This document shows positions 1 to 64,000 of a stretch of 64,000 nucleotides of DNA, one piece after another. Below the pieces are notes generated by a model. It was not told the DNA's origin. It did no database searches and was given only the letters and a program-made list of their open reading frames with translations. The DNA is from Candidatus Microgenomates bacterium (lineage in GTDB: Bacteria > Patescibacteriota > Microgenomatia > UBA8517 > JACQJR01). The translations under genes and the position numbers were made by a program. How positions within the stretch are numbered: the first letter of the stretch is position 1; each line of letters opens with the position of its first letter. Location: NCBI GenBank assembly GCA_016204995.1, contig JACQJR010000001.1, forward strand, positions 241,132 through 305,131, written 5' to 3'.

Positions 1-23
1 GTATTTTTTAAAAAATCTACTCA

Positions 24-1733
24 TTAAATTTTTTCTAAAATATCAAACGCTGGTTTACCATCCAGAAAATTTATTGTTTTAATTAAATGAAAGTCAGGAG
101 GATAATTAGACGGACTAGTTATTAAAATAGTTCTGCCACTTGTTGGTACTTCCCCTCCACTTTCCATCTTCCACTTTCCATCTTCTCCGCTAGGTATTTG
201 CCAATCATTTACAAAATAAAACTTATCAAAGCGATCTATCCAAAACCAATTAGACTGACCAAAACGAATTAAGTTGGGATCATTTATATAGTTGGCTGGA
301 TCCCAAGGCCAGTAAAATAAAATAAATTCATGTGGCTCGCCATATTTTTTAGTCATAATAATTTGATCATAACTATTATAATTATCTTTGATAAATCTAA
401 CGGCTTCCTTATATCCATATTGCCAAGACCAAGAATATTCTACCCGATATTTACCAGCATAGGTAGTAATGTAATTCTCAAAAAAAGCGGCTAATAAAAC
501 AATATAAAACACTATAGCAATTAATTGAAAATTCTTCTTGGTGATCCACTTCCACATGATTACCAAACCAATAGCTGCAAGAAGTTGCGGCATCGGCTGC
601 ATCACAATACTACGCAAAGCGTGCGGAGCTTCACGAGTAACGCTAGCGGCAATCGGACTGAAGAAAAGCCAAGATAAAATTAGCAAACTTTCTTTATTTT
701 TATTTTTAACTAACCAGATTAAGCCAATAATTATAAAAGCCAACTCTGTAGGATAAATTAAACCCTTACCTGGTATATTAAATTGATATTGGCTGCCACC
801 GTTAAAAAATAAAAATGAAGGTGAGAAATAGGAGAAATAATTTTGTATAAATTTTTCTCCCACAAAAGTAACCTTATTATGCAATAGCAAAGGCAAGGGT
901 GATGGTAATTTAGAGGTATTTCTTTCTTTATTAATTTGAGAGATCGCCCCCTCATCTAAAATTCCCACCCAGCCATAGCGGGCCAAGCCCACCGGATTTA
1001 GAAGCTGCCAAAACATAGGAAGGAAGAGGAGGGCAATAGGCAATAGGCAATAGGCAATAGTTTTCCTTTGCTTTTCCCACATCTCTTGAAAATAGTTTCT
1101 ATAAATAATTAATAAACTAATCATTAAAAGGGGTACGAAAATTCTGACAGAATTATAAGTCCAAACTGATAAACCAAAAAAGGTTATACCTATGAATAGA
1201 CGCCACCTATTACTCAATCCACTAACAAAAAAATAACTACCAGCTATAGTCAGAAATAGAGCTAAATTTGCTTCCACCGCAACACGGGATAAAAATAAAT
1301 CCCAAGGCTCAATCGCGACAAAAAAGGCAGATAAAATACTAATTTCTTGTTTCTTTAATAAGGTTTGTACAAGTAAATAAGTAAAGATTATTGTACCCAA
1401 ACCAGCCAAAACCGAAACTACTCTGACTGAAAATTCATTTAAACCAAAGATGGCAATAAAAGGAACAAGGCTATAAATATAAACCGGCAATTTATAGTCT
1501 CCATAGGCGCGAAAAATAGTAGGTAAAGTTACTCCCCACTCATCTTGACCTGTTTTTAAAATGGAATAAGCATTAACCCCGTGAGAAATTTCATCCCAAT
1601 TAAGAGCAGGAGGCAACTGTGTGACATTATAAAAACGCAGCAAAGCGGCTAAAATAATAATTAAAACTAAAAATTTATTTTTAATGAAGAAATCAATAAT
1701 CCTCTGCATATTTTTCCTTGCTGGGATCAACAA
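24..1733 (-). CDS. GT-C fold membrane glycosyltransferase, GT39/PMT_2 (ArnT/PMT-like) family
   Basis: 569-aa polytopic ORF; N-terminal loop 'NWDEISHGVNAYSILKTGQDEWGV' (DE-loop typical of COG1807/PMT_2); paralogous to 1693..3369, 6188..7996, 58817..60472; carries in-frame (GGCAATA)x4 at 1032-1060; internal Met at 1709 may be true start. Confidence 0.65.
   Translation of the reverse strand: MLIPARKNMQRIIDFFIKNKFLVLIIILAALLRFYNVTQLPPALNWDEISHGVNAYSILKTGQDEWGVTLPTIFRAYGDYKLPVYIYSLVPFIAIFGLNEFSVRVVSVLAGLGTIIFTYLLVQTLLKKQEISILSAFFVAIEPWDLFLSRVAVEANLALFLTIAGSYFFVSGLSNRWRLFIGITFFGLSVWTYNSVRIFVPLLMISLLIIYRNYFQEMWEKQRKTIAYCLLPIALLFLPMFWQLLNPVGLARYGWVGILDEGAISQINKERNTSKLPSPLPLLLHNKVTFVGEKFIQNYFSYFSPSFLFFNGGSQYQFNIPGKGLIYPTELAFIIIGLIWLVKNKNKESLLILSWLFFSPIAASVTREAPHALRSIVMQPMPQLLAAIGLVIMWKWITKKNFQLIAIVFYIVLLAAFFENYITTYAGKYRVEYSWSWQYGYKEAVRFIKDNYNSYDQIIMTKKYGEPHEFILFYWPWDPANYINDPNLIRFGQSNWFWIDRFDKFYFVNDWQIPSGEDGKWKMESGGEVPTSGRTILITSPSNYPPDFHLIKTINFLDGKPAFDILEKI
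1032..1060. repeat. (GGCAATA)x4 heptanucleotide tandem repeat, in-frame in CDS
   Basis: four perfect 7-bp units within 24..1733. Confidence 0.7.
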
Positions 1734-3369
1734 TTAAAACAGCAGGCTTACCATCAGGATAAATAACAGTATGCAGGGTAGCTATTTTTTCAGGAAATTC
1801 GCCTTTTTGCCCCACTAATAAAACTCCTGATAAATTCTGATCTTCTTGGTAATTAATACTACGAAATATATATTTACCAAGATGATATTCGCCTAATTGG
1901 TCTAAAAATGAACGGCCTTCTTTCTCATAACGCAGCCAGTCTGGGGATTGCTTTTGATAATCTCCCGCGTCCCACTGGTTGTAAAACGCCACATAAATAT
2001 GTGGTTCTGATAAAGACCTACTGATAATTACTTGCTTATAATCTCCCTCTATTTTTTTTACTAAATCCATCGCTTCTTTTCTGCCATACAGCATTGAGGA
2101 CGCTCCATGGATTGGCGCGTGATAAAAATAAGATTCCAAGAAAAATAAAATCCCTACCAGCCCAATAGCCCAATAGCCCAATAGCCAAAAGCGCCAGAAA
2201 GTCAACTTATTGTTTTGTCTCCACCAATTAAATAACGTAACAGCGCCAAACGCTGAAAAAATTTGTATGGCCGGCATCATAGTAGCTGCTCGGTTGGCAG
2301 CAAATCCCGGACCTTTGGTCAAGGCCGCTGGGATAGGAGCAAGCAAAACCCAAATTACGATTAATAGTATAGTTAAATCACGTTTTTTAATTACAGCCCA
2401 AATAGCAACTAAGATGAAGGGCAATTCAAATAAATAAAGTGCCCCCATTCCCGGAATCATTCCATAAGTCCACTCACCAGCCCCTTGTGTGAATAAAAAG
2501 ATGGGGGATAAGTAGGAAAAATAATTTTTAATAAATTCACTAGTAATGTAAACTAATTTATTAGAAAAAATTCGTGCTGTTATATCTGGTAAGCCTTGTT
2601 GTACTGCTTCATATCTGCGATCTGCCACCGCCCCCCATCCACCCGTAGGATTAAAAATAGCAATATCACCAGCCCGACTAGTACTACCTCCAAAAATAGA
2701 TAAAAATGATATGCTTAAAAAGAGTAAAAAGATCCCTACCGCTATTTTTACTGATAATGTCTTCTTAATTTCTTGCCGTTTCCACCACAATAACATTAAT
2801 ACAATTAATGGCGTTAACAATTTAGCTGAATGGTAGGAAAAAAGATTAAGGCCGAAAATTACCGCCGCCACCATCAGAAATTGTGGCTTTTTGATACCTT
2901 TTAAGGAGAGCCAAATACCCAAAGGTAATAAAAGTGTCGTTAAATTTGCCTCAAAAGCACCTCTGGATAAAGACATATGCCAAGGAGAAACGGCTAGCAA
3001 TAGTGCCGACAGAAGTGCCATTTTTTGCTCTTTAAATAATTCTTTTACTAATAAAAAGACTATTAATACCCCTAAAATACCTAAGATCGCATTAGGCAAC
3101 CTGACGGCAAATTCGTTTAAGCCAAAAATAGCAACAGTCGGTATGGCTAAATAGGTATAAAGCGGAGCTTTAAAATCCCCGAAAGAACGAAAAGTTAGAG
3201 GTAAGGTTTGACCCCACTGATCTTTGCCGGTTTTTAAAATAGAGTAAGCGTCGTAACCAAAAGAGGCTTCGTCAGGCGTAAAACCATTTGGATAGCTGTC
3301 AATTCGCCACAACCTCAAAAGGCTTGCTAGAACTATAATGGCCAACAAAATCCAACGTGTCTTACCCAC
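1693..3369 (-). CDS. GT-C fold membrane glycosyltransferase, GT39/PMT_2 family
   Basis: 558-aa ORF; 'FTPDEASFGYDAYSILKTGKDQWG' loop, many TM helices; carries in-frame (CCCAATAG)x3 at 2161-2186. Confidence 0.7.
   Translation of the reverse strand: MGKTRWILLAIIVLASLLRLWRIDSYPNGFTPDEASFGYDAYSILKTGKDQWGQTLPLTFRSFGDFKAPLYTYLAIPTVAIFGLNEFAVRLPNAILGILGVLIVFLLVKELFKEQKMALLSALLLAVSPWHMSLSRGAFEANLTTLLLPLGIWLSLKGIKKPQFLMVAAVIFGLNLFSYHSAKLLTPLIVLMLLWWKRQEIKKTLSVKIAVGIFLLFLSISFLSIFGGSTSRAGDIAIFNPTGGWGAVADRRYEAVQQGLPDITARIFSNKLVYITSEFIKNYFSYLSPIFLFTQGAGEWTYGMIPGMGALYLFELPFILVAIWAVIKKRDLTILLIVIWVLLAPIPAALTKGPGFAANRAATMMPAIQIFSAFGAVTLFNWWRQNNKLTFWRFWLLGYWAIGLVGILFFLESYFYHAPIHGASSMLYGRKEAMDLVKKIEGDYKQVIISRSLSEPHIYVAFYNQWDAGDYQKQSPDWLRYEKEGRSFLDQLGEYHLGKYIFRSINYQEDQNLSGVLLVGQKGEFPEKIATLHTVIYPDGKPAVLIVDPSKEKYAEDY
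2161..2186. repeat. (CCCAATAG)x3 octanucleotide tandem repeat, in-frame in CDS
   Basis: three perfect 8-bp units within 1693..3369 encoding 'WLLGYWAIGL'. Confidence 0.7.
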
Positions 3370-3386
3370 TATTAAATTGTAGCATG

Positions 3387-4934
3387 TTAATTGCGGTATA
3401 AGTAGAATCTAGAGGTGCCGTCAGGCTCAATAATATCAGCTACTTTTGTAAAAGGGCCAATTTGAGTTTTTTGGCCATCCACATCGTTAAAATGGTAAAG
3501 AATTAAGGTATTTGCTGGCAAACTTTCTAAATTAATATCGGCCGGTTCAAAATAGTAAGTTTGAACCATTAATTGAGTTTGATTATTTTTGATTGTATAG
3601 AAACGCCAATACCGATCAATAAATTCTATCCTGTTATCTAGATAAATAGCTGTAGCTCGTTTTTTTTGATTTTCGACTATCACCCGCTCCAAAGCACCCG
3701 GGATATTATATTTAAACCATTCATAGGATCTAATCCTATAATCCTTCATATAGTCATACCAAAAATAAGCAAATTGTATGAGTATGAGTATAAGTAATAG
3801 ATGGCAGCCAGCACGCAATAAGTAAGATTTATGGGAAATAAGAAATTTAATACCATAGGTGGCTAGAATTATGGCAAAAGGCAGCATTACTAAGGCCCGC
3901 GAAATACGGTAATGGTCTCCTACTAAAGCCGCCGCAATCGGAGAAGTAAAAACCCCTACAATTAATAATAAATTTATCCTTGTTCTCTCTTTAAATGCCT
4001 GATAAATACCTAAGGGTAAAAATATAACCACTGGCCAAAGAAAAACTCCACTTTTAGCAGTTGAATGAATTAAACTGACATCGCCCCTGGTAAAAAGAAA
4101 ATAGGGATCAAAATAAGCTATGAAAATAGCTATTTTATGGATAATATTTTCAGGGGACAGCAGTGAAATTACACCACTAAGGGGATTTAAGTTAGTATCA
4201 TAAAGGCGAGTATAGCGAACTTGATCTATTAAAGTATCGGGGTATTGAACAAGCCAGGGGATGATGGGTAATATAGGCAAAATAAATCCTACTATTAAAA
4301 TAAGAACTAGTTTTTTCTGTTTTTTAATTTGGGGTAAAAGAAAAATAAATGTCATTAATAAATATATAGGCATCATCACTTTTGCAGCATGGTAACTATG
4401 AATACCAATTCCTAAAACCAGACCAGCTAAAAATAACAACCATATTTTTTTCTTATCTAAATAATAAGCCATTAAAAATAGCCAGCCCAACACAAAAGGC
4501 ACAATATATAAATTATCTAGCAAAAGCCGACTTTGGATAAAATGAACCGGCGTTAAGGCCAGTAAAATAGCCGCTATCATCCCCCATTTCTCGCTGCTAA
4601 ATAGCTTTTTGGTTAAAAAATAAATCAATATCACATCTATTATTCCTACCATTACACTGGGTAAACGAATAGTTATTTCTGAAATCGGCATAAACAGCAA
4701 AAATAAAGATGCTAGATAAACTATTATTGGAGTGGCCCACATTACTCCCAAATGCCAAAAATAAAAAGGTAAAAGTCTGCCGTTTTCATCAAAGCCAGTT
4801 TTGGCAACAGAATAAGCGTTTAAGGAGAATCCTAACTCATCTTGGTTTAAATGGACTGGAGTTCTGGCAAGCAAACTACCATACAACAAAGATGACGCTA
4901 GAACCAGAAAAACCAGTATGATGATTTTCTTCAT
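3387..4934 (-). CDS. GT-C fold membrane glycosyltransferase (PMT_2/ArnT-like)
   Basis: 515-aa polytopic ORF; 'NQDELGFSLNAYSVAKTGFDENG' loop analogous to neighbours. Confidence 0.6.
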   Translation of the reverse strand: MKKIIILVFLVLASSLLYGSLLARTPVHLNQDELGFSLNAYSVAKTGFDENGRLLPFYFWHLGVMWATPIIVYLASLFLLFMPISEITIRLPSVMVGIIDVILIYFLTKKLFSSEKWGMIAAILLALTPVHFIQSRLLLDNLYIVPFVLGWLFLMAYYLDKKKIWLLFLAGLVLGIGIHSYHAAKVMMPIYLLMTFIFLLPQIKKQKKLVLILIVGFILPILPIIPWLVQYPDTLIDQVRYTRLYDTNLNPLSGVISLLSPENIIHKIAIFIAYFDPYFLFTRGDVSLIHSTAKSGVFLWPVVIFLPLGIYQAFKERTRINLLLIVGVFTSPIAAALVGDHYRISRALVMLPFAIILATYGIKFLISHKSYLLRAGCHLLLILILIQFAYFWYDYMKDYRIRSYEWFKYNIPGALERVIVENQKKRATAIYLDNRIEFIDRYWRFYTIKNNQTQLMVQTYYFEPADINLESLPANTLILYHFNDVDGQKTQIGPFTKVADIIEPDGTSRFYLYRN

Positions 4935-6184
4935 TTCTTAACAGTTTTTGAGGTTTTAAAGAAGTACCAATAAAGCCATAGAAAGATGGCTGTGGTAATT
5001 AAACCCAATATTCTTGGCAGTAAACGATCTCCAGCCGACATTAAATTAACTAACCACTCAACGCGCGGATACCACCAGAAATTATAAAGATTAAGTAAAT
5101 GAATAATAGAAATTCCAACAAGTAACGGTAATAATTTTCTGTTCCAGGCTACTAAAATTGTAAATAGAGGAAATAAGGGATAAAGATAGCGCTCATGCAT
5201 GCCAGTTAGGAAAGTAAAGGCGGCAAAAGCTATTAAAGTTGCTACCCAAAAAATATTTTTACTATCATGGTTTTTATAAACTTTATAAAGTAGAGGAACA
5301 GCTGCCAGGCCGAACAAAATCAAACCCCAATTATGATATGTTAGTGGTCCTAAAAATAATGTATCGGGCCGCTCATGAATTCCCGCAAGCGTCGCCCATA
5401 AATTAAAAGCGTTAGCGGTAATAATATGTAATTGCCATTCAAAAACCTTTGTTTGATAAAGATTAACTAACCAGGAAAATGGTTCTCCCTTGGAGAAAGG
5501 TAGAGTTAGACCGCCAACAATTAATGCTGCCAGCAGAATTGATTTTAACCAATCCTTTATTTGATATTTCTGCTTAATTGCCACCATGGCCAGAATTGGT
5601 ACCATAATAACTAGTGAAACTTTGATAAATAAAGAAGTAAAGATGGCAATCATGCTCCATTTTAACTTTCTCTCAAGTAGTAGCATTATTGATAATAAAG
5701 AAAAAAAGTTGACGGTAGCATCTGTCTGTCCCCAAATCGCCGAGTTATACCAAGTCACTGGATTAAACAGAAATAATGAGGCTCCCCATAAACCTAACTT
5801 TCCTTTTAAGAATTTAAATATTAAATAAGCCATGCCTAAATCAGCCAAAATAGCCGGCAATTTAAGAAGGGCTTGGTAAAGCCGCTCTTCAAAAAACAAC
5901 ATAATGGCAGAGGGAAAAACAGGCAGATTAACATTAACCCACCAGAAGAAATTAAAAATTAGCTCAAACAACTTTCTAACAAGAGCAAAAATAATAATTG
6001 TCCCGGGGGGTTGATTAGGCCAGGAAAAACTCCAGACATTTTGGGAGTAAAACTTCTCCGGCCCGTATTGCCAAAATCTAATCCCCCAATCTACATGGTT
6101 ATTTAAATCCGGATGCCAGACAATAAAAGCAAAAACTACTCTTAATAGAAAAGCTATTAATAATACCTTCCAAAGATGTTGCAT
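4931..6184 (-). CDS. polytopic membrane protein, DUF2029/GT87-like putative mannosyltransferase
   Basis: 417-aa ORF, N-terminal 'HPDLNNHVDWGIRFW', hydrophobic throughout; paralogue of 31048..32298 ('HPDLLGHSF'). Confidence 0.45.
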   Translation of the reverse strand: MQHLWKVLLIAFLLRVVFAFIVWHPDLNNHVDWGIRFWQYGPEKFYSQNVWSFSWPNQPPGTIIIFALVRKLFELIFNFFWWVNVNLPVFPSAIMLFFEERLYQALLKLPAILADLGMAYLIFKFLKGKLGLWGASLFLFNPVTWYNSAIWGQTDATVNFFSLLSIMLLLERKLKWSMIAIFTSLFIKVSLVIMVPILAMVAIKQKYQIKDWLKSILLAALIVGGLTLPFSKGEPFSWLVNLYQTKVFEWQLHIITANAFNLWATLAGIHERPDTLFLGPLTYHNWGLILFGLAAVPLLYKVYKNHDSKNIFWVATLIAFAAFTFLTGMHERYLYPLFPLFTILVAWNRKLLPLLVGISIIHLLNLYNFWWYPRVEWLVNLMSAGDRLLPRILGLITTAIFLWLYWYFFKTSKTVKK

Positions 6185-6187
6185 AAT

Positions 6188-7996
6188 TTATTTTTGAGAA
6201 TTAAGGGTCAACAGGTAAAATGCTGGCTCGCCGGAAGGATAAGCAATGGCCCGGATAAGTTTAAGATTTTTCGGCAGTGTCCCCGGCTCTTGAATAATAT
6301 TGACATTAAATTCCTTAGCATTGGCTAGATAAAGGGTTTTCTCATCTAAAAATTCGGATAAGGAGTAAATTCCGCTTTTAAGAGGGGGGGAGGCAAAATA
6401 GAATTTATCCAGATGAGAAACTAATCCATAACCCGGTAAATCGGTTTTGGGGAAAGGAAAATTTTCCTGCCATTTTTGTGGAGGGTACTGGTAGGCACCA
6501 GCAAAGAAAATCCACGGAGGCTCACCTGCAGTTGAAATAATAATTTTGTCAAAATTATTTTCCTCCGCTTTAATTGTTTTAACAGCCTCTTGCCAGCCAA
6601 AATGCCACCATCTCTCACTTTCCCACGGATAGTGCACCCAAAAACTGTGTTGGTAAAGTATAAATGTTAAAACATATACTCCACCTATAGCCAAGGCTAC
6701 AGTTTTTTTCCACCTAGCAGATACATTAAGCCAAATCCCATAAACACCAAAGGCAATTAAAAATATTAAAGTAGGTAGCAGGAAAAATAGGCGGGTGGCA
6801 TGCATTCCACCATCACGAGTTAGAACAGCTGGAATAGGGGCTGCTAATATCCAAAATACAATTAAGGTTTTCATCTTGCCATTAACAGGAGAAACTATAA
6901 AGAAGGCGAGACCTGCCAGCAGGAAAATTAAATCAATCCTATAAAGCTGACCCATTTCGTTTAAGGAATGCCTTAAATTTAAATCTCCCTGAATAAAAAG
7001 AAATTGAGTGGAAAAAACTTGCAAATAGTTACGGACAAACATATTCCACCAGTAAAGCAATTTATTATGAAATACCCTATCAACTAAACTAGGTTGAGCG
7101 CCAAACTTAACATCGGGGTCAGCCACTTTAGCATCACGTAACCTATCCCAGCCAATTTGAGGCACTACAGTCGGATCAGTAAAAATAGACAAATAAGAGA
7201 AGCGGGCAGTACCACCGCCAAAGACCGTGCTATAAGCAATAGGACTACCCACTAAGAATAAAGCAACCACTGACCACAGTAGCCATTTTTTCCCTGCTTT
7301 AAATATTTCCTTCCGGTAAATCAATACCAACGCCGTCAGAAACAAAGGCATAAAGAGCTTAGCCGTACTATAAACCCACGGAGTTAGAGCAAAACATGCA
7401 GCAGACCACGGCAGCCATTTTCCATTTTTCAGTCCACGTAAGAAAAACCAAAGGCCGGCTAGAAAAAATGTCAACATTTGTGTCACTTCAAACCCCGCCC
7501 GGGAGTATTGAATATGCCAAGGAGAAATGGCTAGGAAAAGGGCGGCAAGGATTGGCAAAGACGGGTGGCGGGGGCGGAGGGAGTCCCGACGAGTGCCCGC
7601 AGCGTTCAGCGAGGACATCGGGCGGGACGAGCCCCCGGCAGGACCCGTCGTCCCCTTTAATAATTCCGATATTAATGAATAAAAAATCCAAACTCCTAAA
7701 ATTCCAAAAATGGCGGCTGGAAGTCTTACCCCCAAAGGAGAAATGCCAAAAAGAGCCACCGTTGGTACGGCACTATATAAATAAAGGGGAGTTCTCCATT
7801 CGGCAAGGGACTGAAAATGGAGTGGCATAAAGTTACCAGAATAATCACGACCTGTTTTCAAAATTGAATATGCTTGATAGCCGAGATCCAACTCATCTCC
7901 AAACAAGGAAACCGGTACCTGATCCAGCCGCCATAATCTTAAAAATGAAGCAATTAACAAAATTCCAACGAGCAATAATGGTATCTTCTTTAGCAT
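6188..7996 (-). CDS. GT-C fold membrane glycosyltransferase, GT39/PMT_2 family, carrying in-frame GC-rich element
   Basis: 602-aa ORF; 'FGDELDLGYQAYSILKTGRDYSG' loop; cytoplasmic loop interrupted by ~34-aa 'GTTGPAGGSSRPMSSLNAAGTRRDSLRPRHPSLP' absent from paralogue 1693..3369. Confidence 0.7.
   Translation of the reverse strand: MLKKIPLLLVGILLIASFLRLWRLDQVPVSLFGDELDLGYQAYSILKTGRDYSGNFMPLHFQSLAEWRTPLYLYSAVPTVALFGISPLGVRLPAAIFGILGVWIFYSLISELLKGTTGPAGGSSRPMSSLNAAGTRRDSLRPRHPSLPILAALFLAISPWHIQYSRAGFEVTQMLTFFLAGLWFFLRGLKNGKWLPWSAACFALTPWVYSTAKLFMPLFLTALVLIYRKEIFKAGKKWLLWSVVALFLVGSPIAYSTVFGGGTARFSYLSIFTDPTVVPQIGWDRLRDAKVADPDVKFGAQPSLVDRVFHNKLLYWWNMFVRNYLQVFSTQFLFIQGDLNLRHSLNEMGQLYRIDLIFLLAGLAFFIVSPVNGKMKTLIVFWILAAPIPAVLTRDGGMHATRLFFLLPTLIFLIAFGVYGIWLNVSARWKKTVALAIGGVYVLTFILYQHSFWVHYPWESERWWHFGWQEAVKTIKAEENNFDKIIISTAGEPPWIFFAGAYQYPPQKWQENFPFPKTDLPGYGLVSHLDKFYFASPPLKSGIYSLSEFLDEKTLYLANAKEFNVNIIQEPGTLPKNLKLIRAIAYPSGEPAFYLLTLNSQK
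7558..7652. repeat. GC-rich palindromic element, copy A (in-frame within GT39 gene)
   Basis: GACGGGT at 7560-7566 and ACCCGTC at 7643-7649 (reverse complements); internal hairpins (GGGACGA..TCGTCCC); GC-rich in AT-rich CDS; shares GACGGGTG...GCGG.GGGAG.CCC.ACG...GGCAGGACCCGTCG with copy B. Confidence 0.6.
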
Positions 7997-8026
7997 TCTT
8001 TTAATTCTAGCATTATTATTATTTAT

Positions 8027-9430
8027 TTAATCCGGCAAAATTAAACCAATATTACCAGAACTGACATCAATACTATCTGGAGACAAATATTTTGGTATCA
8101 CAATGGTATAAACAGGCGGCTTAACCTCTCTGGTCTGTGGCATTTTCTCATAATACTTAAAAAGATAATTAAATCCGAAAGTCCAACCAGGTAAGGGAAT
8201 ATAAGAAACGTAAAATTCCTGTTCGTTGTCTTGCCTTTTGATTATTTCTTTGACGATATCATCTTTGTGGACCAACGTTACTAGCGAAGGATTAAGCCAT
8301 CTTTCTCTTAATTGGCCGAAGTTAAAAATAGTTATATTAACTAAAATTAAGATTAATACGAGTTTTGATAATTTTGTCTTCTTAGCTAATAAACTTAAGG
8401 TTCCAGCCAAATAAAGAAGAGTCAAAGTAGTTAAACCCAAGAAATAATATTCCGACACGTGGGTTGGTAGTATAGTGTAATAAACTATAAAAATTACCCA
8501 AGTAGCCGCCAGCATAATTTTATGAAAACTATCTTTCCAAAATCCAACCTTATTACGAATTAATAAAAAGATTATTATCAAGAATAAAATAATAAATATT
8601 TGTGATGATAGAAATTGAATATTTAAAATCCTATTAGCTTCTAATAAATTAAATTCTGCATAATGCATCAAACGATTTACATCCAGCGATCCTCCACTAG
8701 ATCCAGAAAAGAAGGAAAACAATTTTTTAACCTCCCAGAAACTATGTAAATATTCAAAAATTATTAGTGGCAAAACAGGGATAAGGAAACAAGCTAAACT
8801 CAATATTATAGTTTTAAGCTTGGGCACAAGTTTCTTAAAAATTAATAAAAATATAAATACCAGATAGAAGGGAAATAAAATGGGATGGATGCTTGTATAC
8901 AAGCCAAAAGATAATCCCAGAAGAGGTAAAAATTTTGTCTGGCCTTGCCAATATTTATAAAAGCAATACCAAGTAATTAATACTAAAAGTTCACTGCTGT
9001 AAGAAGGTACCATGGTCCAATCATGATCTATTTCTATAAATAAAATCGCTCTTAAAAAAGCTGCTATCAAACCAGCAGTTTTGCCAAAAAGGCTGCTTGC
9101 CACCCAGAAAAAAGCGACAATTATGATTAGACCTAAAATAACTGAAGCGACAAATCCACCAATGGGATGAAGATTTGTGATGGCAAAAAATGGAACTAAA
9201 TAATAGAAATATAAGGGACCCATAAATAAACCTTCCACCGATAATCCTTGACCAATAAGTTGGATGGGGAATTCGCGCAACACGGCATAGGCGAAATTAG
9301 AGGTATACTCTTGATCAAAATCAAAATTTGCCATTTCGGGAAGTCTATAAAATCTGAAGAAGGCGGCCAGGAGTAAAATACCTATTAAGGTTAAAGTTGT
9401 AGTGTTTTTCAGCTGAAAGATTTTTGCCAT
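8027..9430 (-). CDS. GT-C fold membrane glycosyltransferase ('FDQ...GP.YYY' family)
   Basis: 467-aa polytopic ORF; 'FDFDQEYTS...LIGQGLSVEGLFMGPLYFYYLVPF' matches the motif shared with 11713..13242, 35991..37511, 39783..41978 C-term, 62821.. Confidence 0.5.
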   Translation of the reverse strand: MAKIFQLKNTTTLTLIGILLLAAFFRFYRLPEMANFDFDQEYTSNFAYAVLREFPIQLIGQGLSVEGLFMGPLYFYYLVPFFAITNLHPIGGFVASVILGLIIIVAFFWVASSLFGKTAGLIAAFLRAILFIEIDHDWTMVPSYSSELLVLITWYCFYKYWQGQTKFLPLLGLSFGLYTSIHPILFPFYLVFIFLLIFKKLVPKLKTIILSLACFLIPVLPLIIFEYLHSFWEVKKLFSFFSGSSGGSLDVNRLMHYAEFNLLEANRILNIQFLSSQIFIILFLIIIFLLIRNKVGFWKDSFHKIMLAATWVIFIVYYTILPTHVSEYYFLGLTTLTLLYLAGTLSLLAKKTKLSKLVLILILVNITIFNFGQLRERWLNPSLVTLVHKDDIVKEIIKRQDNEQEFYVSYIPLPGWTFGFNYLFKYYEKMPQTREVKPPVYTIVIPKYLSPDSIDVSSGNIGLILPD

Positions 9431-10194
9431 TTTTGTCCTAACTTCAAAATTAAACTAAGCAAGGTATAACTTATTAATCCATGATACAACTTAGAAGACT
9501 CAATCAGCCATCTATTTGCCATCTCCTTTACCGTACTAGTAACACCCCCATGAACGTGATAAATTTGTGCTTCCGGTAAATAATAAATTGCCAATTTTTC
9601 CTTTCTTACTCTACGGCAATAATCTAGATCTTCAAAATACATAAAAAATTTCTCACCTAATAATCCTACTCTTTCAACCGTTCCGCGGGAAATTAACATG
9701 GCAGCGCCAACCACTGCGTCAACTTTAACTGGTTTATTCCCACTAGGCGCATATTTGTTAAAGGCTTCCATAATATTAAAAAAATATTCTTTAATGGCGG
9801 CCCATATTGTTGGTTCGTGATAACAAGAAGGCTGAATAGATCCATCTAGATTTAACAATCTTGGCGCCGCTATCCCTACGTTATTTCCATCTTTTATAAA
9901 TTCCACCATCTTTTGTATGGCATCTTTAGTAACCTTAGTATCAGGATTTAAAATAAATAAATACTCACCCCTTGCTTCTCTAATACCAATATTAACTGCT
10001 TTCGCAAATCCCAAATTTTCTTTGTTTTCAATTAATTGAATATCTTGTTTTTGCAACTTTTCAACACTACCGTCTGTAGAATTATTATCAATTACTATGA
10101 CTTCCTTATCTTTCGGAGCAAATTTTTTAATTGAAGCAAGACAGGGAAGAAGAAATTTTTTAGTATTGTAACTGACAATAATAATGGAAATCAT
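9409..10194 (-). CDS. GT2 family glycosyltransferase
   Basis: 261 aa; 'IIIVSYNTKKFLLPCLASI...VIVIDNNSTDGS...ENKENLGFAKAVNIGI' classic GT2 (DxD, NLGF) motifs. Confidence 0.8.
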   Translation of the reverse strand: MISIIIVSYNTKKFLLPCLASIKKFAPKDKEVIVIDNNSTDGSVEKLQKQDIQLIENKENLGFAKAVNIGIREARGEYLFILNPDTKVTKDAIQKMVEFIKDGNNVGIAAPRLLNLDGSIQPSCYHEPTIWAAIKEYFFNIMEAFNKYAPSGNKPVKVDAVVGAAMLISRGTVERVGLLGEKFFMYFEDLDYCRRVRKEKLAIYYLPEAQIYHVHGGVTSTVKEMANRWLIESSKLYHGLISYTLLSLILKLGQKWQKSFS

Positions 10195-11066
10195 AGCTGT
10201 TTAAATTGCGCAAAAACTTCTTCATCTGTAACTTTTGCTTCTCTTATTTCCTGTAGTCTTGACTTTTTAATTTGAGATAGTTTAGTAAGAGCCGCTAAAA
10301 CCACCTTGATATAACCAGGGGAACGGAGAAGACGACCCATTAGACCATTGATGTGTTCGCGAAACATTTTTTTACTGGTAATGTTTTTCCAAATCAGCAG
10401 TAGCTGATTTCTCTCTTGGATAAAATTAACATAGCTTTTGCTAAAATACTTACCAATTGTTCCCTCGTGTTTATGTAAAACTTTGGCCCTTGGTTCCCAT
10501 AAAAGTTTATATCCTCTTTTTAATGCTCTATAACATAAATCCACATCTTCCCAATAAAATGGCGCATATATCTCATCTAATCCACCTAACTCATCCCAAA
10601 TAGATTTTCTAAAAGCTCCGCTGCCTCCAGATATCCAGAAGGTTTCATGAAGATTATTTATCCTTTCGCCTGGTTCATGCTGGATGAAACCATCTTTCCA
10701 CAATCCACGACTCCAGGAAAATTTCTCTTCTGCAAAAGAGACACCAAAAACTTTCTCATCATTAAAATGGGGTAGAATTGCCTTAATTAAATTTTTATCA
10801 GGTTTTACATCAGTGTTAAGAAGAATAATAATATCGCCTTGAGCCGCCTTTACCCCTTTATTCACACTCCTGGCAAATCCTAAATTCTTATTGTTTTCAA
10901 TAACTTTGCACTTTTCACTTTGTACTTTTAACTTTTCTATTGATTTATCAGTAGAATAATCATCCACTACTATGATTTCATCCGCCCCCAAATCAACCCA
11001 ACTAGAAAAATTTTTCTCAATTAGATCTTCTCCATTCCAATTAGGAATAATTACTGATGTCATCAT
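10191..11066 (-). CDS. GT2 family glycosyltransferase
   Basis: 291 aa; 'VIIPNWNGEDLIEKNFSS...IIVVDDYSTDKS...ENNKNLGFARSVNKG'; 4-bp overlap with upstream and downstream genes. Confidence 0.8.
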   Translation of the reverse strand: MMTSVIIPNWNGEDLIEKNFSSWVDLGADEIIVVDDYSTDKSIEKLKVQSEKCKVIENNKNLGFARSVNKGVKAAQGDIIILLNTDVKPDKNLIKAILPHFNDEKVFGVSFAEEKFSWSRGLWKDGFIQHEPGERINNLHETFWISGGSGAFRKSIWDELGGLDEIYAPFYWEDVDLCYRALKRGYKLLWEPRAKVLHKHEGTIGKYFSKSYVNFIQERNQLLLIWKNITSKKMFREHINGLMGRLLRSPGYIKVVLAALTKLSQIKKSRLQEIREAKVTDEEVFAQFKQL

Positions 11067-11716
11067 ATTTTTTTTACTTTCACTAAAAATAGCATGCCCA
11101 GCAAAAATTTTTTTACCACCTTTAGATGAAAACCTGATTCTGCAACTAATTCTTCTAAAAAACCATTAGAAAAATTATGCAAATGTGTATGTTGCCAAAT
11201 ATTTTTTCCAGGCCATTTTTGCCACAGAGGCCATACTACACTATGGAAAAGCCAATTTTCGCTAGGTACCAGTACGATAGCATAACCACCGTTTTTTAAA
11301 ACCCGGTGAATTTCTTGCAAAACTCTTAAAGGATCTATTACATGTTCAAGCGCCTCAAGGCAAAATACGGCATCAAACTCACCAGTTTTAAAAGGTAAGT
11401 TGTGTGCATCTGCCACATGAAATTCCATTCCATTATTATTTTTAAACCTCTTCTTTGCATACTCAATTGAACTTTTCAGCACATCTATACCAATTAGTTT
11501 TTTGGCTTTTGTTTTTTCCCACACCACTTTAGTAAAAGTGCCATCAGCGCAACCAATATCTAAAATTACCTCTGCTGGTTCAATTAATTTACTAACTTGC
11601 CTAAAACGCCTGGTGTGCCAAAACCTTTGTAAAAGATTATGCTTAATTGACCGTTCATACCAATCAGGCGGCACATTTTCGTGAAGATGAACCGCGATAT
11701 CGTGTGTGTCTCTCAT
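11063..11716 (-). CDS. class I SAM-dependent methyltransferase
   Basis: 217 aa; motif I 'ILDIGCADGTF', 'FDAVFCLEALEHVIDP' (Methyltransf_11-like). Confidence 0.75.
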   Translation of the reverse strand: MRDTHDIAVHLHENVPPDWYERSIKHNLLQRFWHTRRFRQVSKLIEPAEVILDIGCADGTFTKVVWEKTKAKKLIGIDVLKSSIEYAKKRFKNNNGMEFHVADAHNLPFKTGEFDAVFCLEALEHVIDPLRVLQEIHRVLKNGGYAIVLVPSENWLFHSVVWPLWQKWPGKNIWQHTHLHNFSNGFLEELVAESGFHLKVVKKFLLGMLFLVKVKKI

Positions 11717-13242
11717 TTACGTAATTGTACTATTAATTGCGATGTCCATTTATCTCCTAAAATTTTTTCTTCAAATACTTTGCCGTATTGTTCCTGCTCT
11801 TTCAAATATTGTTCTATAAAAGCATAACGCACTCCCCTCGTGGGTTCAATAATGCTAAACATTATATAATCCTTTTCCTGCGACTTCCAAGTAGGCAAAA
11901 AACCAGGATAGCCCAAAGCTGCTTCGCCAGCCCAAAAAGGTAGATAGTGATATTTATTTCCCCCATACCAGTTAAAAAGATAAGCCCAAGTAGTATTAAT
12001 TTTTAAAGGCATTGTTAACGCTGAGACTACAATTGGCTTATGTTCTGCTTTAGTATAGATAAAATCTAAAGCTTGTTTTTCTCTACCTAAAAGCATTCCT
12101 TCTTGAACATAAATATCGTTAATAATTCCTTCTTTATTTCTTTCCAAAACTTGAGTTAGATTGCTTGTTAATATCACTATCAATAAAACTATTGCTAGTA
12201 TTTTTTTCCTAGTATAAACTTTAGAGATCAAAAAGGCTGATATAAGTAGTAATGCAGGAGAAATACCAATATTAGAATAATAAAGTCTAGGCGTACCGAA
12301 CGCGAACAAAAAGATACCTGACAAAAACCAGATAGTTAAAAATGAAAATTCTCGGCGATAATCTTTTTTCTTAAAAATTAAATAAAACACATAAATAATT
12401 AAACCTATTAACAATAGTTGTAGAATTGTATAGTTATTATGGATTAAGTTAGCGCTTAAAATATTATCGTTTATATGCCTTATTAACTTATCAAAATAAT
12501 CTGTTAAGGAAAAATTACTTACCCTTGAATTACCAGTCATATTTAATAAGGTTTTTATTGTTCTAAAATTAAATTTTAAATCTGCTATTACAAAGGTGGA
12601 AATTGCTACTAAAAAAGCTCCTAGAGAAATAATTATTTGAGGAAAGGTTAGCTGCCTAATCACTCTTCTGCCAAATATTATTATTAATATTCCCATCACC
12701 CCTAATAAATAGATAATAAAAAACTCAAATTGTATTGATAGACCTAAGAAAAAAAGGGCCGTCGGCAAACCCACCCACTTTTTTTCAAAAAAAAGTAGCA
12801 TTAATCCTGCATAAAAGAGCATCATTGTCAAAACTGCTGGTGCGGGGTTACCGAAATAAAGAGCGTATTGAGTTTGTTCAAAAGAGATTGCGTATAAAAA
12901 AGCAGCCATTATTCCCACCATAGGATTAAATATCCTTCTCCCTATCCAGAAAATAATAAAAACACCTAAGGCATTAAGAATTGATAAAAAGGCTGCCGGA
13001 ATTTGGGGATTACCTCCACCTAATAAATAAAATGAGCCAATTAAATACCAGTAAAGTGGGCCATGGAAAAGATTTTCCGCTGCCGTAGAAGGACCAATAA
13101 TTTTTAAATTAAAATTTTTATAAATATCTAACGACTCAAAGGCATCTCTAGCTTGATCAAATCCAAAATAAATATTATCTGGAAAATATAAAAAACGCAC
13201 TGCTAGAGCAATAACAAAAATGAATATTAACAGTTTGCCCAT
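11713..13242 (-). CDS. GT-C fold membrane glycosyltransferase ('FDQARDA' family)
   Basis: 509 aa polytopic; 'FGFDQARDAFESL...IIGPSTAAENLFHGPLYWYLIGSFYLL'. Confidence 0.5.
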   Translation of the reverse strand: MGKLLIFIFVIALAVRFLYFPDNIYFGFDQARDAFESLDIYKNFNLKIIGPSTAAENLFHGPLYWYLIGSFYLLGGGNPQIPAAFLSILNALGVFIIFWIGRRIFNPMVGIMAAFLYAISFEQTQYALYFGNPAPAVLTMMLFYAGLMLLFFEKKWVGLPTALFFLGLSIQFEFFIIYLLGVMGILIIIFGRRVIRQLTFPQIIISLGAFLVAISTFVIADLKFNFRTIKTLLNMTGNSRVSNFSLTDYFDKLIRHINDNILSANLIHNNYTILQLLLIGLIIYVFYLIFKKKDYRREFSFLTIWFLSGIFLFAFGTPRLYYSNIGISPALLLISAFLISKVYTRKKILAIVLLIVILTSNLTQVLERNKEGIINDIYVQEGMLLGREKQALDFIYTKAEHKPIVVSALTMPLKINTTWAYLFNWYGGNKYHYLPFWAGEAALGYPGFLPTWKSQEKDYIMFSIIEPTRGVRYAFIEQYLKEQEQYGKVFEEKILGDKWTSQLIVQLRK

Positions 13243-13249
13243 CTTTAAT

Positions 13250-15583
13250 TTATCTTAATCTTATTCTACTTATTATAATAATTAAAACCAATATTAATAA
13301 GGAAAATTCGCTAATTTTTAAACCATTAAAAAAGGAGTTTGGTTCATAGACTAATTTCACCTCATGATTACCCGCAATTATTGGCACAGCTTGGAAATTA
13401 AAATCAGCTTTTTGTACTTCTTCTTTCTTACCATCGACATACTTTTTCCAGTCTGGATACCAGCTATCAGACAAAAACAAATAACCATCTTTAGTTGTTT
13501 TAACGCTTAATATTCTTTCTGTTTCAGAATATTTTTGCCAATTAACTTCTGACTTACCTTTCCCCGAAACCACCGGTGAATTTTCTTCTAAAACAATTTT
13601 TTCTGAATAAGGGAAATTTTTATCCAGCATTTTTGCCAAAGTCTTGTTTTGGTCTTTTTCCATTTCCCAGTTATAGACCATAAAAGCCCGTGGTAAAACG
13701 TTTTTATTTTCCAATACCCCTACACTTTTATCTTGAAAAACCAAACTAAACCTATTTTTATCAAAAACAAAGGGGTCATCCAACTTTGTCCGTTTGATTA
13801 AGAAATATTTAACATTTATTAAATTCAATAGCGGTGAATCTAATTTAGAAAAAATGCCATAGCGGTCTTGAGGAGTAGCAGTACTGTCATTCGTGTTAAC
13901 AGCGGCTATAAATTGAGCCATAGTAAGAGGATAAACAGCATCATAACCGCCAGCTGTCTCCAGTTTATAAGGTATCAATAAATTTGCCGGTACGACATTC
14001 CCCCCTTCCACTCTAAAAGGTTTATCTTGTTGGTTTAGGAAATCTAATACCGGAGTCGGCGGATAGATAATATTCCGGGAGGAGAATGGAGTAAATTTCC
14101 ATCCAAAATAAAAAAGCTCAAAAATTAAAATACCAGATAGAATTATTGCGCCCAATAATTTAATTTTTCCTCGTGCCACCAAAATAATAATGGCGCTGAA
14201 CAATAACGCCATACTAGGAATAAACAAATTTCTTAGAGCCACTTTACTAAATTCATTATTCAAACCAAAGACTGCGTATAGACCAAATCCTCCTAATAAA
14301 ATAATAGGAATCAGAAAAACAAATTTTATATTAGATTTACCTTTTTTCGACCACCAGTAATCAAAACCAAAACCAGCCAAGCAGGAAATTGATGAATTAA
14401 ATATCACTAAAGATTTAAAGGAGATACCCGCTTGCAAACCAAATACCCCACTTTTCCAAAAAGCCACTGATAAAAAGGTGGGGAAAGCCAGTATTGATGA
14501 AAAAGCTAATATGAGTAATAAAAATTTAATTTCTTTGGATTTATGCCACATCAACAAACCAATTTGAGCTAAAATAAAACCAGTCACACTGACAAAACCT
14601 AAATTGGAAGTATAATTTTTTGGCCCCCAATAATTAGCAGTGGCGTGATTACCAAAATAATCCGGAGCTAAAAATGTAATTATTTGTCTCCAGGACAGAA
14701 ATGCCCATTCTTGTGGAATTTGCTCACCTTTTCTTTGCGATAAATTTAAAAGTTCTTGTGCTGGTAAAAGCTGTAAAGCTGCAAGTCCAACACCTAACAC
14801 TAGAAAAATAACTAAAAATACCAAATTATTAAACCGATTTTTGATATCCTTTATTCTAAATAAAACTAATAATCCCACTGCTTCCAGACTGTAGATGAGA
14901 AGCTGGGGATAGCCAGATAGTATTTGTAAGGTAAGTGATAAAGAAATACCTATTCCATTAACCCATTTACCAAGCATTAGCCATCTGTCAGTGAATAAAA
15001 ATAGAAGTGGGATAAAAGCAGCGGCCAGTGTATGAGCATTCCATTCTGACCAAATTAAATTAAAACCGGAGAAGGCAAAAATTACTCCACCAATTATTGA
15101 TCCAAATTTACCAACTCGCCAATGACGCAATAATAGATAGGTAAAAACAGCGGCTAAAATATGTTGCAAGATAATCTGCCAACTCCAGGCAGTTAATTTA
15201 TCAAACAAAAAGTAAAAAATATTAGTGGGTGAAAAGGGAGCTGATTGAAAATTAGCCAGTAGGGGAGTCCCAAATAAAATATAGGGGTTCCAAAGAGGCC
15301 ATTGACCGCTTTTCATTAAATCAATAGCCAACATTCGCATCGGGTAGCTGAAAGAAATGGCGTCGGAAGTAATGGGATTTTTGACTGGCACTCCAGCAGG
15401 ATAACCCCACTTATAATCCAACCACGGCAGATAAGTTCCTACTACTAAGTCGCCACTGACTGGTACTTGTTTAAATAAAAAAACTTTCCAGAAGAATGTA
15501 CAAACAATTAACACCAGCAGGAAAAATGGCCAGCAGTTTTTAAATAATTTGTAAGAAATCCTCTTTAAAACGCTCATAACCAT
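13250..15583 (-). CDS. YfhO-family polytopic membrane protein (GT-C-like glycosyltransferase)
   Basis: 777 aa; N-terminal 'VSGDLVVGTYLPWLDYKWGYP...QWPLWNPYILFGTPLLANFQSAPFSPTN' resembles bacterial YfhO; many TM helices then large C-terminal extracytoplasmic domain and terminal TM. Confidence 0.55.
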   Translation of the reverse strand: MVMSVLKRISYKLFKNCWPFFLLVLIVCTFFWKVFLFKQVPVSGDLVVGTYLPWLDYKWGYPAGVPVKNPITSDAISFSYPMRMLAIDLMKSGQWPLWNPYILFGTPLLANFQSAPFSPTNIFYFLFDKLTAWSWQIILQHILAAVFTYLLLRHWRVGKFGSIIGGVIFAFSGFNLIWSEWNAHTLAAAFIPLLFLFTDRWLMLGKWVNGIGISLSLTLQILSGYPQLLIYSLEAVGLLVLFRIKDIKNRFNNLVFLVIFLVLGVGLAALQLLPAQELLNLSQRKGEQIPQEWAFLSWRQIITFLAPDYFGNHATANYWGPKNYTSNLGFVSVTGFILAQIGLLMWHKSKEIKFLLLILAFSSILAFPTFLSVAFWKSGVFGLQAGISFKSLVIFNSSISCLAGFGFDYWWSKKGKSNIKFVFLIPIILLGGFGLYAVFGLNNEFSKVALRNLFIPSMALLFSAIIILVARGKIKLLGAIILSGILIFELFYFGWKFTPFSSRNIIYPPTPVLDFLNQQDKPFRVEGGNVVPANLLIPYKLETAGGYDAVYPLTMAQFIAAVNTNDSTATPQDRYGIFSKLDSPLLNLINVKYFLIKRTKLDDPFVFDKNRFSLVFQDKSVGVLENKNVLPRAFMVYNWEMEKDQNKTLAKMLDKNFPYSEKIVLEENSPVVSGKGKSEVNWQKYSETERILSVKTTKDGYLFLSDSWYPDWKKYVDGKKEEVQKADFNFQAVPIIAGNHEVKLVYEPNSFFNGLKISEFSLLILVLIIIISRIRLR

Positions 15584-16562
15584 ATTTGTTACTATCTTCT
15601 AAAGCCTTTTCGGATAATATGACTCTATTTTTATCATTCCTAATAACTTTATTAGTATCATCTATAAGTTGATCAATATCTTCCCATAAATAACCATTGG
15701 TGCCATTAACTATTTCTCTGTGGCCACCAGCCGCAAAAACTATTGGTACGCATCCAGCGCTCATTGCTTCTACCACTGTAATACCAAAATGTTCCACCTT
15801 CTGTGGATTTTTTTCTTCATTAATCTCAAAGCCGGATGCTGACCAAAATATTTTTGCCTTGCCATATATATTTTTCAATTGATTAAAATCAGGATTTTCT
15901 TTAATTTCAATATTGTAGCCAGCGCTTTCCTCTCGTAAATTCTCCACAATTTCCTTACCCCCCACATCACTGCCGCCCGCTAAAATTAATTTCCATCCCT
16001 TTAATCCACCATCAATCATTTTTTTAAATGTATCTACCAAAACATCCTGCCTTTTAGCTTGCAGTAATTGGGAAAATCGACCGACTGATAAAATAATATT
16101 TTCTTTTTTAAGAGGTTTAAAACTTGCCACATCAACCGGAGGATAAATCACCACACTATTTACTCCATATTCGCGATCTATAAATTGCTTTGTGAAATTT
16201 GAATTGCAGACTACGCTATTTATTTTTCTAAGTTTTAATCGATTGAAAAGTGATTTGCCGTTAACATAATGGAATGGCACCTGGAAATGAAGAATGTTCT
16301 TTTTGGCAGATAAGTTTGGAACGCTTCCATCTGACAGCCAAAAAACTAAATCATAACCCTGACCTTTATTAATATTTTTAACAATTTTTACTTTTGATAA
16401 ATCTATTCCTAATCTATTTTCTAATTTATTTTTAATTTCGTCTTCTCCCCACTCTACGTCTACATTCCAACCGTTTTCTATAAGTACTTGAGCCACTGTC
16501 ATCACATACCGCTCTCCCCCTCCCAACGTATCTAAATATGGATCGTAAATAGCTGCGCGCAT
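15540..16562 (-). CDS. GT4 family glycosyltransferase (glycosyl transferase group 1)
   Basis: 340 aa; 'YDPYLDTLGGGERYV', 'VGRFSQLLQAKRQDVLVDTF', 'FGITVVEAMSAGCVPIV' (GT-B EX7E-like region). Confidence 0.75.
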   Translation of the reverse strand: MRAAIYDPYLDTLGGGERYVMTVAQVLIENGWNVDVEWGEDEIKNKLENRLGIDLSKVKIVKNINKGQGYDLVFWLSDGSVPNLSAKKNILHFQVPFHYVNGKSLFNRLKLRKINSVVCNSNFTKQFIDREYGVNSVVIYPPVDVASFKPLKKENIILSVGRFSQLLQAKRQDVLVDTFKKMIDGGLKGWKLILAGGSDVGGKEIVENLREESAGYNIEIKENPDFNQLKNIYGKAKIFWSASGFEINEEKNPQKVEHFGITVVEAMSAGCVPIVFAAGGHREIVNGTNGYLWEDIDQLIDDTNKVIRNDKNRVILSEKALEDSNKYGYERFKEDFLQII

Positions 16563-16573
16563 AAATTTAAAAT

Positions 16574-16608
16574 TTCTAATTCTTAATTCTTAATTTCTAA
16601 TTTCTAAA
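16574..16608. repeat. (AATTCTT)2(AATTTCT)2 heptamer tandem repeat, intergenic upstream of GT4 gene
   Basis: followed by direct repeat TTAGGTCAATT (16636-16646 and 16664-16674). Confidence 0.6.
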
Positions 16609-16668
16609 TAAATCCCAATGATTTAATGTCTAAATTTTAGGTCAATTAGATTAATTAGAATAATTAGG

Positions 16669-17493
16669 TCAATTTTTCTGCTGTTGCATTTCCCATAACT
16701 TGGCATATCTGGCAAAAACACTATAACCTTGGTAAAAAGAGAAAATAATACCGGCGGTTCCATCTAAAAATCCTAGTTTTAAAATTAACCGGCCCCATAC
16801 TTCACTTACTACTGGTCTAACAAATCTCCACCATGTCATTTTTGGATGACCGCTATCGTACAATAATTTTGCTTCTATTTCTGACCATTTATTAGTTTTT
16901 TTAATCATATCTTCTAAATTATCCTCTTTTAAATGAATGAAAGCATTTTTTAAATAACCAATTTCTCCCTCAATTTTTGGCTGCTCATGTAATTCTCCTT
17001 CCCAACGGATTAATTTATCTTTTTTAATCAAACGAATGACATAATCAGGGTACCAGCCGCCGTGGCGTAATTCTTTCCCAAAAACAAAATTACGTCTCGG
17101 AATAGCAAAAGCCGCCGGTGACGGGTGACTCGCGGCGGGGAGCCCCACGGAAGGGGCCCCAGAGTTGTTACCTGGTGGAATGGCCGTGGGGCTGCCGCGA
17201 GGCAGGACCCGTCGGCTGATTTCCTCACGTAATTCCAGAGTTACTCTCTCATCTGGATCAATATAAAATAGCCACTCACTTTTTGCCACCTCTTTTCCCT
17301 GATTTCTCCAAGTATCATAACTACCAGCTTTTTGTTTAAAAATTCTGGTGCCATATTTTTTGGCAATCTCTAAAGTTTTATCAGTTGACCCAGCGTCCAA
17401 GATAATAATTTCTCCTAAATCTTTTGCTGATTCCAAACAATCAGTTAATTTTTCAGCCGCATTTTTGGTTAAAATAATTACTGAAATATTCAT
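16669..17493 (-). CDS. GT2 family glycosyltransferase carrying in-frame GC-rich element
   Basis: 274 aa; 'ISVIILTKNAAEKLTDCLESA...IIILDAGSTDKT'; ~32-aa insert 'LPRGSPTAIPPGNNSGAPSVGLPAASHPSPAA' absent from paralogue 18398..19294. Confidence 0.75.
   Translation of the reverse strand: MNISVIILTKNAAEKLTDCLESAKDLGEIIILDAGSTDKTLEIAKKYGTRIFKQKAGSYDTWRNQGKEVAKSEWLFYIDPDERVTLELREEISRRVLPRGSPTAIPPGNNSGAPSVGLPAASHPSPAAFAIPRRNFVFGKELRHGGWYPDYVIRLIKKDKLIRWEGELHEQPKIEGEIGYLKNAFIHLKEDNLEDMIKKTNKWSEIEAKLLYDSGHPKMTWWRFVRPVVSEVWGRLILKLGFLDGTAGIIFSFYQGYSVFARYAKLWEMQQQKN
17118..17215. repeat. GC-rich palindromic element, copy B (in-frame within GT2 gene)
   Basis: GACGGGT 17120-17126, ACCCGTC 17207-17213; internal inverted repeat CCCCACGG..CCGTGGGG; same orientation and reading frame ('HPS' tripeptide) as copies A and C'. 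Confidence 0.6.
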
Positions 17494-18401
17494 GAGTTAA
17501 AACTCCCCTTCCCTAAATTTCCCAAATAATAATCTATCACTCCCCGTTTCTGCCATTTTCTGCCATTAAAAAGTAAGCGGATTGATTCACGCAGCAGGGC
17601 AAATTTAGCTCTCATATTGGCGTATCTAGCAGCAAACAACAGACGATTTCTGGTAATATAATAATCGTTTAAGCTGCTGCCGATGCCTGAACTTTGGGCC
17701 ACTTTATGCCAAAGAATTGCTTTAGGGTTATAAATAATTTTAAAACCGGCTTGTTTTGCCCTTTGGCAAAAATCAGCATCTTCCAAATATAAAAAATAAT
17801 TTTTGTCAAAAAAACCAATTTTGTTAAACACTTCTTTGTTAACAAATAAGCAGGCTCCTGTCGCATAATCTATTTCGCTAGTTTCGTTATATTGCCCTTT
17901 ATCTACCTCATCCACTCCCTGATGTGACAGTAAAACATTCTTCCAATCAATTAAACCACCAGCATACCAAATCACTTTCCCCAGCTCATCTTTTTTATAC
18001 CTACTTTTATGAAATTCAAACCCATTGGCGAAATATATTTTAGGTGATACTATTCCTGCAACAGGATATTTTTCTATTGTTTTAATTAATTGAATGGCTA
18101 AGTTTTTATCTACCACCGTATCATTATTAAGAATCATTACATAATCTGCCTCGTCCTCTAAAGCGGCTCTAATTCCCACATTATTCCCTTCCGCATAGCC
18201 CAAATTCTCCTTGTTTTCTATAATTTTGCACTTTGCACTTTGCACTTTTAACTCTTCCACCAATCCATCTTTACTTCCATTATCCACTACATAAATTGAT
18301 AATTGATAATTGATAATTGATAATTTTTCAATGCTCTCTAAACATTGCATGGTATCTCTTTTGCCATTCCAATTAAGGATTACAATCGCTACTTTTTTCA
18401 T
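17490..18401 (-). CDS. GT2 family glycosyltransferase
   Basis: 303 aa; 'VAIVILNWNGKRDTMQCLESI...VVDNGSKDG...ENKENLGYAEGNNVGI'; contains two perfect heptamer tandem repeats (18225-18248, 18294-18325). Confidence 0.8.
   Translation of the reverse strand: MKKVAIVILNWNGKRDTMQCLESIEKLSIINYQLSIYVVDNGSKDGLVEELKVQSAKCKIIENKENLGYAEGNNVGIRAALEDEADYVMILNNDTVVDKNLAIQLIKTIEKYPVAGIVSPKIYFANGFEFHKSRYKKDELGKVIWYAGGLIDWKNVLLSHQGVDEVDKGQYNETSEIDYATGACLFVNKEVFNKIGFFDKNYFLYLEDADFCQRAKQAGFKIIYNPKAILWHKVAQSSGIGSSLNDYYITRNRLLFAARYANMRAKFALLRESIRLLFNGRKWQKRGVIDYYLGNLGKGSFNS
18225..18248. repeat. (TTTGCAC)x3 heptanucleotide tandem repeat in GT2 CDS
   Basis: perfect; degenerate homologue at ~10900 in paralogue. Confidence 0.7.
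18294..18325. repeat. (AATTGAT)x4.5 heptanucleotide tandem repeat in GT2 CDS
   Basis: perfect; encodes 'LSIINYQLSI'. Confidence 0.7.
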
Positions 18402-19294
18402 TTTGTCAGCCTGCGGAGAACTTTGGTAAGAATAGTGGGTCTTCTCATTCTTTTAGCAACTAACCAATGATCAATTTCTCCTTCGGCAGCGGCTATTTCA
18501 TTATTAACTTCATGCGGATTAAGATTTATGACTTCAAATTTAGCCAGTTCCCAAATTTTTAAATATAATACCAACTCTGAAAACGATTGCAGCAAACAAA
18601 CAGCCAATCCATGCACCCCATCTTTATAGCCTTCTCCCGCTAAAAATCTGCTAACAAATTCTCCGCTGGGTTTGGCAATTAAATCACGCCAGTTAAATTT
18701 ATAACCATCTTCTATTTTAAGTTTCGCTTGAACCGTAGTGTAACGATCAAGTCTCGCTAAATATTGCGATATTGATTGATAGTTGTGATGAACAATGGCT
18801 AAAGGTTCTTCATCTGGCAGATCTTGACCTATACCATGAGTTTCTGGCACTGAATGAATAAGCTCACTCCATAAAACCTGATCTTTTTTAAAAAAACGGA
18901 TATTATAATCCGGCCACCAGCGGGCATGCCTAATCCACTGCCCAAAAATTATATTCTTGCGGGGTAGGCGATAAAAATCAGCCTCACTATCCTGGCTTAT
19001 GCTCTGCAATTTTTTAGCTAATCTATCGGGAATTTCCTCATCAGCATCCAAAATTAAAATCCAGTCGCCCGTGGCTTTACTAAGAGCAAAATTGCGGGCC
19101 GGCTCCACATAACCAATATACTTATGATTAAAGACTTTCGCTCCCAGTTTTTTAGCTATCTCTTTAGTATCGTCGTTAGATTCCATATCTACTACTATAA
19201 TTTCACTAGCTAAATTTTTTATTGAGGCAATGGCCCGAGGTAAGTTTTTCTCTTCATTCCAGGTATTAATGACAACTGATATATTAGACATCAT
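18398..19294 (-). CDS. GT2 family glycosyltransferase
   Basis: 298 aa; 'ISVVINTWNEEKNLPRAIASI...IIVVDMESNDDT...ILILDADEEIP'; paralogue of 16669..17493. Confidence 0.75.
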   Translation of the reverse strand: MMSNISVVINTWNEEKNLPRAIASIKNLASEIIVVDMESNDDTKEIAKKLGAKVFNHKYIGYVEPARNFALSKATGDWILILDADEEIPDRLAKKLQSISQDSEADFYRLPRKNIIFGQWIRHARWWPDYNIRFFKKDQVLWSELIHSVPETHGIGQDLPDEEPLAIVHHNYQSISQYLARLDRYTTVQAKLKIEDGYKFNWRDLIAKPSGEFVSRFLAGEGYKDGVHGLAVCLLQSFSELVLYLKIWELAKFEVINLNPHEVNNEIAAAEGEIDHWLVAKRMRRPTILTKVLRRLTK

Positions 19295-19311
19295 GATAAT
19301 TGTAACAGAAT

Positions 19312-21045
19312 TTAGTTCACGCGATATATAACCACTTCTTGATTTTCAAATATGTTAGTTAGCCCTAATTGGCCCTCGCCTAGACGAAAACGTTGGCCAA
19401 AAACCGGTGTTTGATTTAATACCAGATAGAGATAATGAATTTTGTTATCAGCCAAGAATTTTTGCACCTCTTCCTGATTAAGACTATCAAAAGGCAGCAT
19501 TGATTTCTCCCGTCTGTTTCTCCAATCAAAACCGGTAATATTTAAATTAATTTCATCTTCCAGATAAGTGGGATGTTGGGAGAAGGCTGACACATAGGCA
19601 CTAGAGGCATATAGATAAAGCGGCCTAGGAGGATTATTGACCGCCAGTTCTGCTTTATATTCATCAAAAGGATAAGTTAAAACCACGCCTTGCGGTTGCT
19701 TTTCCAAAAATTTGAGAGCCGCTAGCTCCTGGTGGGAAATTTTAGCCGGCGGCCGCATTGGCAAATAACTAAGGCTCAAAGTACCAATCGTGGTCGACAA
19801 AGTTAATAAAACTACTAAAATAATAAGCCAGGTTTTTTGTTGAGCCAACCAAATTCCGGATAATATGGACATCACAAAAAGTGAATAGTAAAAAAATTGA
19901 ATTGTATTCCAAGGGGTGCCGGATTGCAAAAAAAACATGGGCAAAATTATTCCCAATGAGGCCATCACTAATAAAAATAAATCTATCTGGCTAAATTTTC
20001 TCCATAATTTATTCTTGATGATTCCATATACTCCCACCACCCTAGTTCCCATATTACCCACTAAAAATATTAAAAATGCTATAAAATAAGCCGGAATAAG
20101 CTTAAGAAAAATATGGCCAGTTTTATAATTCATTAATGCCTCATAAAATCTGGGCCAGCCAAATCTATCCGATACCGCCATCATGGTTTCCAAAAACCAG
20201 AAAGGCTGGAAAACGATCATTTTTTGTGAACCGCTATTTAAGGGCAAAAAAAGTAGCATGGATAAAACTGCTGATCCGCCAAATATAGATAAAAATGTAA
20301 ATTTACCACTTTTAATTAATTGATAGATACCAATTACCAGAAGACCTGCTAAAGCCAAAATACCAGCATAAATTTTAATTTCTGCCAGCAAACCAAAAAA
20401 AATAATTGCCAATGCTAAATGCCAAATGCTAAATTTGTTTTTGAGTTTTAAAATTAAAATTGCGCCCGAGAGAAGCAGAACTAACGACATGGCAAACGGT
20501 GGATTAATCAATGTGGAAATAGATTGCTGCGACCAAAAAAGTGATTCTCCGCCAATTTGTTTATTACGAATTAAAGTCACAATCCAACCAAAATCTCCCG
20601 CAAAATAGACAAAAAAAGTGGCCCATAAGGCCTCACGGGAAGAATTTCGCCATAACATTACAAATCTATAAGTCAGCCAACCAACCAAAACCGCCAAAAG
20701 CGTTGGTAAGATTTGAAAATAAAGTGTAATGGCAGGGATTTGTGTTAATTTATGAATCCAAGCTAGTATTAAATCAAAGCCAATGTGATAGTTGCGAATA
20801 TTTTCCCCGGAAAAAATCGGCATTTCCCAAGAACCGCGAGATAAACTATTAATCAAGGCAAGATGCCAGACTCCATCATGACCATTCGGCCCCCAAAAAC
20901 CCATCCCAAAAGGATAAATCAAACCGCTTTTGACCATGGTTAAACTCCAACTTAAAGAGCCCAAGAAAATAACTAACAGAATAGATAAATTATTTTTTCT
21001 TAAAAGTGGCATAAATAGTTGTAAAATCTCGCCAAATTTGGCCAC
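19312..21045 (-). CDS. polytopic membrane protein, function unknown (possibly Wzy-like polymerase/ligase)
   Basis: 577 aa, >10 hydrophobic segments plus C-terminal soluble domain; located immediately downstream of wzx-like gene; no diagnostic motif recognised. Confidence 0.35.
   Translation of the reverse strand: MAKFGEILQLFMPLLRKNNLSILLVIFLGSLSWSLTMVKSGLIYPFGMGFWGPNGHDGVWHLALINSLSRGSWEMPIFSGENIRNYHIGFDLILAWIHKLTQIPAITLYFQILPTLLAVLVGWLTYRFVMLWRNSSREALWATFFVYFAGDFGWIVTLIRNKQIGGESLFWSQQSISTLINPPFAMSLVLLLSGAILILKLKNKFSIWHLALAIIFFGLLAEIKIYAGILALAGLLVIGIYQLIKSGKFTFLSIFGGSAVLSMLLFLPLNSGSQKMIVFQPFWFLETMMAVSDRFGWPRFYEALMNYKTGHIFLKLIPAYFIAFLIFLVGNMGTRVVGVYGIIKNKLWRKFSQIDLFLLVMASLGIILPMFFLQSGTPWNTIQFFYYSLFVMSILSGIWLAQQKTWLIILVVLLTLSTTIGTLSLSYLPMRPPAKISHQELAALKFLEKQPQGVVLTYPFDEYKAELAVNNPPRPLYLYASSAYVSAFSQHPTYLEDEINLNITGFDWRNRREKSMLPFDSLNQEEVQKFLADNKIHYLYLVLNQTPVFGQRFRLGEGQLGLTNIFENQEVVIYRVN
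20409..20434. repeat. 13-bp direct repeat CAATGCTAAATGC/CAAATGCTAAATT in CDS
   Basis: followed by TTTTTGAGTTTTAAAATTAAAATT; within 19312..21045. Confidence 0.5.
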
Positions 21046-22564
21046 CCAATAAAATATGAAGCATGGCTATATAAGATAACAAACCTACTATTACTAAAAT
21101 AATTACTCCCAGCCAATTTAAGGTAATAAGATTACCAGTTATAAACATCACCAAAGCCATGCCAATACTAGCTGTCAAAGGATAGCCTACGCTTTCCAAT
21201 AAAACTACATTGACAAAACGTTTACTCCACACAATTGCCACAATTGAACTTATTCCCACTAACATAAAACCTAATGCCGCCCCATTAATAGAATAGCGGC
21301 TAGCCAGCAAAGGAACAAAAATCCATGTTAAAACAGTCCACATCACCATCAAGCGAAATGTAACGGCAATTTTACCGATACTGTTAAGCATATTAGTTAA
21401 AGGCGTGGAGACCGCTGCAAAAGCCGAGTTAACACTGATGAAAGCCAAAGCCAAAAGAGCCGGCTGCCATTGGGCGTATTTGGGAATTAAATGGGTTAAA
21501 GGTTCAGAAACAAACACCAAACCGACCAAAGCCGGAAAGACCAGCAAACAGATAAAGAAAAGTGAACGCGAGACCGCATTGGCTAGCTCTCTTTTCTCAT
21601 GCTGCATCCGGGAAAAAGCCGGAAAAGTCACTTTAATCACCTGGTCCATAAAAAATCGTAGCGGTGCTTGCGCCCATTTTTGGGCCCAACCCAAAAGACC
21701 GATACCGGCCGGGCCGATAATACCGCCTAAGACTAAGGTCATACCATCATCCTTGACCATCGCCAGCATAGTATTAGCCTGATAAGGCAAACCAAATTTT
21801 AATAATCCCCCTAAATATTGCCTATTCCATAAAAATCCCGGCTGCCAGGGCCGCAAAATATAAATTATCACTACTCCCACTATGCCCCGAGCTACCACCG
21901 CCACTGTAAAACTAGTAATACCAAAGCCCTGCCAGGCTAAAATTACGGCTATACTGTAAAAAACAATCGTCTCGGCAATTTGGGGAATAATTAATTTGTT
22001 AAATAACAATTCCCGTTCCAGTAAGACCGAGGGAATAGTTTTTAAAGAGGATAAAAAGAGAGAAAATGTTAAAGCCCACAGCAAGTATACCGAAGGCTGG
22101 GAAAGTTTATACCAGTTCTGAAAAAGGGGAGTTAAAGAAAAAATTAGAATAATTACTCCTAATACCAATATCTGTTGTACTGTAAAAACAGATTTTAATT
22201 CGCGCTTATCCAGCCGGTCTTTTTTTTGAATTAAAGCTGCGGCCAAGCCGATATCAGAAAAATAGGCAAAAAAGTTAATGACTGCTGAAACCAAAAAGAA
22301 AACTCCAAATTGAGTTGGAGTTAAAAAAATTGTTAGTAAAAATGTAGCCAGTAACGCTATTACCTGAAGAATAAAAGTCCGGCCGGTTAAAGCCACTACT
22401 CCCTTAACTGCCCGTCTCTTAACAGTCTCCAGAGATATTTCCTCGGTAGGACCCGTGCTGAGCCCAGCCGAAGCATCCAGATGTTCGGCAGCAGTAATCC
22501 CCACCCCTAAATTGTAGCAGAAATCCGCATTACACCATACCTTTAATTTGTTAAAATTATTCAT
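20990..22564 (-). CDS. wzx: Wzx-like oligosaccharide flippase (MOP superfamily polysaccharide biosynthesis protein)
   Basis: 524 aa, 12-14 TM; 'TIFLTPTQFGVFFLVSAVINFFAYFSDIGLAAALIQKKD' typical Wzx/RfbX N-terminal region; first ~45 aa (GC-richer) may be 5' UTR rather than coding. Confidence 0.7.
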   Translation of the reverse strand: MNNFNKLKVWCNADFCYNLGVGITAAEHLDASAGLSTGPTEEISLETVKRRAVKGVVALTGRTFILQVIALLATFLLTIFLTPTQFGVFFLVSAVINFFAYFSDIGLAAALIQKKDRLDKRELKSVFTVQQILVLGVIILIFSLTPLFQNWYKLSQPSVYLLWALTFSLFLSSLKTIPSVLLERELLFNKLIIPQIAETIVFYSIAVILAWQGFGITSFTVAVVARGIVGVVIIYILRPWQPGFLWNRQYLGGLLKFGLPYQANTMLAMVKDDGMTLVLGGIIGPAGIGLLGWAQKWAQAPLRFFMDQVIKVTFPAFSRMQHEKRELANAVSRSLFFICLLVFPALVGLVFVSEPLTHLIPKYAQWQPALLALAFISVNSAFAAVSTPLTNMLNSIGKIAVTFRLMVMWTVLTWIFVPLLASRYSINGAALGFMLVGISSIVAIVWSKRFVNVVLLESVGYPLTASIGMALVMFITGNLITLNWLGVIILVIVGLLSYIAMLHILLGGQIWRDFTTIYATFKKK

Positions 22565-22980
22565 TGAGAAGAAAAATAAAGAAACATTCTAGAAAAATAT
22601 TATTTCCAGGAAAACCTATAATCAAGGAATGGTTGCATAGTCACAAAAGGACATTTTACCTTAACACAGAACAGCTTGATAGAATTTCTTTTTCAATTCT
22701 AAAAGATGAAAATGAGAAAATAAAAGAAATTCAAAATGTTTCTTATGAAATCAATATAAATGGAAAATGGGTTAGGATAGTAAGATATGATGATCATAGT
22801 GGAACTGGATCACTTCACAGACATACAAAATTTTCATTTAGTAGCCTTAAAGAAATAATAGAATCACTTCCCTGGATCAAAGGAGACAAAAATCAACAAT
22901 TAACACAGGCTTGTAATGATATTAAGGAAAATTATGAGGAGTTCAAAAATGAATTTACAAAAAATTCCGGGCTTGACTAG
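22564..22980 (+). CDS. hypothetical protein (defence-island ORF, no ATG start)
   Basis: 138-aa ORF begins with TTG and contains no internal Met; possible TTG start at ~22633 after AAGGA; no recognisable domain ('RIVRYDDHSGTGSLHRH'). Confidence 0.3.
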   Translation: MRRKIKKHSRKILFPGKPIIKEWLHSHKRTFYLNTEQLDRISFSILKDENEKIKEIQNVSYEININGKWVRIVRYDDHSGTGSLHRHTKFSFSSLKEIIESLPWIKGDKNQQLTQACNDIKENYEEFKNEFTKNSGLD

Positions 22981-23030
22981 TATTAATCAAAAATTTACAG
23001 TATATTTGTATTAAGGGTGTAAAATAAGAC

Positions 23031-23285
23031 ATGGGTACAAAAACACAAACCGCTAAAAATATTGAATTGACACATAAACTGATCGAGTATCTATTGCGTG
23101 GAAAAAACGTACCAGACCTACCGGAGGATGTATCTTTTGTTCCATTCTCAAAGACAGATAAGAAACTTAATAAAGAAAATGACAAATTACTTAAATCTAT
23201 CTATCAAGAAGGAAAACGCGTTGCAAAAGCAGAGGAATCAAAAACAAGCAAGGGTTCTTGGGAAATAACTCCAGTTAATTTCTAA
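23031..23285 (+). CDS. hypothetical small charged protein
   Basis: 84-aa ORF, Lys/Glu-rich, no motif recognised; co-directional with 22564..22980. Confidence 0.3.
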   Translation: MGTKTQTAKNIELTHKLIEYLLRGKNVPDLPEDVSFVPFSKTDKKLNKENDKLLKSIYQEGKRVAKAEESKTSKGSWEITPVNF

Positions 23286-23543
23286 TAACCGTTAAGCTGG
23301 ATGAAAAAACAGCCAATTTTACATCCATTAATTTACATTACCCCGAATACTACCCGAAGTCAAGAGAACTAAAATGAGGTTCTGCAGACATTTAATTTCT
23401 TCTCAAAATATTCCAACTAAGACAAGTGATATATCAGAAGACCAAATAAAACAAGGACTCTTAAAATCCGCCGCCAACACTCTCTCGGCCGCACAATTTG
23501 TTGTAAGTTTCTAAACATAAAAATAGGTAATATTTAGATATAT

Positions 23544-24638
23544 TTACTTAAAAATCTTTATTAAAGTTTCTGCTAAATTAGTTTTTCTACCATCTCTTGG
23601 AAAAATTTCCCTAATCGTATTTGGGAAGAACCCTTCAACTGCGTTCCAAATTTTAACACCGTTATTATCAATTTCACTCAAAGCTCCTGGTAAATATGGA
23701 TATTTATGTGTGATCCTAGCCTGAAAGAGTTCAGGAGATTCAGGAGAAATAATATACAATTTTAATTTTTTACTATCTATTGCATTAACAAGACATTCAT
23801 TTATATGCTCATCACGAAATCCATAACCAACCAACAATAACCTTACCTCTTCTTGATTTAAAGATTTCTTAAATTCTTGGAAATAAAAATTTAGTAAGGG
23901 CTCTTTTTCAATATCGGACTTTTTATTCTTGCCTATTATCATTCTGCTAGTACCATCACTTGATACCCAACCTAAAGAACCATGTAACTTCATGTACAAA
24001 ATATTGTGCTGCTTCTTAACACTCTCTAATTCTGTGACAAGTTCAACTTCTGAAAATCTATTAAGCTCATCGTGGTTAGGTAATATATGTGGATCTCTGT
24101 TTGAGTATGATATTTTGTACCCGCCACATTGCTTTAATCTCTCTTGAGAAAACCATTTAGTTTTTGAAATAAATGGTTGCCAGCCAAATTTTTGTTCAAA
24201 AAATAAATCTTGGTTGAGAGTGAAACAAACTCCTACCCGCTCTTCATTGAAGAAAAACAAACTCAAAAAATCCTTAAGTTCTTCCTGGTTAACCCCCCAG
24301 GAATCAATGATTTGATTTTCTCCTTGTCCTATTATTAGTTGCATCGAAATGTATGTTTCGATAATTATCTTTTCAAATTTAGTTTTATCATCAGATGAAT
24401 ATCCGTCACCTAATATTATTTCGCTAAATATATTCTCAAAATCAAACTTTTTCTCCGAATTTTTGAATAATTCTTTAGCTTTGGTTAACTGATTAAGATC
24501 AGGATTATTAAAAATTTTTACCCACATCTCCCTAGCAAGGAATCCACCAAAATTAGCTGTAAAACCGGCACCGAAAAGTAGCATATTTTTTCTATAGTTT
24601 AAATCCATGCAAGTTTTATTTACGCTGCAACCTTCCAT
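23544..24638 (-). CDS. SIR2-like (SIR2_2 family) protein, putative NAD+-consuming defence effector
   Basis: 'MLLFGAGFTANFGG' (GAGxS-like N-terminus), 'FTLNQDLFFE' (TTNYD-like, Asn), 'KLHGSLGW' (HGS His), 'LLLVGYGFRDEHI' – the four hallmark blocks of PF13289; likely start at internal Met 24608. Confidence 0.6.
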   Translation of the reverse strand: MEGCSVNKTCMDLNYRKNMLLFGAGFTANFGGFLAREMWVKIFNNPDLNQLTKAKELFKNSEKKFDFENIFSEIILGDGYSSDDKTKFEKIIIETYISMQLIIGQGENQIIDSWGVNQEELKDFLSLFFFNEERVGVCFTLNQDLFFEQKFGWQPFISKTKWFSQERLKQCGGYKISYSNRDPHILPNHDELNRFSEVELVTELESVKKQHNILYMKLHGSLGWVSSDGTSRMIIGKNKKSDIEKEPLLNFYFQEFKKSLNQEEVRLLLVGYGFRDEHINECLVNAIDSKKLKLYIISPESPELFQARITHKYPYLPGALSEIDNNGVKIWNAVEGFFPNTIREIFPRDGRKTNLAETLIKIFK

Positions 24639-24967
24639 GCTACAGAATACTATTAAATAGTATCAGAAATCTATCTCTGAGATATGATAGTTCTAAAGAG
24701 ATTTATGCTGCTTGAAATAACACTTTTGGCTTGGATTACCTTAGTTTTGAAATATTCAACCAAGAAGTTGGAATTAAATTGAAAGAAACTACCAACTCTT
24801 TTTGCTTTCCCTCCAAACATATCTATAACCAGGAGGTGCTGGTGGCTTTGATGGTTTAGGCACACTAGGTGACCGAGGAGGCCTGGGTGGTCTAGGAGCT
24901 GTCGGAGCTTTTGGCGGTCGAGGACCCTATATGGGATTGGAATAATCTTTAGCCAGCTTCCATACCA

Positions 24968-25213
24968 TTAGTAGCTACCTCCTCCATCAAGTTCTTGACT
25001 AGGTGAAACTGAACCAGAAACATTTGAAGCAGTCCCAGCTGAAACAGAGATAATTCCGCCTACAAATCCTTGCTGTTTTTCAGTAGGGAGGTCTGTATGT
25101 TTCTCACAAACATTGTTTAAACACGACCAGATACCTAAAGTTTGAATAATTAGACTACCACACAAGGTACAAACTAAAACCCCAGATTTTGTTCTGTTAG
25201 TCCAATTAAGCAT
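24968..25213 (-). CDS. hypothetical small membrane protein
   Basis: 81 aa, one TM helix 'GVLVCTLCGSLIIQTLGIWSCL', Gly/Ser-rich tail. Confidence 0.25.
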   Translation of the reverse strand: MLNWTNRTKSGVLVCTLCGSLIIQTLGIWSCLNNVCEKHTDLPTEKQQGFVGGIISVSAGTASNVSGSVSPSQELDGGGSY

Positions 25214-25386
25214 AAAATTATTAAAAAGATGCCAAGTAAAAACTTAGGCTAGTATTACATTAGCATTATAATACAATCGGCACTAAAAAACTAGATAGGT
25301 AAATACTAATGACTTCAATTATTTTGATTCTTACCTTCAGCTACGTTCAGAAGAAATCTGACGTAGGCAGTAGAGTTTATAAACTA

Positions 25387-25411
25387 ACTGTTCTCCTCTA
25401 AGAGAAGAACA
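25387..25411 (-). terminator. putative hairpin terminator downstream of R-M operon
   Basis: CTGTTCTCCTC-taa-GAGAAGAACAG (11-bp stem, 1 mismatch) ~20 nt after REase stop; flanking U-tract weak. Confidence 0.3.
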
Positions 25412-25429
25412 GTAAAACAAAAAATATTT

Positions 25430-25948
25430 TTATGGAATCGGGAGTCCTAATTTCTGTAGGGGTAAATAATTAAAATAATATTGACAACCTACATCGATTA
25501 TATAATTAAGGGTATCTTTATATTGTGGTTTTCTGAACCAATCACTAAGAATATAAATATACTCAACCTCTATATTAAGTGAGGCCATTAACTTTTTATA
25601 TTGTTTCTTTTTGAAATCACAAGTTTGTAACTTCTCATCCACCGAGCCACCCACATTTTGAATCTTTAGTTCAATAACAAACAATGTATTATTAACGATC
25701 ACATATATTGCTTCATCGGGTAAAAGTTTTTTAGAAATTATCTTTGTATAATTAACCCCTTTAGCAGCTAAAAAATTATAAAGAGAATGTTTTTTATAAC
25801 TTCTTGCCACCTCCTCATCTTGATAGTAGATAACCTTATCTTTCACTGAATATCCTTCAGTCTTGCTAAGTAAGGAAATGATATCTTTTTCTTTCTCAAA
25901 ATTAAGACCAGTTAAGGTATTTCCTCCTCCTTTTCCACCTTTAATCAT
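25430..25948 (-). CDS. Type II restriction endonuclease (PD-(D/E)xK fold)
   Basis: 172 aa; 'LPDEAIYVIVNNTLFVIELK' = PD...ExK catalytic motif; start ATG overlaps stop of upstream methyltransferase (ATGA). Confidence 0.5.
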   Translation of the reverse strand: MIKGGKGGGNTLTGLNFEKEKDIISLLSKTEGYSVKDKVIYYQDEEVARSYKKHSLYNFLAAKGVNYTKIISKKLLPDEAIYVIVNNTLFVIELKIQNVGGSVDEKLQTCDFKKKQYKKLMASLNIEVEYIYILSDWFRKPQYKDTLNYIIDVGCQYYFNYLPLQKLGLPIP

Positions 25949-26811
25949 ATAGATAATCCCTGATTTATTATAAATTCTTTTCCTTGTTTTACCGGATCAT
26001 ACATTGAAAGCTGTTTATTTTTCAAGTTTTTCTCCAATTCTTCAAATCTTTTTATTGATAAATCTAGATATTTTCTTTCGGTATCAATTCCAATAAAGTT
26101 CCGATCCAAAAGATAAGCTGCAATTCCAGTTGTTGAACTTCCAGTAAATGGATCAACTATTAAATCACTTTTATTTGTACTCGCAAGAATAATTCTTTTA
26201 AGTAAATCTTCTGGCTTTTGCGTTGGATGTTTGCCAAATTTTTTTTCTATGGGTTTAGGAGTTCCTATCGCCCAAACTGAACGCATTTGTAGGCCTGGTT
26301 TTTTTAATTGATCCCCTAACCAATTGCCATTTTTCATTAAATTATAATTAAAGACGTGCTTTGTTTCTTTGTCTTTACGTGCCCATATCAATGTCTCATG
26401 GCTAGCAGTAAAATAACGACAACTTAAATTAGGGGAGGCATTTGGCTTGAACCAAGCAATATCATTGAGTATATGGTATCCTAGCGACTGCAAAGCATGT
26501 CCACACTGATAAATCGAATGATAAGTGCCACTAACCCAAAGAGTACCATGGGGTTTCAAAACTCTCCGGCACGCCTCCATCCATTTATAATGGAAATCAT
26601 AATCATCTTTGAATCCCTTACTCTTATCCCAATCTCCTTTATTAACACTAACCATCCGTCCTGCATGAACAGTTATGCCTCCGTTTGAAAGATTATAAGG
26701 GGGATCGGCAAAAATCATATCCACTGAACTCTCGGGAAACTCAGCCAACAAATCTAGACAATTAGCCTGATAAAGTTTAAATTTAGGCTTTTCGTAGTAT
26801 GATTTTATCAT
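25945..26811 (-). CDS. DNA methyltransferase, beta-class N6-adenine/N4-cytosine (PF01555-like)
   Basis: 288 aa; motif IV 'IFADPPYNL' precedes motif I 'VDPFTGSSTTGIAA' (beta permutation); DPPY suggests m6A. Confidence 0.85.
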   Translation of the reverse strand: MIKSYYEKPKFKLYQANCLDLLAEFPESSVDMIFADPPYNLSNGGITVHAGRMVSVNKGDWDKSKGFKDDYDFHYKWMEACRRVLKPHGTLWVSGTYHSIYQCGHALQSLGYHILNDIAWFKPNASPNLSCRYFTASHETLIWARKDKETKHVFNYNLMKNGNWLGDQLKKPGLQMRSVWAIGTPKPIEKKFGKHPTQKPEDLLKRIILASTNKSDLIVDPFTGSSTTGIAAYLLDRNFIGIDTERKYLDLSIKRFEELEKNLKNKQLSMYDPVKQGKEFIINQGLSI

Positions 26812-26944
26812 ATTTTATGAAAAAGTGTTATGAACTAGCATAAGTATTTTACCACAAATCTTGTAATATTTTTATGCAAATTTTTAAAAAAATTTTAGCC
26901 ACGAATTAAGTATAAATTAGCATCCCTTTGATATACATTTTTAT

Positions 26945-27016
26945 AGTTGACAGTTATTCCAGTCAACCTCAAAATAGCAGACGCGCGATTAAACTGATAA
27001 AAGGAGGTGAGAATAT
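26945..27016 (+). promoter_or_regulatory. putative sigma70-like promoter (TTGACA-N17-CAAAAT) within inverted repeat AGTTGAC/GTCAAC, followed by strong SD AAGGAGGTG
   Basis: TTGACA at 26947-26952, inverted repeat arm GTCAAC at 26962-26967, SD at 27002-27010. Confidence 0.35.
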
Positions 27017-27124
27017 ATGCCATACAGAAGTTCTAAAACGGGTAAATATGTTAAAAAATCATACGCACAAAAGCATCCAACAGTTACTGAAAGAGAGAGA
27101 AATAAAAAGAATAATAGGCATTGA
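27017..27124 (+). CDS. small basic peptide (35 aa) with canonical SD
   Basis: ATG 8 nt after AAGGAGGTG; 'MPYRSSKTGKYVKKSYAQKHPTVTERERNKKNNRH'; below the 60-aa cut-off of the ORF track. Confidence 0.3.
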   Translation: MPYRSSKTGKYVKKSYAQKHPTVTERERNKKNNRH

Positions 27125-27183
27125 ATCGTCTAGTGGACAAGCAGGCAATGGGTGGACTAAAGTGGAATTAGACTGCATCTTAT

Positions 27184-27855
27184 ATGCCTCAATTTAAATT
27201 ATCTCCCTCAGACTTCGCCTACCTTTATGAGGATTGTAAATTTTGCTATGTTTTAAAAGTTAAAAGCGGCGTTGCTTTACCCAGTATGCCGATGCCGAGA
27301 GTTTTCTCCGCCATAAATACCAGACTTCAAGGTAATCTTATCGGGAAAAGCCTTAAAAGCTTATCTAAAAATCTACCGGAGGGAGAAGTTATATCACAGG
27401 AAGGCTTTGTGGAATCAGTTGTTATTCCCGGCACATCAGTTTACATCAAAGGGAAATATGATTTGCTGGTTAAAAATCCTGACGGCACGCATATGGTGGT
27501 GGATTTAAAAATCAGCCAGCCGGGAGAAGATAAAATAGAAAAATATAAAACGCAGTTGGCTGCTTATAAATATGCCTTTGAAAATCCAAAAAACGGCCAG
27601 CCGATTAAAATTACCAAACTTGGGCTTTTGATTTTTTATCCAGATCAAGTCTCATTCCAAAATGATACTGCCATACTTCATTTTCCTCCTGTTTGGCTGG
27701 AAATTCCCATTGATGATGAATACTTTTTAACATTTATTAAAGCTATTGATGAACTTCTGGCTGGTCCTGAACCAGGAGTCAGCGTAACTTGCAGATGGTG
27801 TGTTTATAGAAAATATTTTGAGCCCCAAGCTCTTGTGGAAGATATTCCTTTTTAG
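27184..27855 (+). CDS. Cas4/RecB-like PD-(D/E)XK nuclease domain protein with 2+2 Cys
   Basis: 223 aa; 'GKYDLLV' (motif II), 'VVDLKIS' (motif III), 'TQLAAYKYA' (QhxxY), N-terminal 'CKFC' and C-terminal 'CRWC' possible Fe-S ligands. Confidence 0.5.
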   Translation: MPQFKLSPSDFAYLYEDCKFCYVLKVKSGVALPSMPMPRVFSAINTRLQGNLIGKSLKSLSKNLPEGEVISQEGFVESVVIPGTSVYIKGKYDLLVKNPDGTHMVVDLKISQPGEDKIEKYKTQLAAYKYAFENPKNGQPIKITKLGLLIFYPDQVSFQNDTAILHFPPVWLEIPIDDEYFLTFIKAIDELLAGPEPGVSVTCRWCVYRKYFEPQALVEDIPF

Positions 27856-27859
27856 GAAT

Positions 27860-29317
27860 TTATTGAATCTTCGCCACTATGGATTTGATTTCAGTGGAAA
27901 GAATATCTTTCGGAATACCGCCTAAATCTTCATAGAAAACTTTGAGGTTGAAATCGTGATATAACAATTGCAGGGCGTCGGAATTATTTAAAATATAAGC
28001 AGCTTGGCGGGAACTACCTCCCCAATCGCCAGAAATTTTCGGGTAACTGGGATCATTTACGAAATAAACTATGGCACCCTTGGGTAAAGTTGGATAAGTA
28101 GTTAAAACGTTATTAATTAATTTCTCGGCAATCCTACCACGAACTGCCGCCGGATAAGTTCGATCACCCAATTTAATTGACGTCACTGACAACACCACCA
28201 AAGAAGTAATTAAAATCACTTTCAATAAATTCATTTTATTAGAGAAAATTAGATAACCTATCACTCCCCAAAAAGCCGGCAGGGCTGGTGCTAAATAGTA
28301 AGTTGATTTATGAAGTGGAAGTAAAATTACCGGCGAGATAGCTATGGGAAACCAAAATAGTAGAAAGATAAATTTTTTGTCTAGTAAAGCTGATTTATTT
28401 TTTCGCCACAAGTTAATTATAAAAATAATTATTAATCCGATTGATAAGAAAAATGCCGGGAAAATAATTTTAAAATAATCTCCCCAAAATTTCATTAAGT
28501 TTGGATTAAGCGATAACTTGGGGCCAATAAAATCAATCAGCATTTCCGGCATACCCGCCGCCCACACAGTGTACCAGGCAAAGGAATTAATTATTTTTGG
28601 CAGAGAAAATACTGCCTGGTATTGAGCATCTTTTTGTAAAAGACCAATTTTGACAAAATCCAGATAGATAAAAATTAACAGTATCAGGAAAAAAGGCCAG
28701 ACCATTTTGATATTTTTTCCTTTAATCCAAACCATTCCCAGCATCAAGAAAGGCGTGGTAATTGCCAACTCATGCGAGGCTAGTGATAGTAGAAAAACAA
28801 CTAGCGATAAAATCCACCATTTTATTTTTCCCTCTTGGAGATATTGCCACCAGCAAATTAGAGTTAAGAGCATGAACATGGTGACTCCCAAAGCTTGAAT
28901 TCCACCGGCCAAATAATAAAGCAGTGCTACATTCGCAGCAGTTATCCTAAAGAAAAAAGCTGTGAATAGCGATAAAAACTTTTTGGCAAAAATTTTCTGC
29001 ATTAATGTATAAACCAGTACTGTATTAATTAAATGAATGGATATTGACAGTAGGCGAAATGGTAAATGATTAAGACCGAATAATTGATAATAAATATTAA
29101 ATAATCCTTCCCGGAAAACAGGCCGGTAAAAGGCATAGCCTCGCTCGGAAAAACTGGGAAAGCCAAATAAATTGATAAAACTTTCTAGCTTGCCATCAGT
29201 TAAACTGGCTTTAAAATGAAAAAAATCATCCTGGGAAAAATAAACTCCCAAAACGGGAGAATAAATCCACAAAACAAAAAGGCAGACTAAAATAAGAGGC
29301 CACCACCTACTTAACAT
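27860..29317 (-). CDS. polytopic membrane protein, putative GT-C fold glycosyltransferase
   Basis: 485 aa; 'FSQDDFFHF...GYAFYRPV' acidic first loop; many TM helices. Confidence 0.45.
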   Translation of the reverse strand: MLSRWWPLILVCLFVLWIYSPVLGVYFSQDDFFHFKASLTDGKLESFINLFGFPSFSERGYAFYRPVFREGLFNIYYQLFGLNHLPFRLLSISIHLINTVLVYTLMQKIFAKKFLSLFTAFFFRITAANVALLYYLAGGIQALGVTMFMLLTLICWWQYLQEGKIKWWILSLVVFLLSLASHELAITTPFLMLGMVWIKGKNIKMVWPFFLILLIFIYLDFVKIGLLQKDAQYQAVFSLPKIINSFAWYTVWAAGMPEMLIDFIGPKLSLNPNLMKFWGDYFKIIFPAFFLSIGLIIIFIINLWRKNKSALLDKKFIFLLFWFPIAISPVILLPLHKSTYYLAPALPAFWGVIGYLIFSNKMNLLKVILITSLVVLSVTSIKLGDRTYPAAVRGRIAEKLINNVLTTYPTLPKGAIVYFVNDPSYPKISGDWGGSSRQAAYILNNSDALQLLYHDFNLKVFYEDLGGIPKDILSTEIKSIVAKIQ

Positions 29318-31058
29318 GAGAAAGTTTAAAACTGTGTTTTCTTTTCCACAAGATACGAAGCAAGATAAACCAAGAAATTAAGGAAATCATATTACCCACA
29401 GTGCGAATAGGAGTATTAGTCAGTCTCACTTCCAGTTTATGATCTCCCTGGGGAACCAATAAACTAATTCTAGCTAAATCATCCTTAGGCAGAACTTTAA
29501 TTTCTGTCTTTTTGCCATCTATCCAGGCTTTCCAATTAGGAAAGTTGAAAATATTAACAACCACTGTCGCATTATCAGAATTAACCTTTATGTTAGTTTT
29601 TAACCAGTTCGTACCTTCTTTTGTTTGACTAAATTCAGCCTTACCACTGTCTATCTCCAATGGTTCTTTACGAGCTGACTGTGGGGCAATTCTAGCACCC
29701 TTTGGCAAGTAATCATAAATACCGGCTGTTTGCTGCAGTCTCCAAGCCTCTCCGGAAAATTTTTCCTGATCTGTGACCGGCCCGGTTCTTTCTACTCTAA
29801 AAAAGTTGAAATTAAAAATAATTAAAAATATTAGTAACGCAGAAATAATTGCTTTGCCTATCACACGTAAAGGAGCTAGTAATACGACAAGGGCTCCGGC
29901 TAAAAAGCTTAAGGAAAAAATAGTCAAAGTTAAAAAGCGCCAGGGGAATTGGACTATAGACAAAAATGGAAAGGTTAACCAAATCGGCGTAGATCGACTA
30001 TGAGCCATAAAGGCTGCTCCAATACCCACCACCAGCAGAAAACCAACCAAAGCTACCAAATTAAGGTTAAATTTCTTTTTCTTTTTAAAAATGATGCTCG
30101 CTATAGTGAGCACTACAATTACCAAAGCCAGTATCCAATGAACATGGCCGACGGGAAAAGCCATTCCGTCTCCATCCATCCAGACCGAAGCCCCATAGCC
30201 CCAAAAACGAGAGAAGAATAATTGCTTAAAAGTGGCAAAATGGGCAATATACTCATAATATCCTTGAGTCAAAGTCTCCACATGTACTAAATTTTTCTCA
30301 AAAAAGACCGGCAAGGTAAAAAAGGCTGCCAGTCCTATTCCCCAAATTCCCCCTATAGCCAGCATGGGTACTTTATTAAATTTACCTGTGCGCCATAACC
30401 ACCATAGAGACCAGACCGCCAGGACCGGCGTAAATATCAGAACCATGATGTTATGTGACAACAATAATGCTGCCCAAGCAAGAGCTAAAATCATCACCCA
30501 TTTCAAAATTGAAGACGGGTGATCCCGCTTAGCGGGAGCAGGACTCGTCGAAACAATTAATTTATAAGTGCTCCATAAAAGTAAAGGAAACCAAACTAAA
30601 GCCCAACTCTCATTCATAGCTCCCCTAACAAAAACATCTAGGGCATGATATGGCGCCCAAATATAAAAAGTCGCCGAGACTACCCCACCAAAACGTCCCC
30701 AAAATTCTTTGGCCAGTAAATACATCGTAAAACCAGAAAGCATTATGCTTAGTAAAAAGATAATTTTGGCAACCTCGGTAAAATGAAAACCGACTAGTCT
30801 AAATACTTGTCCAACAAGATATGGCAATGGAGGATAATAGTTAAATAGGGGGAAACCGTAGCCATATCCCATATCCGGCACCCAACGGCAAGGGATTTGT
30901 AAGTCTTTAAAACATTTCTCAAGTTGTAGTTGTCTCATCATCTGCAAATCATCATGCATGGGAAAATATCCCGGCAATAATAAATCGCGTGAGGCCAAAA
31001 GACTAATAAAAATTAGCAGTATAGGTACCCAAAATTTCGTCAACCACTTAACTATCAT
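29307..31058 (-). CDS. PTPS-related (PF10131-like) polytopic membrane protein, putative GT-C
   Basis: 583 aa; 'PMHDDLQMMRQLQLEKC' HDxxxH/R N-terminal loop; paralogue of 60472..62103; carries 12-aa in-frame mini GC element. Confidence 0.5.
   Translation of the reverse strand: MIVKWLTKFWVPILLIFISLLASRDLLLPGYFPMHDDLQMMRQLQLEKCFKDLQIPCRWVPDMGYGYGFPLFNYYPPLPYLVGQVFRLVGFHFTEVAKIIFLLSIMLSGFTMYLLAKEFWGRFGGVVSATFYIWAPYHALDVFVRGAMNESWALVWFPLLLWSTYKLIVSTSPAPAKRDHPSSILKWVMILALAWAALLLSHNIMVLIFTPVLAVWSLWWLWRTGKFNKVPMLAIGGIWGIGLAAFFTLPVFFEKNLVHVETLTQGYYEYIAHFATFKQLFFSRFWGYGASVWMDGDGMAFPVGHVHWILALVIVVLTIASIIFKKKKKFNLNLVALVGFLLVVGIGAAFMAHSRSTPIWLTFPFLSIVQFPWRFLTLTIFSLSFLAGALVVLLAPLRVIGKAIISALLIFLIIFNFNFFRVERTGPVTDQEKFSGEAWRLQQTAGIYDYLPKGARIAPQSARKEPLEIDSGKAEFSQTKEGTNWLKTNIKVNSDNATVVVNIFNFPNWKAWIDGKKTEIKVLPKDDLARISLLVPQGDHKLEVRLTNTPIRTVGNMISLISWFILLRILWKRKHSFKLSHVK
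30514..30549. repeat. GC-rich palindromic element, short form C' (in-frame within PTPS-related gene)
   Basis: GACGGGTG-atCCCGCTtAGCGGGag-caGGACtCGTCG; termini as in A/B around a perfect 6+6 palindrome; encodes 'STSPAPAKRDHPSS' absent from paralogue 60472..62103. Confidence 0.5.
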
Positions 31059-32298
31059 ATGAATTCTTTCTTAAAAGTTTGATAACTAAATATAAAGAGG
31101 CAGCGGCAAATATACTTCTGGCTATACTTTTAAGCAGGAAAATATCTGTATACTTACCCAGAAATTCCGACAGAGATGGCGCTTTGGCTAGATCAGGCCA
31201 AACAGGAGAAAAAAGACCATAAGATAGAGATGATTCAAACATTAAGGTAATAAAAAGCCAGCATAACGATAGTACTACAACCAATTCTATAACTTTGAAT
31301 TTACTTTTTACCATTATGTAAATGAGCAAAGGTGTCACCCAGATAAACCATTGTGGATGATAATGAGTCACAGAAAATATTAAAAGCAGTATGGCTAAAA
31401 AATAGGCAGGAATCAACTCCTTGTTTTGTTGGTAATAGGAGTAGAAGTAGATAACAAAAAGGATCAATATAAAAGGCAGTATTCCCTCTGCGCCGGAGAC
31501 AGGCCAATTCATAAATAGCATTTTTTGACTCTTAGGCGCAAAAAGAACCATCTCTCTGAAAGCAGGAGAACCTATAAAGGGCAAGGCAAATAGCACAAAG
31601 GGCAAAACCCCAATGGCTATTTTTTTTAATTTATCTGCTAGAGTTGTTCCTAGAGAAAAAGCTACTGGTAGAACCAATAGTAGAGGAAAAGTTTTATAAG
31701 CCGCTCCTATGCCCAATGCCAAAAGACTTAGGTTTCCCTTCCCTTTCTTGATCAAATATAAAGCTAAAACCACAAAAAAAGTTGGTAAAATATCCAATTG
31801 ACCAATCATAAAGCTAGTATAAAGCGTAATAGGGTTAAACATCCATAAAGTAAAAGCGATTTTTTTATTTCTCTCTTGGGTAAATAATCCTGCCAGTAAA
31901 AATGCTAAAGCTATGTCAAAAAAGAGGTAAGGAAATTTAAAAATAAAAAGATGCCAGTAAAGACCATTAAAATCATACATTTTGTCCACCCCTTGCCAGA
32001 GCATGGGAATAAAGTTAGAGTCAGTAATTGGGACCACCAGCCATCTAAAAATCCCTAGGGTAAAGTAGGTTAATGGGGGATAAATAAAAATGTCACCAAT
32101 GCCAAAATTTTTTACTAAGGGATGATCCGAAGGTAAATTAGCAAGATGTTCATAAATATTTGACCTGCCCTCATAGGCAAAAAAATAAGCTGTGAAAGAA
32201 TGTCCCAGTAAATCGGGATGGAAAGTAATCGGCATTAAAACTAAACGCAGTACTACGCCAATTACTAGAATGGTTTTTGTAAAACTATTAATCTTCAT
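31048..32298 (-). CDS. polytopic membrane protein, DUF2029/GT87-like
   Basis: 416 aa; 'HPDLLGHSFTAYFFAYEG'; paralogue of 4931..6184. Confidence 0.45.
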   Translation of the reverse strand: MKINSFTKTILVIGVVLRLVLMPITFHPDLLGHSFTAYFFAYEGRSNIYEHLANLPSDHPLVKNFGIGDIFIYPPLTYFTLGIFRWLVVPITDSNFIPMLWQGVDKMYDFNGLYWHLFIFKFPYLFFDIALAFLLAGLFTQERNKKIAFTLWMFNPITLYTSFMIGQLDILPTFFVVLALYLIKKGKGNLSLLALGIGAAYKTFPLLLVLPVAFSLGTTLADKLKKIAIGVLPFVLFALPFIGSPAFREMVLFAPKSQKMLFMNWPVSGAEGILPFILILFVIYFYSYYQQNKELIPAYFLAILLLIFSVTHYHPQWFIWVTPLLIYIMVKSKFKVIELVVVLSLCWLFITLMFESSLSYGLFSPVWPDLAKAPSLSEFLGKYTDIFLLKSIARSIFAAASLYLVIKLLRKNSYDS

Positions 32299-33898
32299 TT
32301 TGGGAATTTAATGCTCTTTCAGTCACTTCAAAAAGATATAAATAATCTCTTTCCCCATAAAATAAGTACTGATGTGTATCTGTTCTGGCCCGTTTAGCCT
32401 TAGGATAAGATGATACAACCGCAAGACCTAGTTTCTCTGCTTTTTTGGCAGCTTGAGTCGCGTCTATTTCAAATTTCTCTAACATCCTTGAGCTATTTGC
32501 TACTAAATAAACCTTATCCCCTGCTTTTTTGGCATTTTTTAGCTGTTCCGGTACTTCGGTAATACTTATTCCCACTCCGATAACGACAATCTGGGGAAAT
32601 TTTTCCAGGTAAATCTGCAAACCATCCGGCAAAGTACCGAAGTAACCCTCTGTGCCAATAATTATTTTTTTACCTGGTTCAATCGGCTTACTTTTAATGA
32701 AATCGGCAATTTCGCGAATTCCTGTCCCCGCCGTCCATTCCTCTAAATATCCAGATCTTTCGCTTTGAGGCAGGGGAGCTGTTTCTGGATTCGTTACCAG
32801 CCTATAATTAATCCACAAAGCTTGACCTATAAATATCAACAGGGCAGCCAGCGATAAAAACTTAGCTATTTTATTTTTAACTAAAAATGGGATTGCGGTC
32901 AAGATAGCCAGAAACGGTAAAGAAAAAAACATATAGCGAGCGGTAAATACCTTGGCAAATTCTGCTTGAACTACAATTGGCACAGCCGCCCATAAAACCA
33001 CCAAGAGAGTTTTCCTTAAATTGTTTTTTAAACCAATCAGAATGCCAAACAAAACCCCGATTAAGAAAATGTTAGGACCTAGTATCCATAACCACTCTTT
33101 AGCTCGATCAATATGGGGCATAAACGGATCAAGGGAATTAGTCCATAAATGGCTTAATGGTAAAACATAATCCTGATTACGAGTCGCTATCAAATTAAAA
33201 TTAGGCCCGAGTCTCAAGATGTTGTAAATACCATAGGCTAGTCCATAAATAACTATAAATAGCAATATTATTTTAATTAATTGATATAATCTTTGGCTAT
33301 TTTTTTTAGGCCACTTGGCTAAAAGTAAACTAACAGGAAGTAATAAACTAAAAAATAAAGCCGGTGATTTGGTAATTAAAGCTCCACCAAGAGCAAAACC
33401 AGCAAGCATTGCAAAATCTAGCCTTAAAGTCCTAACCGTTAAAATACCGAAAAACAGCGTCCAAACACCAAACATAGCCAGCATGGAGTCAACGAGCGCC
33501 ATTCGATCAAAAAGTACCGTAAAGGGGGAAATAGCATAAATTAAAGAGGCAACTAACGCAGTTTTGCGTGAACGGAAAAGATACAAAGTTAGAGCAAAAA
33601 TTCCTATTAAAGTAGCAAATCCTGCGGCGACTGAAACCATTCTTCCTGCTACTAAAGGATCTGAAAACAACTTAAAAAGGGGAATAATTGACCACATAAA
33701 AAGCGGTTGTTTTCCATCCGAGAGTGGCAGGAAACGCAAAGTCGGCTCGTTCCTCATCACTTGCGCCCATCTGATATAAATTGCCTCATCAACAAAAACC
33801 GGTAAAATTGTTAGATTAACAATGCGCAGGAAAAAATAAAGAAGGATGATAGCGCTCCCGGCTAAAATTACAAATTTGTATTTGAAAAATATACTCAC
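32288..33898 (-). CDS. GT-C fold membrane glycosyltransferase (ArnT/GT83-like)
   Basis: 536 aa; 'LPVFVDEAIYIRWAQVM' DE-loop, N-terminal TM bundle plus C-terminal soluble domain. Confidence 0.55.
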   Translation of the reverse strand: MSIFFKYKFVILAGSAIILLYFFLRIVNLTILPVFVDEAIYIRWAQVMRNEPTLRFLPLSDGKQPLFMWSIIPLFKLFSDPLVAGRMVSVAAGFATLIGIFALTLYLFRSRKTALVASLIYAISPFTVLFDRMALVDSMLAMFGVWTLFFGILTVRTLRLDFAMLAGFALGGALITKSPALFFSLLLPVSLLLAKWPKKNSQRLYQLIKIILLFIVIYGLAYGIYNILRLGPNFNLIATRNQDYVLPLSHLWTNSLDPFMPHIDRAKEWLWILGPNIFLIGVLFGILIGLKNNLRKTLLVVLWAAVPIVVQAEFAKVFTARYMFFSLPFLAILTAIPFLVKNKIAKFLSLAALLIFIGQALWINYRLVTNPETAPLPQSERSGYLEEWTAGTGIREIADFIKSKPIEPGKKIIIGTEGYFGTLPDGLQIYLEKFPQIVVIGVGISITEVPEQLKNAKKAGDKVYLVANSSRMLEKFEIDATQAAKKAEKLGLAVVSSYPKAKRARTDTHQYLFYGERDYLYLFEVTERALNSQNED

Positions 33899-35238
33899 TC
33901 TTTTAATATTAATATTTTGTCACGGTCTGCTGCAAGAACCTGATATCTATTTTTGGCGATTTTAGCTCCATCTAACCTTTCCTGTTTAGTAATTAATAAA
34001 GATTGCTCCTTCTGGTTAAAAATTTCTGGTATGGCTGTGCTCCAAATCTGCTGCACATTTTTCTGACTGTAGAAAACCGCCACTGGATAAAAATCTCCAT
34101 CAATATAAAACCTGTATGGATAATTATGCGCCTTACTAGAAAGAATTGCTTCATCGGAAACAAAAGCCGGTATATCTACAAATTGATACCAGGCTTGTCT
34201 AATTTGCATAAAGGAAAAATAAATTCCCACCGATAAAACCATGAGTGACACCAGCCATTTATTTTTAATCACCTTTTCTATTAAAACATAAGCAAGACCG
34301 AAAAATACCAAAGTTAAAATTGGATAAAGGGGTATTAAGTGCCAAATCTGGCCTCTCTCTGAAAAAAGAAAAGGCATAAAAAATATCATGGCAAAAACCG
34401 TTAAGATTAAAAATCTTTTTTGTAAAGTCAGAATTCCTAAAATTAATCCTAAAATTCCCGGCCAGAACCATTTCCCGACCCCGCTATGCAGATATTCCTT
34501 AATTAGCAAAAAATTCTGTAGGATCGGCTCCCCTACTTTCACTCCCGGCAAACCGATTTTAAAGTAGTAATTTAACATATCAGGACTTGCTCCCAGCTGT
34601 AAGACAAACCACAGAATAAACAATGATAAAGGAAGAATAAAAGGCCAAATAAAATCCCATATTTTAAATCTTTTAGCTCGCCAAAAAATAATTAATAAAA
34701 TTGGTGGGATGGTAAATGGCACGACTGTTTTAGTCAGTAATAACAAGGCCAAACTGATAGAAAATGGCCATAGGTATAATTTTTGCTTGGCGGCTTTAAT
34801 GGCTAATAATATGGTTAATAAAAAGAAAAAGGTTAAGAGAATATCTAGATTACCCGATCGGGCCCGATATAAAAACCAAAAGGTTGAGGGTAAAGCTAAG
34901 GCCGAGGCAAAACCTACTGTCCGGTTAAAAAGCTCCTTACTAAGAAAATATAAAACATAAACGCTGGCCAAGCCTAATAAAGCAGAAGGAAACCTAGCCC
35001 AAAACTCGCTAACTCCAAAAATCTTAAAAATAATGGCCATTAGCCAAAAACCAGCCGGTGGATGATCTACGTAAGAGCCACCGTTCCAGGTTAAATGAAA
35101 AATATCACCACTATTTAAAATATTTCGGGCAATATCCGCATACCAAGCCTCGTCCCAACTAACCAAAGAAGACTCTCCTAATTTATAGAAAAAAAGCGGA
35201 GCCAGAAATGTAAGTAAAATTAGGGGAATAAATTTCAC
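33895..35238 (-). CDS. GT-C fold membrane glycosyltransferase, GT39/PMT_2 (ArnT-like)
   Basis: 447 aa; 'SLVSWDEAWYADIARNILNSGD...DHPPAGFW' textbook ArnT/PMT_2 N-terminus. Confidence 0.7.
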   Translation of the reverse strand: MKFIPLILLTFLAPLFFYKLGESSLVSWDEAWYADIARNILNSGDIFHLTWNGGSYVDHPPAGFWLMAIIFKIFGVSEFWARFPSALLGLASVYVLYFLSKELFNRTVGFASALALPSTFWFLYRARSGNLDILLTFFFLLTILLAIKAAKQKLYLWPFSISLALLLLTKTVVPFTIPPILLIIFWRAKRFKIWDFIWPFILPLSLFILWFVLQLGASPDMLNYYFKIGLPGVKVGEPILQNFLLIKEYLHSGVGKWFWPGILGLILGILTLQKRFLILTVFAMIFFMPFLFSERGQIWHLIPLYPILTLVFFGLAYVLIEKVIKNKWLVSLMVLSVGIYFSFMQIRQAWYQFVDIPAFVSDEAILSSKAHNYPYRFYIDGDFYPVAVFYSQKNVQQIWSTAIPEIFNQKEQSLLITKQERLDGAKIAKNRYQVLAADRDKILILKE

Positions 35239-35250
35239 TTTCTAATTGTA

Positions 35251-35994
35251 TCAATATTTGCCCGTTAAATCATTCCATCTAATTCTTACCATATCACGGA
35301 TGGCATCAAGCGAATCTTTGATTAACTGCACCCGCTCTGTTCCCACATAATGCCATATAACCTGCACTTCGGCAATTTTAAAACCCGCCTTTTTGGCCAA
35401 AAAAAGTGTTTCTATGTCAAAACCGGCATGAACCGCCGCTCCTGTTGCTCGCATCTTCTGCCATGACTGCTGCAGTTTAGGAAAAATTGCCTGGCGCGAT
35501 TTAATATTAAAAGCCTTAAAGCCACATTGTGTATCTAAAAATGGTAAGCCTAAAATAATGTTACGAAGTTGGGCAAAACCCCAGGCAGCCAGTCTTCGCA
35601 AGATGGGAGCACCCTGTCGGCCATGCCTTGAACCGATTACAATATCATAACCTTCCTGAAATTTAGCTAACAATTTTTCCAGTTGATGCAAAGGGGTAGC
35701 CTGATCCATATCAGTGAACAATGCTATTTCCCCTTTGGCAGCCAATAATCCAGATATCACTGTAAGAGCTTTACCGCCGTGAGGGTTTTCAATTAATTGA
35801 TAACCCCTTTTCCCGCGCATCCAACCTTTGATTAACTCTTTAGTTTTATCCGTTGAGCCATCATCAACTATTAACACTTCAAATAGGTAATTTACTCCTT
35901 TCAAATAATCATTCACTTCATCTAATACTCCCTTTTTGAGATTTTTTTCTTCGTTGTAAGCGGGAATAATAATAGATAGGTATAAATTTTTCAT
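35251..35994 (-). CDS. GT2 polyprenol-phosphate sugar synthase (DPM1/ArnC-like), soluble
   Basis: 247 aa; 'LSIIIPAYNEEKNL...VLIVDDGSTDKT...FTDMDQATP'. Confidence 0.75.
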   Translation of the reverse strand: MKNLYLSIIIPAYNEEKNLKKGVLDEVNDYLKGVNYLFEVLIVDDGSTDKTKELIKGWMRGKRGYQLIENPHGGKALTVISGLLAAKGEIALFTDMDQATPLHQLEKLLAKFQEGYDIVIGSRHGRQGAPILRRLAAWGFAQLRNIILGLPFLDTQCGFKAFNIKSRQAIFPKLQQSWQKMRATGAAVHAGFDIETLFLAKKAGFKIAEVQVIWHYVGTERVQLIKDSLDAIRDMVRIRWNDLTGKY

Positions 35995-37511
35995 TTTATT
36001 CTTTCTCTTCTCTGAATAGTAATACCACCGAATTTAACTTCGGTGAGCACTTTACCTATCCCTTTTTGTCGAAAGAGCCATGCCGCGAGCCTCTCCGGAT
36101 GCGGCGGATCTTCTTCATATAAAGTATAAAGTAGAGGTATCTTTTCTGCTACTGGAGTTTGGTGATATCTGGTAGTTCCCCGCCATAAAAATAAATAATC
36201 ATAGGCGTGGGGTATAACTGGAGGTACATAAACATCCAGACCAAAATTACGACCGGCGGTATCTTGATAAACCCAATCCACAGCTAATTTTTGATTCCCC
36301 AAAACTATACTGTCTGGATTGTTAATGTTGCTATTTAAGTGTCTCCCTAAAATAGAACCATTATCTTGTAAAAATAGCCATAGAAATAACCCTAAAATTA
36401 GTTTACCGATCTGCGTAGAATTAATTGAAGTAATAATCACCGAAAAAATCAAAACAAATATTAAATAGTAACCTGTAAAATAATAACTGTATATAATACC
36501 ATTATTTCCCCGGAAGAAAAGCAAACCAATAAGAGGCAAAATTAAAAGTGTTAAAAGAAGAACAAATTTATCATTACTTAAAAAACGCTTAATATTGGCA
36601 AGCAAAATTACCAATATTAAAAAACTGAAAATCTGAATTAATTTGGAATTGGTGGGAAAAATAAGTGGACCAAAAGTATCAAAGTAAAGAGGGAAACGTC
36701 TTTCTAGTAACCAAGCGGTCGTTTGATTAAAACTTTTTTGCTCAAATAAAAACTGACTAATATTATGATAAAGTAATCCTCCATGACGGAAATCAAAAAC
36801 AATCTGAGGTAAGAGAGTTATTAAAAAAAGTGAAACTGAAATTAAAAGTATTTTTTTATTGGGTAACTTTCGCCGTTGTCTGCTTCGCAAGGCGAGCCAG
36901 AGGGAAAAAATTAACACTGCCGGCAGGTAAAAGACTTCGGCAGCGCTGCCAAATTGCAAAGCCAAACCCAACATTAAGGCAATCAAAATCCAAACTACCG
37001 TTTGGCCCTTTAATACCAAAAACATTCCTAAAACCAAAAGCATGCTGATTAAAAGCATCGGAGTGGGATTTGACAGCCAACGCGAAGCATATACTAATTG
37101 AAAAGAAAAAGCAGAAATCACCGCCGCTACTATTCCTGTCACGCGGCCCCCCACCATTACTCCTATTACATAAATCAGTAGGGTAGCAGCAACTGTAGTC
37201 AAAGACAAAAATACTGATGGCCAAACCGGATTGCCGTTACCCAAGAGATAAAACGGGGCAATTAACCAGTAATACCAGGGTCCGCGAAAAATACCCTCTA
37301 TTCCAGTAGTTGGACCAATCAAAGAAATTTTACCTTGATGCCAAAGCTCCCAAATAATCTTAGCATCCCTTCCTTGATCATAGTAAAAACCAAGTAATTC
37401 ATCAATTCTCCATACTCTCAGTAAAAAAGCTGCGATTAAAATCACGACCAAAAACAAACTAATTATCTTTTTATTAAACATCTTATTTTCTCCCTTCAAT
37501 CCACTCTTCAA
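35991..37511 (-). CDS. GT-C fold membrane glycosyltransferase ('DQGRDA' family)
   Basis: 506 aa; 'FYYDQGRDAKIIWELWHQGKISLIGPTTGIEGIFRGPWYYWLIAPFYLL'. Confidence 0.5.
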   Translation of the reverse strand: MKSGLKGENKMFNKKIISLFLVVILIAAFLLRVWRIDELLGFYYDQGRDAKIIWELWHQGKISLIGPTTGIEGIFRGPWYYWLIAPFYLLGNGNPVWPSVFLSLTTVAATLLIYVIGVMVGGRVTGIVAAVISAFSFQLVYASRWLSNPTPMLLISMLLVLGMFLVLKGQTVVWILIALMLGLALQFGSAAEVFYLPAVLIFSLWLALRSRQRRKLPNKKILLISVSLFLITLLPQIVFDFRHGGLLYHNISQFLFEQKSFNQTTAWLLERRFPLYFDTFGPLIFPTNSKLIQIFSFLILVILLANIKRFLSNDKFVLLLTLLILPLIGLLFFRGNNGIIYSYYFTGYYLIFVLIFSVIITSINSTQIGKLILGLFLWLFLQDNGSILGRHLNSNINNPDSIVLGNQKLAVDWVYQDTAGRNFGLDVYVPPVIPHAYDYLFLWRGTTRYHQTPVAEKIPLLYTLYEEDPPHPERLAAWLFRQKGIGKVLTEVKFGGITIQRRERIK

Positions 37512-39786
37512 TATCTGCTCTTTCTTGAAAATTTCTTTTTTGCCTGATCAAAAAATATTCGGTTCTAGGCCGATCATCGGTCACGGGCAAGACGTCTTTC
37601 ACCAAATTTTTAACAAACGACTCATCACCCAAAACGCCTTTATCCATCTCTTTAAATGACACCGGACCCCATCGGCTCTTATAAAGAGGATTAATGCGCG
37701 TTTCGTTAATATCATCGTAGAAAGGATACTGATGATACTTTTCCTCCATCATCTTCTTATCCCAAGTGATATCCCTGTCCGAACCAAAAACATAGTATCC
37801 CCAGCCTTGCGGAGAAGTCATAATTAAGATATGGGGGAAGACCTCATAGAAACTCCTAAGAAGTATTTGAAAATCATCCATTCTCGTGCCAGAGTAAAAC
37901 CAGGCCACGAAGATTCCATCATCCTTTAATTTTTTTTTGCTGTCCTCGTAAAATTCCTTTGAATATAATACTGTAGTTCCCGCCGCATTAACAGGTGGAG
38001 GTGGATCAACCACAATAATATCGTATTTTTTATCCGTCATTCTTACATAATTTCTACCATCATTAATGATAATTTTCCCGCGAGGATTACTAAGCGCTAA
38101 ACTTGCATCATCATGAAATAAATTAAACATCTTGGGAACTGAAGGCACTAAATCCACCGCATCAACACGGACATTGTCATGCAAAAGCGCCGAGCGATAG
38201 GTGGAACCCATGCCAAAAGCGATCACCAACATATCTTCTGCCTGCGGGCGCATAAATAAGGGCAGATGTGCCAAAAGCGCCGTTTCAGGACCTAAAGAAG
38301 TCGTTTGCACCCCATCAATAATTAAAGCCCTATCTCCGCCCTCTTTCTGTCTGTAGCCCAAAACAGATGCCACCTCATCCTCTAAGAATAGAACTTCATA
38401 ATCTCCTCTAAGCGAAGTTATTCTCTCCTTAAGTTTTCCTTCTTGAAATAACAATGAGGGTTGGAAAAGGAAACTTCCAGTTACCAAAATTATTATAATG
38501 CTAAATGCTATAATTGACCTTCTAAATAACAAAGCCAATTTCTTCTCCAATAAAACCAGTAGTATACCGAGCGAAAAATTAATTAAAGTCAAAACAAAAA
38601 TACTTCTAACTGTGCCAAAAATAGGAATTAGAATAAAAGCTGCAGCAAGGGAACCCATAATGGTTCCTAAAGTATTAGCCGAATAGACCACTCCCACCCC
38701 TTTACCAACTTCAGTATGTCCTTGTAGGATTCTCATCACCACCGGAAAACTCATTCCCATTAGCAATGTACCGGGAATAATTGTAGTTAAAACTTTAACC
38801 GCTGCAGGGAAAGATGTTAGTGAACTATTGGCTATTACTGACAAAAGGGCACTTAAACCTATACCTATCTCAATAAAACCAAATAAAAAAAATGGTGATC
38901 CTAATTTATGCAGCACAAATCTATACAATAAACTTCCAAGAGCTAAACCTAATAAATAAACTCCTAAGATTCCCGAGAAAGCGTAAATATAAGTCCCCAC
39001 AGAAGGAGTTAAAAGTCGTGTCCATAGAACTTCATAAGCCAATGAGACAAAACCAGAAAGGGCAAAGGCGATTATAACTATAGAAAATGCCGATCGCGAT
39101 AGTTTTATTTTGGGGATTTTCAACAGCTTACTTGCTTTTTTTTCAATAGCAGAAGCGGCGTGATAGCTTCTTTTTGATAAATACACGCTTGCTAAACCTA
39201 TACCGAGATTAAGTAAAGCAGCTAAAATCAAACTAAATCTTAATCCTAAAAGTTCAATAAAAACGAAACCTGTCAAAAGCACTCCCGCTACCGCCCCAAA
39301 GGTATTAACAGCATATAAATAACTGACCGCTTTGGAAACATGCGGAGAAAAATTTATTAAAAAGCGAACAAGTAGCGGCAGGGTTCCTCCCATGGCAATA
39401 GTCGGAGGCAATAAAACTAAACCTATTAATAAAAATTTAGCCAGGAGCAGTAAATAAGCATTAAAACCAAAGAAAGAAAAAAGCCATTGATAAACTATTT
39501 GAATTGCTGGGAAAAGAATAATAGTAGCCAAGGTTGAAACACCCACCATAATTTCTAATAATCCGTACAATTTTAAGTGTTGGCGCGTTTTATCGGAAAT
39601 TTGACCAATTAAAAAACTGCCAATAGCAAGACCCGCCATAAAAGCCGCCAGCACCGCCACCACAGAATGCGTGGTACTGCCAAAAATTAAAAGCAGCTGT
39701 CTGGTCCAAACAACTTCATAGACTAACCCGGCAAATCCAGATAAAAAGAAAAATAGAGGTAGTAATCTCAAAGTGGATTTCTTCAT
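37483..39786 (-). CDS. fused MFS-like membrane domain / spermidine synthase-like (PABS) protein
   Basis: 767 aa; N-terminal ~12 TM, C-terminal 'DMLVIAFGMGSTYRS...VDLVP...IIINDGRNYV...YDIIVVDPPPPVNAAGTTVLYSKEFY' aminopropyltransferase fold. Confidence 0.65.
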   Translation of the reverse strand: MKKSTLRLLPLFFFLSGFAGLVYEVVWTRQLLLIFGSTTHSVVAVLAAFMAGLAIGSFLIGQISDKTRQHLKLYGLLEIMVGVSTLATIILFPAIQIVYQWLFSFFGFNAYLLLLAKFLLIGLVLLPPTIAMGGTLPLLVRFLINFSPHVSKAVSYLYAVNTFGAVAGVLLTGFVFIELLGLRFSLILAALLNLGIGLASVYLSKRSYHAASAIEKKASKLLKIPKIKLSRSAFSIVIIAFALSGFVSLAYEVLWTRLLTPSVGTYIYAFSGILGVYLLGLALGSLLYRFVLHKLGSPFFLFGFIEIGIGLSALLSVIANSSLTSFPAAVKVLTTIIPGTLLMGMSFPVVMRILQGHTEVGKGVGVVYSANTLGTIMGSLAAAFILIPIFGTVRSIFVLTLINFSLGILLVLLEKKLALLFRRSIIAFSIIIILVTGSFLFQPSLLFQEGKLKERITSLRGDYEVLFLEDEVASVLGYRQKEGGDRALIIDGVQTTSLGPETALLAHLPLFMRPQAEDMLVIAFGMGSTYRSALLHDNVRVDAVDLVPSVPKMFNLFHDDASLALSNPRGKIIINDGRNYVRMTDKKYDIIVVDPPPPVNAAGTTVLYSKEFYEDSKKKLKDDGIFVAWFYSGTRMDDFQILLRSFYEVFPHILIMTSPQGWGYYVFGSDRDITWDKKMMEEKYHQYPFYDDINETRINPLYKSRWGPVSFKEMDKGVLGDESFVKNLVKDVLPVTDDRPRTEYFLIRQKRNFQERADIEEWIEGRK

Positions 39787-41978
39787 TGAGGGGTGCCTGC
39801 TGGATTATGAATTAGTTTATAAAGCACAATACCTTTTATTTCCCACTCCTTCTCAATTTTCGACCACCCAAAAACGGTTACTTCAGCTTTAGAGCTATGG
39901 GTAGGATCACACCTCTGGGCCGGCAATTCACAAACCACAAATAGTTGATCTGCTACGGTTTCCTGGTATCGTAAAGGGTCAATCTCGCGAACTGGTTCTT
40001 GCCACCATTCTAAAAAATACTGATAGGCATCTTCATAATTACGCTCTGCCAAAACTGCCAGATTAAAAGGTTGGCCGTGACTCTCCTGGGCAATTTTCCG
40101 GGCAATTTCTGCTGTTCTTTGTAACTGCCTCTGGGGAGGATTTTTAATTGGTGCTTCCCGCAAATTAACTATTAACAAAACTATTATTAAGCTAGTTGCT
40201 AAAATATTTAATTTTCTTTTGCTAACTAAATTTTGGGTGATGGCACCCAAAAGGATAAAAGGAGCTGCAAACATAAAGCCAAAATAATGATCGTAAATAT
40301 TTTGTTTGTATAAAGCCATTCCCACCAACCCTACCACTAACCAAACAGCCAGCAGAATTGTGGACCGGAGATGTGATCTGCTCCAAACCAAAAGCCATAT
40401 CAAGCCTGCCGTCAGTAAAGCGGCCATAAACTTAGTTAAAATAACATCCATCCCCGCCACAAAACGACCGACAAATTTATCCTGCCAGATGGGCCATATA
40501 TCACCCATCGCGTTCCATGGCTTCAGTGAGACAGTCGTTTGCCGGTTGGTAAAGAATTCCTTCATGGCGGAAAAATTATGCCAGCCATGGCGGGCATCAA
40601 AAATTACCAAGGGGGACATCAATACTGCGAATATTACCAAAGAAATTAAGGTATATCGCAGTAAGTTTTTGAGTTCGTGGTTATGAGTTCGGAGTTGATA
40701 AAGAGTAAGCAGCCAAAAAATTCCCAATGTAGGCAGAAGTAAAAGACCTAAATAATGAGATTGTAAAACAAAAGCGTAAGAAATACCCAATACGATCAGC
40801 CACTTAAACTCCTGATTTTTCCAGACCCGCCAGATTGCATAGATAGAAATCAAAGCGAAAAACGGTATGATATTGGGATTCCAGGAAGAGCGGGAGTAAG
40901 TAATCACGATGGGAGAAACGGCGTATAAAAGGGCCGCGACCTGGGCCGCCATATTACCAAACCATTCACGCGTTATCCGCCACACCAACCAAACTGTGAC
41001 TACTCCCAAAAAGGCAATAAGTACTGCCGGTCCTACCGGCGATAAACCCGATAAAAACATCGCCGGAGCCATTAAATAGTAATAAAGTGGGCCTAAGTAC
41101 ATGTTGCCGATGGAGGTGCCAGGCCCGATTAAAATAGGATCAAAATCAACTAATAATCTTCTGACTACAATGGCGTCTCTGCCTTCGTCGCCCAAAAACA
41201 TCATGTATTCTGGCAGTTTCCAAAATCGCAAAAAGATAGCCACCGCTAATATTGCGATCAGTATGAAAAATTCTCTCTTAGAAATAATCTTCCACCAGAA
41301 TTTAACCAAATCCAAGTAGCTTTTAACCACTACTTTTAAATCTGCTCCAGTTTGCGTGCCAAATTTACGCCTGTAATGATGAACTCCCACTTCGGCAAAT
41401 CTAAAACCTACACGCTTCGCTTTAACCAGCATTTCGATTTGAGTTACCTTTTCCCCAGCTTCCAATGGCAAAACTTTTTCAAAGGCCTCCTTCTTAATTA
41501 ACTTAAAACCACAGGAGTAATCTCGGGCAGAAAGACCAACTAAAAATCTGGCCATGATCGTCCAGATCAAATTACCGATCCTACGAACAAGCGGATCAGC
41601 CCTTTTAATTCTATATCCCAGTATAAAGTCAGCCTCGTCCGACCTCTCTAAAAATTTAGCAATTTCGGAAAAGTTAAATTGTCCATCGCTATCTGCAAAA
41701 GCCACCCATTCATATTTGGCATTTTTAAATCCGGTTTTTAAAGCTTCTCCATAACCCTTATTTACCTGATGATTAACCAAGCGGATATGCTTATCAGCAT
41801 TCTCCAACTTCTTGACGATTTTGGCGGTATCATCCTTGGAACCGTCATTAACCACAATCACTTCAAACTCTTCTAAATTCAAACCTTGGAGGACTTTTAA
41901 AGCATCACTGACTGTTTTTTCAATATTTGCTTCCTCGTTGTAAGCTGGGAAAAATACCGACAAGGTTTTAACTTGCAT
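39783..41978 (-). CDS. bifunctional fusion: GT2 polyprenol-phosphate sugar synthase (N-term) + GT-C membrane glycosyltransferase (C-term)
   Basis: 731 aa; N-term 'LSVFFPAYNEEANI...VIVVNDGSKDDT...FADSDGQF', C-term 'FLGDEGRDAIVVRRL...LIGPGTSIGNMYLGPLYYYLMAP' plus ~11 TM. Confidence 0.7.
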   Translation of the reverse strand: MQVKTLSVFFPAYNEEANIEKTVSDALKVLQGLNLEEFEVIVVNDGSKDDTAKIVKKLENADKHIRLVNHQVNKGYGEALKTGFKNAKYEWVAFADSDGQFNFSEIAKFLERSDEADFILGYRIKRADPLVRRIGNLIWTIMARFLVGLSARDYSCGFKLIKKEAFEKVLPLEAGEKVTQIEMLVKAKRVGFRFAEVGVHHYRRKFGTQTGADLKVVVKSYLDLVKFWWKIISKREFFILIAILAVAIFLRFWKLPEYMMFLGDEGRDAIVVRRLLVDFDPILIGPGTSIGNMYLGPLYYYLMAPAMFLSGLSPVGPAVLIAFLGVVTVWLVWRITREWFGNMAAQVAALLYAVSPIVITYSRSSWNPNIIPFFALISIYAIWRVWKNQEFKWLIVLGISYAFVLQSHYLGLLLLPTLGIFWLLTLYQLRTHNHELKNLLRYTLISLVIFAVLMSPLVIFDARHGWHNFSAMKEFFTNRQTTVSLKPWNAMGDIWPIWQDKFVGRFVAGMDVILTKFMAALLTAGLIWLLVWSRSHLRSTILLAVWLVVGLVGMALYKQNIYDHYFGFMFAAPFILLGAITQNLVSKRKLNILATSLIIVLLIVNLREAPIKNPPQRQLQRTAEIARKIAQESHGQPFNLAVLAERNYEDAYQYFLEWWQEPVREIDPLRYQETVADQLFVVCELPAQRCDPTHSSKAEVTVFGWSKIEKEWEIKGIVLYKLIHNPAGTPQ
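40668..40695. repeat. 14-bp imperfect tandem repeat (TTTGAGTTCGTGGT/TATGAGTTCGGAGT) in CDS
   Basis: within 39783..41978. Confidence 0.5.
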
Positions 41979-42003
41979 ATTGATATGCTACCATGAAAGG
42001 TGT

Positions 42004-43161
42004 ATGCGACTCAACGAACAGACTAAACACCTATTATTAATCAGCGGGGCTGTCCTTCTTTCTGTCATCGCAGTTTGGCTACCTTTTATTCTGCGTCTCC
42101 CCTCCTTCTGGGGGATAGAATTACCTCGTAATGGCATGGCTACTATTATAGCTAATTTTGATGGGCCCTATTATATTGTGGCGGCCAAAAGTTTGTATAA
42201 TCCGCAAGTTATTGAGCAGTTTCAATTTCCTCTTCATACCGAATATTATTCGGCCCATTTCCCCGGTTTTCCTTTGTTAATCCGCGCTCTGTCACCTTTT
42301 TTTGGTTATCCTTGGGCTATGATGATCGCGACAGTTTTAACCACTATCTTAGCGGCGTGGTTTTTTTATCTATTACTTAGACAGCTAGGTCTTGCTAAAC
42401 AAGCTTTATGGATTACTATAGTATTTGCCATTTTCCCAGCTCGTTGGTTAATTGTTCATTCAGTTGGCTCTCCCGAACCCCTATTTATCGCCGCGATTTT
42501 AGCCACTTTTTATTTTTTCTTAAAAGGCAATTATTGGCTGGCAGGGATAACCGGCGCAATTAGCATGCTAACTAAATCCCCGGGAATATTACTTTTTGCC
42601 GCTTTGACTCTGGCTATCTGGGGGTCCAAGTTTGATCAATTAATGCTCCATCCCTTATCTACCTTAAAAAAACTAATACCGCCCACCCTGCCTTTGCTTC
42701 TCATGCCACTGACTCTATTAGGAATATTCTTTTGGTATCAATATACTTATGGTGACTTTTTTACTTATTTCCATTCGGGAGATAATATTCATCTTCTTTT
42801 CCCGCCCTTTCAAGTTTTTAATGCCAATCAGACTTGGGTAGGCACTTTTTGGCTGGAGGAAATAATTTGGATTTATCTGTTAGGCTTTTTAGGACTATTT
42901 CAATTAATCAAACGCCGGTCGTGGGAAATGGCTTGGTTTGTAGGAATATTCTTTGCTTCCACCCTTTTTGTTTCACATCGCGATATTGCTCGCTACACTT
43001 TGCCGATTGTGCCCTTTCTGCTAATTGCCTTCAATCATGTCCTGGCTACTAAAGAATTTAAATGGGGTATGGCACTACTATTAATTCCTATTTACCTTTT
43101 TGCTCTGTCCTTTATCTCTCACAATATCACGCCGATTGCAGATTGGGAACCCTTACTTTAG
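42004..43161 (+). CDS. polytopic membrane protein, putative GT-C-like mannosyltransferase
   Basis: ORF track starts at TTG 41980, abutting the divergent gene; ATG 42004 ('MRLNEQ') more plausible; ~10 TM, 'FDGPYYIVAAKSLYNP'. Confidence 0.4.
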   Translation: MRLNEQTKHLLLISGAVLLSVIAVWLPFILRLPSFWGIELPRNGMATIIANFDGPYYIVAAKSLYNPQVIEQFQFPLHTEYYSAHFPGFPLLIRALSPFFGYPWAMMIATVLTTILAAWFFYLLLRQLGLAKQALWITIVFAIFPARWLIVHSVGSPEPLFIAAILATFYFFLKGNYWLAGITGAISMLTKSPGILLFAALTLAIWGSKFDQLMLHPLSTLKKLIPPTLPLLLMPLTLLGIFFWYQYTYGDFFTYFHSGDNIHLLFPPFQVFNANQTWVGTFWLEEIIWIYLLGFLGLFQLIKRRSWEMAWFVGIFFASTLFVSHRDIARYTLPIVPFLLIAFNHVLATKEFKWGMALLLIPIYLFALSFISHNITPIADWEPLL

Positions 43162-44361
43162 GGGTGAAATTTTAGCCAACACATTTCTTAAACTCCACCT
43201 CTTCCAGATGAAAACATTATACATGGTGTAATTATACGGAATGACAAATATCCCTACCGCAATTACTAAAGATAGCTGACGCACGATCAAGGTATCTCCA
43301 AACATAATTACTCCCACTGCGATCACGACGGATTGAATCACAATTGCCCCAAAGGAAGCTAAATTAAATTTAATAAATCTTCTAATATATTTTAAGGGGC
43401 TGGCAATTTGGACGTCTTCAAAAGTCCATAAATTATCTAAATTAAAATTAGAGAAAATAGCAATCTCTGCTGCCACCGCTGCTGCCCAAAAAGAGGGTTG
43501 GGCTAAAATTTTCAGATGCATTGAGTCTGTTTGAGGAAAAAGATGGGCAAGGTTAACCGTTAAGGAGGTATTACGGAATAATTCCAAACCCACTGCATTA
43601 ATAATAAATCCTATTCCTCCTACCAGGGCGAATTTAATAAATCGCGATCGTAATCTTAAAACGATGAGGAAGGTATCTATTGTCTCGCGCAATTTAAATT
43701 TAGATTTTTCCCGCAGCCTGGGTAAAAAAGCAATTGGCACTTCACGAACTTTGGCACCTTCTTTTAACAATAAATTCAAAAGGTGCATTTTATAGGCATA
43801 GCTGGCTTTGCCGTAGAGGATGTCTAAATTAATTTTGGATAAATAGCCTACTTTGGTTAAACGAAAACCGGTAGTCAAATCATGAATTTTAGGAAGAAAT
43901 AAAACTGTTCTGGCAAATACGTTTCCAAACCAGGATAAAAATTTACGATAAAACTGCCATTCTTTTGGTACTGACCCTCCCTTAATATATCTTGCCCCAA
44001 TTACTACATCGGCATTCTTAGCAGCTTTTACCAATCTTTTAACATCGGCCGGGTTATGTTGAAAATCAGCATCCATCTCAATCACAGCATCTGATTTCAT
44101 TTCATTCATGGCGTATTTCATACCGCGAATATAAGCATAGCCCAAGCCCTTTTTCGGACCGGTTAAAAGATGAAGATTTTTATATTTTTTTAAATTCTGT
44201 TTAACAATCTCGCCAGTGCCATCGGGAGAATTATCATCCACTATTAATAAATGCATCTCTGCCTGTGTAATCTTGGGAAATTCCTTTTTTAAAAGTACCT
44301 CCATCATCTGGCCAATATTTTCCTTCTCGTTATAAGTAGGCATGATCACGACAATCTTCAT
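43153..44361 (-). CDS. GT2 polyprenol-phosphate mannose/glucose synthase with C-terminal GtrA-like 4-TM domain
   Basis: 402 aa; 'VVIMPTYNEKENI...LIVDDNSPDGT...EMDADFQHNP', C-terminal 'FIKFALVGGIGFIINAVGLELF...' GtrA-like. Confidence 0.75.
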   Translation of the reverse strand: MKIVVIMPTYNEKENIGQMMEVLLKKEFPKITQAEMHLLIVDDNSPDGTGEIVKQNLKKYKNLHLLTGPKKGLGYAYIRGMKYAMNEMKSDAVIEMDADFQHNPADVKRLVKAAKNADVVIGARYIKGGSVPKEWQFYRKFLSWFGNVFARTVLFLPKIHDLTTGFRLTKVGYLSKINLDILYGKASYAYKMHLLNLLLKEGAKVREVPIAFLPRLREKSKFKLRETIDTFLIVLRLRSRFIKFALVGGIGFIINAVGLELFRNTSLTVNLAHLFPQTDSMHLKILAQPSFWAAAVAAEIAIFSNFNLDNLWTFEDVQIASPLKYIRRFIKFNLASFGAIVIQSVVIAVGVIMFGDTLIVRQLSLVIAVGIFVIPYNYTMYNVFIWKRWSLRNVLAKISPLK

Positions 44362-44376
44362 ATAAATATAATTTGA

Positions 44377-44394
44377 GGGATCCTATTGGATCCC
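44377..44394. promoter_or_regulatory. perfect palindrome GGGATCC-TATT-GGATCCC in divergent promoter region
   Basis: sits between start of 43153..44361 (-) and trmD (+). Confidence 0.3.
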
Positions 44395-44448
44395 TTCTGC
44401 CTTCAATTTACCAGATAAAACTGCTAAAATACAAGAGTGTAAATTATT

Positions 44449-45159
44449 ATGGTCATAAATATTCTAACTTTATTCCCAGAGATGTTCCGCGGCCCTTTTG
44501 ACCAGTCTATCATCAAAAGGGCACAGGATAGGAAATTGGTTCAAATCAAAACACATGATTTGCGCAAATGGACGATTGATAAACATGGTACAGTAGATGA
44601 CAAACCTTATGGCGGCGGAGCGGGAATGCTCATGATGGTAGAACCAATCTATCGCGCCATCACCGATCTGAAATCTAAAGTCCAAAATCTAACCTCTAAA
44701 GTCATCCTCCTAGATCCTGGCGGTCAACCTTTTAATCAATTAAAAGCCCAGGAATTGTCAAAAATGGAACATTTAATTTTAATTGCCGGGCATTACGAAG
44801 GCGTTGATGCCAGAGTTAAAGAACATTTAATTGACGAAGAAATTTCTATTGGGGATTATGTCTTAACGGGCGGAGAGTTACCAGCTATGGTTATAGTAGA
44901 TACAGTAGTTAGATTAATACCAGGAGTTTTAGAAAAATCTACCGCCACACAGATAGAGTCATTCTCCCCACTGGAAATTGGAAATTGGAAATTGGAAAAT
45001 TCTTTGGAGTATCCTCAATATACGAGACCGGAAAATTTTAAAGGTTGGAAGGTGCCGAAAGTATTATTAGGCGGTAACCACAAAGAAATTGAGAAATGGC
45101 GAAAAGAACAATCTTTGGAACACACCCAAAAACATCGCCCTGATCTCTTAAAAAAATAG
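44449..45159 (+). CDS. trmD: tRNA (guanine37-N1)-methyltransferase
   Basis: 236 aa; '[11 protein letters not shown]', '[17 protein letters not shown]', '[14 protein letters not shown]', '[14 protein letters not shown]', '[10 protein letters not shown]' SPOUT/TrmD blocks. Confidence 0.9.
44973..45000. repeat. (GGAAATT)x3 +GGAAAAT heptanucleotide tandem repeat in trmD
   Basis: encodes 'EIGNWKLEN', an insertion relative to canonical TrmD between ESF and LEYP(H/Q)YTRP. Confidence 0.7.
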
Positions 45160-45169
45160 TCATCCTGAA

Positions 45170-45205
45170 GTTTTGACTTTTGAGATTTGAGATTTGAGAT
45201 TTTTA
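45170..45205. repeat. AT-rich element GTTTTGAC-(WTTTGMG)n, intergenic copy
   Basis: GTTTTGAC then TTTTGAG ATTTGAG ATTTGAG ATTTTTA between trmD stop and convergent 45203..45703. Confidence 0.5.
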
Positions 45206-45703
45206 AGTGTATTTGTCTGCCACTACAAACGCTCCATATGATTCTGGTTTGGTCTTGGCGGTAAAACCAGAACCTGTCACCATTCCTACCACTTCCCGAA
45301 TCATGTCGCGAGTAGGGCCAACTGACCCCACATCAATATGAATTTCTAAATCGTATTTACTGGGAGTAATAATTTTTCGCAAAATCGGCACCAGCTCGTG
45401 AGCCAATTCTAAAGAAAGCAATGTTTCCCGATAAATTTTCTCTCTTAAAACAAATTTCTTTTTTTGCTTTTCTTTATGCCAAAAATAACGGCCGCCATGA
45501 CCAATCCGGTGAATGACAATGGCGCTGACAAAGTCGGTTTCTGTATCACCATTACTTCTCCGAGTCTGGGAATCTGTACCAATGACTAATCTATAGAAAC
45601 TAGTAGCATCTTCATCAATAAATTGGGAAACTTCTGCTGCCACTGCTTCTAAATTCAACTCACCCTTGGTGGGACTCACAAAAAGTCCATTTTCGCTACT
45701 CAT
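45203..45703 (-). CDS. DUF458/YkuK-like RNase H-fold protein
   Basis: 166 aa; 'YRLVIGTDSQ' GTDS block; assignment by resemblance only. Confidence 0.45.
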   Translation of the reverse strand: MSSENGLFVSPTKGELNLEAVAAEVSQFIDEDATSFYRLVIGTDSQTRRSNGDTETDFVSAIVIHRIGHGGRYFWHKEKQKKKFVLREKIYRETLLSLELAHELVPILRKIITPSKYDLEIHIDVGSVGPTRDMIREVVGMVTGSGFTAKTKPESYGAFVVADKYT

Positions 45704-45723
45704 AGCCTAAATTATAGCATTTT

Positions 45724-46155
45724 TCACCCTTCAAAGACCACTTGGGCGCGCCATGCTTTATTGACTTTGGCTAAATTAAGCAAGTTAATATTAAATGATT
45801 CAATTTCCATCTTCAGTTTATGGTGAAGCGGATCAAATTTCTCCCCATAAACATATCCTTGAGCTGACCAACTGCTATCTTCGTGAGTCACTCCCACTTT
45901 AACTTCTTTGGCAATAAAATTTCTGCCTTTTCTAAGAAATATTAAGTGGGTAAGTAATCCCAAAAATAATTCTTCAAAGCTAATTTTTCGCAAATTAACT
46001 AATTCTTTGGCCCGATTGCGTACAGCTTTAGGATCAATTATTACGCCTATCAAAACCTGCGCCGCATTTTCCAACAAGACCCTTTCATTTCTACCGAATA
46101 TTTCAAAAGCTACTCCAGTCGCCGAGATGCCTGGTAAAAAGTTAAATTTGCTCAT
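45724..46155 (-). CDS. archease-like protein (atypical N-terminus)
   Basis: 143 aa; 'GRNERVLLENAAQVL' and C-terminal 'VKVGVTHED...AWRAQVVFEG' resemble archease blocks, but canonical N-terminal 'EHTAD' replaced by 'GISATG'. Confidence 0.4.
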   Translation of the reverse strand: MSKFNFLPGISATGVAFEIFGRNERVLLENAAQVLIGVIIDPKAVRNRAKELVNLRKISFEELFLGLLTHLIFLRKGRNFIAKEVKVGVTHEDSSWSAQGYVYGEKFDPLHHKLKMEIESFNINLLNLAKVNKAWRAQVVFEG

Positions 46156-47104
46156 ATAAGGCTATATTGGCTGCCCAATCTGCTAACATCTCCGGCAATG
46201 GTCGCAGAATACCTTGGCCAAAATGCCTCTCAAATTTAGAAACATCAAAAGCTGTATCCTTCGGTCTAGGAGCGCCGGCATGACTCATAAATTCGTCAAA
46301 AGTCGTTGCCTTAATTAAATTCCAGTCAATTATCTGGTGGTGATTCTGCTCTAAATATTTCAACCCTAAGCAAACTGCATCATAGATGGTAGTCACAGTG
46401 GGCGTGGCTACATGCCAAATACCATAATGCTGCGATCCTGCTATAGCCAGTATGGCCTTGGCGTAATCTTTGACATAGCCGGGAGTTAGTTTTTGGTCGG
46501 CAATTGCGAAAAATTTCTTTCCTAGCCGATTGGCCTCATAGACATTGCGCAAAAAGTCACGTCTTTTAATATTAAAATCATCGCCGAATGGTCTTTGAAC
46601 TCTCACTATGTGTGCCTTTACCCGAGAAGATAGAAGAATTTTTTCTGCCTCTGCTTTGCTTTTAGCATACCAACTAGTTATGGGATCTATTTTTTCTGTT
46701 TCCTTGTGAGGACAAAGTTGCTCACTACCGGACAAAACATAGTCGCTGGAAATATGTACCAAAGTGGCATCGCCAGCTAAACAAGCTTTAGCCAGTTTTT
46801 CTACTCCCACCACATTGGTTTTCCAGACCATGCCGCCGAAATCGCCTTTTTCCTTCTCACAGACATCCACTTCTGTTTGGGCCGCTAAATTAATGACTAC
46901 ATCTGTCCCGTTAATTTTCTTAGCTATCTCGCCAATGGACAATTCTGCTATATCAAATTCTTGGTGGGTTGGTGCTAACACCAATTGACCATTTTCGCTA
47001 ATCCGTGATACTAAAGCACCACCTACTAAACCACTCCCTCCGATAACTAATAATTTAGGCGAAGATTCAAACTCTTTATTTTCTTTTATCGTTCGCTCCT
47101 GCAT
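46142..47104 (-). CDS. rmlD: dTDP-4-dehydrorhamnose reductase
   Basis: 320 aa; Rossmann 'LLVIGGSGLVGGAL', 'HISSDYVLSG', 'YAKSKAEAE' (YxxxK). Confidence 0.65.
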   Translation of the reverse strand: MQERTIKENKEFESSPKLLVIGGSGLVGGALVSRISENGQLVLAPTHQEFDIAELSIGEIAKKINGTDVVINLAAQTEVDVCEKEKGDFGGMVWKTNVVGVEKLAKACLAGDATLVHISSDYVLSGSEQLCPHKETEKIDPITSWYAKSKAEAEKILLSSRVKAHIVRVQRPFGDDFNIKRRDFLRNVYEANRLGKKFFAIADQKLTPGYVKDYAKAILAIAGSQHYGIWHVATPTVTTIYDAVCLGLKYLEQNHHQIIDWNLIKATTFDEFMSHAGAPRPKDTAFDVSKFERHFGQGILRPLPEMLADWAANIALYEQI

Positions 47105-47110
47105 AAATTT

Positions 47111-48103
47111 TTATTTCACTCCTGCAATAGCAGGTAAGAAAAAAGCCCTCTTTATTCCTTCTCTCCAACTGGTAGGAGTATAACCACAGCTGATTATTTT
47201 ATCAACTTTTAACCCACCTTTAACCGGTCGTTTGGCAAGTTCTGGATGATTTTTTTGAAACTCCACCATACTTCCTTTTGGTACTAATGCCTCTGGATTT
47301 GCCACATTTCTAGCCACTTTTAATAACTGGCAACAAAAATTATAGGGAGTAGTTGTCATAGGAGAAGCAAGGTGATAAATACCACTTGCTCTTTTATCTA
47401 TTAAAGTAGTTACCGCCGGGGTTAAATCATCAATGAATGTGGGAGTTAAAATTTGATCGTCAAAGATGGGATAAAAACTCTCTCTTTTATTTGCCATAAT
47501 TTCGTCGTACAATTTTAAAAAATTTCTGGCAAAATCAATTTTTGGTAAATATTCTTTTATATATGGATAAGAAATTCTCATCATTAAATAAGGAATCCCA
47601 CCAAAAATCGCCTCGCGTTCTGCTAAAATTTTTGTCCAAGCGTACCAACCAACTGCTGCCGGCGATGAAGCTATTGGATCCTCTTCTGAATAAGGTCCGT
47701 TTTTACCGTCAAAAACAAAATCTGTGGATATTAAAATAGGAAATTTACCAGTTTTCTTACAAGCATCAATTAAATTTCTTGTGCCCAAGACATTAACTTT
47801 ATAGGTTAGGTTTTGGGCTAATTCTTGTTGGTTAGTAGGATCTTTTGGTTTGTTTTTTTCTATCTCATCTACCGCAGTCAACCCTGCAAAATTTATGATA
47901 TATTTCCCAGGAAAAGAATTAGTGATAGATTCAACTTGTTCTTTACTTGTAATATCAAGTTCATTAAAAGCATTTAAACCGGTAAGTCCTGCATCAAACG
48001 GACTGCCTGCCTCTTGAATTTCTATTCCTTGTTTATTCATTAACTCCACCAATCTGGAGCCAACCAAAGAGCCAGAACCGATTACTAAAATGTTGTCCGT
48101 CAT
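47111..48103 (-). CDS. RmlD-like NAD(P)-dependent sugar nucleotide reductase (second paralogue)
   Basis: 330 aa; 'ILVIGSGSLVGSRL', 'LISTDFVFDG', 'YAWTKILAE'. Confidence 0.55.
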   Translation of the reverse strand: MTDNILVIGSGSLVGSRLVELMNKQGIEIQEAGSPFDAGLTGLNAFNELDITSKEQVESITNSFPGKYIINFAGLTAVDEIEKNKPKDPTNQQELAQNLTYKVNVLGTRNLIDACKKTGKFPILISTDFVFDGKNGPYSEEDPIASSPAAVGWYAWTKILAEREAIFGGIPYLMMRISYPYIKEYLPKIDFARNFLKLYDEIMANKRESFYPIFDDQILTPTFIDDLTPAVTTLIDKRASGIYHLASPMTTTPYNFCCQLLKVARNVANPEALVPKGSMVEFQKNHPELAKRPVKGGLKVDKIISCGYTPTSWREGIKRAFFLPAIAGVK

Positions 48104-48696
48104 GTAAATTTTTCGGGGAAAAGTTCTCTTAAAGAAGGATTATTCTGATCTGCTTCTGACAGAACCGGATTTTTAATTGGCCAATTAATCTTTAAATCCG
48201 GATCATTCCATCTGATAGATCTTTTAGTAATATTACTTTTGTAGGTATCAGAAACTGCGTAGTGATAAAAGACGCCTTCCTTCCCAAGAGCCAGTATTGA
48301 GTTAGCCAGTCCTGGCGAAATGACTAAAGTCCTTCTGGGAGAATTAATATCCGTGTAGTCAAAAGTAAAAGTCTGCACCTTGCCAAAAGTAGCAGAATTA
48401 ATTCTGATATCAACTATGGCTATAAAGGTTTTTCCCGTTAAGGGAGTAACAATTTTATATTGAGGCTCGGCATGCAAACCCCTTAAGGTACCGGGCAGAT
48501 TATAGGTAAAACTACCTTGTCTGATAACCAAATCATTTACATCTAAGGCTTTGGCAATATCTTCTACGCGGTAGGCTTCTTGAAACCAACCTCGCCCGTC
48601 AAGATAGATCTTTTTTTCAAATATCAACAAGCCGGCAATTTCTGTAGCTAAAATTCTAATATCGGGACTTGTAGGAATAAAATTGGCTAGGTTCAT
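48100..48696 (-). CDS. rmlC: dTDP-4-dehydrorhamnose 3,5-epimerase
   Basis: 198 aa cupin; 'LDGRGWFQEAY', 'RGLHAEPQYKIVT'. Confidence 0.75.
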   Translation of the reverse strand: MNLANFIPTSPDIRILATEIAGLLIFEKKIYLDGRGWFQEAYRVEDIAKALDVNDLVIRQGSFTYNLPGTLRGLHAEPQYKIVTPLTGKTFIAIVDIRINSATFGKVQTFTFDYTDINSPRRTLVISPGLANSILALGKEGVFYHYAVSDTYKSNITKRSIRWNDPDLKINWPIKNPVLSEADQNNPSLRELFPEKFT

Positions 48697-48711
48697 TAAA
48701 AAGAATATAAA

Positions 48712-48957
48712 TTACAAAAGCAGACTTAGGATCAGGGCTGATCCTAAAAGGGCAATGGCAGTATACTCTATCACAACTTCCCAGTAAAGATCGCTATGTA
48801 TCCAATGATGAACTATGCCCCAACTGATGTAAGCCAAAGAACTAGCTACGACCAGGGCAATTTGAAAGGGGCGATCAAAAGAAAATAATTTGAATCCCGC
48901 TATCACAATAATCAAAATTCCTAATAAAACTAGGTAATGAGAAAAATGCCGTCTCAT
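48712..48957 (-). CDS. hypothetical small membrane protein (2 TM)
   Basis: 81 aa, two hydrophobic helices. Confidence 0.3.
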   Translation of the reverse strand: MRRHFSHYLVLLGILIIVIAGFKLFSFDRPFQIALVVASSLAYISWGIVHHWIHSDLYWEVVIEYTAIALLGSALILSLLL

Positions 48958-49784
48958 AATATTGCTCCCTGTTTAAGATTCAAAATTAATAAACCCAAAG
49001 CTGATAGAAAACTTAAATGGGCCAAAGTCCGACCGGAAATACGTACCAGACGCAAATGGGCCAGTACCACCAGATCTACCAGTAACACTAATATTAACAA
49101 CCCCATTATTCCCAAAGATAAATTCCGTCTTAAATCAAAAGAGGTGCTTGCGAGGGTTGCAGGATGGCTTTGGCCACTGGCCAGTTGAGACGTCACCATG
49201 GGTTCGCCTCCATTAAGAACCGCAAACTCGGGAGTGGATCCTAAAAACTGAACCACGATCGTTGTTTGTTTACCGCCTAAATCACCTTGAACAATAGCTA
49301 CCCCAATATCATGATAACGAGACGATAGCAGGTTTTCCCGATGACTGGGAGATGCCATCCAGGCGGCTACCGCATCATGCGCTGAATTAAAATCCCGAGC
49401 CAGGTTTTCTCCGGCATAGCGATATTGATAACCGTTACTTAAAAAAAATGACCAAGGCGTGGTGCCGGTAGGCGAAAAATGAGCCCAATAATCATAGCTT
49501 AACATGTCTTCACCCTTCTTCCGCGCTCCCGCCATTAATTTCTCATTTATTTCCAGTGTAGGTAGACCATTTTGCAGACGCTCGCGGTTAGTTTCTTCAA
49601 TTACTTTTCCCGGCGATAAATCAGAACTGACACCCAGTACTAAACTGGTTTTGGCCAAAGAATTAATAACCAGTTGAGCTAAGATGAAGAGCAGCAAGAT
49701 AACTAAACAGCCGCTGGGAGTAATTATTTTTGCTTTATAATTATTGGCGCGATGAGGAATAAACAAATGGGCAAGCAGTTTCAT
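48954..49784 (-). CDS. CAP/SCP (PR-1-like, YkwD-type) domain protein, membrane-anchored
   Basis: 276 aa; 'YDYWAHFSPTGTTPWSFF...YRYAGENLARDFNSAHDAVAAWMASPSHRENLL' CAP signature; N- and C-terminal hydrophobic segments. Confidence 0.6.
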   Translation of the reverse strand: MKLLAHLFIPHRANNYKAKIITPSGCLVILLLFILAQLVINSLAKTSLVLGVSSDLSPGKVIEETNRERLQNGLPTLEINEKLMAGARKKGEDMLSYDYWAHFSPTGTTPWSFFLSNGYQYRYAGENLARDFNSAHDAVAAWMASPSHRENLLSSRYHDIGVAIVQGDLGGKQTTIVVQFLGSTPEFAVLNGGEPMVTSQLASGQSHPATLASTSFDLRRNLSLGIMGLLILVLLVDLVVLAHLRLVRISGRTLAHLSFLSALGLLILNLKQGAIL

Positions 49785-49796
49785 CTTAAACTAATA

Positions 49797-50714
49797 CTAA
49801 ACCTTTTGGCGGAAAAATTCGATGGTTCTTTTTAGGCCTTCTTCTAAACTTACCTTTGGTTCCCAGCTAACTTCTTTTTTAATTTTGGCAAACGAAGCAT
49901 AATTGGCCATTACATCTCCTGCTCTTTCGCCTAAATCATTAACTTCCACCTTATATCCTAAAATATCAGAAATTTTATTGATGATATCCATCACTTTAAT
50001 ACCTTTTTCTGTGCCGACATTAAAAATATGAAGCCCAGTTAGATTAATCACTGCTACATGTGCCAGGGCTAAATCTTCAATGTAAATAAAATCGCGGATG
50101 CCTTCGCCTTTCCAATACAGAGGAATTGGTTCTTTTGCCAAAGCCGACTTAATAAAATTAGGAATGGCATGAGTTTCCGGTTGATGCAGTTCGCCCGGGC
50201 CATAAGGATTAAAGTAGCGCAAAATTGTACAATCAAAGCTGTATAAATTATGATAAAGCGTACAAAACTGCTCCATAGTCAATTTAGTAATGCCGTAGGG
50301 ATTACTTTGGGCGCCTAAAGGATCATCTTCCATTATTGGTAACTTACTTGGCACGCCATAAACACAAGCGCTGGAAGAAAAGATAATCTTGCGAACTTCG
50401 GTTTTACGCATCGCCTCCAAAAGTTTGACTGAATTGACAATATTATTTTCGGCAAAACTGACTGGATCTTTGACTGATTCCCCCACCTCAATTAAGGCCG
50501 CCATATGAATGACGGTATCATGGCCGGCTAATATTCCTTCCATTCTATATTGATCAGATAAATCTATTTGATAGAAGATGGCTCGACTATCAATTGACTC
50601 TTGATGACCGCGTGATAAATTATCAACCACAGTCACTTCATGTCCGGCATCCAGTAATAATTTAGTAGTCCAGGAACCAATAAAACCAGCGCCGCCAGTA
50701 ACTAGAATTTTCAT
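49797..50714 (-). CDS. galE: UDP-glucose 4-epimerase
   Basis: start taken at internal Met ('MKILVTGGAGFIGS') whose ATG overlaps tsaB stop (ATGA); 'YGITKLTMEQF' YxxxK; C-terminal GalE-like region. Confidence 0.8.
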   Translation of the reverse strand: MKILVTGGAGFIGSWTTKLLLDAGHEVTVVDNLSRGHQESIDSRAIFYQIDLSDQYRMEGILAGHDTVIHMAALIEVGESVKDPVSFAENNIVNSVKLLEAMRKTEVRKIIFSSSACVYGVPSKLPIMEDDPLGAQSNPYGITKLTMEQFCTLYHNLYSFDCTILRYFNPYGPGELHQPETHAIPNFIKSALAKEPIPLYWKGEGIRDFIYIEDLALAHVAVINLTGLHIFNVGTEKGIKVMDIINKISDILGYKVEVNDLGERAGDVMANYASFAKIKKEVSWEPKVSLEEGLKRTIEFFRQKV

Positions 50715-51013
50715 TGATATTTGGCCGCCACCGGCTGCTCTCGCACATTTTGACCATTGACCGGAATATTTAATGCCCATCCTAAAGCATTAGCCACTGC
50801 TATGCCTACCCTCAAACCGGTAAAAGAACCAGGGCCGCTCACTACTTCTACTTCTTTTAAATCGCCAAAAGTGAAGCCATGACTTTTTAACAAATCTTCA
50901 ATTACTGATAATAATTTTTGAGCCTTTTCTTGTCGGGAGTCAGTCCTAACACGATCATTGTCTAAACCAACTACGATTTCTTCGGTATGACTGGTATCAA
51001 TAAAAAGTTTCAA
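50711..51013 (-). CDS. tsaB: TsaB (YeaZ)-like protein, N-terminal domain only (truncated)
   Basis: 100 aa; 'KLFIDTSHTEEIVVGL...VVSGPGSFTGLRVGIAVANALGWALNIPVNG' = TsaB N-domain; C-terminal half absent. Confidence 0.55.
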   Translation of the reverse strand: MKLFIDTSHTEEIVVGLDNDRVRTDSRQEKAQKLLSVIEDLLKSHGFTFGDLKEVEVVSGPGSFTGLRVGIAVANALGWALNIPVNGQNVREQPVAAKYQ

Positions 51014-51489
51014 GTAAGCTCCTCCGGTAATTCAATAAGATGTTTCTCATCATCTGTAACATTAAATTTAATCCACTGCGTATTGTCTGGCAAAAACCGG
51101 CTAATTTTATCCGCCCACTCAATAGCCATAATATTTTCTCTTTTTCCCCAAATCTCATCTAATCCTAAATTTTTAATCTCTTGCTCTAAGTTTTGTTCCA
51201 ACCTGTATAGATCCACGTGATAAAAGTTCATAAGTTTTAAGTTTTTAGTTGTGGTTTTGACATTTGAGTTTTGCGATTTGAGTTTAATTTTATACTTTCT
51301 CATAATGATAAATGTCGGACTGGTAATTCTATTTTTAATTCCCAAACCCTCGGCTAACCCTTGCACAAAAGTTGTCTTACCAGCACCTAAAGGGCCCACT
51401 AAGGCTAAAATCTCCCTGCCAGTTAGTTTTTCCCCAACACGCTTACCTAAATTTTTGGTTTGCTCATCATTATTTGTAGTAATCTGCAT
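51010..51489 (-). CDS. tsaE: tRNA threonylcarbamoyladenosine biosynthesis ATPase TsaE
   Basis: 159 aa; 'LALVGPLGAGKTTFVQGL', 'SPTF', 'YHVDLYRL'; contains in-frame AT-rich repeat insertion between SPTF and HVDLYRL. Confidence 0.75.
   Translation of the reverse strand: MQITTNNDEQTKNLGKRVGEKLTGREILALVGPLGAGKTTFVQGLAEGLGIKNRITSPTFIIMRKYKIKLKSQNSNVKTTTKNLKLMNFYHVDLYRLEQNLEQEIKNLGLDEIWGKRENIMAIEWADKISRFLPDNTQWIKFNVTDDEKHLIELPEELT
51254..51289. repeat. AT-rich element GTTTTGAC-(WTTTGMG)n, in-frame copy inside tsaE
   Basis: GTTTTGAC ATTTGAG TTTTGCG ATTTGAG TTTAATT; encodes extra 'KIKLKSQNSNVKTTT' loop relative to canonical TsaE. Confidence 0.5.
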
Positions 51490-52408
51490 TCAAATTTCTT
51501 CTCCTTCATGCATTTTTTCATTATACCCAACTTCTCTTTTTTTCACAAAGGTAAAAGCAGCTGCCGCCAGTAAACATACACCTCCACCAATTAAAAGAAT
51601 AGGTACCAGAGGAATTCGTCCGCCGAAGACAAACCAGCCGGCTACCTGGGCGGATTCAGGAGTGGCGGAGGGCGAAGAGGTTTGGGCTGCTAAAATTTCC
51701 GGCGAGTTAGTAGGAGTGGCAGATGCTTTGGAACTTAGGCCGGGCGACGGCGTGGGAGATGATGTCTTAGTTGGACTTGGAGTTGGTGATTTGGTGGGAG
51801 TAGGACTGGGAGTTTTGGTGGAGGAAGGAGAAGGGGTAGGTGTGGAAGTTGGAGTAGCAGTGGGTGTCGGAGTTGGAGTGGGTGTAGGAGAATCGGTGGG
51901 GGGTCGGGGTGGGGGTTGCAGAAACGGTAATATTAAGAGTAGTAGAATTATCAGCCCAGGTGGGGCCACTGCCGGCTTGAGTGTATCTGCCTACTTTTAA
52001 GGTGTAGCTTGCTTCTCCTTTGTAATATGAACTTTCCGCATCCGGCTTCACCTCTATGGTGCCGCTCCAGGAATTATCGGAATTCATGGTAATTTGATAA
52101 AACTGGGTGTAATCAAGGGGAGAAGGTTTACCGTTATACCAGGAGCCGGCATTATTTTTGGTATAGCCAAAGTAAGAAGATGGCGCATCTGGGTGGGCTA
52201 AAGCCGCTCTTAAATAATAATTATTGCCAGCAGAATTACTAATAGTTAAACTGATAGTAACCGAGAATGATTCATTATCCGCCACACTGGCCGGAACATT
52301 GCTAATGCTAAAGGCGGCTTGCGCTTTATGATGAAAAGTAAATAAAAACAGTAACGAAGAAATCATTAAGACGAAAATGAAATTAATCGTCTTTAGAAAA
52401 TAACTCAT
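51490..52408 (-). CDS. secreted cell-surface protein (signal peptide, beta-rich domain, Pro/Thr linker, C-terminal TM anchor); apparent frameshift in linker
   Basis: ORFs 51767..52408 and 51490..51969 overlap in different frames within GC-rich (PT)n-coding DNA; N-terminal signal '[22 protein letters not shown]'; C-terminal '[19 protein letters not shown]'. Confidence 0.4.
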
Positions 52409-52412
52409 TACA

Positions 52413-53588
52413 TTAATAAACTCTTACAATATCCACTGTTTTAATATCCGACAAATTATATTTATCCGTCAGCTTTATATTTCCTCCATTCTCCACGAAA
52501 GGATCATTCATAATATAATTATCCCCCTCTTTACCTTTGATAACAATAAAATGATCCGGGCCGGAATAGAGCCCTACTACCACCGGATTACCATTATTCA
52601 GTTCATTATCAATCTTTTGTTTGACGGCATCAAGACCGCAACTTGCACAAACTCTGGTTCTGGTGGCAGTAACGCCTTGTGCAGTCCAACTACCTTGATT
52701 CATATAGCCGGTATTACCAAAAAAAACATTGGGGGAAGCGGCAATATCGGCAGGTTTTAAGCTTTTACCATAGTGAGAAGCAATCATGGCCATAGAGGTT
52801 ACCAGGCAGCCATACTCCGCCAAAGTATCGCTGGAATTTCCCATAGCCATAGTACCCCACTGGCTATCTCGTTGGTTATAATAACAACCCCAACCATCGC
52901 ATTTAGTCTGATTAGACAGAAGACTAGCTCCGCCTTGTCTGGCCACGAAGCGCTTAAAGGCAGCCAGTTGGGCTTTGGCTTGAACCAGCAGTTGTTGATA
53001 CTTACTCTCATCATTTTTGGTCACTTCCAAGAGTTTATTTTTGGCTTCTATCTGCCGGCTCAAATAAATTTTCTGGCTTTCCAGTTTTTTCTGTAAATTC
53101 TCCAGGGCGATTTTTTCTGTCTCCAGGGCGGTTTGCGAAGTTTGCAAGTTAAATAATAAATCCCGATCCCTCTCCTGTAAGAGCTTAAGATAATAAGCGC
53201 GGGAAATCAGACTGGGCAGATCTTTGGCAGTTAAAAGTGATAAAAAGGGGTCACCCAAACGATTAAGCTGATAGGAAGAAATTACCCGCTTTTGATAGAT
53301 AACTGAAAGATTAGTGATGGAATTTTCAATTTTTACGATGGTGGCCGAAAGAGAAGCTACTTCTATTTCTGTCTGATCAATTTTTAGTTGGGCCAGCTTT
53401 ATTTGGGTATCAAAATTGGCAATTTGAGAAGCAAGGGTTTTCTTCTGCTGGCCGATTTCCACCAGTTTTTGTTCCAGCTCCTTAATTTGATTTCTAACAT
53501 CCTGCTCACTTTGAGCGTGAGTCTGGCGGACCACCAAGAGAAAAATTACTATTAATAAACAGCCAAATATTGATAAAATTTTCCACAT
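52413..53588 (-). CDS. PcsB-like protein: signal peptide, coiled-coil, C-terminal peptidase C39-like (PF13529-like) domain
   Basis: 391 aa; long heptad-rich region; C-terminal 'CDGWGCYYNQRDSQWG...EYGCLVTSMAMIASHYG'; immediately downstream of ftsEX. Confidence 0.5.
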   Translation of the reverse strand: MWKILSIFGCLLIVIFLLVVRQTHAQSEQDVRNQIKELEQKLVEIGQQKKTLASQIANFDTQIKLAQLKIDQTEIEVASLSATIVKIENSITNLSVIYQKRVISSYQLNRLGDPFLSLLTAKDLPSLISRAYYLKLLQERDRDLLFNLQTSQTALETEKIALENLQKKLESQKIYLSRQIEAKNKLLEVTKNDESKYQQLLVQAKAQLAAFKRFVARQGGASLLSNQTKCDGWGCYYNQRDSQWGTMAMGNSSDTLAEYGCLVTSMAMIASHYGKSLKPADIAASPNVFFGNTGYMNQGSWTAQGVTATRTRVCASCGLDAVKQKIDNELNNGNPVVVGLYSGPDHFIVIKGKEGDNYIMNDPFVENGGNIKLTDKYNLSDIKTVDIVRVY

Positions 53589-53601
53589 CTGTCTTGGAAC
53601 A

Positions 53602-54519
53602 TCAAAGTTTCAAATAGCGAGCAATGGCAAACCACGCCCCCATGATGCCGATTAACATGGCCGCCGCGAGTTCTGCACCAATCAAAACAGCCGATTTTGT
53701 AATCAGGGTGGCCGTATCTTGAGGCAGAACCGGTATCTCACCAAAATAAATTGATAAATTAGGCGCCAAATATAACAGAAGCACCAAAGCCAGTAAAAAT
53801 CCAATTAAAGCGCCGATTACGGCGTATAATATTCCTTCCAGTAAAAAGGGAGTGCGAATAAAGCCGGGCGTGGCCCCAATGAGGGTCAATACTTCTATTT
53901 CCTCCCGCCGGCTGGCCACCCGCATACCAATAATTAACAGTAAAATAAAAATTGAAACTAGACCCAAAAAGGTCAGTAAAGTAATTCCAGCCACACGAAT
54001 ATACTTGGTAACTTGCTGCAACTTTTCAATAATTTGTGATAGTTGCTCCTTGCCGCCCACGCTGGCCGTAAATTCCACGCTTTTAACGATATTATCTTTT
54101 TTAACTTCGTCAATCACTTCTTGGGCGAAAGATAAATCGGTAACGGAAAATTCCAGGGACGTTGGCAGGACATCCGGACTAACCAGTTCTGTAGCCAAAG
54201 GATTATCCTCCATTATTCCCTTAAAAATTTTAAAGGCTTCCTCGTGAGAAACAAATTTAATATTCGATCTAATACGACTATCGCTGGCTAATTTCCTGGA
54301 CAGCGCGGAAATTTGTTCGGGCTTGGCCGTATCTTTCAAAAAAGCAATTATTTGAGGTTTGGTTTCAAAATAATGAAGGGTAATGGTAGAAACATAAGTT
54401 AAAGCCGCAAAAATGGTGGCCACAAAAAAGGTTAATACTAAAATTAAAATAGCGGCCACAGCCTGATAAGGGGAACGACGAATATGCACTAGAGCAGTGG
54501 TCAGATGTTGGTTTAGCAT
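53602..54519 (-). CDS. ftsX: cell-division ABC transporter permease FtsX
   Basis: 305 aa; N-terminal TM, large periplasmic loop, three C-terminal TM ('IYFGEIPVL...'); adjacent to ftsE. Confidence 0.8.
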   Translation of the reverse strand: MLNQHLTTALVHIRRSPYQAVAAILILVLTFFVATIFAALTYVSTITLHYFETKPQIIAFLKDTAKPEQISALSRKLASDSRIRSNIKFVSHEEAFKIFKGIMEDNPLATELVSPDVLPTSLEFSVTDLSFAQEVIDEVKKDNIVKSVEFTASVGGKEQLSQIIEKLQQVTKYIRVAGITLLTFLGLVSIFILLLIIGMRVASRREEIEVLTLIGATPGFIRTPFLLEGILYAVIGALIGFLLALVLLLYLAPNLSIYFGEIPVLPQDTATLITKSAVLIGAELAAAMLIGIMGAWFAIARYLKL

Positions 54520-55200
54520 TTAATCTTCTTTGTATTTTCCGGCAGGTTGATCTCTAACAATTTTACCGCTTTTGAGAGAAATAACCCGCTTCTTCATTTT
54601 ATCTACAATATCATGATTATGAGTAGCCATCATAATGGTGGTACCATCCTGATTAATTTTCTCAAAAATCTGCATAATATTCCAGGCAGTTTCCGGATCA
54701 AGATTACCGGTGGGTTCATCAGCCAGTAATAATTTCGGCCTGGTGGCTATGGCCCGGGCAATGACAGCCCTTTGTAATTCACCGCCGGCCAGTTGAGCTG
54801 GAAAAAAATTCGCCCGATCACCCAAACCGACATAAGATAAGACTTCAGTTGCAGTGTGTTCTTGTTTCGCGAGCGGTAAACCTAGAACAGCCAGAGCCAG
54901 CATGACATTTTCTCCCACGGTCCGGTCGGGCAGTAATTTAAAGTCCTGGAAAACCACTCCCAAATGACGGCGATAAAGAGGTATTAAATCACTTTTTAAA
55001 TCGCTTAATTTTTTATTGTCAAATAAAATTTCTCCTTGATCCGGTTGAAGATCACGCAGAATCAGTCTTAAAACTGTGGTTTTACCTGAACCTGATGGTC
55101 CGGTAATAAAAACAAACTCGCCGCCGGCGACTTCAAAAGAAACATTGTCTAAGGCGAGAATCTTGCCAAACTTCTTGGTAGCCCCTGCGAATTTCACCAT
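54520..55200 (-). CDS. ftsE: cell-division ABC transporter ATPase FtsE
   Basis: 226 aa; Walker A 'GPSGSGKTT', signature 'LAGGELQRAVIARA', Walker B 'LLLADEPTGNLD', H-loop. Confidence 0.9.
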   Translation of the reverse strand: MVKFAGATKKFGKILALDNVSFEVAGGEFVFITGPSGSGKTTVLRLILRDLQPDQGEILFDNKKLSDLKSDLIPLYRRHLGVVFQDFKLLPDRTVGENVMLALAVLGLPLAKQEHTATEVLSYVGLGDRANFFPAQLAGGELQRAVIARAIATRPKLLLADEPTGNLDPETAWNIMQIFEKINQDGTTIMMATHNHDIVDKMKKRVISLKSGKIVRDQPAGKYKED

Positions 55201-55226
55201 TATTCATTTTGAAGAAATATACTTCT

Positions 55227-55688
55227 TTAATCAAGCACTTTAATTTTACCTACATCCATGAACCAGCCGGCTTTTTGAGCTGTATAAGTTTCGCCCCAAA
55301 CTTGCACTTTTTGATCTATAAATTCGTCCAAGTCAATCACGGAAGAAGTTAAATAAACAGTCTGCGAGGGCCCGCCCTCTCTTTCTAAATGATGTGTCCC
55401 TTCCCCATCTAAGCCGCCTTCGCGCAATATGCCTGTGGCGTTATCGCGAAAAGTTTTTTCGTCAGACAAACCGGCTTCCTTGGCCAAGTTATTAACCTTT
55501 GCTCCGGGAGCAACTGCCACAGTTTTTCCGGATAAGACGCTACCTTGAGTTTGCGAAAATAGATAGCCGGCACCGACTCCACCCACTACTACCACCACGA
55601 TAGCTATGACTAAACCAAGAGGTAATTTCTTGACAGCAGGCACAGGTAGAGGCGAACTTTGATTGGGTGGTGTTGGATTATCATTCAT
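55227..55688 (-). CDS. hypothetical membrane-anchored protein
   Basis: 153 aa; Pro-rich N-terminus, single TM, soluble domain. Confidence 0.35.
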   Translation of the reverse strand: MNDNPTPPNQSSPLPVPAVKKLPLGLVIAIVVVVVGGVGAGYLFSQTQGSVLSGKTVAVAPGAKVNNLAKEAGLSDEKTFRDNATGILREGGLDGEGTHHLEREGGPSQTVYLTSSVIDLDEFIDQKVQVWGETYTAQKAGWFMDVGKIKVLD

Positions 55689-55689
55689 A

Positions 55690-56706
55690 CTATAGTTTTA
55701 CCTCTTCTGATATGAATTCGTCAAGTCCCCCGTCTAAAACAACCTCGGTGTTGCCTGTTTCTACTACGGTTCTTAGGTCTTTAACCATTTTATAAGGATG
55801 CAAAACATAAGAACGAATCTGATTTCCCCAGGAAGCCGGCCGATATTCGCCTCTTAATTCCCTTTGTTCATTGGCTCGTTCTTCTTGAGCTCTAGCCCAT
55901 AACTTAGCCGATAAAAGAGACAGGGCAATTTTTCTATTTTGCTCTTGAAAACGCTCTGTTTGGGCCGAAACTACTAATCCGGTAGGTTTATGGGTTAGTC
56001 GCACTGCTGTCGCCACCTTTTGCACATTTTGCCCGCCATGACCAGAAGCATGGAAAAATTGCCATTCAATATCCTCTTCCCGCAGTTCTACTGCTTCGGT
56101 ATCAGGTAGTTGAGGCAAAACTTCAACTAGGGCAAAAGAGGTTTGGCGTAGTTTTTGGGCATTAAAGGGAGATTGGCGGACCAACCGATGGGCTCCGGCT
56201 TCATTTTTCAAATAGCCATAAGCATATTGACCATTAACTAAAAAAGTGACAGATTTAATACCGGCTTCTTCCCCGGAAGCCATTTCCACTATTTCCACTT
56301 TCCAGCCGCGTTTTTCGGCGTACCTCATATACATCCTTTGAAGCATCTGGGCCCAATCCATCGCTTCTGTCCCGCCTTGACCGGCATGAATTGAGATAAT
56401 GGCTGATTCTTTGTCATATTTACCGGCTAAAAAGGTGATTAATTCCAGTTTTTTTAGTTCCCGTTCAACTTCATCGGTTTTACTTTCATCGCTCAAAGAG
56501 GTTTTTAACTGTTCAATTTTATCTACAGTTTCTTGTAACTCTGACAACTGGCTCATTTTTTTAGCCGCCGTTTCATGATCCTGCCAAAAAGCCGGATTTT
56601 CCGATTCTTTCTGCAGGTTTAAAATTTCCGCCTTTTTACCTGCCAAATCAATCGCCGCGCTTAACTTATCAATTTTTTCCGATAGTTCTTCAATCTTCGT
56701 CGCCAT
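55690..56706 (-). CDS. prfB: peptide chain release factor 2 (no programmed frameshift)
   Basis: 338 aa; 'RLVRQSPF' (SPF tripeptide = RF2), 'SGHGGQNVQK' (GGQ), strong identity blocks with bacterial RF2 throughout; single uninterrupted frame from Met. Confidence 0.85.
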   Translation of the reverse strand: MATKIEELSEKIDKLSAAIDLAGKKAEILNLQKESENPAFWQDHETAAKKMSQLSELQETVDKIEQLKTSLSDESKTDEVERELKKLELITFLAGKYDKESAIISIHAGQGGTEAMDWAQMLQRMYMRYAEKRGWKVEIVEMASGEEAGIKSVTFLVNGQYAYGYLKNEAGAHRLVRQSPFNAQKLRQTSFALVEVLPQLPDTEAVELREEDIEWQFFHASGHGGQNVQKVATAVRLTHKPTGLVVSAQTERFQEQNRKIALSLLSAKLWARAQEERANEQRELRGEYRPASWGNQIRSYVLHPYKMVKDLRTVVETGNTEVVLDGGLDEFISEEVKL

Positions 56707-56727
56707 ATGGGCTAATTTTAGCGGAAA

Positions 56728-57006
56728 TTAGTGGAGGTTACAAATTTGGGAACGGATGGCATCTAACTCGCTATTAGGTAAATTCTTAATTTGCGAAATA
56801 GTATCGGAAATTGTGGAAGATGCTTGTTCTACAGGATTAAATACTGCCGGTAAATTTACCAAAGGCACTGACTTAACAAAATTCTCCGTTGTTACACCTA
56901 AAACTTTTTGCATATTAGCTGCTACCAGCTCTCTGCCTGGCCCTAATAGTAAAAAGGCCATTACTCCTAAAACTATACCAATTAATAAAAATCTACCTAA
57001 AATCAT
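56728..57006 (-). CDS. hypothetical small membrane protein
   Basis: 92 aa, one TM. Confidence 0.25.
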   Translation of the reverse strand: MILGRFLLIGIVLGVMAFLLLGPGRELVAANMQKVLGVTTENFVKSVPLVNLPAVFNPVEQASSTISDTISQIKNLPNSELDAIRSQICNLH

Positions 57007-57007
57007 A

Positions 57008-57469
57008 TTAAGGCGCGCAAATTTGCGTTCTGGCTTTACTTTGCTCTTTAACTGATAAATTATTAAAGTTTTCTACCACTTCACCGCTAGTTGCCGAAGT
57101 AGCGGCATTCAGAACTTGCGGCGGACTGCCAATGGCTTGCGCGAGTTGCATCATATTATCCTGAATGAAAGAGCGAATCGCCACAGGAGTATTTTTATTT
57201 CTTAGAACTTCTGCCACCGCTGTCCGACCGCCCACTAATAAAAATCCCTCCACCACTAAAGTTAAAACAACCCCCAACAATATCCCAAACCCGGCTCCTT
57301 TGATACTCCATTCCAGCATGTGGTGACGGGTAACACCCAAAAGCAAAGCCACTAAAAAGATCCCGCCAATAATTAACACTGCCTGTTTGAGTTGAGGCGC
57401 AATAAAAGGATCCAGAAAAGAAGTCAGCTGATTAATAGAGCTAACAGCGATGAGCAGAATTTGTTCCAT
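57008..57469 (-). CDS. hypothetical membrane protein
   Basis: 153 aa, 3 hydrophobic segments. Confidence 0.35.
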   Translation of the reverse strand: MEQILLIAVSSINQLTSFLDPFIAPQLKQAVLIIGGIFLVALLLGVTRHHMLEWSIKGAGFGILLGVVLTLVVEGFLLVGGRTAVAEVLRNKNTPVAIRSFIQDNMMQLAQAIGSPPQVLNAATSATSGEVVENFNNLSVKEQSKARTQICAP

Positions 57470-57499
57470 CTCTACACTTTTATCATATCACACCGCAAG

Positions 57500-58117
57500 T
57501 TATGGTGTGGCGGTAGGAGTGGGCGTGGGGGAAGGAGTGGGCGAAGCAGTCGGACTAACGCTTGGCTTAGGTGTGGAGCTGGCTGTCGGCTTGGACGTAG
57601 CGCCCTTCCTTAAACCAGTAACAATGACTACCTCAAAACTGCCGGTGGCAGTAGTCACTCTATTCACAGTCGCGTAATTATCTTCTAAAATAGTAATGAT
57701 CTCATCCTGAAAATCCGCCGGCACAGTTTCGCTAAAAGAAACTGTAGTTTCTTTGTTATCTTTGGTATCCGCATTACCTGTTTCCACATTGGTATAACCC
57801 GCTGCAGTTAATTTATCTTTAGCTTTGCCTGCTTCGCCGGCGACACCAGTTCCATTTAATACCTGGATTTTAACATCTTCTTTGGCCATAGCCGGAGTGG
57901 GACTCGGAGTTACTTCGGAGATCGGCGTGGGGCTGGGAGTAGCTTCTATGGTACCACCAGTCTTACCCAGTAAAAAATAACCTCCAGCGACTAAACCTAT
58001 TAATATTAAAATCACTATAATAGGTAAAATGGGGAATTTCTTTTTTGATTCCCAGCTAGAAAAGGTTTGGGCTTGGACAGGAGTTTGACTAGAAGATTCT
58101 TTTGTCTCTTCTTCCAT
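57500..58117 (-). CDS. LytR_C (LytR cell-envelope-associated C-terminal) domain protein with PT-rich tails
   Basis: 205 aa; TM anchor, 'DVKIQVLNGTGVAGEAGKAKDKLTAAGYTNVETGNA...TTVSF' LytR_C signature; flanking Pro/Thr/Ser linkers. Confidence 0.55.
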   Translation of the reverse strand: MEEETKESSSQTPVQAQTFSSWESKKKFPILPIIVILILIGLVAGGYFLLGKTGGTIEATPSPTPISEVTPSPTPAMAKEDVKIQVLNGTGVAGEAGKAKDKLTAAGYTNVETGNADTKDNKETTVSFSETVPADFQDEIITILEDNYATVNRVTTATGSFEVVIVTGLRKGATSKPTASSTPKPSVSPTASPTPSPTPTPTATP

Positions 58118-58137
58118 CTTATTATAGGTTTAGGCGG

Positions 58138-58167
58138 AGTATAAACCCCGCCCCAACTTTTTGTCAA
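58138..58167 (-). promoter_or_regulatory. putative sigma70-like promoter TTGACA-N18-TATACT for 57500..58117
   Basis: minus-strand TTGACA (58162-58167) and TATACT (58138-58143); ~20 nt upstream of ATG. Confidence 0.4.
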
Positions 58168-58191
58168 GGGGGCAAAATTGTGGCTAAGTAG

Positions 58192-58752
58192 TTACTTTAA
58201 TGGAGCTTTTAAAATATCTTTAGCCCCTTTAATAGCTCCGACTAAGGCATTTTTCACCGCCTCGGCTGTTTCAGTGCTAACTTCTTCAGCTGCTTCTACT
58301 GCCGCCACGACCGCTTTTTCAGTTACTCGGGAAACATCACCGCCGATTTCGCCTGCTGCCTCAATCGTACCTTCTACAGTATTGACTGCTACTCCCACTA
58401 CATCTCCTCCTACCTCGGACGTCGCTTTCACCGTACTCTTAACTGCATGCTCTGCAGCCACTCCGGCATCTCCTCCTACCTCGCTGACGCCGGCAACAAC
58501 TTCTTTGCCTACATCGCGAGCGGCAGATACTAATGATGCTCCTGTTTGGCTAACACCTAAAATTGCACCTTGGGCTACATCAGTTGCCACCTGAATAGTG
58601 GTACCGGCAATATCTTCACTGGCGCGAAGTGTATTGACTACTGTGTCGCGCACCAATTTAGTAGCTTCACTGGTAATTTCATTAGTACCACTGATCGCCG
58701 CCACAATTCCATCTTTAACTTCGTTCACAATTCCTGCTAAAATTCCTGCCAT
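58192..58752 (-). CDS. protein composed of fourteen 11-residue amphipathic repeats (apolipoprotein/alpha-synuclein/LEA-like 3-11 helix)
   Basis: strong SD GGAGGTGA 6 nt before ATG 58752 (ORF track starts at TTG 58755); Ala/Val/Gly/Glu-rich; regular 11-mer periodicity ending in acidic/polar residue. Confidence 0.5.
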   Translation of the reverse strand: MAGILAGIVNEVKDGIVAAISGTNEITSEATKLVRDTVVNTLRASEDIAGTTIQVATDVAQGAILGVSQTGASLVSAARDVGKEVVAGVSEVGGDAGVAAEHAVKSTVKATSEVGGDVVGVAVNTVEGTIEAAGEIGGDVSRVTEKAVVAAVEAAEEVSTETAEAVKNALVGAIKGAKDILKAPLK

Positions 58753-58816
58753 CAATCTTCACCTCCCCACCTTCCTTAAACTTACTCATTTGTCCCCACC
58801 TTTGTCAAGTAGACGC

Positions 58817-60472
58817 CTAAATCGTTGACCACAAGGTGTAAACTATCCCGCTGTCTGGTCGCTTGATTTGATTAAGAATTTTTACCATCCTCCTCAAATT
58901 CAGTTCGTAATCACAACCTTCTCCATCCACTACCAACATCTTAGGTGACTCCGGAGCAGCCAAAACATCCTTGCTGGGACAACGTTGACCGGTAAATTCA
59001 AAATTCTCTGTTGTCCAAACCCCTTTTTCCCGCTTAATGGCATCTCTGTTAAAAGTTGCCGGATCGCGACCGGTGAAGAAAGCAATCCAGGGGTAGGGAT
59101 CATCAGGAATATCAGTCAGAACAATCTTGTCGTAATTATTTTGCACTTTATTTAATTCTTGAGCCAGTTCCTTGGCGCCGATATTTCTATATAATGACAC
59201 ATTGAATTTAGCATGCGTGTAATATTGATGAAGATAGAAGATAAAATTGGCCACCAGTAAAAAAGAGGTTAGATAGAGAGTCGGTTTTTTAAACCTTTTT
59301 AAATTAAAAATAAATTCCAACCCATAAGCCCCAATAATCGCGATGAAGGGAATCATAAATAAGGCCCGATGTAAATTTGGAGCATCCTCTGTAGTTAAAG
59401 CCGCCGGAATGGGGGCAACCAATAATAAAAGTAGCGGCAGAAAATTTTGTTTGCCGCGCACAATAGCCGCCAGACCTATAAGTAACAGCAATGCCTCAAT
59501 ATAAGTTAATTGGCCTACGCCCACTGTCAAGTAGCGCAGAGGTTTACCTGTTGATCCAATTAAGAAATCAGCACTGAAATATCTGGTATACTCGTTAATA
59601 AATCTTCTGGCATAAACTGACAATTTATTATGAAAAAGACGAGCGATAAAAACTTTATTTGGCCCTTCCTCAAAAGGCATCTTTGATAACTCATAATGCA
59701 CATCAAGATCATTAAAAATTGACACTTGGGAAAATCTGCTTCGGGCTTGGGAATCTAAAGAAAAAAACAGAGTAGTCAAAGACACTGCTATCAATACTCC
59801 TACTGCCACCTTTTTTATCTTAATCCCCAAACTTCTCCAATAGTAAAAAACGACCATGCCGATAAATAGCGGCGCTAATAATCTAATTGAGTGATAGAAG
59901 AAATAACTTAATATAAGAAAGAACACTCCCCAGATTAAAAATTTTCGCGTGATCGTATTTAAAAACCTAATCAATAAATAAATTCCCAAAAGGGCCAAAA
60001 ACATGGATATCACCACTTCACTGGTAGCGCGACTAACGCTGATATGCCAGGGATTAATAGCTAGTAGCAACGACGCTATGATGGCCACCCTTTTTTTATT
60101 CGTTAACTCGCGTGTTAAAAAATATAAAACTAAGATCGTCAATGCTCCAAACAAGGCGCTTGGCAATCTGACAGCAAATTCACTCTTTCCGAAAAGGGCC
60201 AGCGAGGGAATAATGGTGTAGAAAATTCCGGTGGGGCGATAATCACCAAAACTGTTGTAATAAAGGGCCAACTTATTACCCCTATCGTCTAGCCCTGTCT
60301 TTAAGATGGAATAAGCATTCCAGCCGGCTTTTACCTCATCGTTATGGAAACCAACCGGAAAATTATTCAATTGAAAAAGACGTAAAAATAATGCTAGAAG
60401 GAAAATTAAAACTAGGGGCCTAGTAAAAAATGACAATTTAATCACCACTGTTCCATTGTACAATATGAACAA
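58817..60472 (-). CDS. GT-C fold membrane glycosyltransferase, GT39/PMT_2 family
   Basis: 551 aa; 'FHNDEVKAGWNAYSILKTGLDDRGN'; ORF-track start is TTG sharing a base with the divergent gene; internal TTG ~60436 preceded by GGTGA is an alternative. Confidence 0.7.
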   Translation of the reverse strand: MFILYNGTVVIKLSFFTRPLVLIFLLALFLRLFQLNNFPVGFHNDEVKAGWNAYSILKTGLDDRGNKLALYYNSFGDYRPTGIFYTIIPSLALFGKSEFAVRLPSALFGALTILVLYFLTRELTNKKRVAIIASLLLAINPWHISVSRATSEVVISMFLALLGIYLLIRFLNTITRKFLIWGVFFLILSYFFYHSIRLLAPLFIGMVVFYYWRSLGIKIKKVAVGVLIAVSLTTLFFSLDSQARSRFSQVSIFNDLDVHYELSKMPFEEGPNKVFIARLFHNKLSVYARRFINEYTRYFSADFLIGSTGKPLRYLTVGVGQLTYIEALLLLIGLAAIVRGKQNFLPLLLLLVAPIPAALTTEDAPNLHRALFMIPFIAIIGAYGLEFIFNLKRFKKPTLYLTSFLLVANFIFYLHQYYTHAKFNVSLYRNIGAKELAQELNKVQNNYDKIVLTDIPDDPYPWIAFFTGRDPATFNRDAIKREKGVWTTENFEFTGQRCPSKDVLAAPESPKMLVVDGEGCDYELNLRRMVKILNQIKRPDSGIVYTLWSTI

Positions 60473-62103
60473 TGAAAAAACATATCCCTGCCTTAATTAT
60501 TATTCTGCTATTTGCCTTGGTCGGCATGAAAGCTCTTTTTCATCCCGGTCTTTTTACCGCCCATGATATCTGGCATCAAGTAGCCAGACTCTATCATTAT
60601 CACCAAGCTGTCCAAGACGGGCAATTTCCACCATATTGGATTGCTAACCTTGCTAATGGTTTTGGTTATCCGCTATTTTTCTTCTCCTATCATTTACCTT
60701 GGATCCTAGCTCTACCTTTGCTGGGTATAGGACTGTCTATACCCCTAACCATTAAAACTCTTTTTATAATTTCTTATTTCTTTTCAGGAATTGTGATGTA
60801 CTTTTTTTCTTTTGACCTATTTAAAAACAAATGGGCTGCTTTAACCTCTACCATTCTTTATCTGTGGGCCCCTTTCCACTTTGTCACTATTCTGGTAAGT
60901 GCTGCCATGGGCACTGCTTTTGTTTTTACTCTCTTCCCTCTACTTTTATGGGGATTATACAAAATTACCCACTATAAATCTCCCTTAGGCACTATTTTTA
61001 CCAGTCTAGGTTTAGCAGGCATTATCTTATCGCATCTTATGACAACTATTTTCCTTATACCACTACTTAGCTTATGGATCTTCTGGTTATTAAAAGATCA
61101 AAAGAATAAGAAAAATTTTCTGAAAAAAATTATTTACGCTGGCTTACTGGGCATAGGCCTTGCTGCATTCTATTTCTTACCAGCTATTTTTTATAGCCGT
61201 TTAACTCAAGTATCAAGTGGAGCTTTTGCCTCACTTTACGAAAAACAATTCGTTAATCTAACTCAATTGATTTACTCAAAATGGGGCTATGGCATCGCCG
61301 ACACAGCCAAAGAAATGAACATTTCTTTTCAAATTGGTATTGCTCAATGGATTGGCGTAATTTTGACCTTTGTATTAATTATTATGAAGAAACAGCGGAA
61401 AAATAATTTTTTGGGTATCACACTTATGACAACTTTTCTTATTAGCATCTTTGCTATGACTGATATTTCTAGATCAGTTTGGGTAATAATCTCTAAGATC
61501 ATCACCCTTGATTACCCCACCACTTTTTTGTTACCAGCTACTATTACTGGTTCTCTTTTGGCTGGATTTGTTGTCAGTCAGGTAAAAACTATTTCTCCTT
61601 TCGCATCAGTTCTTTTTATAATCATAGCCATTTATACTAATAGAAATCATCTGCGAGTTAATATGTATACCAATATTCCTGTTTCACTTTATGTGGCATC
61701 TGAAACTACTACCAATTCCTATCATGAATATCTACCGAAAACTGCAGATTTAGGACTTTTCAGCGAGAAAATAATTAGAGTATTGCCTCAGAATTCAGCG
61801 ATAGAGAATTTTAAACAAAACAGTAAAGAACTTTCCCTAAAAATTAGTCTTACAAGAGAAGACAATATCACCTTGGGGCATTTTTCTTTTCCAGGTCTAA
61901 ATCTCTATGTAGATGAAATTAAAACTATTTATGATAGTGAAGAACGTGGTCGGATAAAATTTCCTTTAACAGCAGGTAACTATTTCATTCAATTAAAATT
62001 TGAAGATACACCTTTGATAAAAATCTCCAAATTAGTTACTATTGGATCACTATTATATTTATTATTCCTGGCTTTTAAAAATATTTATGGCAAAAAAAGT
62101 TAA
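60472..62103 (+). CDS. PTPS-related (PF10131-like) polytopic membrane protein, putative GT-C
   Basis: 543 aa; 'FTAHDIWHQVARLYHYHQAVQDGQFPPYW' HDxxxHxxR loop; paralogue of 29307..31058. Confidence 0.5.
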   Translation: MKKHIPALIIILLFALVGMKALFHPGLFTAHDIWHQVARLYHYHQAVQDGQFPPYWIANLANGFGYPLFFFSYHLPWILALPLLGIGLSIPLTIKTLFIISYFFSGIVMYFFSFDLFKNKWAALTSTILYLWAPFHFVTILVSAAMGTAFVFTLFPLLLWGLYKITHYKSPLGTIFTSLGLAGIILSHLMTTIFLIPLLSLWIFWLLKDQKNKKNFLKKIIYAGLLGIGLAAFYFLPAIFYSRLTQVSSGAFASLYEKQFVNLTQLIYSKWGYGIADTAKEMNISFQIGIAQWIGVILTFVLIIMKKQRKNNFLGITLMTTFLISIFAMTDISRSVWVIISKIITLDYPTTFLLPATITGSLLAGFVVSQVKTISPFASVLFIIIAIYTNRNHLRVNMYTNIPVSLYVASETTTNSYHEYLPKTADLGLFSEKIIRVLPQNSAIENFKQNSKELSLKISLTREDNITLGHFSFPGLNLYVDEIKTIYDSEERGRIKFPLTAGNYFIQLKFEDTPLIKISKLVTIGSLLYLLFLAFKNIYGKKS

Positions 62104-62821
62104 AGCAAGAGTGATCGCTGTGATGCCTGCCTATAATGCTGCTAAAACCATCAAAAAAACTTTAGATGATATACCCAAAGGCGTAGTTGATAAAGTTGTA
62201 GTGGTAGATGATGGATCTGCCGATAAAACTGTTCTGGTTGCTAAAAAGTTAGGGTTAGAAGTATTCACCCATCCACAAAATAGAGGATATGGTGGCAACC
62301 AAAAAACTTGCTATACCATAGCACTTTCAGAAGGGGCTGATATTGTAGTGATGATTCACCCCGATTATCAATATGATAGCAGTTTAACCGGAGAATTAAT
62401 CAGGCCGATTTTACAAAATAGATTTGATGTTATGTTGGGATCAAGAATTCGCACCCGAGAAGAAGTATTAAAAGGCGGCATGCCTTTCTATAAATATCTC
62501 AGTAACAGATTTTTGACATTTTTGGAAAATTTATTTTTAGGACAAAATTTATCAGAGTATCATACTGGATTTCGCGCCTATACCAAAGAAATTTTAAAAA
62601 AGGTGCCCTTTCATAAATATTCTGATGATTTTGTTTTTGATCAGCAAATTTTGTTTGGGGCCATTGCTGCGGACGCTAGAATCGGCGAAATACCGGTGCC
62701 GGTTCGCTACTTTCCTGAAGCTTCTTCTATCAATCTGCAAAGATCTGCTATTTACGGTTTATCTATCTTAAAAGACTTATTACTTTACAGTATTATAGGT
62801 AAGGAAAAATTCTTAAAATAA
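62087..62821 (+). CDS. GT2 family glycosyltransferase (DPM1/ArnC-like), soluble
   Basis: start at ATG 62087 ('MAKKVKARVIAVMPAYNAAKTI'); 'VVVVDDGSADKT', 'IHPDYQYD'; upstream TTG extension overlaps previous gene. Confidence 0.75.
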   Translation: MAKKVKARVIAVMPAYNAAKTIKKTLDDIPKGVVDKVVVVDDGSADKTVLVAKKLGLEVFTHPQNRGYGGNQKTCYTIALSEGADIVVMIHPDYQYDSSLTGELIRPILQNRFDVMLGSRIRTREEVLKGGMPFYKYLSNRFLTFLENLFLGQNLSEYHTGFRAYTKEILKKVPFHKYSDDFVFDQQILFGAIAADARIGEIPVPVRYFPEASSINLQRSAIYGLSILKDLLLYSIIGKEKFLK

Positions 62822-64000
62822 TGTTTCTTTGGAAAAAATTTCCCTTAATCGTATGGCTGATTTTTATTATAGGTTTACTGGTACGCCTACTCTATTTTCC
62901 CCAAAATGTTTATTTTAGTTTTGATCAAGCCCGTGATGCTTTTACCGCGCAACAAATTTTAAAAGGCGATTTTAAAATCATCGGCCCGCCTTCAGCGGCC
63001 AGTGATAAATTATTTCCCGGACCATTAATTTATTATATTTACGCGCCCATCTATGGAATATTTGGTAAAAGTCCGGAAAACATTTCTCTGTTCTTACGTT
63101 TATTTAACGCCTTAGGCATTCTCTTAGTTTTTAAAATCGGTCAAATAATTTTCAATCGTAAGGTAGGAATCTTATCAGCCCTGCTTTTTGCTTTTTCTTA
63201 CGAACAAAGCCAATATGCTTTGTTTATTAGCCATCAACCCTTAGCAGTTATACCAGTCTTGCTTTTTTATTTAGGGTTAAGTCTATTAATTTTTGCTAAA
63301 AAATCTCAGGGTCTAATACTTACTATGTTAGGATGGGGAGTCGCTATTCAATTTCATTATGTCTATATTCTACTGCTACCAATTCTATTAATGATTTTAT
63401 TAATTTTTCGCCGGTCAATTTTTCCCATCCTTAAATTGAAAACTATCTTAATTTGCTTAGGCATCTTCTTGTTAACTACTTCTACCTATTTTATAACTGA
63501 ATTTAAATTCCATTTTAGACTTTTATCAGGAATTTGGGAAAAATTAGCTGCTACTTCAAGTTTGTCTGATAAAACTCATCTTTTTTACTCCCAAGAAACA
63601 CTATTCATAATTAACCGGTTTTTACATGATACTTTTTTAGCAAATTATAATTACACTCCAATTCTATGGTTTATCCTTGCAGGAATTTTAATTATCCTGC
63701 TAAAAAATCAAAAAATAAGACTAACAATAGTTTTTTTATTACTGTGGTTTATGGGTGGTTTAATACCATACTTTCTTTCTGGAACTCCCAGTTATTATTA
63801 TGCCGCCGCTGGCTCCGTTAGTTTATTAATTTTTGCGACTTTTATACTGGAAAAATTTTTAGCAAAACGAATTATTTTTCAAATTTTGCTTATCTTATTA
63901 ATAATTTTTAATAACATTTCTTTAATTAGACAATTCAACCCCCATGGTCTTAATCCGGATATGGTTATTCAACCAGAAATGACCACAAATTATGAAAAAG
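62821..64000 (+). CDS. GT-C fold membrane glycosyltransferase ('FDQARDA' family), 3'-partial at window end
   Basis: ATG overlaps upstream stop (TAATG); 'FSFDQARDAFTAQQILKGDFKIIGPPSAASDKLFPGPLIYYIYAP'; open to end of window. Confidence 0.5.
   Translation, partial: MFLWKKFPLIVWLIFIIGLLVRLLYFPQNVYFSFDQARDAFTAQQILKGDFKIIGPPSAASDKLFPGPLIYYIYAPIYGIFGKSPENISLFLRLFNALGILLVFKIGQIIFNRKVGILSALLFAFSYEQSQYALFISHQPLAVIPVLLFYLGLSLLIFAKKSQGLILTMLGWGVAIQFHYVYILLLPILLMILLIFRRSIFPILKLKTILICLGIFLLTTSTYFITEFKFHFRLLSGIWEKLAATSSLSDKTHLFYSQETLFIINRFLHDTFLANYNYTPILWFILAGILIILLKNQKIRLTIVFLLLWFMGGLIPYFLSGTPSYYYAAAGSVSLLIFATFILEKFLAKRIIFQILLILLIIFNNISLIRQFNPHGLNPDMVIQPEMTTNYEK

What the first reader, a model, noticed from the sequence alone, without database searches (positions are those of the whole stretch)
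22564..27860. Defence island (~5.3 kb) interrupting the glycosylation locus
- Strand polarity breaks between the wzx-like gene and a GT-C gene.
- The insert carries a SIR2_2-like gene, a Type II M+R pair, a Cas4/RecB-like nuclease, a tiny SD-driven basic peptide and two small orphan ORFs lacking ATG starts.
- There is no integrase or transposase, no tRNA and no obvious direct repeats at the borders.
- The combination of a small standalone SIR2 with a Cas4-like nuclease and an R-M pair is not a named defence system.
- It could be a new multi-gene module.
Basis: partly seen in the sequence, partly recalled or inferred. Interest (0 to 1): 0.65.

Follow-up and report, generated by a model that had tools for sequence, protein, structure and literature searches.

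The report
Mosaic defence island, not one system
A 5.3 kb block of phage-defence-type genes has been inserted into a conserved sugar-coat operon of a tiny Microgenomates bacterium, but its genes are separately inherited units (a restriction-modification pair, a lone SIR2 enzyme with a small partner, a widely conserved repair-type nuclease), not a new multi-gene defence system.

Summary
Window 22565-27859 carries a SIR2_2 gene, an overlapping Type II methyltransferase/endonuclease pair, a Cas4-like PD-(D/E)XK nuclease and a 35-aa basic peptide. It has no integrase, tRNA, border repeats or CRISPR array.

Two sister contigs have the GT-C gene directly upstream of wzx (17 bp apart in L175). So the block is an insertion relative to them.

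The proposed new multi-gene module is not supported:
- About 133 loci with SIR2 relatives contain no close relative of this nuclease. One (L082) has a 25%-identical PDDEXK_1 nuclease beside SIR2. The 48 best loci share no neighbour.
- 86 loci with the nuclease (60-80% identical) contain no SIR2.
- DNA similarity to other loci stops at single-gene borders.
- The M-R pair recurs as a pair in Neisseria gonorrhoeae and ends in its own hairpin.

The nuclease is a strongly conserved Microgenomates gene, closest in fold to Cas4, AdnAB and EXO5, and sits in the cell-division cluster in its closest relative. In roughly 10 of 35 informative loci, different R-M types or a reverse transcriptase lie 5' of it. 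That suggests a defence hotspot.

The one conserved linkage is an 81-aa Cys-rich ORF upstream of SIR2, seen in 3 of 5 close loci.

Verdict: an ordinary mosaic defence island. Interest is low to moderate.

The parts
20990..22564 (-). Left flank: Wzx-type oligosaccharide flippase. This is a conserved Microgenomates gene and not part of the insert.
   Evidence: Pfam Polysacc_synt_3 at 1.7e-51. Homologues are 57-67% identical in Microgenomates/Daviesbacteria. Downstream gene order is conserved in L174-L176.
22564..22980 (+). DUF7718 protein. The ORF starts with TTG. An in-frame TTG at codon 24 would fit the domain start better. It probably forms a two-gene cassette with the next gene. Function unknown.
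   Evidence: PF24839 at 6e-12, above the cut-off. A 50-bp gap separates it from the next + strand ORF. No homologue in any fetched locus or in viral contigs.
23031..23285 (+). 84-aa protein with a weak DUF5647 match.
   Evidence: PF18882 at 3.3e-5, 24 bits against a cut-off of 27. No PADLOC, PHROG or NCBIfam assignment.
23544..24608 (-). Stand-alone SIR2_2 protein of 354 aa, predicted to use NAD+. The ORF extends to 24638.
   Evidence: PF13289 at 1.6e-8. PADLOC SIR2 models up to 2e-14. The motifs GAGF..NFGG, TLNQD and KLHGS are invariant or near-invariant in 30 homologues. AF2 model pLDDT 83.6. Best PDB matches are the SIR2 of SIR2-HerA, E about 1e-7. P0001 is 100% identical, covers 97% of the query and is 354 aa long.
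24968..25213 (-). 81-aa Cys-rich (CxxC-x12-C-x4-C) small protein, read as a zinc-ribbon-like fold by inference. It lies upstream of SIR2 on the same strand. It is the only partner conserved with SIR2 in the close clade.
   Evidence: Homologous 80-aa ORFs (49-51% identical, 33 invariant columns including 4 Cys) lie upstream of SIR2 in L233 and L234. They are absent from L082 and L083. No family match.
25387..25413 (-). Terminator-like hairpin (12-bp stem) starting 17 nt downstream of the endonuclease stop codon. It separates the R-M operon from the ORF81-SIR2 unit.
   Evidence: This is a consensus scan only and the function is inferred.
25430..25948 (-). 172-aa PD-(D/E)XK endonuclease, the R subunit of a Type II R-M pair.
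   Evidence: 846 homologues. P77 is invariant and D78, E93, K95 and Q97 are conserved in at least 90% of 38 sequences. 31 of 38 family members match PF20472 PDDEXK_11. Its start overlaps the methyltransferase stop by 4 nt. The same M-then-R order occurs in N. gonorrhoeae.
25945..26811 (-). Beta-class N6/N4 DNA methyltransferase (DPPY motif), the M subunit.
   Evidence: PF01555 at 1.6e-58. PADLOC MTase_II at 1.3e-99. The CcrM model scores 255 bits against a cut-off of 830, so it is not CcrM. FADPPYNL is visible in the translation.
27017..27124 (+). 35-aa basic peptide (MPYRSSKTGKYVKKSYAQKHPTVTERERNKKNNRH) behind a strong Shine-Dalgarno sequence, 60 nt upstream of the nuclease gene.
   Evidence: A promoter-like TTGACA-17-CAAAAT lies at 26947-26975. 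No Pfam match and no homologue in any fetched locus.
27184..27855 (+). Cas4/EXO5/AdnAB-type PD-(D/E)XK nuclease of 223 aa, with CxxC...CxxC and a C-terminal DIPF. It belongs to a strongly conserved Microgenomates family and is not a mobile defence gene.
   Evidence: PF12705 at 2.8e-11. The best 120 homologues listed are 64-80% identical. Alignment A2 has 77% mean column identity. AF2 model pLDDT 81.5. Best PDB matches are Cas4 SSO0001, AdnAB, EXO5, MGME1 and RecE. It sits in the dcw cluster in its closest relative L170.
27860..29317 (-). Right flank: PMT_2-type GT-C glycosyltransferase, convergent with the nuclease gene with a 4-nt gap. Not part of the insert.
   Evidence: PF13231 at 1.2e-7. 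Its orthologues lie directly upstream of wzx in L175 and L176.

Best explanation
The segment 22565-27859 is a lineage-specific insertion into a conserved Microgenomates envelope-glycosylation operon, between the GT-C and wzx genes. It is a mosaic of separately inherited units that most likely act independently.

1. **Type II restriction-modification operon (M then R, overlapping by 4 nt, with its own terminator-like hairpin).** The beta-class methyltransferase marks host DNA. The 172-aa PD-(D/E)XK enzyme cuts unmarked incoming DNA.
2. **A small Cys-rich ORF followed by a stand-alone SIR2.** SIR2 has all its NAD+-binding and catalytic motifs. By analogy with defence sirtuins it is inferred to be an NAD+-depleting abortive-infection effector. 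The small protein is a possible regulator or sensor.
3. **A DUF7718/DUF5647 pair of unknown role.**
4. **A small basic peptide plus a Cas4/EXO5-like nuclease.** The nuclease is a strongly conserved, probably housekeeping DNA-end-processing enzyme of Microgenomates. Its 5' side repeatedly accumulates different R-M and other defence genes across the group, which suggests a defence hotspot.

Shown: the gene identities, the insertion relative to sister contigs, the lack of conserved linkage and the mosaic ancestry. Inferred: the biochemical activities, the defence role of SIR2 and the housekeeping role of the nuclease.
For: **Insertion**
- L175 and L176 have the GT-C orthologue (53% and 59% identical) directly upstream of wzx.
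- Gene order downstream of wzx is identical to the window.

**No SIR2-nuclease linkage**
- 80 genomic SIR2 loci contain no nuclease or endonuclease homologue.
- No neighbour is shared by more than 3 of the 48 best loci. Their neighbours are heterogeneous by Pfam and include no HerA.
- 133 SIR2 loci, viral ones included, have one PD-(D/E)XK neighbour in total.
- 86 nuclease loci contain no SIR2, wzx or GT-C homologue.

**Mosaic ancestry**
- blastn similarity to other loci stops at gene borders: SIR2 to L082, L083 and L233; the nuclease to L170; the methyltransferase to L003.

**R-M is an independent cassette**
- N. gonorrhoeae has the same methyltransferase (51% identical) immediately followed by the same endonuclease family.
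- A relative of the methyltransferase in L003 (phmmer 428 bits; 71% DNA identity) is instead paired with a DpnII-family enzyme.
- A hairpin follows the R gene.

**The nuclease is conserved and sits beside variable defence genes**
- The best 120 homologues listed are 64-80% identical, which is more than Wzx homologues reach (57-67%).
- Only three distant (31-33% identical) relatives turned up in viral contigs.
- In the closest relative it lies between murI and murD. In 5 other non-redundant loci it follows ftsA-ftsZ.
- Upstream genes include Type I, Type ISP, MmeI-like, MunI, HinfI and C5 R-M systems, and a reverse transcriptase with a retron-type PADLOC match.
- Downstream genes are mainly housekeeping.
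- PADLOC families hit at 1e-10: 378 upstream against 28 downstream.

**ORF81-SIR2**
- The arrangement is conserved in 3 of 5 close-clade loci.
Against: - L082, a close SIR2 relative (65% identical), has a distant Cas4-like PDDEXK_1 gene 5 bp downstream of SIR2, with the same CxxC...CxxC layout. A loose SIR2-nuclease association in the close clade is therefore not fully excluded. Only five close-clade contexts were available, three of them under 3 kb.
- The nuclease lies inside the insert rather than at a conserved 'home' position. It may have moved together with its defence cargo, which a purely passive hotspot model does not explain.
- More distant SIR2 homologues sit mostly among metabolic genes. 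The defence role of this SIR2 family is therefore unproven.
- No activity was tested.
- The recognition sequences of the methyltransferase and endonuclease are unknown.
Confidence: 0.75

Rival explanations
1. SIR2, the Cas4-like nuclease and the R-M pair form one new integrated defence system. For example, nuclease- or restriction-generated DNA ends would activate SIR2.
For: - The genes lie within 4.3 kb of each other in the window.
- L082 has SIR2 directly followed by a distant PDDEXK_1 nuclease.
- SIR2 relatives lie beside R-M genes in L003 (DpnII type) and L083 (Type ISP, 4-nt overlap).
- L010 has a gene matching the window methyltransferase 72 bp after SIR2.
Against: - No conserved neighbour in the 48 best SIR2 loci.
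- No SIR2 in 86 nuclease loci.
- One PD-(D/E)XK neighbour in 133 SIR2 loci.
- The units are on different strands and are separated by a terminator-like hairpin.
- Each gene's nearest relative sits in a different context.
- The R-M types beside SIR2 differ each time, which fits defence-island clustering rather than a fixed system.
Confidence: 0.05
2. The Cas4-like nuclease is functionally coupled to whatever R-M or defence cargo lies 5' of it. It might process restriction-generated DNA ends as RecBCD/AddAB do elsewhere, or promote capture of foreign DNA next to itself. On this reading the nuclease and its cargo move as a unit, and the adjacency is not a passive hotspot.
For: - Defence or R-M genes lie immediately upstream of the nuclease in the window, L084-87, L088, L170 and L171, and in about 10 of 35 non-redundant loci with more than 3 kb of upstream sequence.
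- The -1 gene is on the same strand in 51 of 63 loci.
- In the window the nuclease lies inside the insert, together with the cargo.
- The fold is that of end-processing nucleases: AdnAB, EXO5, Cas4.
- The C-terminal (D/E)(I/L)PF resembles the SSB tip.
Against: - Many loci have only housekeeping genes upstream, for example ftsA-ftsZ in 5.
- The cargo types are unrelated to each other.
- Nothing recognisably recombinase-like is associated.
- Adjacency of defence genes to a conserved gene is the usual signature of an integration hotspot.
- No functional test was possible.
Confidence: 0.15
3. The SIR2 gene is not a defence gene. It would instead be an accessory protein deacylase or ADP-ribosyltransferase with a regulatory role, which happens to sit beside an R-M system.
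For: - Neighbours of the more distant homologues (24-40% identical) are mostly metabolic or housekeeping genes.
- No sensor domain and no HerA, pAgo or TIR partner.
- NCBIfam SIR2_antiphage scores 40 bits against a cut-off of 500.
Against: - Sequence and fold are closest to defence sirtuins of SIR2-HerA, not to classical sirtuins.
- The family is patchily spread over many phyla and occurs on viral or prophage-like contigs.
- Close relatives sit in defence islands or beside R-M genes.
Confidence: 0.2

Closest known systems
Defence islands / integration hotspots next to conserved genes (for example R-M-bearing genomic islands reported in Patescibacteria, PMC12455944)
   Same: - A compact cluster of unrelated defence-type genes sits between conserved genes.
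- The content at the same site varies between relatives: empty in L175, a 96-aa ORF in L176, a different methyltransferase in L174.
- R-M systems dominate.
   Different: - No integrase, tRNA or border repeats.
- The insert sits inside an otherwise co-directional glycosylation operon.
- It contains a gene (the Cas4-like nuclease) that is itself conserved across the group.
Type II restriction-modification systems with a beta-class N6_N4 methyltransferase (PADLOC MTase_II)
   Same: - Separate M and R genes with overlapping reading frames.
- DPPY methyltransferase and PD-(D/E)XK endonuclease.
- The pair recurs in a distant phylum (N. gonorrhoeae).
   Different: - The endonuclease family (172 aa, PDDEXK_11-like) matches no named restriction-enzyme model in Pfam, PADLOC or NCBIfam.
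- The recognition site is unknown.
SIR2-HerA (Nezha / GAO_19) defence sirtuins
   Same: - Best sequence-profile matches (E 1e-13 to 4e-7) and fold matches (E about 1e-7, TM about 0.5) are to the SIR2 subunit.
- The NAD+-site motifs are intact.
   Different: - No HerA gene in the window or next to any of the 48 best relatives.
- PMC11514479 states that these systems need a second protein (HerA or pAgo).
- Here the only recurrent partner is an 81-aa Cys-rich ORF.
CRISPR-associated Cas4 and the repair nucleases EXO5 and AdnAB/AddB (Cys-cluster PD-(D/E)XK exonucleases)
   Same: - Same fold.
- PD-(D/E)XK core.
- Four conserved cysteines flank the domain.
   Different: - The Cys pattern is CxxC...CxxC. 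From my own knowledge the Cas4 pattern is C...CxxCx5C; this was not checked here.
- No cas genes or CRISPR array are present.
- The TIGR00372 model scores 30 bits against a cut-off of 65.
- It has a conserved C-terminal (D/E)(I/L)PF.
- It is highly conserved in one bacterial group and often lies beside cell-division genes.

Membership tests
Type II restriction-modification system | DNA methyltransferase with SAM-binding and catalytic (D/S)PPY motifs | tested here: met
   PF01555 at 1.6e-58 and PADLOC MTase_II at 1.3e-99. FADPPYNL and DPFTGSSTTG are visible in the translation.
Type II restriction-modification system | A separate adjacent endonuclease gene with an intact nuclease catalytic motif | tested here: met
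   The 172-aa ORF overlaps the M gene by 4 nt. P77 is invariant and D78, E93 and K95 are conserved in at least 90% of 38 homologues. 31 of 38 match PDDEXK_11.
Type II restriction-modification system | M and R are inherited together as a cassette | tested here: met
   N. gonorrhoeae has the M homologue (51% identical) followed within about 50 bp by the R homologue (43-59% identical, frameshifted).
Type II restriction-modification system | Matching methylation and cleavage specificity | not testable with these tools
   This needs methylome data or in vitro digestion.
SIR2-HerA (Nezha) | SIR2 NADase subunit of this fold | tested here: met
   Profile against PDB: 8yhx at 1.2e-13 and 8j4u at 6.9e-10. 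Foldseek: 8sxx and 8uae at about 2e-7.
SIR2-HerA (Nezha) | Adjacent HerA ATPase/helicase gene | tested here: not met
   No HerA in the island. No conserved neighbour in 48 loci and no HerA-type family among the 25 most frequent neighbour families.
Thoeris (ThsA SIR2-SLOG plus ThsB TIR) | SLOG domain fused to SIR2, and a TIR-domain partner gene | tested here: not met
   Only the SIR2_2 domain is found in a 354-aa protein. No TIR match in any island ORF.
DSR1/DSR2 defence sirtuins | Large single protein with an N-terminal SIR2 and a long C-terminal sensor region | tested here: not met
   The protein is 354 aa and the model is a single compact domain. The DSR2 fold match is weak (3e-3). The size criterion comes from my own knowledge of the family.
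Short pAgo SPARSA (SIR2-APAZ plus pAgo) | APAZ domain and an adjacent short Argonaute gene | tested here: not met
   The PADLOC Aga_SIR2 match covers only residues 204-314 (2e-14). No Argonaute match in the island.
CRISPR-associated Cas4 | Meets the Cas4 model cut-off and is linked to cas1/cas2 or a CRISPR array | tested here: not met
   TIGR00372 scores 30 bits against a cut-off of 65. No cas genes among the island ORFs. No arrays in the 64-kb window. None of the most frequent neighbour families in 86 loci is a Cas family.
Mobile genomic island (integrative element) | Integrase or recombinase, an attachment site at a tRNA or direct repeats at the borders | tested here: not met
   No recombinase family among the eight island ORFs scanned. 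No tRNA. Only chance-level repeats.

The most novel reading that the evidence does not exclude
Two readings remain open.

(a) The conserved Microgenomates Cas4/EXO5-like nuclease, with its SSB-tip-like (D/E)(I/L)PF C-terminus, is not just a passive landmark. It would work with, or help capture, the R-M and defence genes that recurrently sit 5' of it, and would move together with that cargo, as it appears to have done into this glycosylation operon.

(b) The 81-aa Cys-rich ORF plus the 354-aa SIR2 is a new minimal two-gene NAD+-depleting defence system that replaces HerA or pAgo with a tiny partner.
Probability: 0.15. Interest if true: 0.6.

Novelty: new member of a known kind. Interest (0 to 1): 0.3.

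Why it matters
As it stands, this is one more R-M-centred defence island in a CPR/Patescibacteria genome. That fits published reports that these small genomes rely on R-M systems carried on genomic islands. It removes a candidate 'new system' from the list.

Two by-products could matter.
- **A possible defence hotspot marker.** A strongly conserved Cas4/EXO5-like nuclease has R-M or other defence genes on its 5' side in roughly a third of informative loci. It could be used to search for defence hotspots in genomes that lack tRNA- or integrase-linked islands.
- **A small testable candidate.** The Cys-rich ORF plus SIR2 pair is cheap to test for partner-independent sirtuin immunity.

Tried and rejected
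- **Conserved partner of SIR2.** All-vs-all clustering of ORFs within 4 kb in 48 genome loci found nothing beyond a serine recombinase shared by 3 loci. A Pfam census of the neighbours at positions -2 to +2 was heterogeneous.
- **HerA, TIR, pAgo or Cas partners.** None found.
- **Cas4-like homologues near SIR2.** Searched in 133 loci. Only L082 has one, and it is distant.
- **SIR2, wzx or GT-C near the nuclease.** Searched in 86 loci. None found.
- **Naming the endonuclease.** PDB searches with the sequence and with the family profile gave nothing significant; NlaIV scored E 0.37. The phage collection gave no match. Plasmid records gave only unannotated Neisseria chromosomes.
- **DUF7718/DUF5647.** No hits in viral contigs, none in the fetched loci, and no papers mention either name. 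The pairing and function stay untested.
- **35-aa peptide.** No Pfam match and no homologue in the fetched loci.
- **Border repeats, tRNA, Rfam families and CRISPR arrays.** Nothing found.
- **dcw genes or a second nuclease copy in the window.** None. The 'home' site of the nuclease in this genome could therefore not be inspected.
- **SIR2 in the phage and plasmid collections.** No phage match and only three partial plasmid matches.

Full report
**Source and setting.** The window comes from a Candidatus Microgenomates (CPR/Patescibacteria) genome. The SIR2, nuclease and Wzx proteins are each 100% identical to NCBI proteins from one 609,565-bp contig. From 24 to 41978, almost every ORF of at least 110 aa is on the - strand; the three + strand exceptions overlap longer - strand ORFs. 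The flanking genes and their sister-contig orthologues are glycosyltransferase, GT-C/PMT_2, YfhO and Wzx-type genes.

**Checking the observation.** ORF listing and four HMM libraries confirm the gene content:
- DUF7718 (22564-22980, +).
- A weak DUF5647 match (23031-23285, +).
- SIR2_2 (23544-24608/24638, -).
- An 81-aa Cys-rich ORF (24968-25213, -).
- A 172-aa PD-(D/E)XK protein (25430-25948, -), overlapping by 4 nt an N6_N4 DNA methyltransferase (25945-26811, -).
- A 35-aa basic peptide behind AAAGGAGGTG (27017-27124, +).
- A PDDEXK_1/Cas4-like protein (27184-27855, +).

There is no tRNA and there are no meaningful border repeats. There is no CRISPR array, and none of the scanned island ORFs matches a recombinase family. 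GC content is only slightly lower than in the flanks. The description is therefore accurate. Two corrections apply. The TTG-start ORF at 22564 is a real family member. The TTG-start ORF at 26928 overlaps the peptide in another frame, has no significant family match and may be spurious.

**Is it an insertion?** Yes. Wzx homologues at 63-67% identity were traced to their contigs.
- In L175 a 480-aa gene ends 17 bp before wzx on the same strand. It is 53% identical over the full length to the window's GT-C gene (27860-29317).
- In L176 the 59%-identical GT-C orthologue is separated from wzx only by a 96-aa ORF. The next gene upstream is also orthologous.
- Downstream of wzx the order is the same as in the window: 577-aa protein, three GT2 genes, GT1, YfhO, PMT_2, a methyltransferase, GT2.
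- In L174 the same site holds a different N6_N4 methyltransferase on the opposite strand. This junction is therefore variable.
- The insert is tightly packed. The nuclease stop and the GT-C stop are 4 nt apart, and the DUF7718 ORF abuts the wzx start.

**Is it one system? SIR2.**
- The 354-aa protein belongs to a family of 330-350-aa stand-alone SIR2 proteins. GAGF..NFGG, TLNQD and KLHGS are invariant or near-invariant.
- Relatives occur in CPR lineages, Elusimicrobia, Nitrospira, Acidobacteria and many Proteobacteria, and on some viral or prophage-like contigs.
- In 80 genomic loci there is no homologue of the nuclease or the endonuclease.
- In the 48 best loci no neighbour within 4 kb is shared by more than three loci.
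- A Pfam census of their neighbours is heterogeneous and shows no HerA.
- The nearest solved structures are the SIR2 subunits of SIR2-HerA, by sequence profile (1e-13 to 4e-7) and by fold (about 1e-7, TM about 0.5).

Close relatives (62-68% identical) were examined one by one.
- L082: SIR2 sits in another defence island (SLFN-type helicase, DUF6602, AAA ATPase). It is followed by a PDDEXK_1 protein only 25% identical to the window's nuclease.
- L083: SIR2 overlaps by 4 nt a Type ISP R-M enzyme.
- L233 and L234: the gene upstream of SIR2 is an 80-aa homologue of the window's 81-aa ORF. It is 49-51% identical, with 33 invariant columns including CxxC-x12-C-x4-C.

So the only recurrent partner of this SIR2 clade is the small Cys-rich ORF, seen in 3 of 5 loci.

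**The Cas4-like nuclease.**
- This is the decisive point. The best 120 homologues listed are 64-80% identical and 214-277 aa long.
- The 20-sequence alignment has 77% mean column identity. Four cysteines are invariant (CxxC near the N-terminus, CxxC near the C-terminus), and there is a conserved C-terminal DIPF.
- That conservation exceeds the 57-67% seen for Wzx in the same group.
- Viral contigs hold only three distant relatives, 31-33% identical.
- The fold matches Cas4 SSO0001, the AdnAB nuclease domain, human EXO5, MGME1 and RecE. The Cas4 model cut-off is not reached and no cas genes or arrays are present.

**What surrounds the nuclease elsewhere.** In 86 loci (68 non-redundant) there is no SIR2, wzx or GT-C neighbour.
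- Closest relative L170 (80% identical): the gene lies in the cell-wall/division cluster, in the order MraY, MurI, [268-aa ORF plus MmeI-like R-M enzyme], nuclease, ArsR-like, MurD, FtsW, MurG.
- Five other non-redundant loci: it follows ftsA-ftsZ.
- Its 5' side is often occupied by unrelated defence genes:
  - HinfI-type R-M plus an HTH/reverse-transcriptase pair, with a retron-type PADLOC match.
  - MunI R-M with an HTH regulator.
  - Type I, Type ISP and Type III-like enzymes.
  - A SLFN-type helicase.
- Its 3' side is mostly housekeeping: IleRS-type synthetase, FtsK, FtsW, MreB, SAM synthetase.
- PADLOC families hit at 1e-10: 378 upstream against 28 downstream.
- About 10 of the 35 non-redundant loci with more than 3 kb upstream carry R-M genes there. 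This count is my hand tally and is approximate.

The window fits this pattern. The R-M pair and SIR2 lie on the 5' side of the nuclease gene.

**The R-M pair.**
- The methyltransferase is a beta-class N6_N4 enzyme with DPPY. It is related to CcrM-type enzymes but scores far below that model's cut-off.
- The 172-aa protein has 846 homologues. P77 is invariant and D78, E93, K95 and Q97 are conserved in at least 90% of aligned sequences. 31 of 38 members match PDDEXK_11.
- In Neisseria gonorrhoeae a 51%-identical methyltransferase is followed directly by a frameshifted homologue of the endonuclease. This is a mobile Type II cassette.
- In L003 a relative of the methyltransferase (phmmer 428 bits; 71% DNA identity) is paired instead with a DpnII-family enzyme and followed by a SIR2. 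This shows module shuffling.
- A 12-bp-stem hairpin follows the R gene in the window.

**Mosaic ancestry.** blastn of the island against the related loci gives matches that stop at gene borders. SIR2 matches L082, L083 and L233 (72%). The nuclease matches L170 (76%). The methyltransferase matches L003 (71%). Nothing else matches.

The best explanation is a mosaic of independent units:
- a Type II R-M operon;
- a small Cys-rich ORF plus a stand-alone SIR2, a candidate NAD+-depleting effector whose defence role is inferred and not shown;
- a DUF7718/DUF5647 pair of unknown role;
- a conserved, probably housekeeping, Cas4/EXO5-like nuclease that often has variable defence genes on its 5' side.

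**What remains open.**
- Why the nuclease lies inside the insert in this genome. It may have moved together with its cargo, or the region may have been rearranged.
- Whether its recurrent adjacency to R-M systems is functional.
- What ORF81 does for SIR2.

Published work reports R-M-bearing genomic islands in Patescibacteria (PMC12455944). It also reports that known SIR2 defence systems need a second protein (PMC11514479). The island is therefore ordinary in kind, and only the ORF81-SIR2 pair and the nuclease-anchored hotspot deserve follow-up.

Noticed in passing
window 27184-27855; loci L084-L171: The Cas4-like nuclease family ends in a conserved (D/E)(I/L)PF: EIPF in 18, DIPF in 15, ELPF in 4 and DLPF in 3 of the 68 non-redundant proteins. 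From my own knowledge, this resembles the acidic C-terminal tip of bacterial SSB (DDDIPF) that recruits repair and replication proteins. It hints at a housekeeping DNA-metabolism role.
   Followed up: partly
L084-L171, 5' side of the Cas4-like gene: Different R-M types (Type I, ISP, MmeI-like, MunI, HinfI, C5), an HTH/reverse-transcriptase pair and a SLFN-type helicase sit immediately upstream of the nuclease gene in many Microgenomates contigs. The downstream side is mostly housekeeping. This looks like a lineage-wide defence hotspot anchored on this gene.
   Followed up: partly
window 24968-25213 (-); L233:366-608; L234:321-563: An 80-81-aa protein with CxxC-x12-C-x4-C and a conserved Ser/Thr-rich acidic tail lies upstream of SIR2 in three close-clade loci. 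In L234 a 41-aa ORF overlapping it by ATGA lies between it and SIR2. The equivalent ORF is disrupted in L233 and absent from the window.
   Followed up: partly
window 24830-24950 (-): Between ORF81 and SIR2, a frame other than ORF81's encodes a proline-rich stretch (GPRPPKAPTAPRPPRPPRSPSVPKPSKPPAPPGYRYVW). It may be the remnant of a degraded gene. This spacer is 360 bp in the window against 135 bp in L233 and L234.
   Followed up: no
L174:2-1600 (-): In a third sister contig, the position just upstream of wzx is occupied by a 533-aa N6_N4 DNA methyltransferase on the opposite strand, cut off by the contig end. The GT-C/wzx junction is therefore itself a recurrently used insertion site.
   Followed up: partly
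L082:54-1657 and L171:3263-5824: A SLFN-g3-type helicase followed by a 232-aa protein (with an HNH-like motif in L082) appears near both the distant PDDEXK_1 gene of L082 and the Cas4-like gene of L171. The two pairs were not compared directly. They may be the same cargo shuffling between hotspots.
   Followed up: no
L003 and L027: SIR2 homologues in a Saccharibacteria contig and a Peribacteria contig lie near a serine recombinase, a second homologous gene pair that looks like a large terminase subunit (not family-scanned), and a further methyltransferase. This suggests prophage carriage of this SIR2 family.
   Followed up: no
L177:3001-3487 (N. gonorrhoeae NZ_CP119140.1, 10981-11467): The gonococcal homologue of the 172-aa endonuclease is split by a frameshift into two pieces, next to an apparently intact methyltransferase. 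It is probably an inactivated R-M system. The record is a 2.17-Mb chromosome filed as a plasmid.
   Followed up: no
window 22564-22633: The DUF7718 ORF's first possible start (TTG at 22564) shares a base with the wzx start codon on the other strand. An in-frame TTG at codon 24, preceded by AAGGAA, fits the Pfam domain start better and would give a 115-aa protein.
   Followed up: no
window 24-41978; L174-L176: The surrounding locus of about 40 kb (several GT-C/PMT_2/YfhO-type membrane glycosyltransferases, GT2/GT1 genes and Wzx) keeps its gene order in the three sister contigs whose Wzx is 63-67% identical. It looks like a conserved envelope-glycosylation operon of the group.
   Followed up: partly

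Follow-up and report, generated by a model that had tools for sequence, protein, structure and literature searches.

The stretch analysed here, referred to as the window, comprises 64,000 nucleotides from a Candidatus Microgenomates bacterium. Within it, a long minus-strand array of envelope-glycosylation genes is interrupted by a variable islet, in which a gene for a SIR2-type protein is accompanied by a type II restriction-modification (R-M) pair, a Cas4-like nuclease and several small genes:

22564..27855, mixed strands: variable islet, about 5.3 kb in length; its intergenic gaps are large and its GC is a little lower
22564..22980, convergent with the SIR2 gene: DUF7718 gene
23031..23285, convergent with the SIR2 gene: DUF5647 gene
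23544..24608, minus strand: SIR2_2 (SIRim-type) gene; its product has 354 aa when translated from M11, the likely true start; named 'SIR2 family protein' by NCBI
24968..25213, minus strand: gene for a Cys-rich small protein of 81 aa (C15, C18, C31, C36), 329 nt upstream of SIR2 and on the same strand
25387..25413, minus strand: terminator-like hairpin with a 12-bp stem, immediately downstream of the gene for the putative restriction enzyme
25430..26811, minus strand: type II R-M pair (N6_N4_Mtase, 1.6e-58; MTase_II, 1.3e-99; weak PDDEXK_11)
25430..25948, minus strand: putative endonuclease of 172 aa, second gene of the R-M pair
25945..26811, minus strand: N6/N4 DNA methyltransferase, with a 4-nt overlap with the endonuclease gene
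27184..27855, plus strand: Cas4-like PD-(D/E)XK nuclease, divergent from the methyltransferase gene

No tRNA was found at the borders of the islet, and the search there for att-like direct or flanking repeats gave nothing convincing. The type II R-M pair is a neighbouring, independent defence system of the same islet. The terminator-like hairpin separates the R-M operon from the unit formed by the small ORF and the SIR2 gene, which suggests that SIR2 is not co-transcribed with the R-M genes; a promoter scan did no better than on shuffled sequence (24 found against 21.9 expected). A 64-aa ORF at 24671..24865 was treated as spurious, as it has no family match and is not conserved in L091, one of the homologous loci considered below.

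The mechanical ORF of the SIR2 gene spans 23544..24638 on the minus strand and counts 364 aa from the first ATG. Both the NCBI call and all homologs start at the equivalent of M11 (MDLNYRKN...), and the true start is probably at 24608, giving a protein of 354 aa; the matching NCBI record has that length and is 100% identical. Residue numbers given for motifs follow the 364-aa ORF. The Pfam check proposed in the first-pass annotation was positive: the family SIR2_2 (PF13289) matched residues 139-303 at E = 1.6e-8, and its score of 35.2 bits lies above the gathering cutoff of 24.5. There were also 22 PADLOC SIR2 or Aga_SIR2 matches, down to 2e-14, the Aga_SIR2 models covering the protein partially (residues 204-314). 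The canonical SIR2 profile PF02146 gave no match at E <= 1. The only cysteines in the translation are C4, C10, C138, C171 and C282, and a paired CxxC or Cys4 zinc module, sought in the ORF sequence, is absent. SIR2_2 is the sole domain detected, and the SIR2 fold fills the whole chain (354-364 aa).

The AF2 model of the protein (pLDDT 86, pTM 0.88) is a single compact fold and, together with the detection of SIR2_2 alone, bears out the earlier claim that no sensor domain is fused to the enzyme. Structural prediction had been suggested as a further check, and it placed the closest solved structures among the NADase subunits of SIR2-HerA defence complexes: in the Foldseek comparison with the PDB, the top 36 matches were all chains of SIR2-HerA/Nezha entries (probability 1.0, TM about 0.5, identity about 17%), whereas human SIRT2 reached a probability of at most 0.44 and a TM of about 0.3. 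A family profile run against solved structures matched three SIR2-HerA Sir2 chains (2.5e-14 to 6e-7). No FAM118 chain was among the top 50 PDB matches listed by Foldseek, and the BFVD viral structures gave no significant match. We regard it as confirmed that the protein has a real SIR2_2 fold and that it stands nearer to anti-phage Sir2 than to canonical sirtuins.

The following segments of the SIR2 gene stand out by their degree of conservation, invariance being judged across 57 homologs:

24564..24572, minus strand: G23-A24-G25, the Rossmann dinucleotide-binding loop; G23 and A24 invariant, G25 in at least 90% of the homologs
24207..24221, minus strand: T140-L141-N142-Q143-D144, with the catalytic Asn; L141, N142, Q143 and D144 invariant
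24003..24188, minus strand: residues 151-212, the insertion between the catalytic Asn and His; most variable and indel-prone part by conservation, gaps and pLDDT
23976..23990, minus strand: K217-L218-H219-G220-S221, with the catalytic His; K217, H219, G220 and S221 invariant
23811..23831, minus strand: V270-G271-Y272-G273-F274-R275-D276; G271, Y272 and F274 invariant

All four SIR2_2 blocks that had been recognised at first reading are present and conserved across these homologs. The GAG loop is embedded in a highly conserved block, LLTGAGFTANFGGFLAxEMW, and, in the profile alignment, falls on the corresponding GAG in Sir2 from E. coli (8j4u). FTLNQDL of the family aligns with FTTNYDL of S. 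aureus Sir2 (SaSir2), N142 by counting corresponding to N226, and KLHGS aligns with KIHGS, placing H219 at H287 (profile alignment, 8yhx); in the profile alignment, Y272 falls on Y352. The dyad N226/H287 of SaSir2 has been validated as catalytic, a point mutation of H287 abolishes the NADase activity, and Y352 contacts the nicotinamide ribose (PMC11514289). The ribose-contacting T225 of SaSir2 is replaced by Leu. The profiles support a SIR2 fold and the Asn/His dyad aligns, the two points on which the first-pass annotation had staked its reading, and we predict from the sequence that the protein is catalytically intact and cleaves NAD. Between the two catalytic residues, which lie 49-76 residues apart in the family, residues 151-212 show a mean conservation of 0.31, against 0.7-0.86 in the core, with 24% gaps and a lower AF2 pLDDT (64-78); we infer that this insertion is a candidate recognition or regulatory surface. 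Motifs particular to the family are NFGGFLAxEMW, FDFE and IW..GYFPY..FP.

The homolog search with the SIR2 protein gave 593 matches, nearly all of 320-360 aa and with PF13289 precomputed for nearly all; clusters at 50% identity numbered 1,464, 1,056 and 252 at E <= 1e-3, 1e-10 and 1e-30, respectively. This family of standalone proteins of ~330 aa spans CPR bacteria, many other phyla and archaea. A metagenome scan with the single protein found no match, and the close clade stayed small because the relatives recovered in a scan with the close-clade alignment all had at most 44% identity. The literature searched held no biochemical or phage-resistance data on any family member, and a literature search combining Patescibacteria, SIR2 and defence systems found no match.

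Neighbourhoods were sampled at 171 homologous loci, 133 of them non-redundant. The partner search covered linked genes, namely those of the 64-kb window and of the homologous loci; SIR2 may have a partner encoded elsewhere in the genome. No conserved neighbour was found across the 171 loci, and each Pfam family is represented in at most 5 of the 140 sampled proximal genes; the co-occurrence analysis proposed at first reading thereby yielded no partner gene conserved family-wide. Distal genes at these loci are housekeeping, while the proximal ones include serine recombinases, Eco57I, Type ISP, DpnII and ResIII R-M genes, AbiEii, a TOTE primase, cpYpsA-SLOG and a YhcG nuclease, with R-M the commonest functional class. 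A serine integrase is present in 29 loci and lies no more than two genes away from SIR2 in about 14 of these. Terminase genes are found in 8 CPR loci, and of the 83 non-redundant loci that extend over 8 kb or more, 25 have a recombinase, integrase or terminase. The homologs reside in variable conflict or mobile contexts (defence islets, integrative elements and prophages) and form a large, uncharacterised standalone SIR2 family without a fixed partner gene.

Two groups of genes were considered as partners and rejected. The serine recombinase (cluster c1, the 29 loci above) varies in distance and orientation, is a standard large serine integrase and marks element borders. The large genes translationally coupled to SIR2 (BcrAD activase, beta-lactamase fold, SF1 helicase, OLD-family ATPase, KAP NTPase, AbiEii) share no relationship with one another, and some are plainly metabolic. 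Some lineages do show SIR2 tightly coupled to an adjacent gene, namely to a Type ISP R-M gene (L090, L185), to a Bro-N/trypsin protein (Jacksonbacteria) and to the small Cys-rich gene (window).

Many copies of the gene are carried by prophages or integrase elements and may act on behalf of their carrier, so that one could see in SIR2 a mobile-element gene for maintenance or host manipulation or, as deacylases and ADP-ribosyltransferases exist within the SIR2 superfamily, an NAD-dependent enzyme that modifies proteins. For a role outside defence speaks also the very weak NADase activity of FAM118A and FAM118B alone (PMC12700824). The protein, however, has neither a Pfam SIR2 match nor a paired CxxC zinc module, its Foldseek probabilities favour the defence Sir2 chains (1.0) over SIRT2 (at most 0.44), and all anti-phage SIR2 proteins identified by DefenseFinder are reported to fall in a single one of two clades, the one named SIRim (10.1101/2024.09.18.613514). 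A function outside defence appears to us quite improbable.

The sensor function had been placed tentatively by the first-pass annotation in the neighbouring small genes or in the Cas4-like nuclease. The DUF7718 and DUF5647 genes do not suit the role, being convergent with SIR2 and not found near any of about 170 homologs. A related Cas4-like nuclease adjoins SIR2 in only one other locus, L089, and is absent from all others; in L089, a Cas4-like PDDEXK_1 gene lies directly 3' of SIR2 with a 4-nt gap (SIR2 ends at 4014 and the next gene starts at 4019), and its product aligns end to end with the window nuclease at 25% identity (E = 4e-8). The 81-aa gene is not supported as a sensor either. It is a real gene and in one other close lineage (L091 and L184; 54% and 48% identity) again lies upstream of SIR2 in the same orientation, its DNA diverging in a codon-like manner while the flanking spacer is not conserved. 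It is missing, however, from three other close-clade loci (L089, L090, L185), and some 165 more distant loci yielded no copy. A 67% homolog of its product is encoded ahead of a 141-aa gene and a DpnI-like gene, at a place that lacks SIR2. A PDB profile search with the 81-aa protein gave non-significant matches to zinc modules only.

These observations bear on a clade-specific module of two components, in which the zinc-ribbon-like 81-aa protein, and possibly the Cas4-like nuclease, would partner SIR2 as a regulator, antitoxin-like inhibitor or sensor. Besides the retained gene position and the codon-like divergence, such a module is favoured by the faster evolution of the 81-aa protein (62% identity between L184 and L091, against 92% for SIR2), a pattern that fits an interface under conflict, and by the nuclease gene following SIR2 in L089. 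The absence of the 81-aa gene from the remaining loci and its homolog without SIR2 speak against it, as does the Cas4-like gene, which in the window is 2.5 kb off, on the opposite strand and behind the R-M operon, and which recurs in 1 other locus of the 171. We consider this module unlikely; the 81-aa protein is possibly an accessory or regulator confined to this clade rather than a partner for the family as a whole.

Another possibility, with PrrC and EcoprrI as the analogue, is that SIR2 in this clade guards the R-M system: it might be held inactive by the adjacent restriction enzyme, or answer its failure, with phage anti-restriction as the trigger. In two diverged relatives (L090, L185), the end of a Type ISP R-M gene and the start of SIR2 share 4 nt, and both genes are similarly diverged between these loci (SIR2 66%, Type ISP C-terminus 61%); the type II R-M pair of the window is located just upstream of SIR2, and R-M leads among the proximal classes. 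Most loci, however, have no adjacent R-M, and in the window the terminator-like hairpin and the different R-M type separate the units. Moreover, such adjacency is expected anyway because R-M genes are common in all defence islands. As an account of the gene, we find guarding very unlikely.

We favour, with a probability of roughly 55%, the reading that the SIR2 gene by itself provides an NAD+ hydrolase that is triggered by infection and acts through abortive infection. In an uninfected cell, the enzyme would be autoinhibited, like all characterised anti-phage Sir2 NADases. A cue of infection would then act directly on the protein, either by binding the cap insertions (residues 76-135 and 151-212), which evolve fast and are rich in indels, or by shifting the oligomeric state; the active site would open, NAD+ would be split into ADP-ribose and nicotinamide, and growth of the infected cell would cease. 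The 81-aa zinc-ribbon-like protein and the R-M and Cas4-like genes would be lineage-specific add-ons or independent systems, not obligate sensors. Of the first-pass proposal of an NADase effector of abortive infection, the predicted effector role is retained, given the fold, the catalytic Asn and His, the anti-phage relatives and the conflict context, while the named neighbours are dropped as sensors. Against the single-gene reading, a self-sufficient sensor-effector of 350 aa would be without precedent in prokaryotes, and the tight coupling to a neighbour in some lineages, the low identity to characterised NADases (about 17%) and the Leu in place of SaSir2 T225 count against it as well.

For the anti-phage SIR2 enzymes that have been studied, activation comes from a sensor fused to the enzyme or from a dedicated partner (HerA, pAgo, ThsB-made signals, KomB, DSR C-terminal domains). 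Here, a broad family keeps the complete catalytic machinery yet has no conserved partner, and it is cargo of integrative elements and CPR prophages, which raises the question of what keeps a bare SIR2 NADase off and what turns it on. The family adds a candidate abortive-infection effector to the genomes of CPR (Patescibacteria), and the protein is small and tractable for structural work on SIR2 autoinhibition. More tentatively, and in our view rather doubtfully, the ~330-350-aa family as a whole could be a minimal self-contained SIR2 immune module that senses through its own hypervariable cap or by self-assembly, with no partner; if so, no smaller sensor-effector NADase would be known, and the family would form a prokaryotic counterpart to the standalone FAM118/SIRal proteins of eukaryotes. 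In a variant of this reading, the close-clade SIR2 would act as a PrrC-like guard of the adjacent restriction enzyme in the Type ISP-SIR2 operons. Should an unlinked partner prove to be needed, the finding shrinks to one more SIR2 defence gene.

Among known systems, the Sir2 of SIR2-HerA/Nezha (8sxx, 8sub, 8j4u, 8yhx, 8w9l) is the best structural and profile match to the SIR2 protein. Both are compact (381-428 aa against 354 aa) and have in common the GAG loop, (T/L)N-x-D, K(L/I)HGS and GYGF-x-D-x-HIN, with identical positions of the Asn/His dyad. They differ in that the SIR2 protein, at about 17% identity and a TM of about 0.5, has conserved motifs and cap insertions of its own and does not match SIR2_antiphage (NF042942), the NCBIfam equivalog of SIR2-HerA (40.5 bits against a curated cutoff of 500, residues 253-311 alone matching). 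SIR2-HerA also needs an adjacent HerA, whereas none is among the top 25 families listed for the window or conserved in the 171 loci; nor do TIR, SLOG or pAgo appear in the top 25 families among the PADLOC and Pfam matches of the window's 55 proteins. Canonical sirtuin deacylases have PF02146 and a Cys4 zinc module, and the SIR2 protein has neither.

Among bacterial SIR2 defence enzymes of compact size (~350–430 aa), all those characterised need a partner, be it HerA, KomB, pAgo or ThsB. KomC of the Kongming system resembles the SIR2 protein as a small PF13289 effector without a fused sensor; its catalytic His is required for NAD+ depletion, but it is inactive alone and requires KomB (HAM1) and KomA (adenosine deaminase) from the same operon, and genes of the KomA and KomB type are absent both beside the window SIR2 and from the top 25 neighbour families of its homologs. 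DSR1/DSR2, ThsA and SIR2-APAZ (SPARSA) follow the same SIR2_2/SIRim logic of NAD+ depletion but carry sensor or signal domains or have obligate partners. DSR1 and DSR2, of roughly 1,000 aa, have a large C-terminal sensor after the N-terminal SIR2, whereas the 354-364 aa of the SIR2 protein are all SIR2 fold. ThsA is fused to SLOG or Macro with ThsB (TIR) nearby, and the SIR2 protein is single-domain with no TIR or SLOG among the listed window matches; SPARSA combines an APAZ fusion with an adjacent short pAgo, and the SIR2 protein has no APAZ region and no pAgo among those matches.

Comparable in organisation are the vertebrate proteins FAM118A and FAM118B (SIRal), the latter of about 350 aa, which are likewise standalone, SIR2_2-type and without a fused sensor. 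They are eukaryotic, and the likeness is drawn from how they are described. They are very weak NADases alone and are regulated by self-assembly into head-to-tail filaments (PMC12700824). By analogy, self-assembly of the FAM118 type is a plausible model for how a SIR2 enzyme without a partner may work.

The minus-strand ORF at 23544..24638 is present and translates to 364 residues, by which we number the protein. NCBI holds an identical product of 354 residues, starting at M11, as 'SIR2 family protein [Candidatus Microgenomates bacterium]' (P0001, on a 609-kb contig), and the Met equivalent to M11 is the first residue in all homologs, so the coding sequence is likely 23544..24608. All four SIR2_2 motifs named in the first-pass annotation were found in the translation:

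residues 23-25, minus strand, GAG
residues 140-144, minus strand, TLNQD
residues 217-221, minus strand, KLHGS
residues 270-276, minus strand, VGYGFRD

Within a 57-sequence family alignment, G23, A24, L141, N142, Q143, D144, K217, H219, G220, S221, G271, Y272 and F274 are invariant. The protein matches Pfam SIR2_2 at 35.2 bits (gathering cutoff 24.5; residues 139-303) and 22 SIR2 / Aga_SIR2 models of PADLOC (best 2e-14, covering the C-terminal part only), and for the NCBIfam equivalog 'SIR2_antiphage', whose cutoff is 500, it reaches just 40.5 bits. AF2, run on the family alignment, gives a confident model (pLDDT 86, pTM 0.88) that consists of one compact domain, in agreement with the earlier claim that no sensor domain is fused to it. 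With Foldseek, 36 of 36 PDB matches at E <= 1e-3 belong to entries of the SIR2-HerA/Nezha defence complexes (8sxx, 8sub, 8su9, 8suw, 8j4u, 8uae, 8w9l, 8wld and 8yhx), whose chains match at probability 1.0, TM ~0.5 and ~17% identity; canonical human SIRT2 attains a probability of 0.44 at most. A search with the family profile recovered the same three solved Sir2 sequences (E = 2.5e-14 to 6e-7), pairing FTLNQDL with FTTNYDL and KLHGS with KIHGS or KLHGS, and the N-terminal GAG..GG..W block aligns with the corresponding block of E. coli Sir2. Counted through the 8yhx alignment, N142, H219 and Y272 are equivalent to N226, H287 and Y352. In S. aureus Sir2, N226 and H287 form the catalytic dyad, a point mutation of H287 abolishes NADase activity, and the nicotinamide ribose is held by H287, T225, E152 and Y352 (PMC11514289); the window protein differs at the ribose contact T225, which is L141. 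The first-pass annotation had named a failing profile search or misaligned catalytic Asn and His as grounds for abandoning its reading; given the SIR2_2 match and the aligned catalytic residues, neither came about. Its SIR2_2-like protein is thus borne out by ORF, motifs, Pfam profile, fold and catalytic alignment and is, as far as residues can be judged by alignment, a catalytically intact SIR2_2/SIRim enzyme.

The protein belongs to a large family. A word-indexed search gave 593 matches, and an exhaustive HMMER search over 1.84 billion cluster representatives matched 1,464, 1,056 and 252 clusters at E <= 1e-3, 1e-10 and 1e-30, nearly all of them 320-360 aa long and matching end to end. Genome matches come from CPR bacteria (Jacksonbacteria, Levyibacteriota, Staskawiczbacteria, Saccharibacteria, Nomurabacteria, Gracilibacteria and others), other bacteria (Nitrospira, Desulfobaccales, Syntrophales, Planctomycetota, Scalindua, Acidobacteriota, Elusimicrobia) and archaea (Methanoperedens, ANME). 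The segments that bind NAD and carry the catalytic residues are the best conserved (0.7-0.86), whereas variation and indels mark two cap insertions (residues 76-135 and 151-212); the Asn-to-His spacing ranges from 49 to 76 residues across the family. At five loci (L026, L030, L038, L046, L067) the homolog is broken into two consecutive ORFs (e.g. 168 + 125 aa); frameshifts may have made pseudogenes of a potentially toxic gene here, or the assemblies may be at fault.

ORFs were called and clustered in 171 homologous loci, 133 of them non-redundant, and no neighbour cluster is conserved among the 171. In a sample of 140 genes proximal to SIR2 (±2 positions), each Pfam family has five members or fewer, and the list is mostly serine recombinases, restriction-modification (R-M) genes (Eco57I, N6_Mtase, ResIII, DpnII, Type_ISP_C), AbiEii, TOTE primase, cpYpsA-SLOG and YhcG nuclease, whereas the distal genes (at least six positions away, n=140) are housekeeping ones such as IDH, tRNA synthetases, chaperonin and MraW. 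In single lineages SIR2 shares 4-8 nt with another gene, and these overlapping genes bear no relation to one another: a Bro-N/trypsin protein, a BcrAD activase, a beta-lactamase fold, an SF1 helicase-nuclease, an OLD-type AAA_15/21-TOPRIM ATPase, a KAP NTPase and AbiEii. With no conserved neighbour, a variable defence and mobile context and unrelated overlapping genes, the family therefore travels alone, as a cargo gene carried by defence islands and integrative elements. The commonest neighbour, a large serine recombinase (Resolvase + Recombinase + Zn_ribbon_recom), occurs in 29 loci and in ~14 of them is at most two genes from SIR2, mostly convergent with it; large and small terminase subunits (phrog_38 and others) occur in eight loci, a LexA-like repressor in six, and a recombinase, integrase or terminase in 25 of the 83 non-redundant loci that span 8 kb or more. 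On four IMG/VR viral contigs a SIR2-like gene is followed, ~1-2 kb on, by a serine recombinase. A function serving the mobile element, or a non-defence NAD-dependent modifier, is a rival reading that we find quite improbable.

Two further observations concern these surroundings. In Jacksonbacteria (L001-L009, L093-L095), the SIR2 homolog is overlapped by 8 nt by a 1,116-aa protein with Bro-N and trypsin-like protease domains, and Rhs/YD-repeat polymorphic-toxin cassettes with DUF7674 immunity-like genes lie directly upstream. In 10 non-redundant loci (L011, L017, L020, L021, L049, L069, L073, L081, L104, L161) the homolog has a RecG-like helicase gene no more than 8 kb away, and the recG-adjacent region may be a hotspot where insertions recur in CPR genomes.

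The window itself is a single long minus-strand array with 13 PMT_2 and 9 GT2 matches, which looks like a large cluster for envelope glycosylation in a CPR bacterium; it is unusually long and tightly packed (1-22564 and 27860-41978) and includes dTDP-rhamnose pathway genes. It is broken by the block 22564..27855, which has genes on both strands, wide gaps between them and a slightly reduced GC content, in this order:

22564-22980, plus strand, DUF7718 (138 aa), convergent with SIR2
23031-23285, plus strand, DUF5647 (84 aa; under the Pfam cutoff, 24 vs 27 bits), convergent with SIR2
SIR2 gene
24968-25213, minus strand, 81-aa Cys-rich gene
25413-25387, strong terminator-like hairpin (12-bp stem), 3' of the putative endonuclease gene
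25430-26811, minus strand, endonuclease/methyltransferase pair with a 4-nt overlap
27184-27855, plus strand, divergent Cas4-like nuclease

This islet shows no tRNA, no integrase and no convincing repeats at its borders, and none of the top 25 families listed for the window's 55 proteins is a HerA, pAgo, TIR or STAND protein. The DUF7718/DUF5647 pair was not seen near SIR2 homologs and may be a separate two-gene module. The methyltransferase is a CcrM/HinfI-like N6/N4 DNA methyltransferase of 288 aa; its unannotated 172-aa partner, with a weak PDDEXK_11 match alone, is probably the cognate type II endonuclease. The Cas4-like PD-(D/E)XK nuclease has Cys pairs at both termini and no CRISPR-Cas context.

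Linkage to such neighbours was found in the close clade (SIR2 at 62-68% identity), where six contexts were readable; three loci (L181-L183) are of the same strain as the window and have an identical islet. The relevant genes are:

L091 366-608, L184 321-563 and L180 1421-1669, homologs of the 81-aa gene
L089 4019-4774, Cas4-like nuclease counterpart
L090 1037-5190 and L185 3-1621, Type ISP R-M/SIR2 pairs

The 81-aa protein has conserved C15, C18, C31 and C36 and an acidic tail rich in Ser and Gly, and is very rare, with just two clusters in the databases. In L091 and L184 an 80-aa homolog (54% and 48% identical, the four Cys kept) lies immediately upstream of SIR2; between these loci SIR2 is 92% and the small protein 62% identical, the latter thus changing faster, and divergence in the small-ORF DNA follows a codon-like pattern beside an unconserved spacer. 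In a third lineage a 67% homolog (P0261) precedes a 141-aa gene and a DpnI-like gene, without SIR2. The 81-aa protein may be a small controller of toxic defence effectors or act on them like an antitoxin. At L089, among SLFN-type helicase, DUF6602 and AAA_15/21 genes, a PDDEXK_1 protein gene starts 4 nt after SIR2, and its product aligns end to end with the window nuclease (25% identity, E = 4e-8). A clade-specific module that joins SIR2 to the small zinc-ribbon-like protein, the Cas4-like nuclease or both would fit these cases; the linkages exist locally but vary by sub-lineage, and we regard it as rather unlikely. At L090 and L185 the end of a Type ISP R-M gene overlaps the SIR2 start by 4 nt, and the similar identities of the R-M C-termini (61%) and the SIR2s (66%) suggest co-inheritance as an operon. 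That SIR2 guards the adjacent restriction enzyme in the manner of PrrC might be imagined here and in the islet, but seems highly improbable. The 172-aa putative endonuclease has no homologs near family members outside close-clade exceptions, nor have DUF7718, DUF5647, the 81-aa ORF and the Cas4-like nuclease. The co-occurrence analysis called for earlier gave linkage in individual close-clade sub-lineages and none family-wide over the 171 loci, leaving the proposal that the small neighbouring genes or the Cas4-like nuclease are SIR2 sensors largely unsupported.

That the gene encodes a SIR2 family protein is already annotated, and SIR2 defence effectors are an established kind. Apparently new are the large, compact, partner-less SIR2 family and its frequent carriage beside serine integrases in CPR prophages; the literature searched held no description of either, and PADLOC v2 and NCBIfam no full-length model. 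All DefenseFinder-identified bacterial anti-phage SIR2 proteins are reported to belong to one clade, SIRim, in whose neighbourhoods defence systems are enriched 12-fold (10.1101/2024.09.18.613514, a preprint), and the SIR2_2 profile and closest structures point to SIRim for the window family too. The earlier reading as an NADase effector is plausible, and the best-supported mechanism, to which we give a probability of roughly 55%, is a predicted single-gene abortive-infection NADase. Activation would then be intrinsic to the protein, mediated perhaps by the variable cap or by a change of oligomeric state, on the model of vertebrate FAM118B, which forms filaments (PMC12700824). The known anti-phage Sir2 NADases are all inactive before infection and controlled by auxiliary components (PMC11514289), and KomC of Kongming, likewise a compact SIR2_2 protein, is inactive without KomB; compared with these partner-regulated enzymes, it is standing without any conserved auxiliary gene that distinguishes the window family.

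Follow-up and report, generated by a model that had tools for sequence, protein, structure and literature searches.

Host gene and its GC-rich insert

The ORF 29307..31058(-) lies in the middle of the window (the whole stretch of 64,000 nucleotides of Candidatus Microgenomates DNA analysed here) and codes for a polytopic membrane protein of 583 amino acids, classified as PTPS-related/YfhO-like from its orthologues and its paralogue 60472..62103. The label "PTPS-related" given in the initial annotation is roughly right: many orthologues match PF10131 or PF09586 (YfhO), although the ORF itself has no Pfam match at E ≤ 0.01. The paralogue matches PF10131 below threshold only.

The gene contains a short GC-rich insert, and the translation across it reads ...IVSTSPAPAKRDHPSSILKW... 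The insert corresponds to residues 170-183, a hydrophilic loop between two hydrophobic segments. The paralogue was said to lack the encoded peptide, and it does have a 12-residue gap at that place. Most likely, the insert encodes a 12-13-residue loop extension in the host protein. It is missing in 56 out of 60 orthologues, while three carry copies of 86-124 bp in the same loop. In the closest allele pair for the host gene (95.6% nucleotide identity) a patch of sequence has been replaced, a pattern that recombination would explain as well as transposition.

On the + strand the insert, referred to below as the miniature, reads GACGGGTG-AT-CCCGCT-T-AGCGGG-AG-CA-GGACTCGTCG. Its start at 30514 agrees with the initial annotation; the end had been set at 30549 (36 bp), but the string given there counts 37 bases, so the actual span is 30514..30550. 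Both termini of the long element had been described around a 6+6 palindrome, and indeed CCCGCT/AGCGGG is exact and the ends match those of the copies at 7560 and 17120 (see below). In the consensus orientation, designated A, the miniature is CGACGAGTCCTGC TCCCGC TAA GCGGGA T CACCCGTC and reads on the - strand, which is also the sense strand of the host gene. The sequence, its fold and a covariance model match all identify it as a copy of a hairpin repeat.

In RNA and DNA folds the closing stem P1 is formed by GACGGGT (30514..30520, + strand) and ACTCGTC (30543..30549, + strand; consensus ACCCGTC), arms common to the copies at 7560 and 17120. Inside it, the stem-loop CCCGCT T AGCGGG (30524..30536) aligns to stem P2 of the covariance model and occupies the position of P2 plus the variable tip of long copies; this palindrome pairs over 6 bp and leaves a 3-nt loop, in RNA and DNA alike. 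The conserved asymmetric junction AGCAGG (30537..30542, + strand) lies opposite GAT (30521..30523); its consensus is GGCAGG on the + strand, or CCTGCC in orientation A. Compared with the long copies, the miniature has two core substitutions, in sense orientation GACGAGT for GACGGGT and CCTGCT for CCTGCC. The one in P1 leaves an A.C mismatch in the - strand, where the + strand has a G.T pair, and the DNA folds have energies of -7.4 kcal/mol (z -1.5) for the - strand versus -11.2 kcal/mol (z -3.1) for the + strand.

Further copies in the window

Both termini co-occur at just two further sites in the window, each a full-length copy on the - strand. The 91 bp copy at 7560..7650 is in frame in the PMT_2-family ORF 6188..7996(-) and adds 29 residues relative to the paralogue 1693..3369. 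The 95 bp copy at 17120..17214 is in frame in the GT2 ORF 16669..17493(-) and interrupts its Glycos_transf_2 domain; the paralogue 18398..19294 has gaps there. All three copies are located in frame within glycosylation genes, and the shared DNA is read in frames that differ among the three.

The two-ended pattern had 0.00 matches in 100 dinucleotide shuffles of the sequence. A covariance model trained on 28 short copies from other genomes, with no window sequences, matches only the three copies in the window: the miniature (30509..30554(-), 30.2 bits, E 6.9e-6), 17120..17214 (E 1.2e-5) and 7560..7650 (E 9.6e-5), the next match having E 3.9. One fold is common to all three in RNA and DNA folding. 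Two other candidates in the window, 2606-2649 and 22439-22492, were rejected as copies by the same search. A tRNA/tmRNA scan of the window found none.

The position of the encoded peptide, a hydrophilic loop between hydrophobic segments, would suit a feature of the host protein, i.e., a selected peptide linker, and a GC-rich run could also arise by chance; either way the stretch would have no relation to a repeat. Against this, the three window genes use different reading frames across the shared DNA, and all frames and both orientations are found elsewhere. No matches are expected by chance according to the shuffles, and the covariance model match to the miniature is significant. The frame differences and this match refute the reading, whose probability we regard as negligible.

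Distribution and effect on proteins

The initial annotation had suggested a wider search for the terminal motifs as a test. Such matches are numerous, so that the outcome named there as a refutation (none beyond chance) clearly does not hold: scanning of public genomes has found at least 119 loci, and metagenomes contributed 41 further ones. The hosts, among the matches listed, include Saccharibacteria, other CPR groups, Omnitrophota, Planctomycetota, Proteobacteria and Actinomycetota. Many phyla are represented, with many copies per genome. One Roizmanbacteria genome has five near-identical copies at unrelated loci. No copies were found in plasmids and phages, and the only match in viral contigs is probably due to chance.

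In CPR genomes, copies are located inside genes, keep the frame and have no stop codon in the frame used; therefore, they add 9-45 hydrophilic residues to loops. Judging by their reading frames, these copies appear to be translated. Open frames of 240 nt or longer flank 43 of the copies, and the frame is preserved in 39 of these, while one third would be expected. All usable frames and both orientations are represented among the in-ORF copies. About 53 of 142 fetched copies, and all three in the window, are deep inside long ORFs. Outside of CPR the copies are extragenic, located a few bases past stop codons or between convergent genes.

A copy can be present in one and absent in the other of two orthologues with 94-97% identity. 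In ruminal Saccharibacteria the isoleucyl-tRNA synthetase (IleRS) varies in length from 959 to 1280 aa, with up to about 320 residues gained; it has at least 18 insertion blocks, with filled/empty pairs at 94% identity.

Structure of the repeat family

The family core is GACGGGTCCTGCC ... GTCACCCGTC, with an interior of 3-130 nt between the conserved ends. These ends form a foot, which consists of a 7-bp closing stem GACGGGT/ACCCGTC and an asymmetric loop CCTGC/TC. Above the foot there is a second, covarying stem, and the tip beyond it varies in length between about 0 and 130 nt. The conserved ends are thus the base of a hairpin, unlike transposon-style terminal repeats. The 23-nt core is the same in at least eight phyla, with differing interiors, its invariance being partly artefactual because our scans demanded the exact core. 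A compensatory P1 variant, GGCGGGT/ACCCGCC, was also seen.

The stem often extends outward into complementary flanks which vary from copy to copy. The flanks prolong it by at least 3 bp in 30 out of 129 copies versus 1 out of 129 in the control. Covariation is seen in the pairs of the flanks and of P2: the observed score was reached in none of 500 shuffles, and slid controls scored far lower. Flanks of this type could point to a novel chemistry of insertion, by entry into palindrome centres or by inverted copying of the target.

Orientation of copies

Orientation is uniform within 19 of the 20 multi-copy loci. The strand reading A (GACGGGTCCTGCC...) is G-rich in 86 of 119 loci (p 1e-6; among the matches listed). 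For in-ORF copies this is true in 49 of 53 cases, including all 24 sense and 25 of the 29 antisense ones. In the window the - strand is G-rich, in agreement with all three copies. GC skew, taken from 8-kb loci, is no more than a proxy for replication direction. Orientation of the copies tracks GC skew and is independent of gene direction, which points to a single-strand DNA step at replication. Insertion sequences IS608 and ISDra2 are known to work on the lagging-strand template (PMC5027513).

The opposite strand, B (the + strand in the window), folds better in 93 of 109 low-GC copies, while G.U and A.C counts on the strands (128 vs 119) have no asymmetry. Assignment of an RNA strand by the better folding of B was dropped, since G.U counts are equal on the strands and both orientations relative to genes occur.

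These data bear on another explanation, in which the hairpin is not a selfish repeat but has a function in cis and has been selected where it stands, for instance as an RNA 3'-end stabiliser, a terminator or a site bound by a conserved protein, with the intragenic copies as a side effect. The core shared by at least eight phyla despite differing interiors, the covariation of the outer and inner stems and the location of non-CPR copies just past stop codons or between convergent genes agree with it, and in some copies (L019, L079, L104) A-run and T-run flanks resemble bidirectional terminators. However, a T-run is missing from most copies, both orientations to transcription are found (5 vs 7 downstream of genes, 24 vs 29 inside genes), the lack of G.U versus A.C asymmetry does not single out an RNA strand, and orientation follows DNA strand composition. 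No Rfam family was matched at any threshold tried: the gathering threshold returned only tRNAs for the window and nine loci, and the E-value mode gave only noise for L034, L012 and the window regions 7500-7710 and 30440-30620. We consider selection in place to be quite improbable.

Origin of the short form

The results support the view that the miniature is a derivative of a longer GC-rich element. Two origins had been offered in the initial annotation: internal deletion of a longer copy or a minimal transposing unit. The length distribution, proposed there as a check, includes 9 copies of 30-59 bp, none of 60-65 bp and 106 of 66-96 bp among the matches listed; the short class as a whole spans 24-55 bp. 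Most short copies correspond to a full copy minus one internal block, with 92-100% identity. Since short copies are rare and mostly of this type, internal deletion is favoured. In the short copies of Saccharibacteria, CCCCC direct repeats stand on both sides of the lost block, and the short copy L005 shares P2 with the full copy L033 of the same genome. Central deletion is also how "double-foot" REPs arise (PMC6006769). No parent of the miniature was identified among the full copies, the best full-length matches being only moderate, and neither of the long copies in the window has a P2 resembling its inner stem.

If the short form itself were the minimal mobile unit, the closing stem and the junction would suffice for the mobilising machinery, and the miniature would have been inserted as a 36-37-bp unit rather than deleted in place. 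Short copies do retain exactly the conserved part of the family. Identical 27-mers occur at loci with different flanks (L147 vs L159/L161), identical 30-mers occur at two loci (L133, L170), and a clean 39-nt GC-hairpin indel between 95.6% identical alleles indicates that units of this size come and go. However, the scarcity of short copies (9 vs 106) and their alignment to full copies with one internal gap in most cases, e.g., L005 and L033, argue otherwise, as do the long copies occupying the same loop in orthologues and the two core substitutions of the miniature. Insertion as a short unit is therefore the weaker option and, in our opinion, an unlikely one.

Proposed mechanism

We think it likely that the miniature is what truncation and partial decay have left of a GC-rich hairpin repeat, non-autonomous and similar in general kind to REP/REPIN sequences and Rickettsia palindromic elements (RPEs). 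A hairpin of single-stranded DNA formed on the lagging-strand template may be the route by which the element spreads or is retained. By analogy with the IS200/IS605 and REP/RAYT systems, a putative structure-specific enzyme could handle the element in trans. Only frame-keeping insertions in tolerant loops would survive. The miniature would descend from a long copy that lost its tip, presumably through slippage across the hairpin, and the two core substitutions would have followed, one of them breaking the closing stem on the presumed active strand. With these substitutions the miniature is now most likely an immobile relic.

Neither a mobilising enzyme nor an autonomous partner or REPtron-like arrangement was found in the 8-kb loci, and the same loci had no orphan half-sites bracketing a gene. 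The 25 most represented of the 74 Pfam families matched by the 52 ORFs of the window include no transposase. Three filled/empty comparisons revealed no target-site duplication; host bases beside the insert also differ in both filled/empty comparisons.

By itself the miniature is a minor relic, but it is an entry point to a repeat family distinguished by a foot sequence identical from Patescibacteria to Actinomycetota, by massive in-frame occupation of genes in CPR and by an orientation that follows DNA strand composition and not transcription. More speculatively, and with a probability well short of even, the family may be an uncatalogued pan-bacterial superfamily with a universal 23-nt foot, whose mobilisation on the lagging-strand template would depend on a class of enzymes so far not associated with it and which would be a major ongoing source of change in protein length in CPR, including essential proteins such as IleRS, PriA and topoisomerase I. 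If truly undescribed, the family offers a handle on the movement of small palindromic repeats with no known transposase (CGTC REPs, RPEs) and on the acquisition of new loops by proteins of reduced genomes. It would also help to recognise and mask inserts in annotation and modelling of CPR proteins.

Comparison with known repeats

This hairpin family was not found described in the literature, whether searched by sequence string or by topic. It is of a known general kind, REP/REPIN and RPE being the closest, but it does not share their defining features as a set.

RPEs are short palindromic repeats of a small AT-rich genome, found in frame in unrelated and even essential genes and translated as surface loops. 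Eight types, RPE-1 to RPE-8, were reportedly described by Ogata et al. in 2000 and 2002. To our knowledge, RPEs have neither target duplication nor a transposase of their own and are confined to Rickettsia and relatives. We know of no report of strand bias for them, and their consensus sequences are not known to be related to the present family. In-frame palindromic inserts in many unrelated genes are common to both, but the core of the family is shared across phyla, its asymmetric junction is fixed and only the tip of the hairpin varies.

REP/REPIN sequences, associated with the RAYT transposase (TnpA-REP), are GC-rich hairpin repeats of 30-100 bp often located just after genes; they form long hairpins with a conserved foot and a variable centre, have occasional in-frame intragenic copies and are thought to be processed as single-stranded hairpins by the HUH/Y1 enzyme (PMC3116915, PMC3333891, PMC6006769). 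The family resembles them in the GC-rich hairpin, conserved foot, variable centre and short "double-foot"-like forms. It differs in the lack of the GT[AG]G head: every copy has GACG.../...CGTC as its foot and the flank profile has no GTAG. In addition, no self-folding unit is repeated in inverted form to make up its two arms, and a large share of CPR copies is intragenic rather than extragenic. No RAYT gene was seen next to the copies in the 8-kb loci.

In CGTC-tagged REPs (Di Nocera et al., 2013, PMC3733652) an unpaired CGTC tag adjoins a stem of 8-9 bp, the first two pairs of which are A/T; the loop has 4-5 nt and the tail is CCA. They occur in several phyla, include intragenic copies, have no known dedicated transposase and are mostly paired into larger hairpins; RPE-4, RPE-6 and Neisseria dRS3 are discussed among them (PMC3733652). 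Our family also ends in CGTC/GACG, occurs in several phyla and has intragenic copies, but its CGTC is paired in P1, the stem is of G/C type, a CCA tail is missing and a long, structured region takes the place of the small loop.

In IS200/IS605 elements, which either carry tnpA/tnpB or are derived from elements that do, there are two separate subterminal hairpins (PMC5027513). They share with the family the hairpin, the lack of usual terminal inverted repeats and of target duplication and an orientation tied to the lagging-strand template, for which GC skew served as a proxy in the family, while the family has a single hairpin and no associated gene. Copies of the Saccharibacteria type have a fixed CTCT[C/G] 5' of the element and a fixed SATGT 3' of it. 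Based on two filled/empty pairs, these fixed flanks recall insertion 3' of a target tetra- or pentanucleotide.

Several other assignments were rejected. A MITE does not agree with an inverted foot of only 7 bp, with flanks that are inverted-complementary and not direct repeats, or with the lack of duplication in the filled/empty pairs and of an autonomous partner in the loci. Integron attC sites have R''/R' boxes RYYYAAC ... GTTRRRY at cassette boundaries; the foot sequence differs and the copies are inside genes. Intrinsic terminators were dismissed because the window copies are inside ORFs and have no T-run, which is present in a few foreign copies only. A kink-turn at the junction was rejected on inspection, as the second position after the bulge is G and not A and the GA register breaks the closing stem. 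Resemblances to Y RNA, SRP, RNase P P4 and tmRNA had no model support and were dropped.

GC clusters are found in yeast mitochondria. Mitochondria of Nematomorpha have GC-rich coding palindromes, both arms of which are long perfect repeats (PMC6649704). As in the present family, GC-rich hairpins invade the coding sequence of AT-rich reduced genomes and are read through, but in other hosts and with other sequences.

Copies in the window

The sequence GACGGGTG AT CCCGCT T AGCGGG AG CA GGACTCGTCG occupies positions 30514..30550 of the + strand. The initial annotation had described it as a 36-bp unit; the sequence itself is as given there, but it counts 37 bases and ends at 30550, not 30549. As claimed, it encodes the peptide STSPAPAKRDHPSS (translation of 29307..31058, - strand, an ORF coding for a PTPS-related/YfhO-like membrane protein), which is absent from the paralogue 60472..62103, where a 12-residue gap is located at that point. 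Both terminal motifs occur together at just two further window sites: 7560..7650 (91 bp, within the PMT_2-family protein ORF 6188..7996, - strand) and 17120..17214 (95 bp, within the GT2 glycosyltransferase ORF 16669..17493, - strand). The two-ended pattern had no matches in 100 dinucleotide-preserving shuffles. All three copies are GC islands, with 65-68% G+C vs about 36% for the window.

In essence, the window is a single glycosylation gene cluster: PMT_2 is found in 12 and Glycos_transf_2 in 9 of its 52 ORFs, dTDP-sugar and epimerase genes are also present, and nearly all ORFs are located on the - strand. An isolated match to the 5' core with one mismatch (GGTAGGACCCG on the + strand) lies at 22447..22457, within ORF 20990..22564 (-). 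It has neither a partner arm nor a hairpin and is either a remnant or a chance match.

Distribution of the element

A genome scan (one genome per species), requiring the exact core at both ends and a length of 36-96 bp, found at least 128 matches in at least 119 loci; the exact-core requirement overstates core conservation and misses diverged copies. These matches clearly go against the refuting condition of the initial annotation, under which the terminal motifs would have no more matches than chance allows. The majority of the listed loci belong to ruminal Saccharibacteria (Nanosyncoccus). Among the matches listed, further hosts from the candidate phyla radiation (CPR) are Roizman-, Gottesman- and Doudnabacteria, while hosts outside CPR include Omnitrophota, Planctomycetia, Delta- and Gammaproteobacteria, a complete Rickettsiella genome, Nitrospirales and several Actinomycetota. 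Some ten high-GC matches have no hairpin and are likely due to chance.

The core was absent from the plasmids and phages searched, and the viral contigs gave a single match, probably due to chance. The viral contig (L172) is GC-rich, and the match on it lacks the GTCACCCGTC end; L172 and the metagenome locus L146 are both 27,992 bp long, carry the same sample number and are probably one and the same contig. None of the thresholds tried gave an Rfam family match, and no description of the element was found in the literature searched by core sequence and by topic.

Hairpin structure

In the gene-sense form (orientation A, the consensus-reading strand), the window copies read CGACGGGTCCTGCC ... 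CACCCGTC. All three are closed by the 7-bp stem GACGGGT/ACCCGTC, followed by an asymmetric junction (CCTGC opposite TC) and a second stem. Their tips differ wholly in sequence, and the short copy has none. The latter also carries two substitutions within the conserved core, one of which leads to A.C in the closing stem on the A strand, and the DNA fold of this strand reaches just -7.4 kcal/mol (z -1.5).

In an alignment of 28 short copies, where the closing stem is invariant by construction since the scan demanded it, nine of the ten variable pairs of the outer and inner stems show two-sided changes, and 83% of the cells are paired. The covariation score was 0.26, compared to 0.05-0.09 in slid controls, and was reached by none of 500 shuffles. 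A compensatory closing-stem variant, GGCGGGT/ACCCGCC, is frequent. Complementary flanks lengthen the stem by at least 3 bp in 30 of 129 copies vs one of 129 in the shifted control (among the matches listed). These flanks are not the same between copies of one genome, e.g., aaattct/agaattt, gtagatc/gatctac and gaattgtt/aacaattc in a single Roizmanbacteria genome. Judging by these pairing patterns, the hairpin structure is under selection.

A "Microgenomates-type" interior, marked by GTGCTCG ... TGCGCGC with a T.G opposition that never varies, is common to several phyla. This apical motif, with a mismatch four pairs below the T.G opposition, was found in Patescibacteria, Omnitrophota, Gammaproteobacteria and Actinomycetota (loci L010, L028, L029, L034, L037, L046, L060, L073, L095 and window 7560..7650). 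Partial 5' halves (CGGGTCCTGCC and a few bases) occur in tandem directly ahead of full copies in L003 (2297..2318), L022 (about 7490..7560, - strand), L030 (4074..4104) and L068 (1341..1384, - strand), pointing to either nested insertion or slippage at the foot of the element.

Insertion into coding sequences

Copies within CPR genes are translated, not spliced. Compared to their window paralogues, the long copies are clean insertions of 29 residues in one gene and about 26 in the other, and paralogue homology resumes in frame downstream of both. The short copy is located in a hydrophilic loop with a hydrophobic segment on each side. The 3' end is translated as CAC CCG TCn (HPS) in all three window genes, while the 5' end reads TTGPA or STSPA in two of them and RRVLP in the third, so the common feature is the DNA and not the peptide.

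For copies flanked on both sides, on one strand, by open frames of 240 nt or longer, the same frame is kept in 39 out of 43 (among the matches listed), one third being expected. Orientation A occurs in each of its three frames, and the opposite orientation B in both of its stop-free frames. As the spacing of the conserved ends is not a multiple of three, only insertions that restore the frame by chance persist. Filled and empty alleles were found among proteins 94-97% identical.

Isoleucyl-tRNA synthetase (IleRS) of ruminal Saccharibacteria (loci L026, L058, L063, L077 and L125-L128; proteins P0121-P0240) ranges from 959 to 1280 aa and has at least 18 insertion blocks, several of them filled by the element; GC-rich inserts of other kinds fill others. 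Some of the other insert peptides are recurrent (e.g., QHSAGASSHFDNGRGREACTEIQGR and QVVSPAGGRNDSFEGPKTRASAPERPEKESFGQDPLA), suggesting further families of coding inserts. In about 70% of 73 Saccharibacteria-type copies, CTCT[C/G] is located directly 5' and [C/G]ATGT directly 3' of the core. The 5' pentamer of one IleRS site is apparently host sequence and the 3' one is new; these very few cases would agree with the element inserting 3' of a target pentanucleotide.

The short-copy host protein is identical to the hypothetical protein HY404_01285 of a Candidatus Microgenomates metagenome-assembled genome, encoded on a 609,565-bp contig. No such insert is present in this loop in 56 of 60 aligned orthologues, while P0006, P0008 and P0009 carry longer ones; the DNA of the insert-bearing orthologues (L002, L003, L004) has the same ends around interiors of 86-124 bp. 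The L002/L003 interior is similar to that of 7560..7650 despite the different host gene, so one sequence is found at places that are not homologous. By neighbour joining, the query and the insert-bearing orthologues share one clade with empty ones intermingled. Filled P0009 and empty P0005 share 95% protein and 95.6% DNA identity. Between their alleles (L003 and L129) the host bases next to the insert have been replaced too, over some 25 nt in both directions (L003 about 2270..2435), and the difference looks like a recombinational patch exchange rather than clean excision or insertion. An L003 allele of the same gene family as the short-copy host also contains a 39-nt GC-rich hairpin CGACCCGCCCGCAGCGTCTGAGCGCAGCTCTGGCGGGCT (about 3348..3386), cleanly missing from the 95.6% identical allele in L129; its ends are unlike those of the element.

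Origin of the short copy

The genome scan found at least nine credible copies of 30-59 bp, none of 60-65 bp and at least 106 of 66-96 bp (among the matches listed), so the comparison of lengths suggested earlier places short forms in a minority; copies above 96 bp (L002, L003) exist beyond the length range of the scan. A metagenome scan for short forms found 41 loci, the credible ones being 27-51 bp long. Most short copies correspond to a full copy lacking one internal block, the aligned parts being 92-100% identical: L005 and L033, from the same genome, match with the same second stem, and in Saccharibacteria two CCCCC direct repeats bracket the missing block. Such losses bear the signature of slippage across a hairpin, and REP "double-foot" forms are reported to arise by the same route of central deletion (PMC6006769).

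Two short sequences were each found at two separate loci, and short forms may also propagate as such. For the window copy, no parent was found among the full copies compared; its origin by deletion is argued from this analogy, from the orthologues with long copies in that loop and from its decayed core. The miniature-derivative reading of the initial annotation is therefore supported, with internal deletion favoured over a minimal transposing unit. The window copy is an ordinary relic, and the interesting part is the family.

Relation to known repeats and orientation

Small GC-rich hairpins that recur in genomes and can have in-frame copies within genes are already known from REP/REPIN, CGTC-tagged REPs and Rickettsia palindromic elements (PMC3733652, PMC6006769), and by analogy the element would work like them. 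However, it lacks the GT[AG]G head of REP/REPIN, and no RAYT gene adjoins its copies in the 8-kb loci. Unlike in CGTC-tagged REPs, its CGTC is paired, its stem does not begin with A/T pairs and there is no CCA tail. A MITE was ruled out, as the filled/empty pairs show no direct target duplication, long terminal repeats are missing and the 8-kb loci contain no autonomous partner.

Relative to the host gene, 24 in-ORF copies are sense and 29 antisense (among the matches listed); in non-CPR taxa, the copies located downstream of genes, a few bases past the stop codon, are split 5 vs 7. The two strands give equal G.U counts in their folds, evidence against an RNA role specific to one strand. Relative to the DNA, though, orientation is strongly non-random, being uniform in 19 out of 20 loci with at least two copies (among the matches listed). 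With the GC skew of the 8-kb loci taken as a proxy for replication direction, the A-reading strand has positive skew at 86 of the 119 loci (p ~1e-6), and likewise for 24/24 sense and 25/29 antisense in-ORF copies (all among the matches listed). The window follows this rule: + strand skew is negative throughout, and all three copies have A on the - strand. The leading strand, normally the G-rich one, is identical in sequence to the lagging-strand template. IS200/IS605 elements, which have a fixed active strand, target the lagging-strand template (PMC5027513). From the skew-linked orientation and this precedent we infer a replication-coupled step, in which a single-strand hairpin would form on the lagging-strand template. 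No mobilising enzyme was found in the 8-kb loci.

In antisense-copy loci (e.g., L026, L058, L063, L077) the C-rich strand carries most long ORFs, including IleRS. Were skew a marker of replication direction, this would put them on the lagging strand, an unusual location for genes of this kind.
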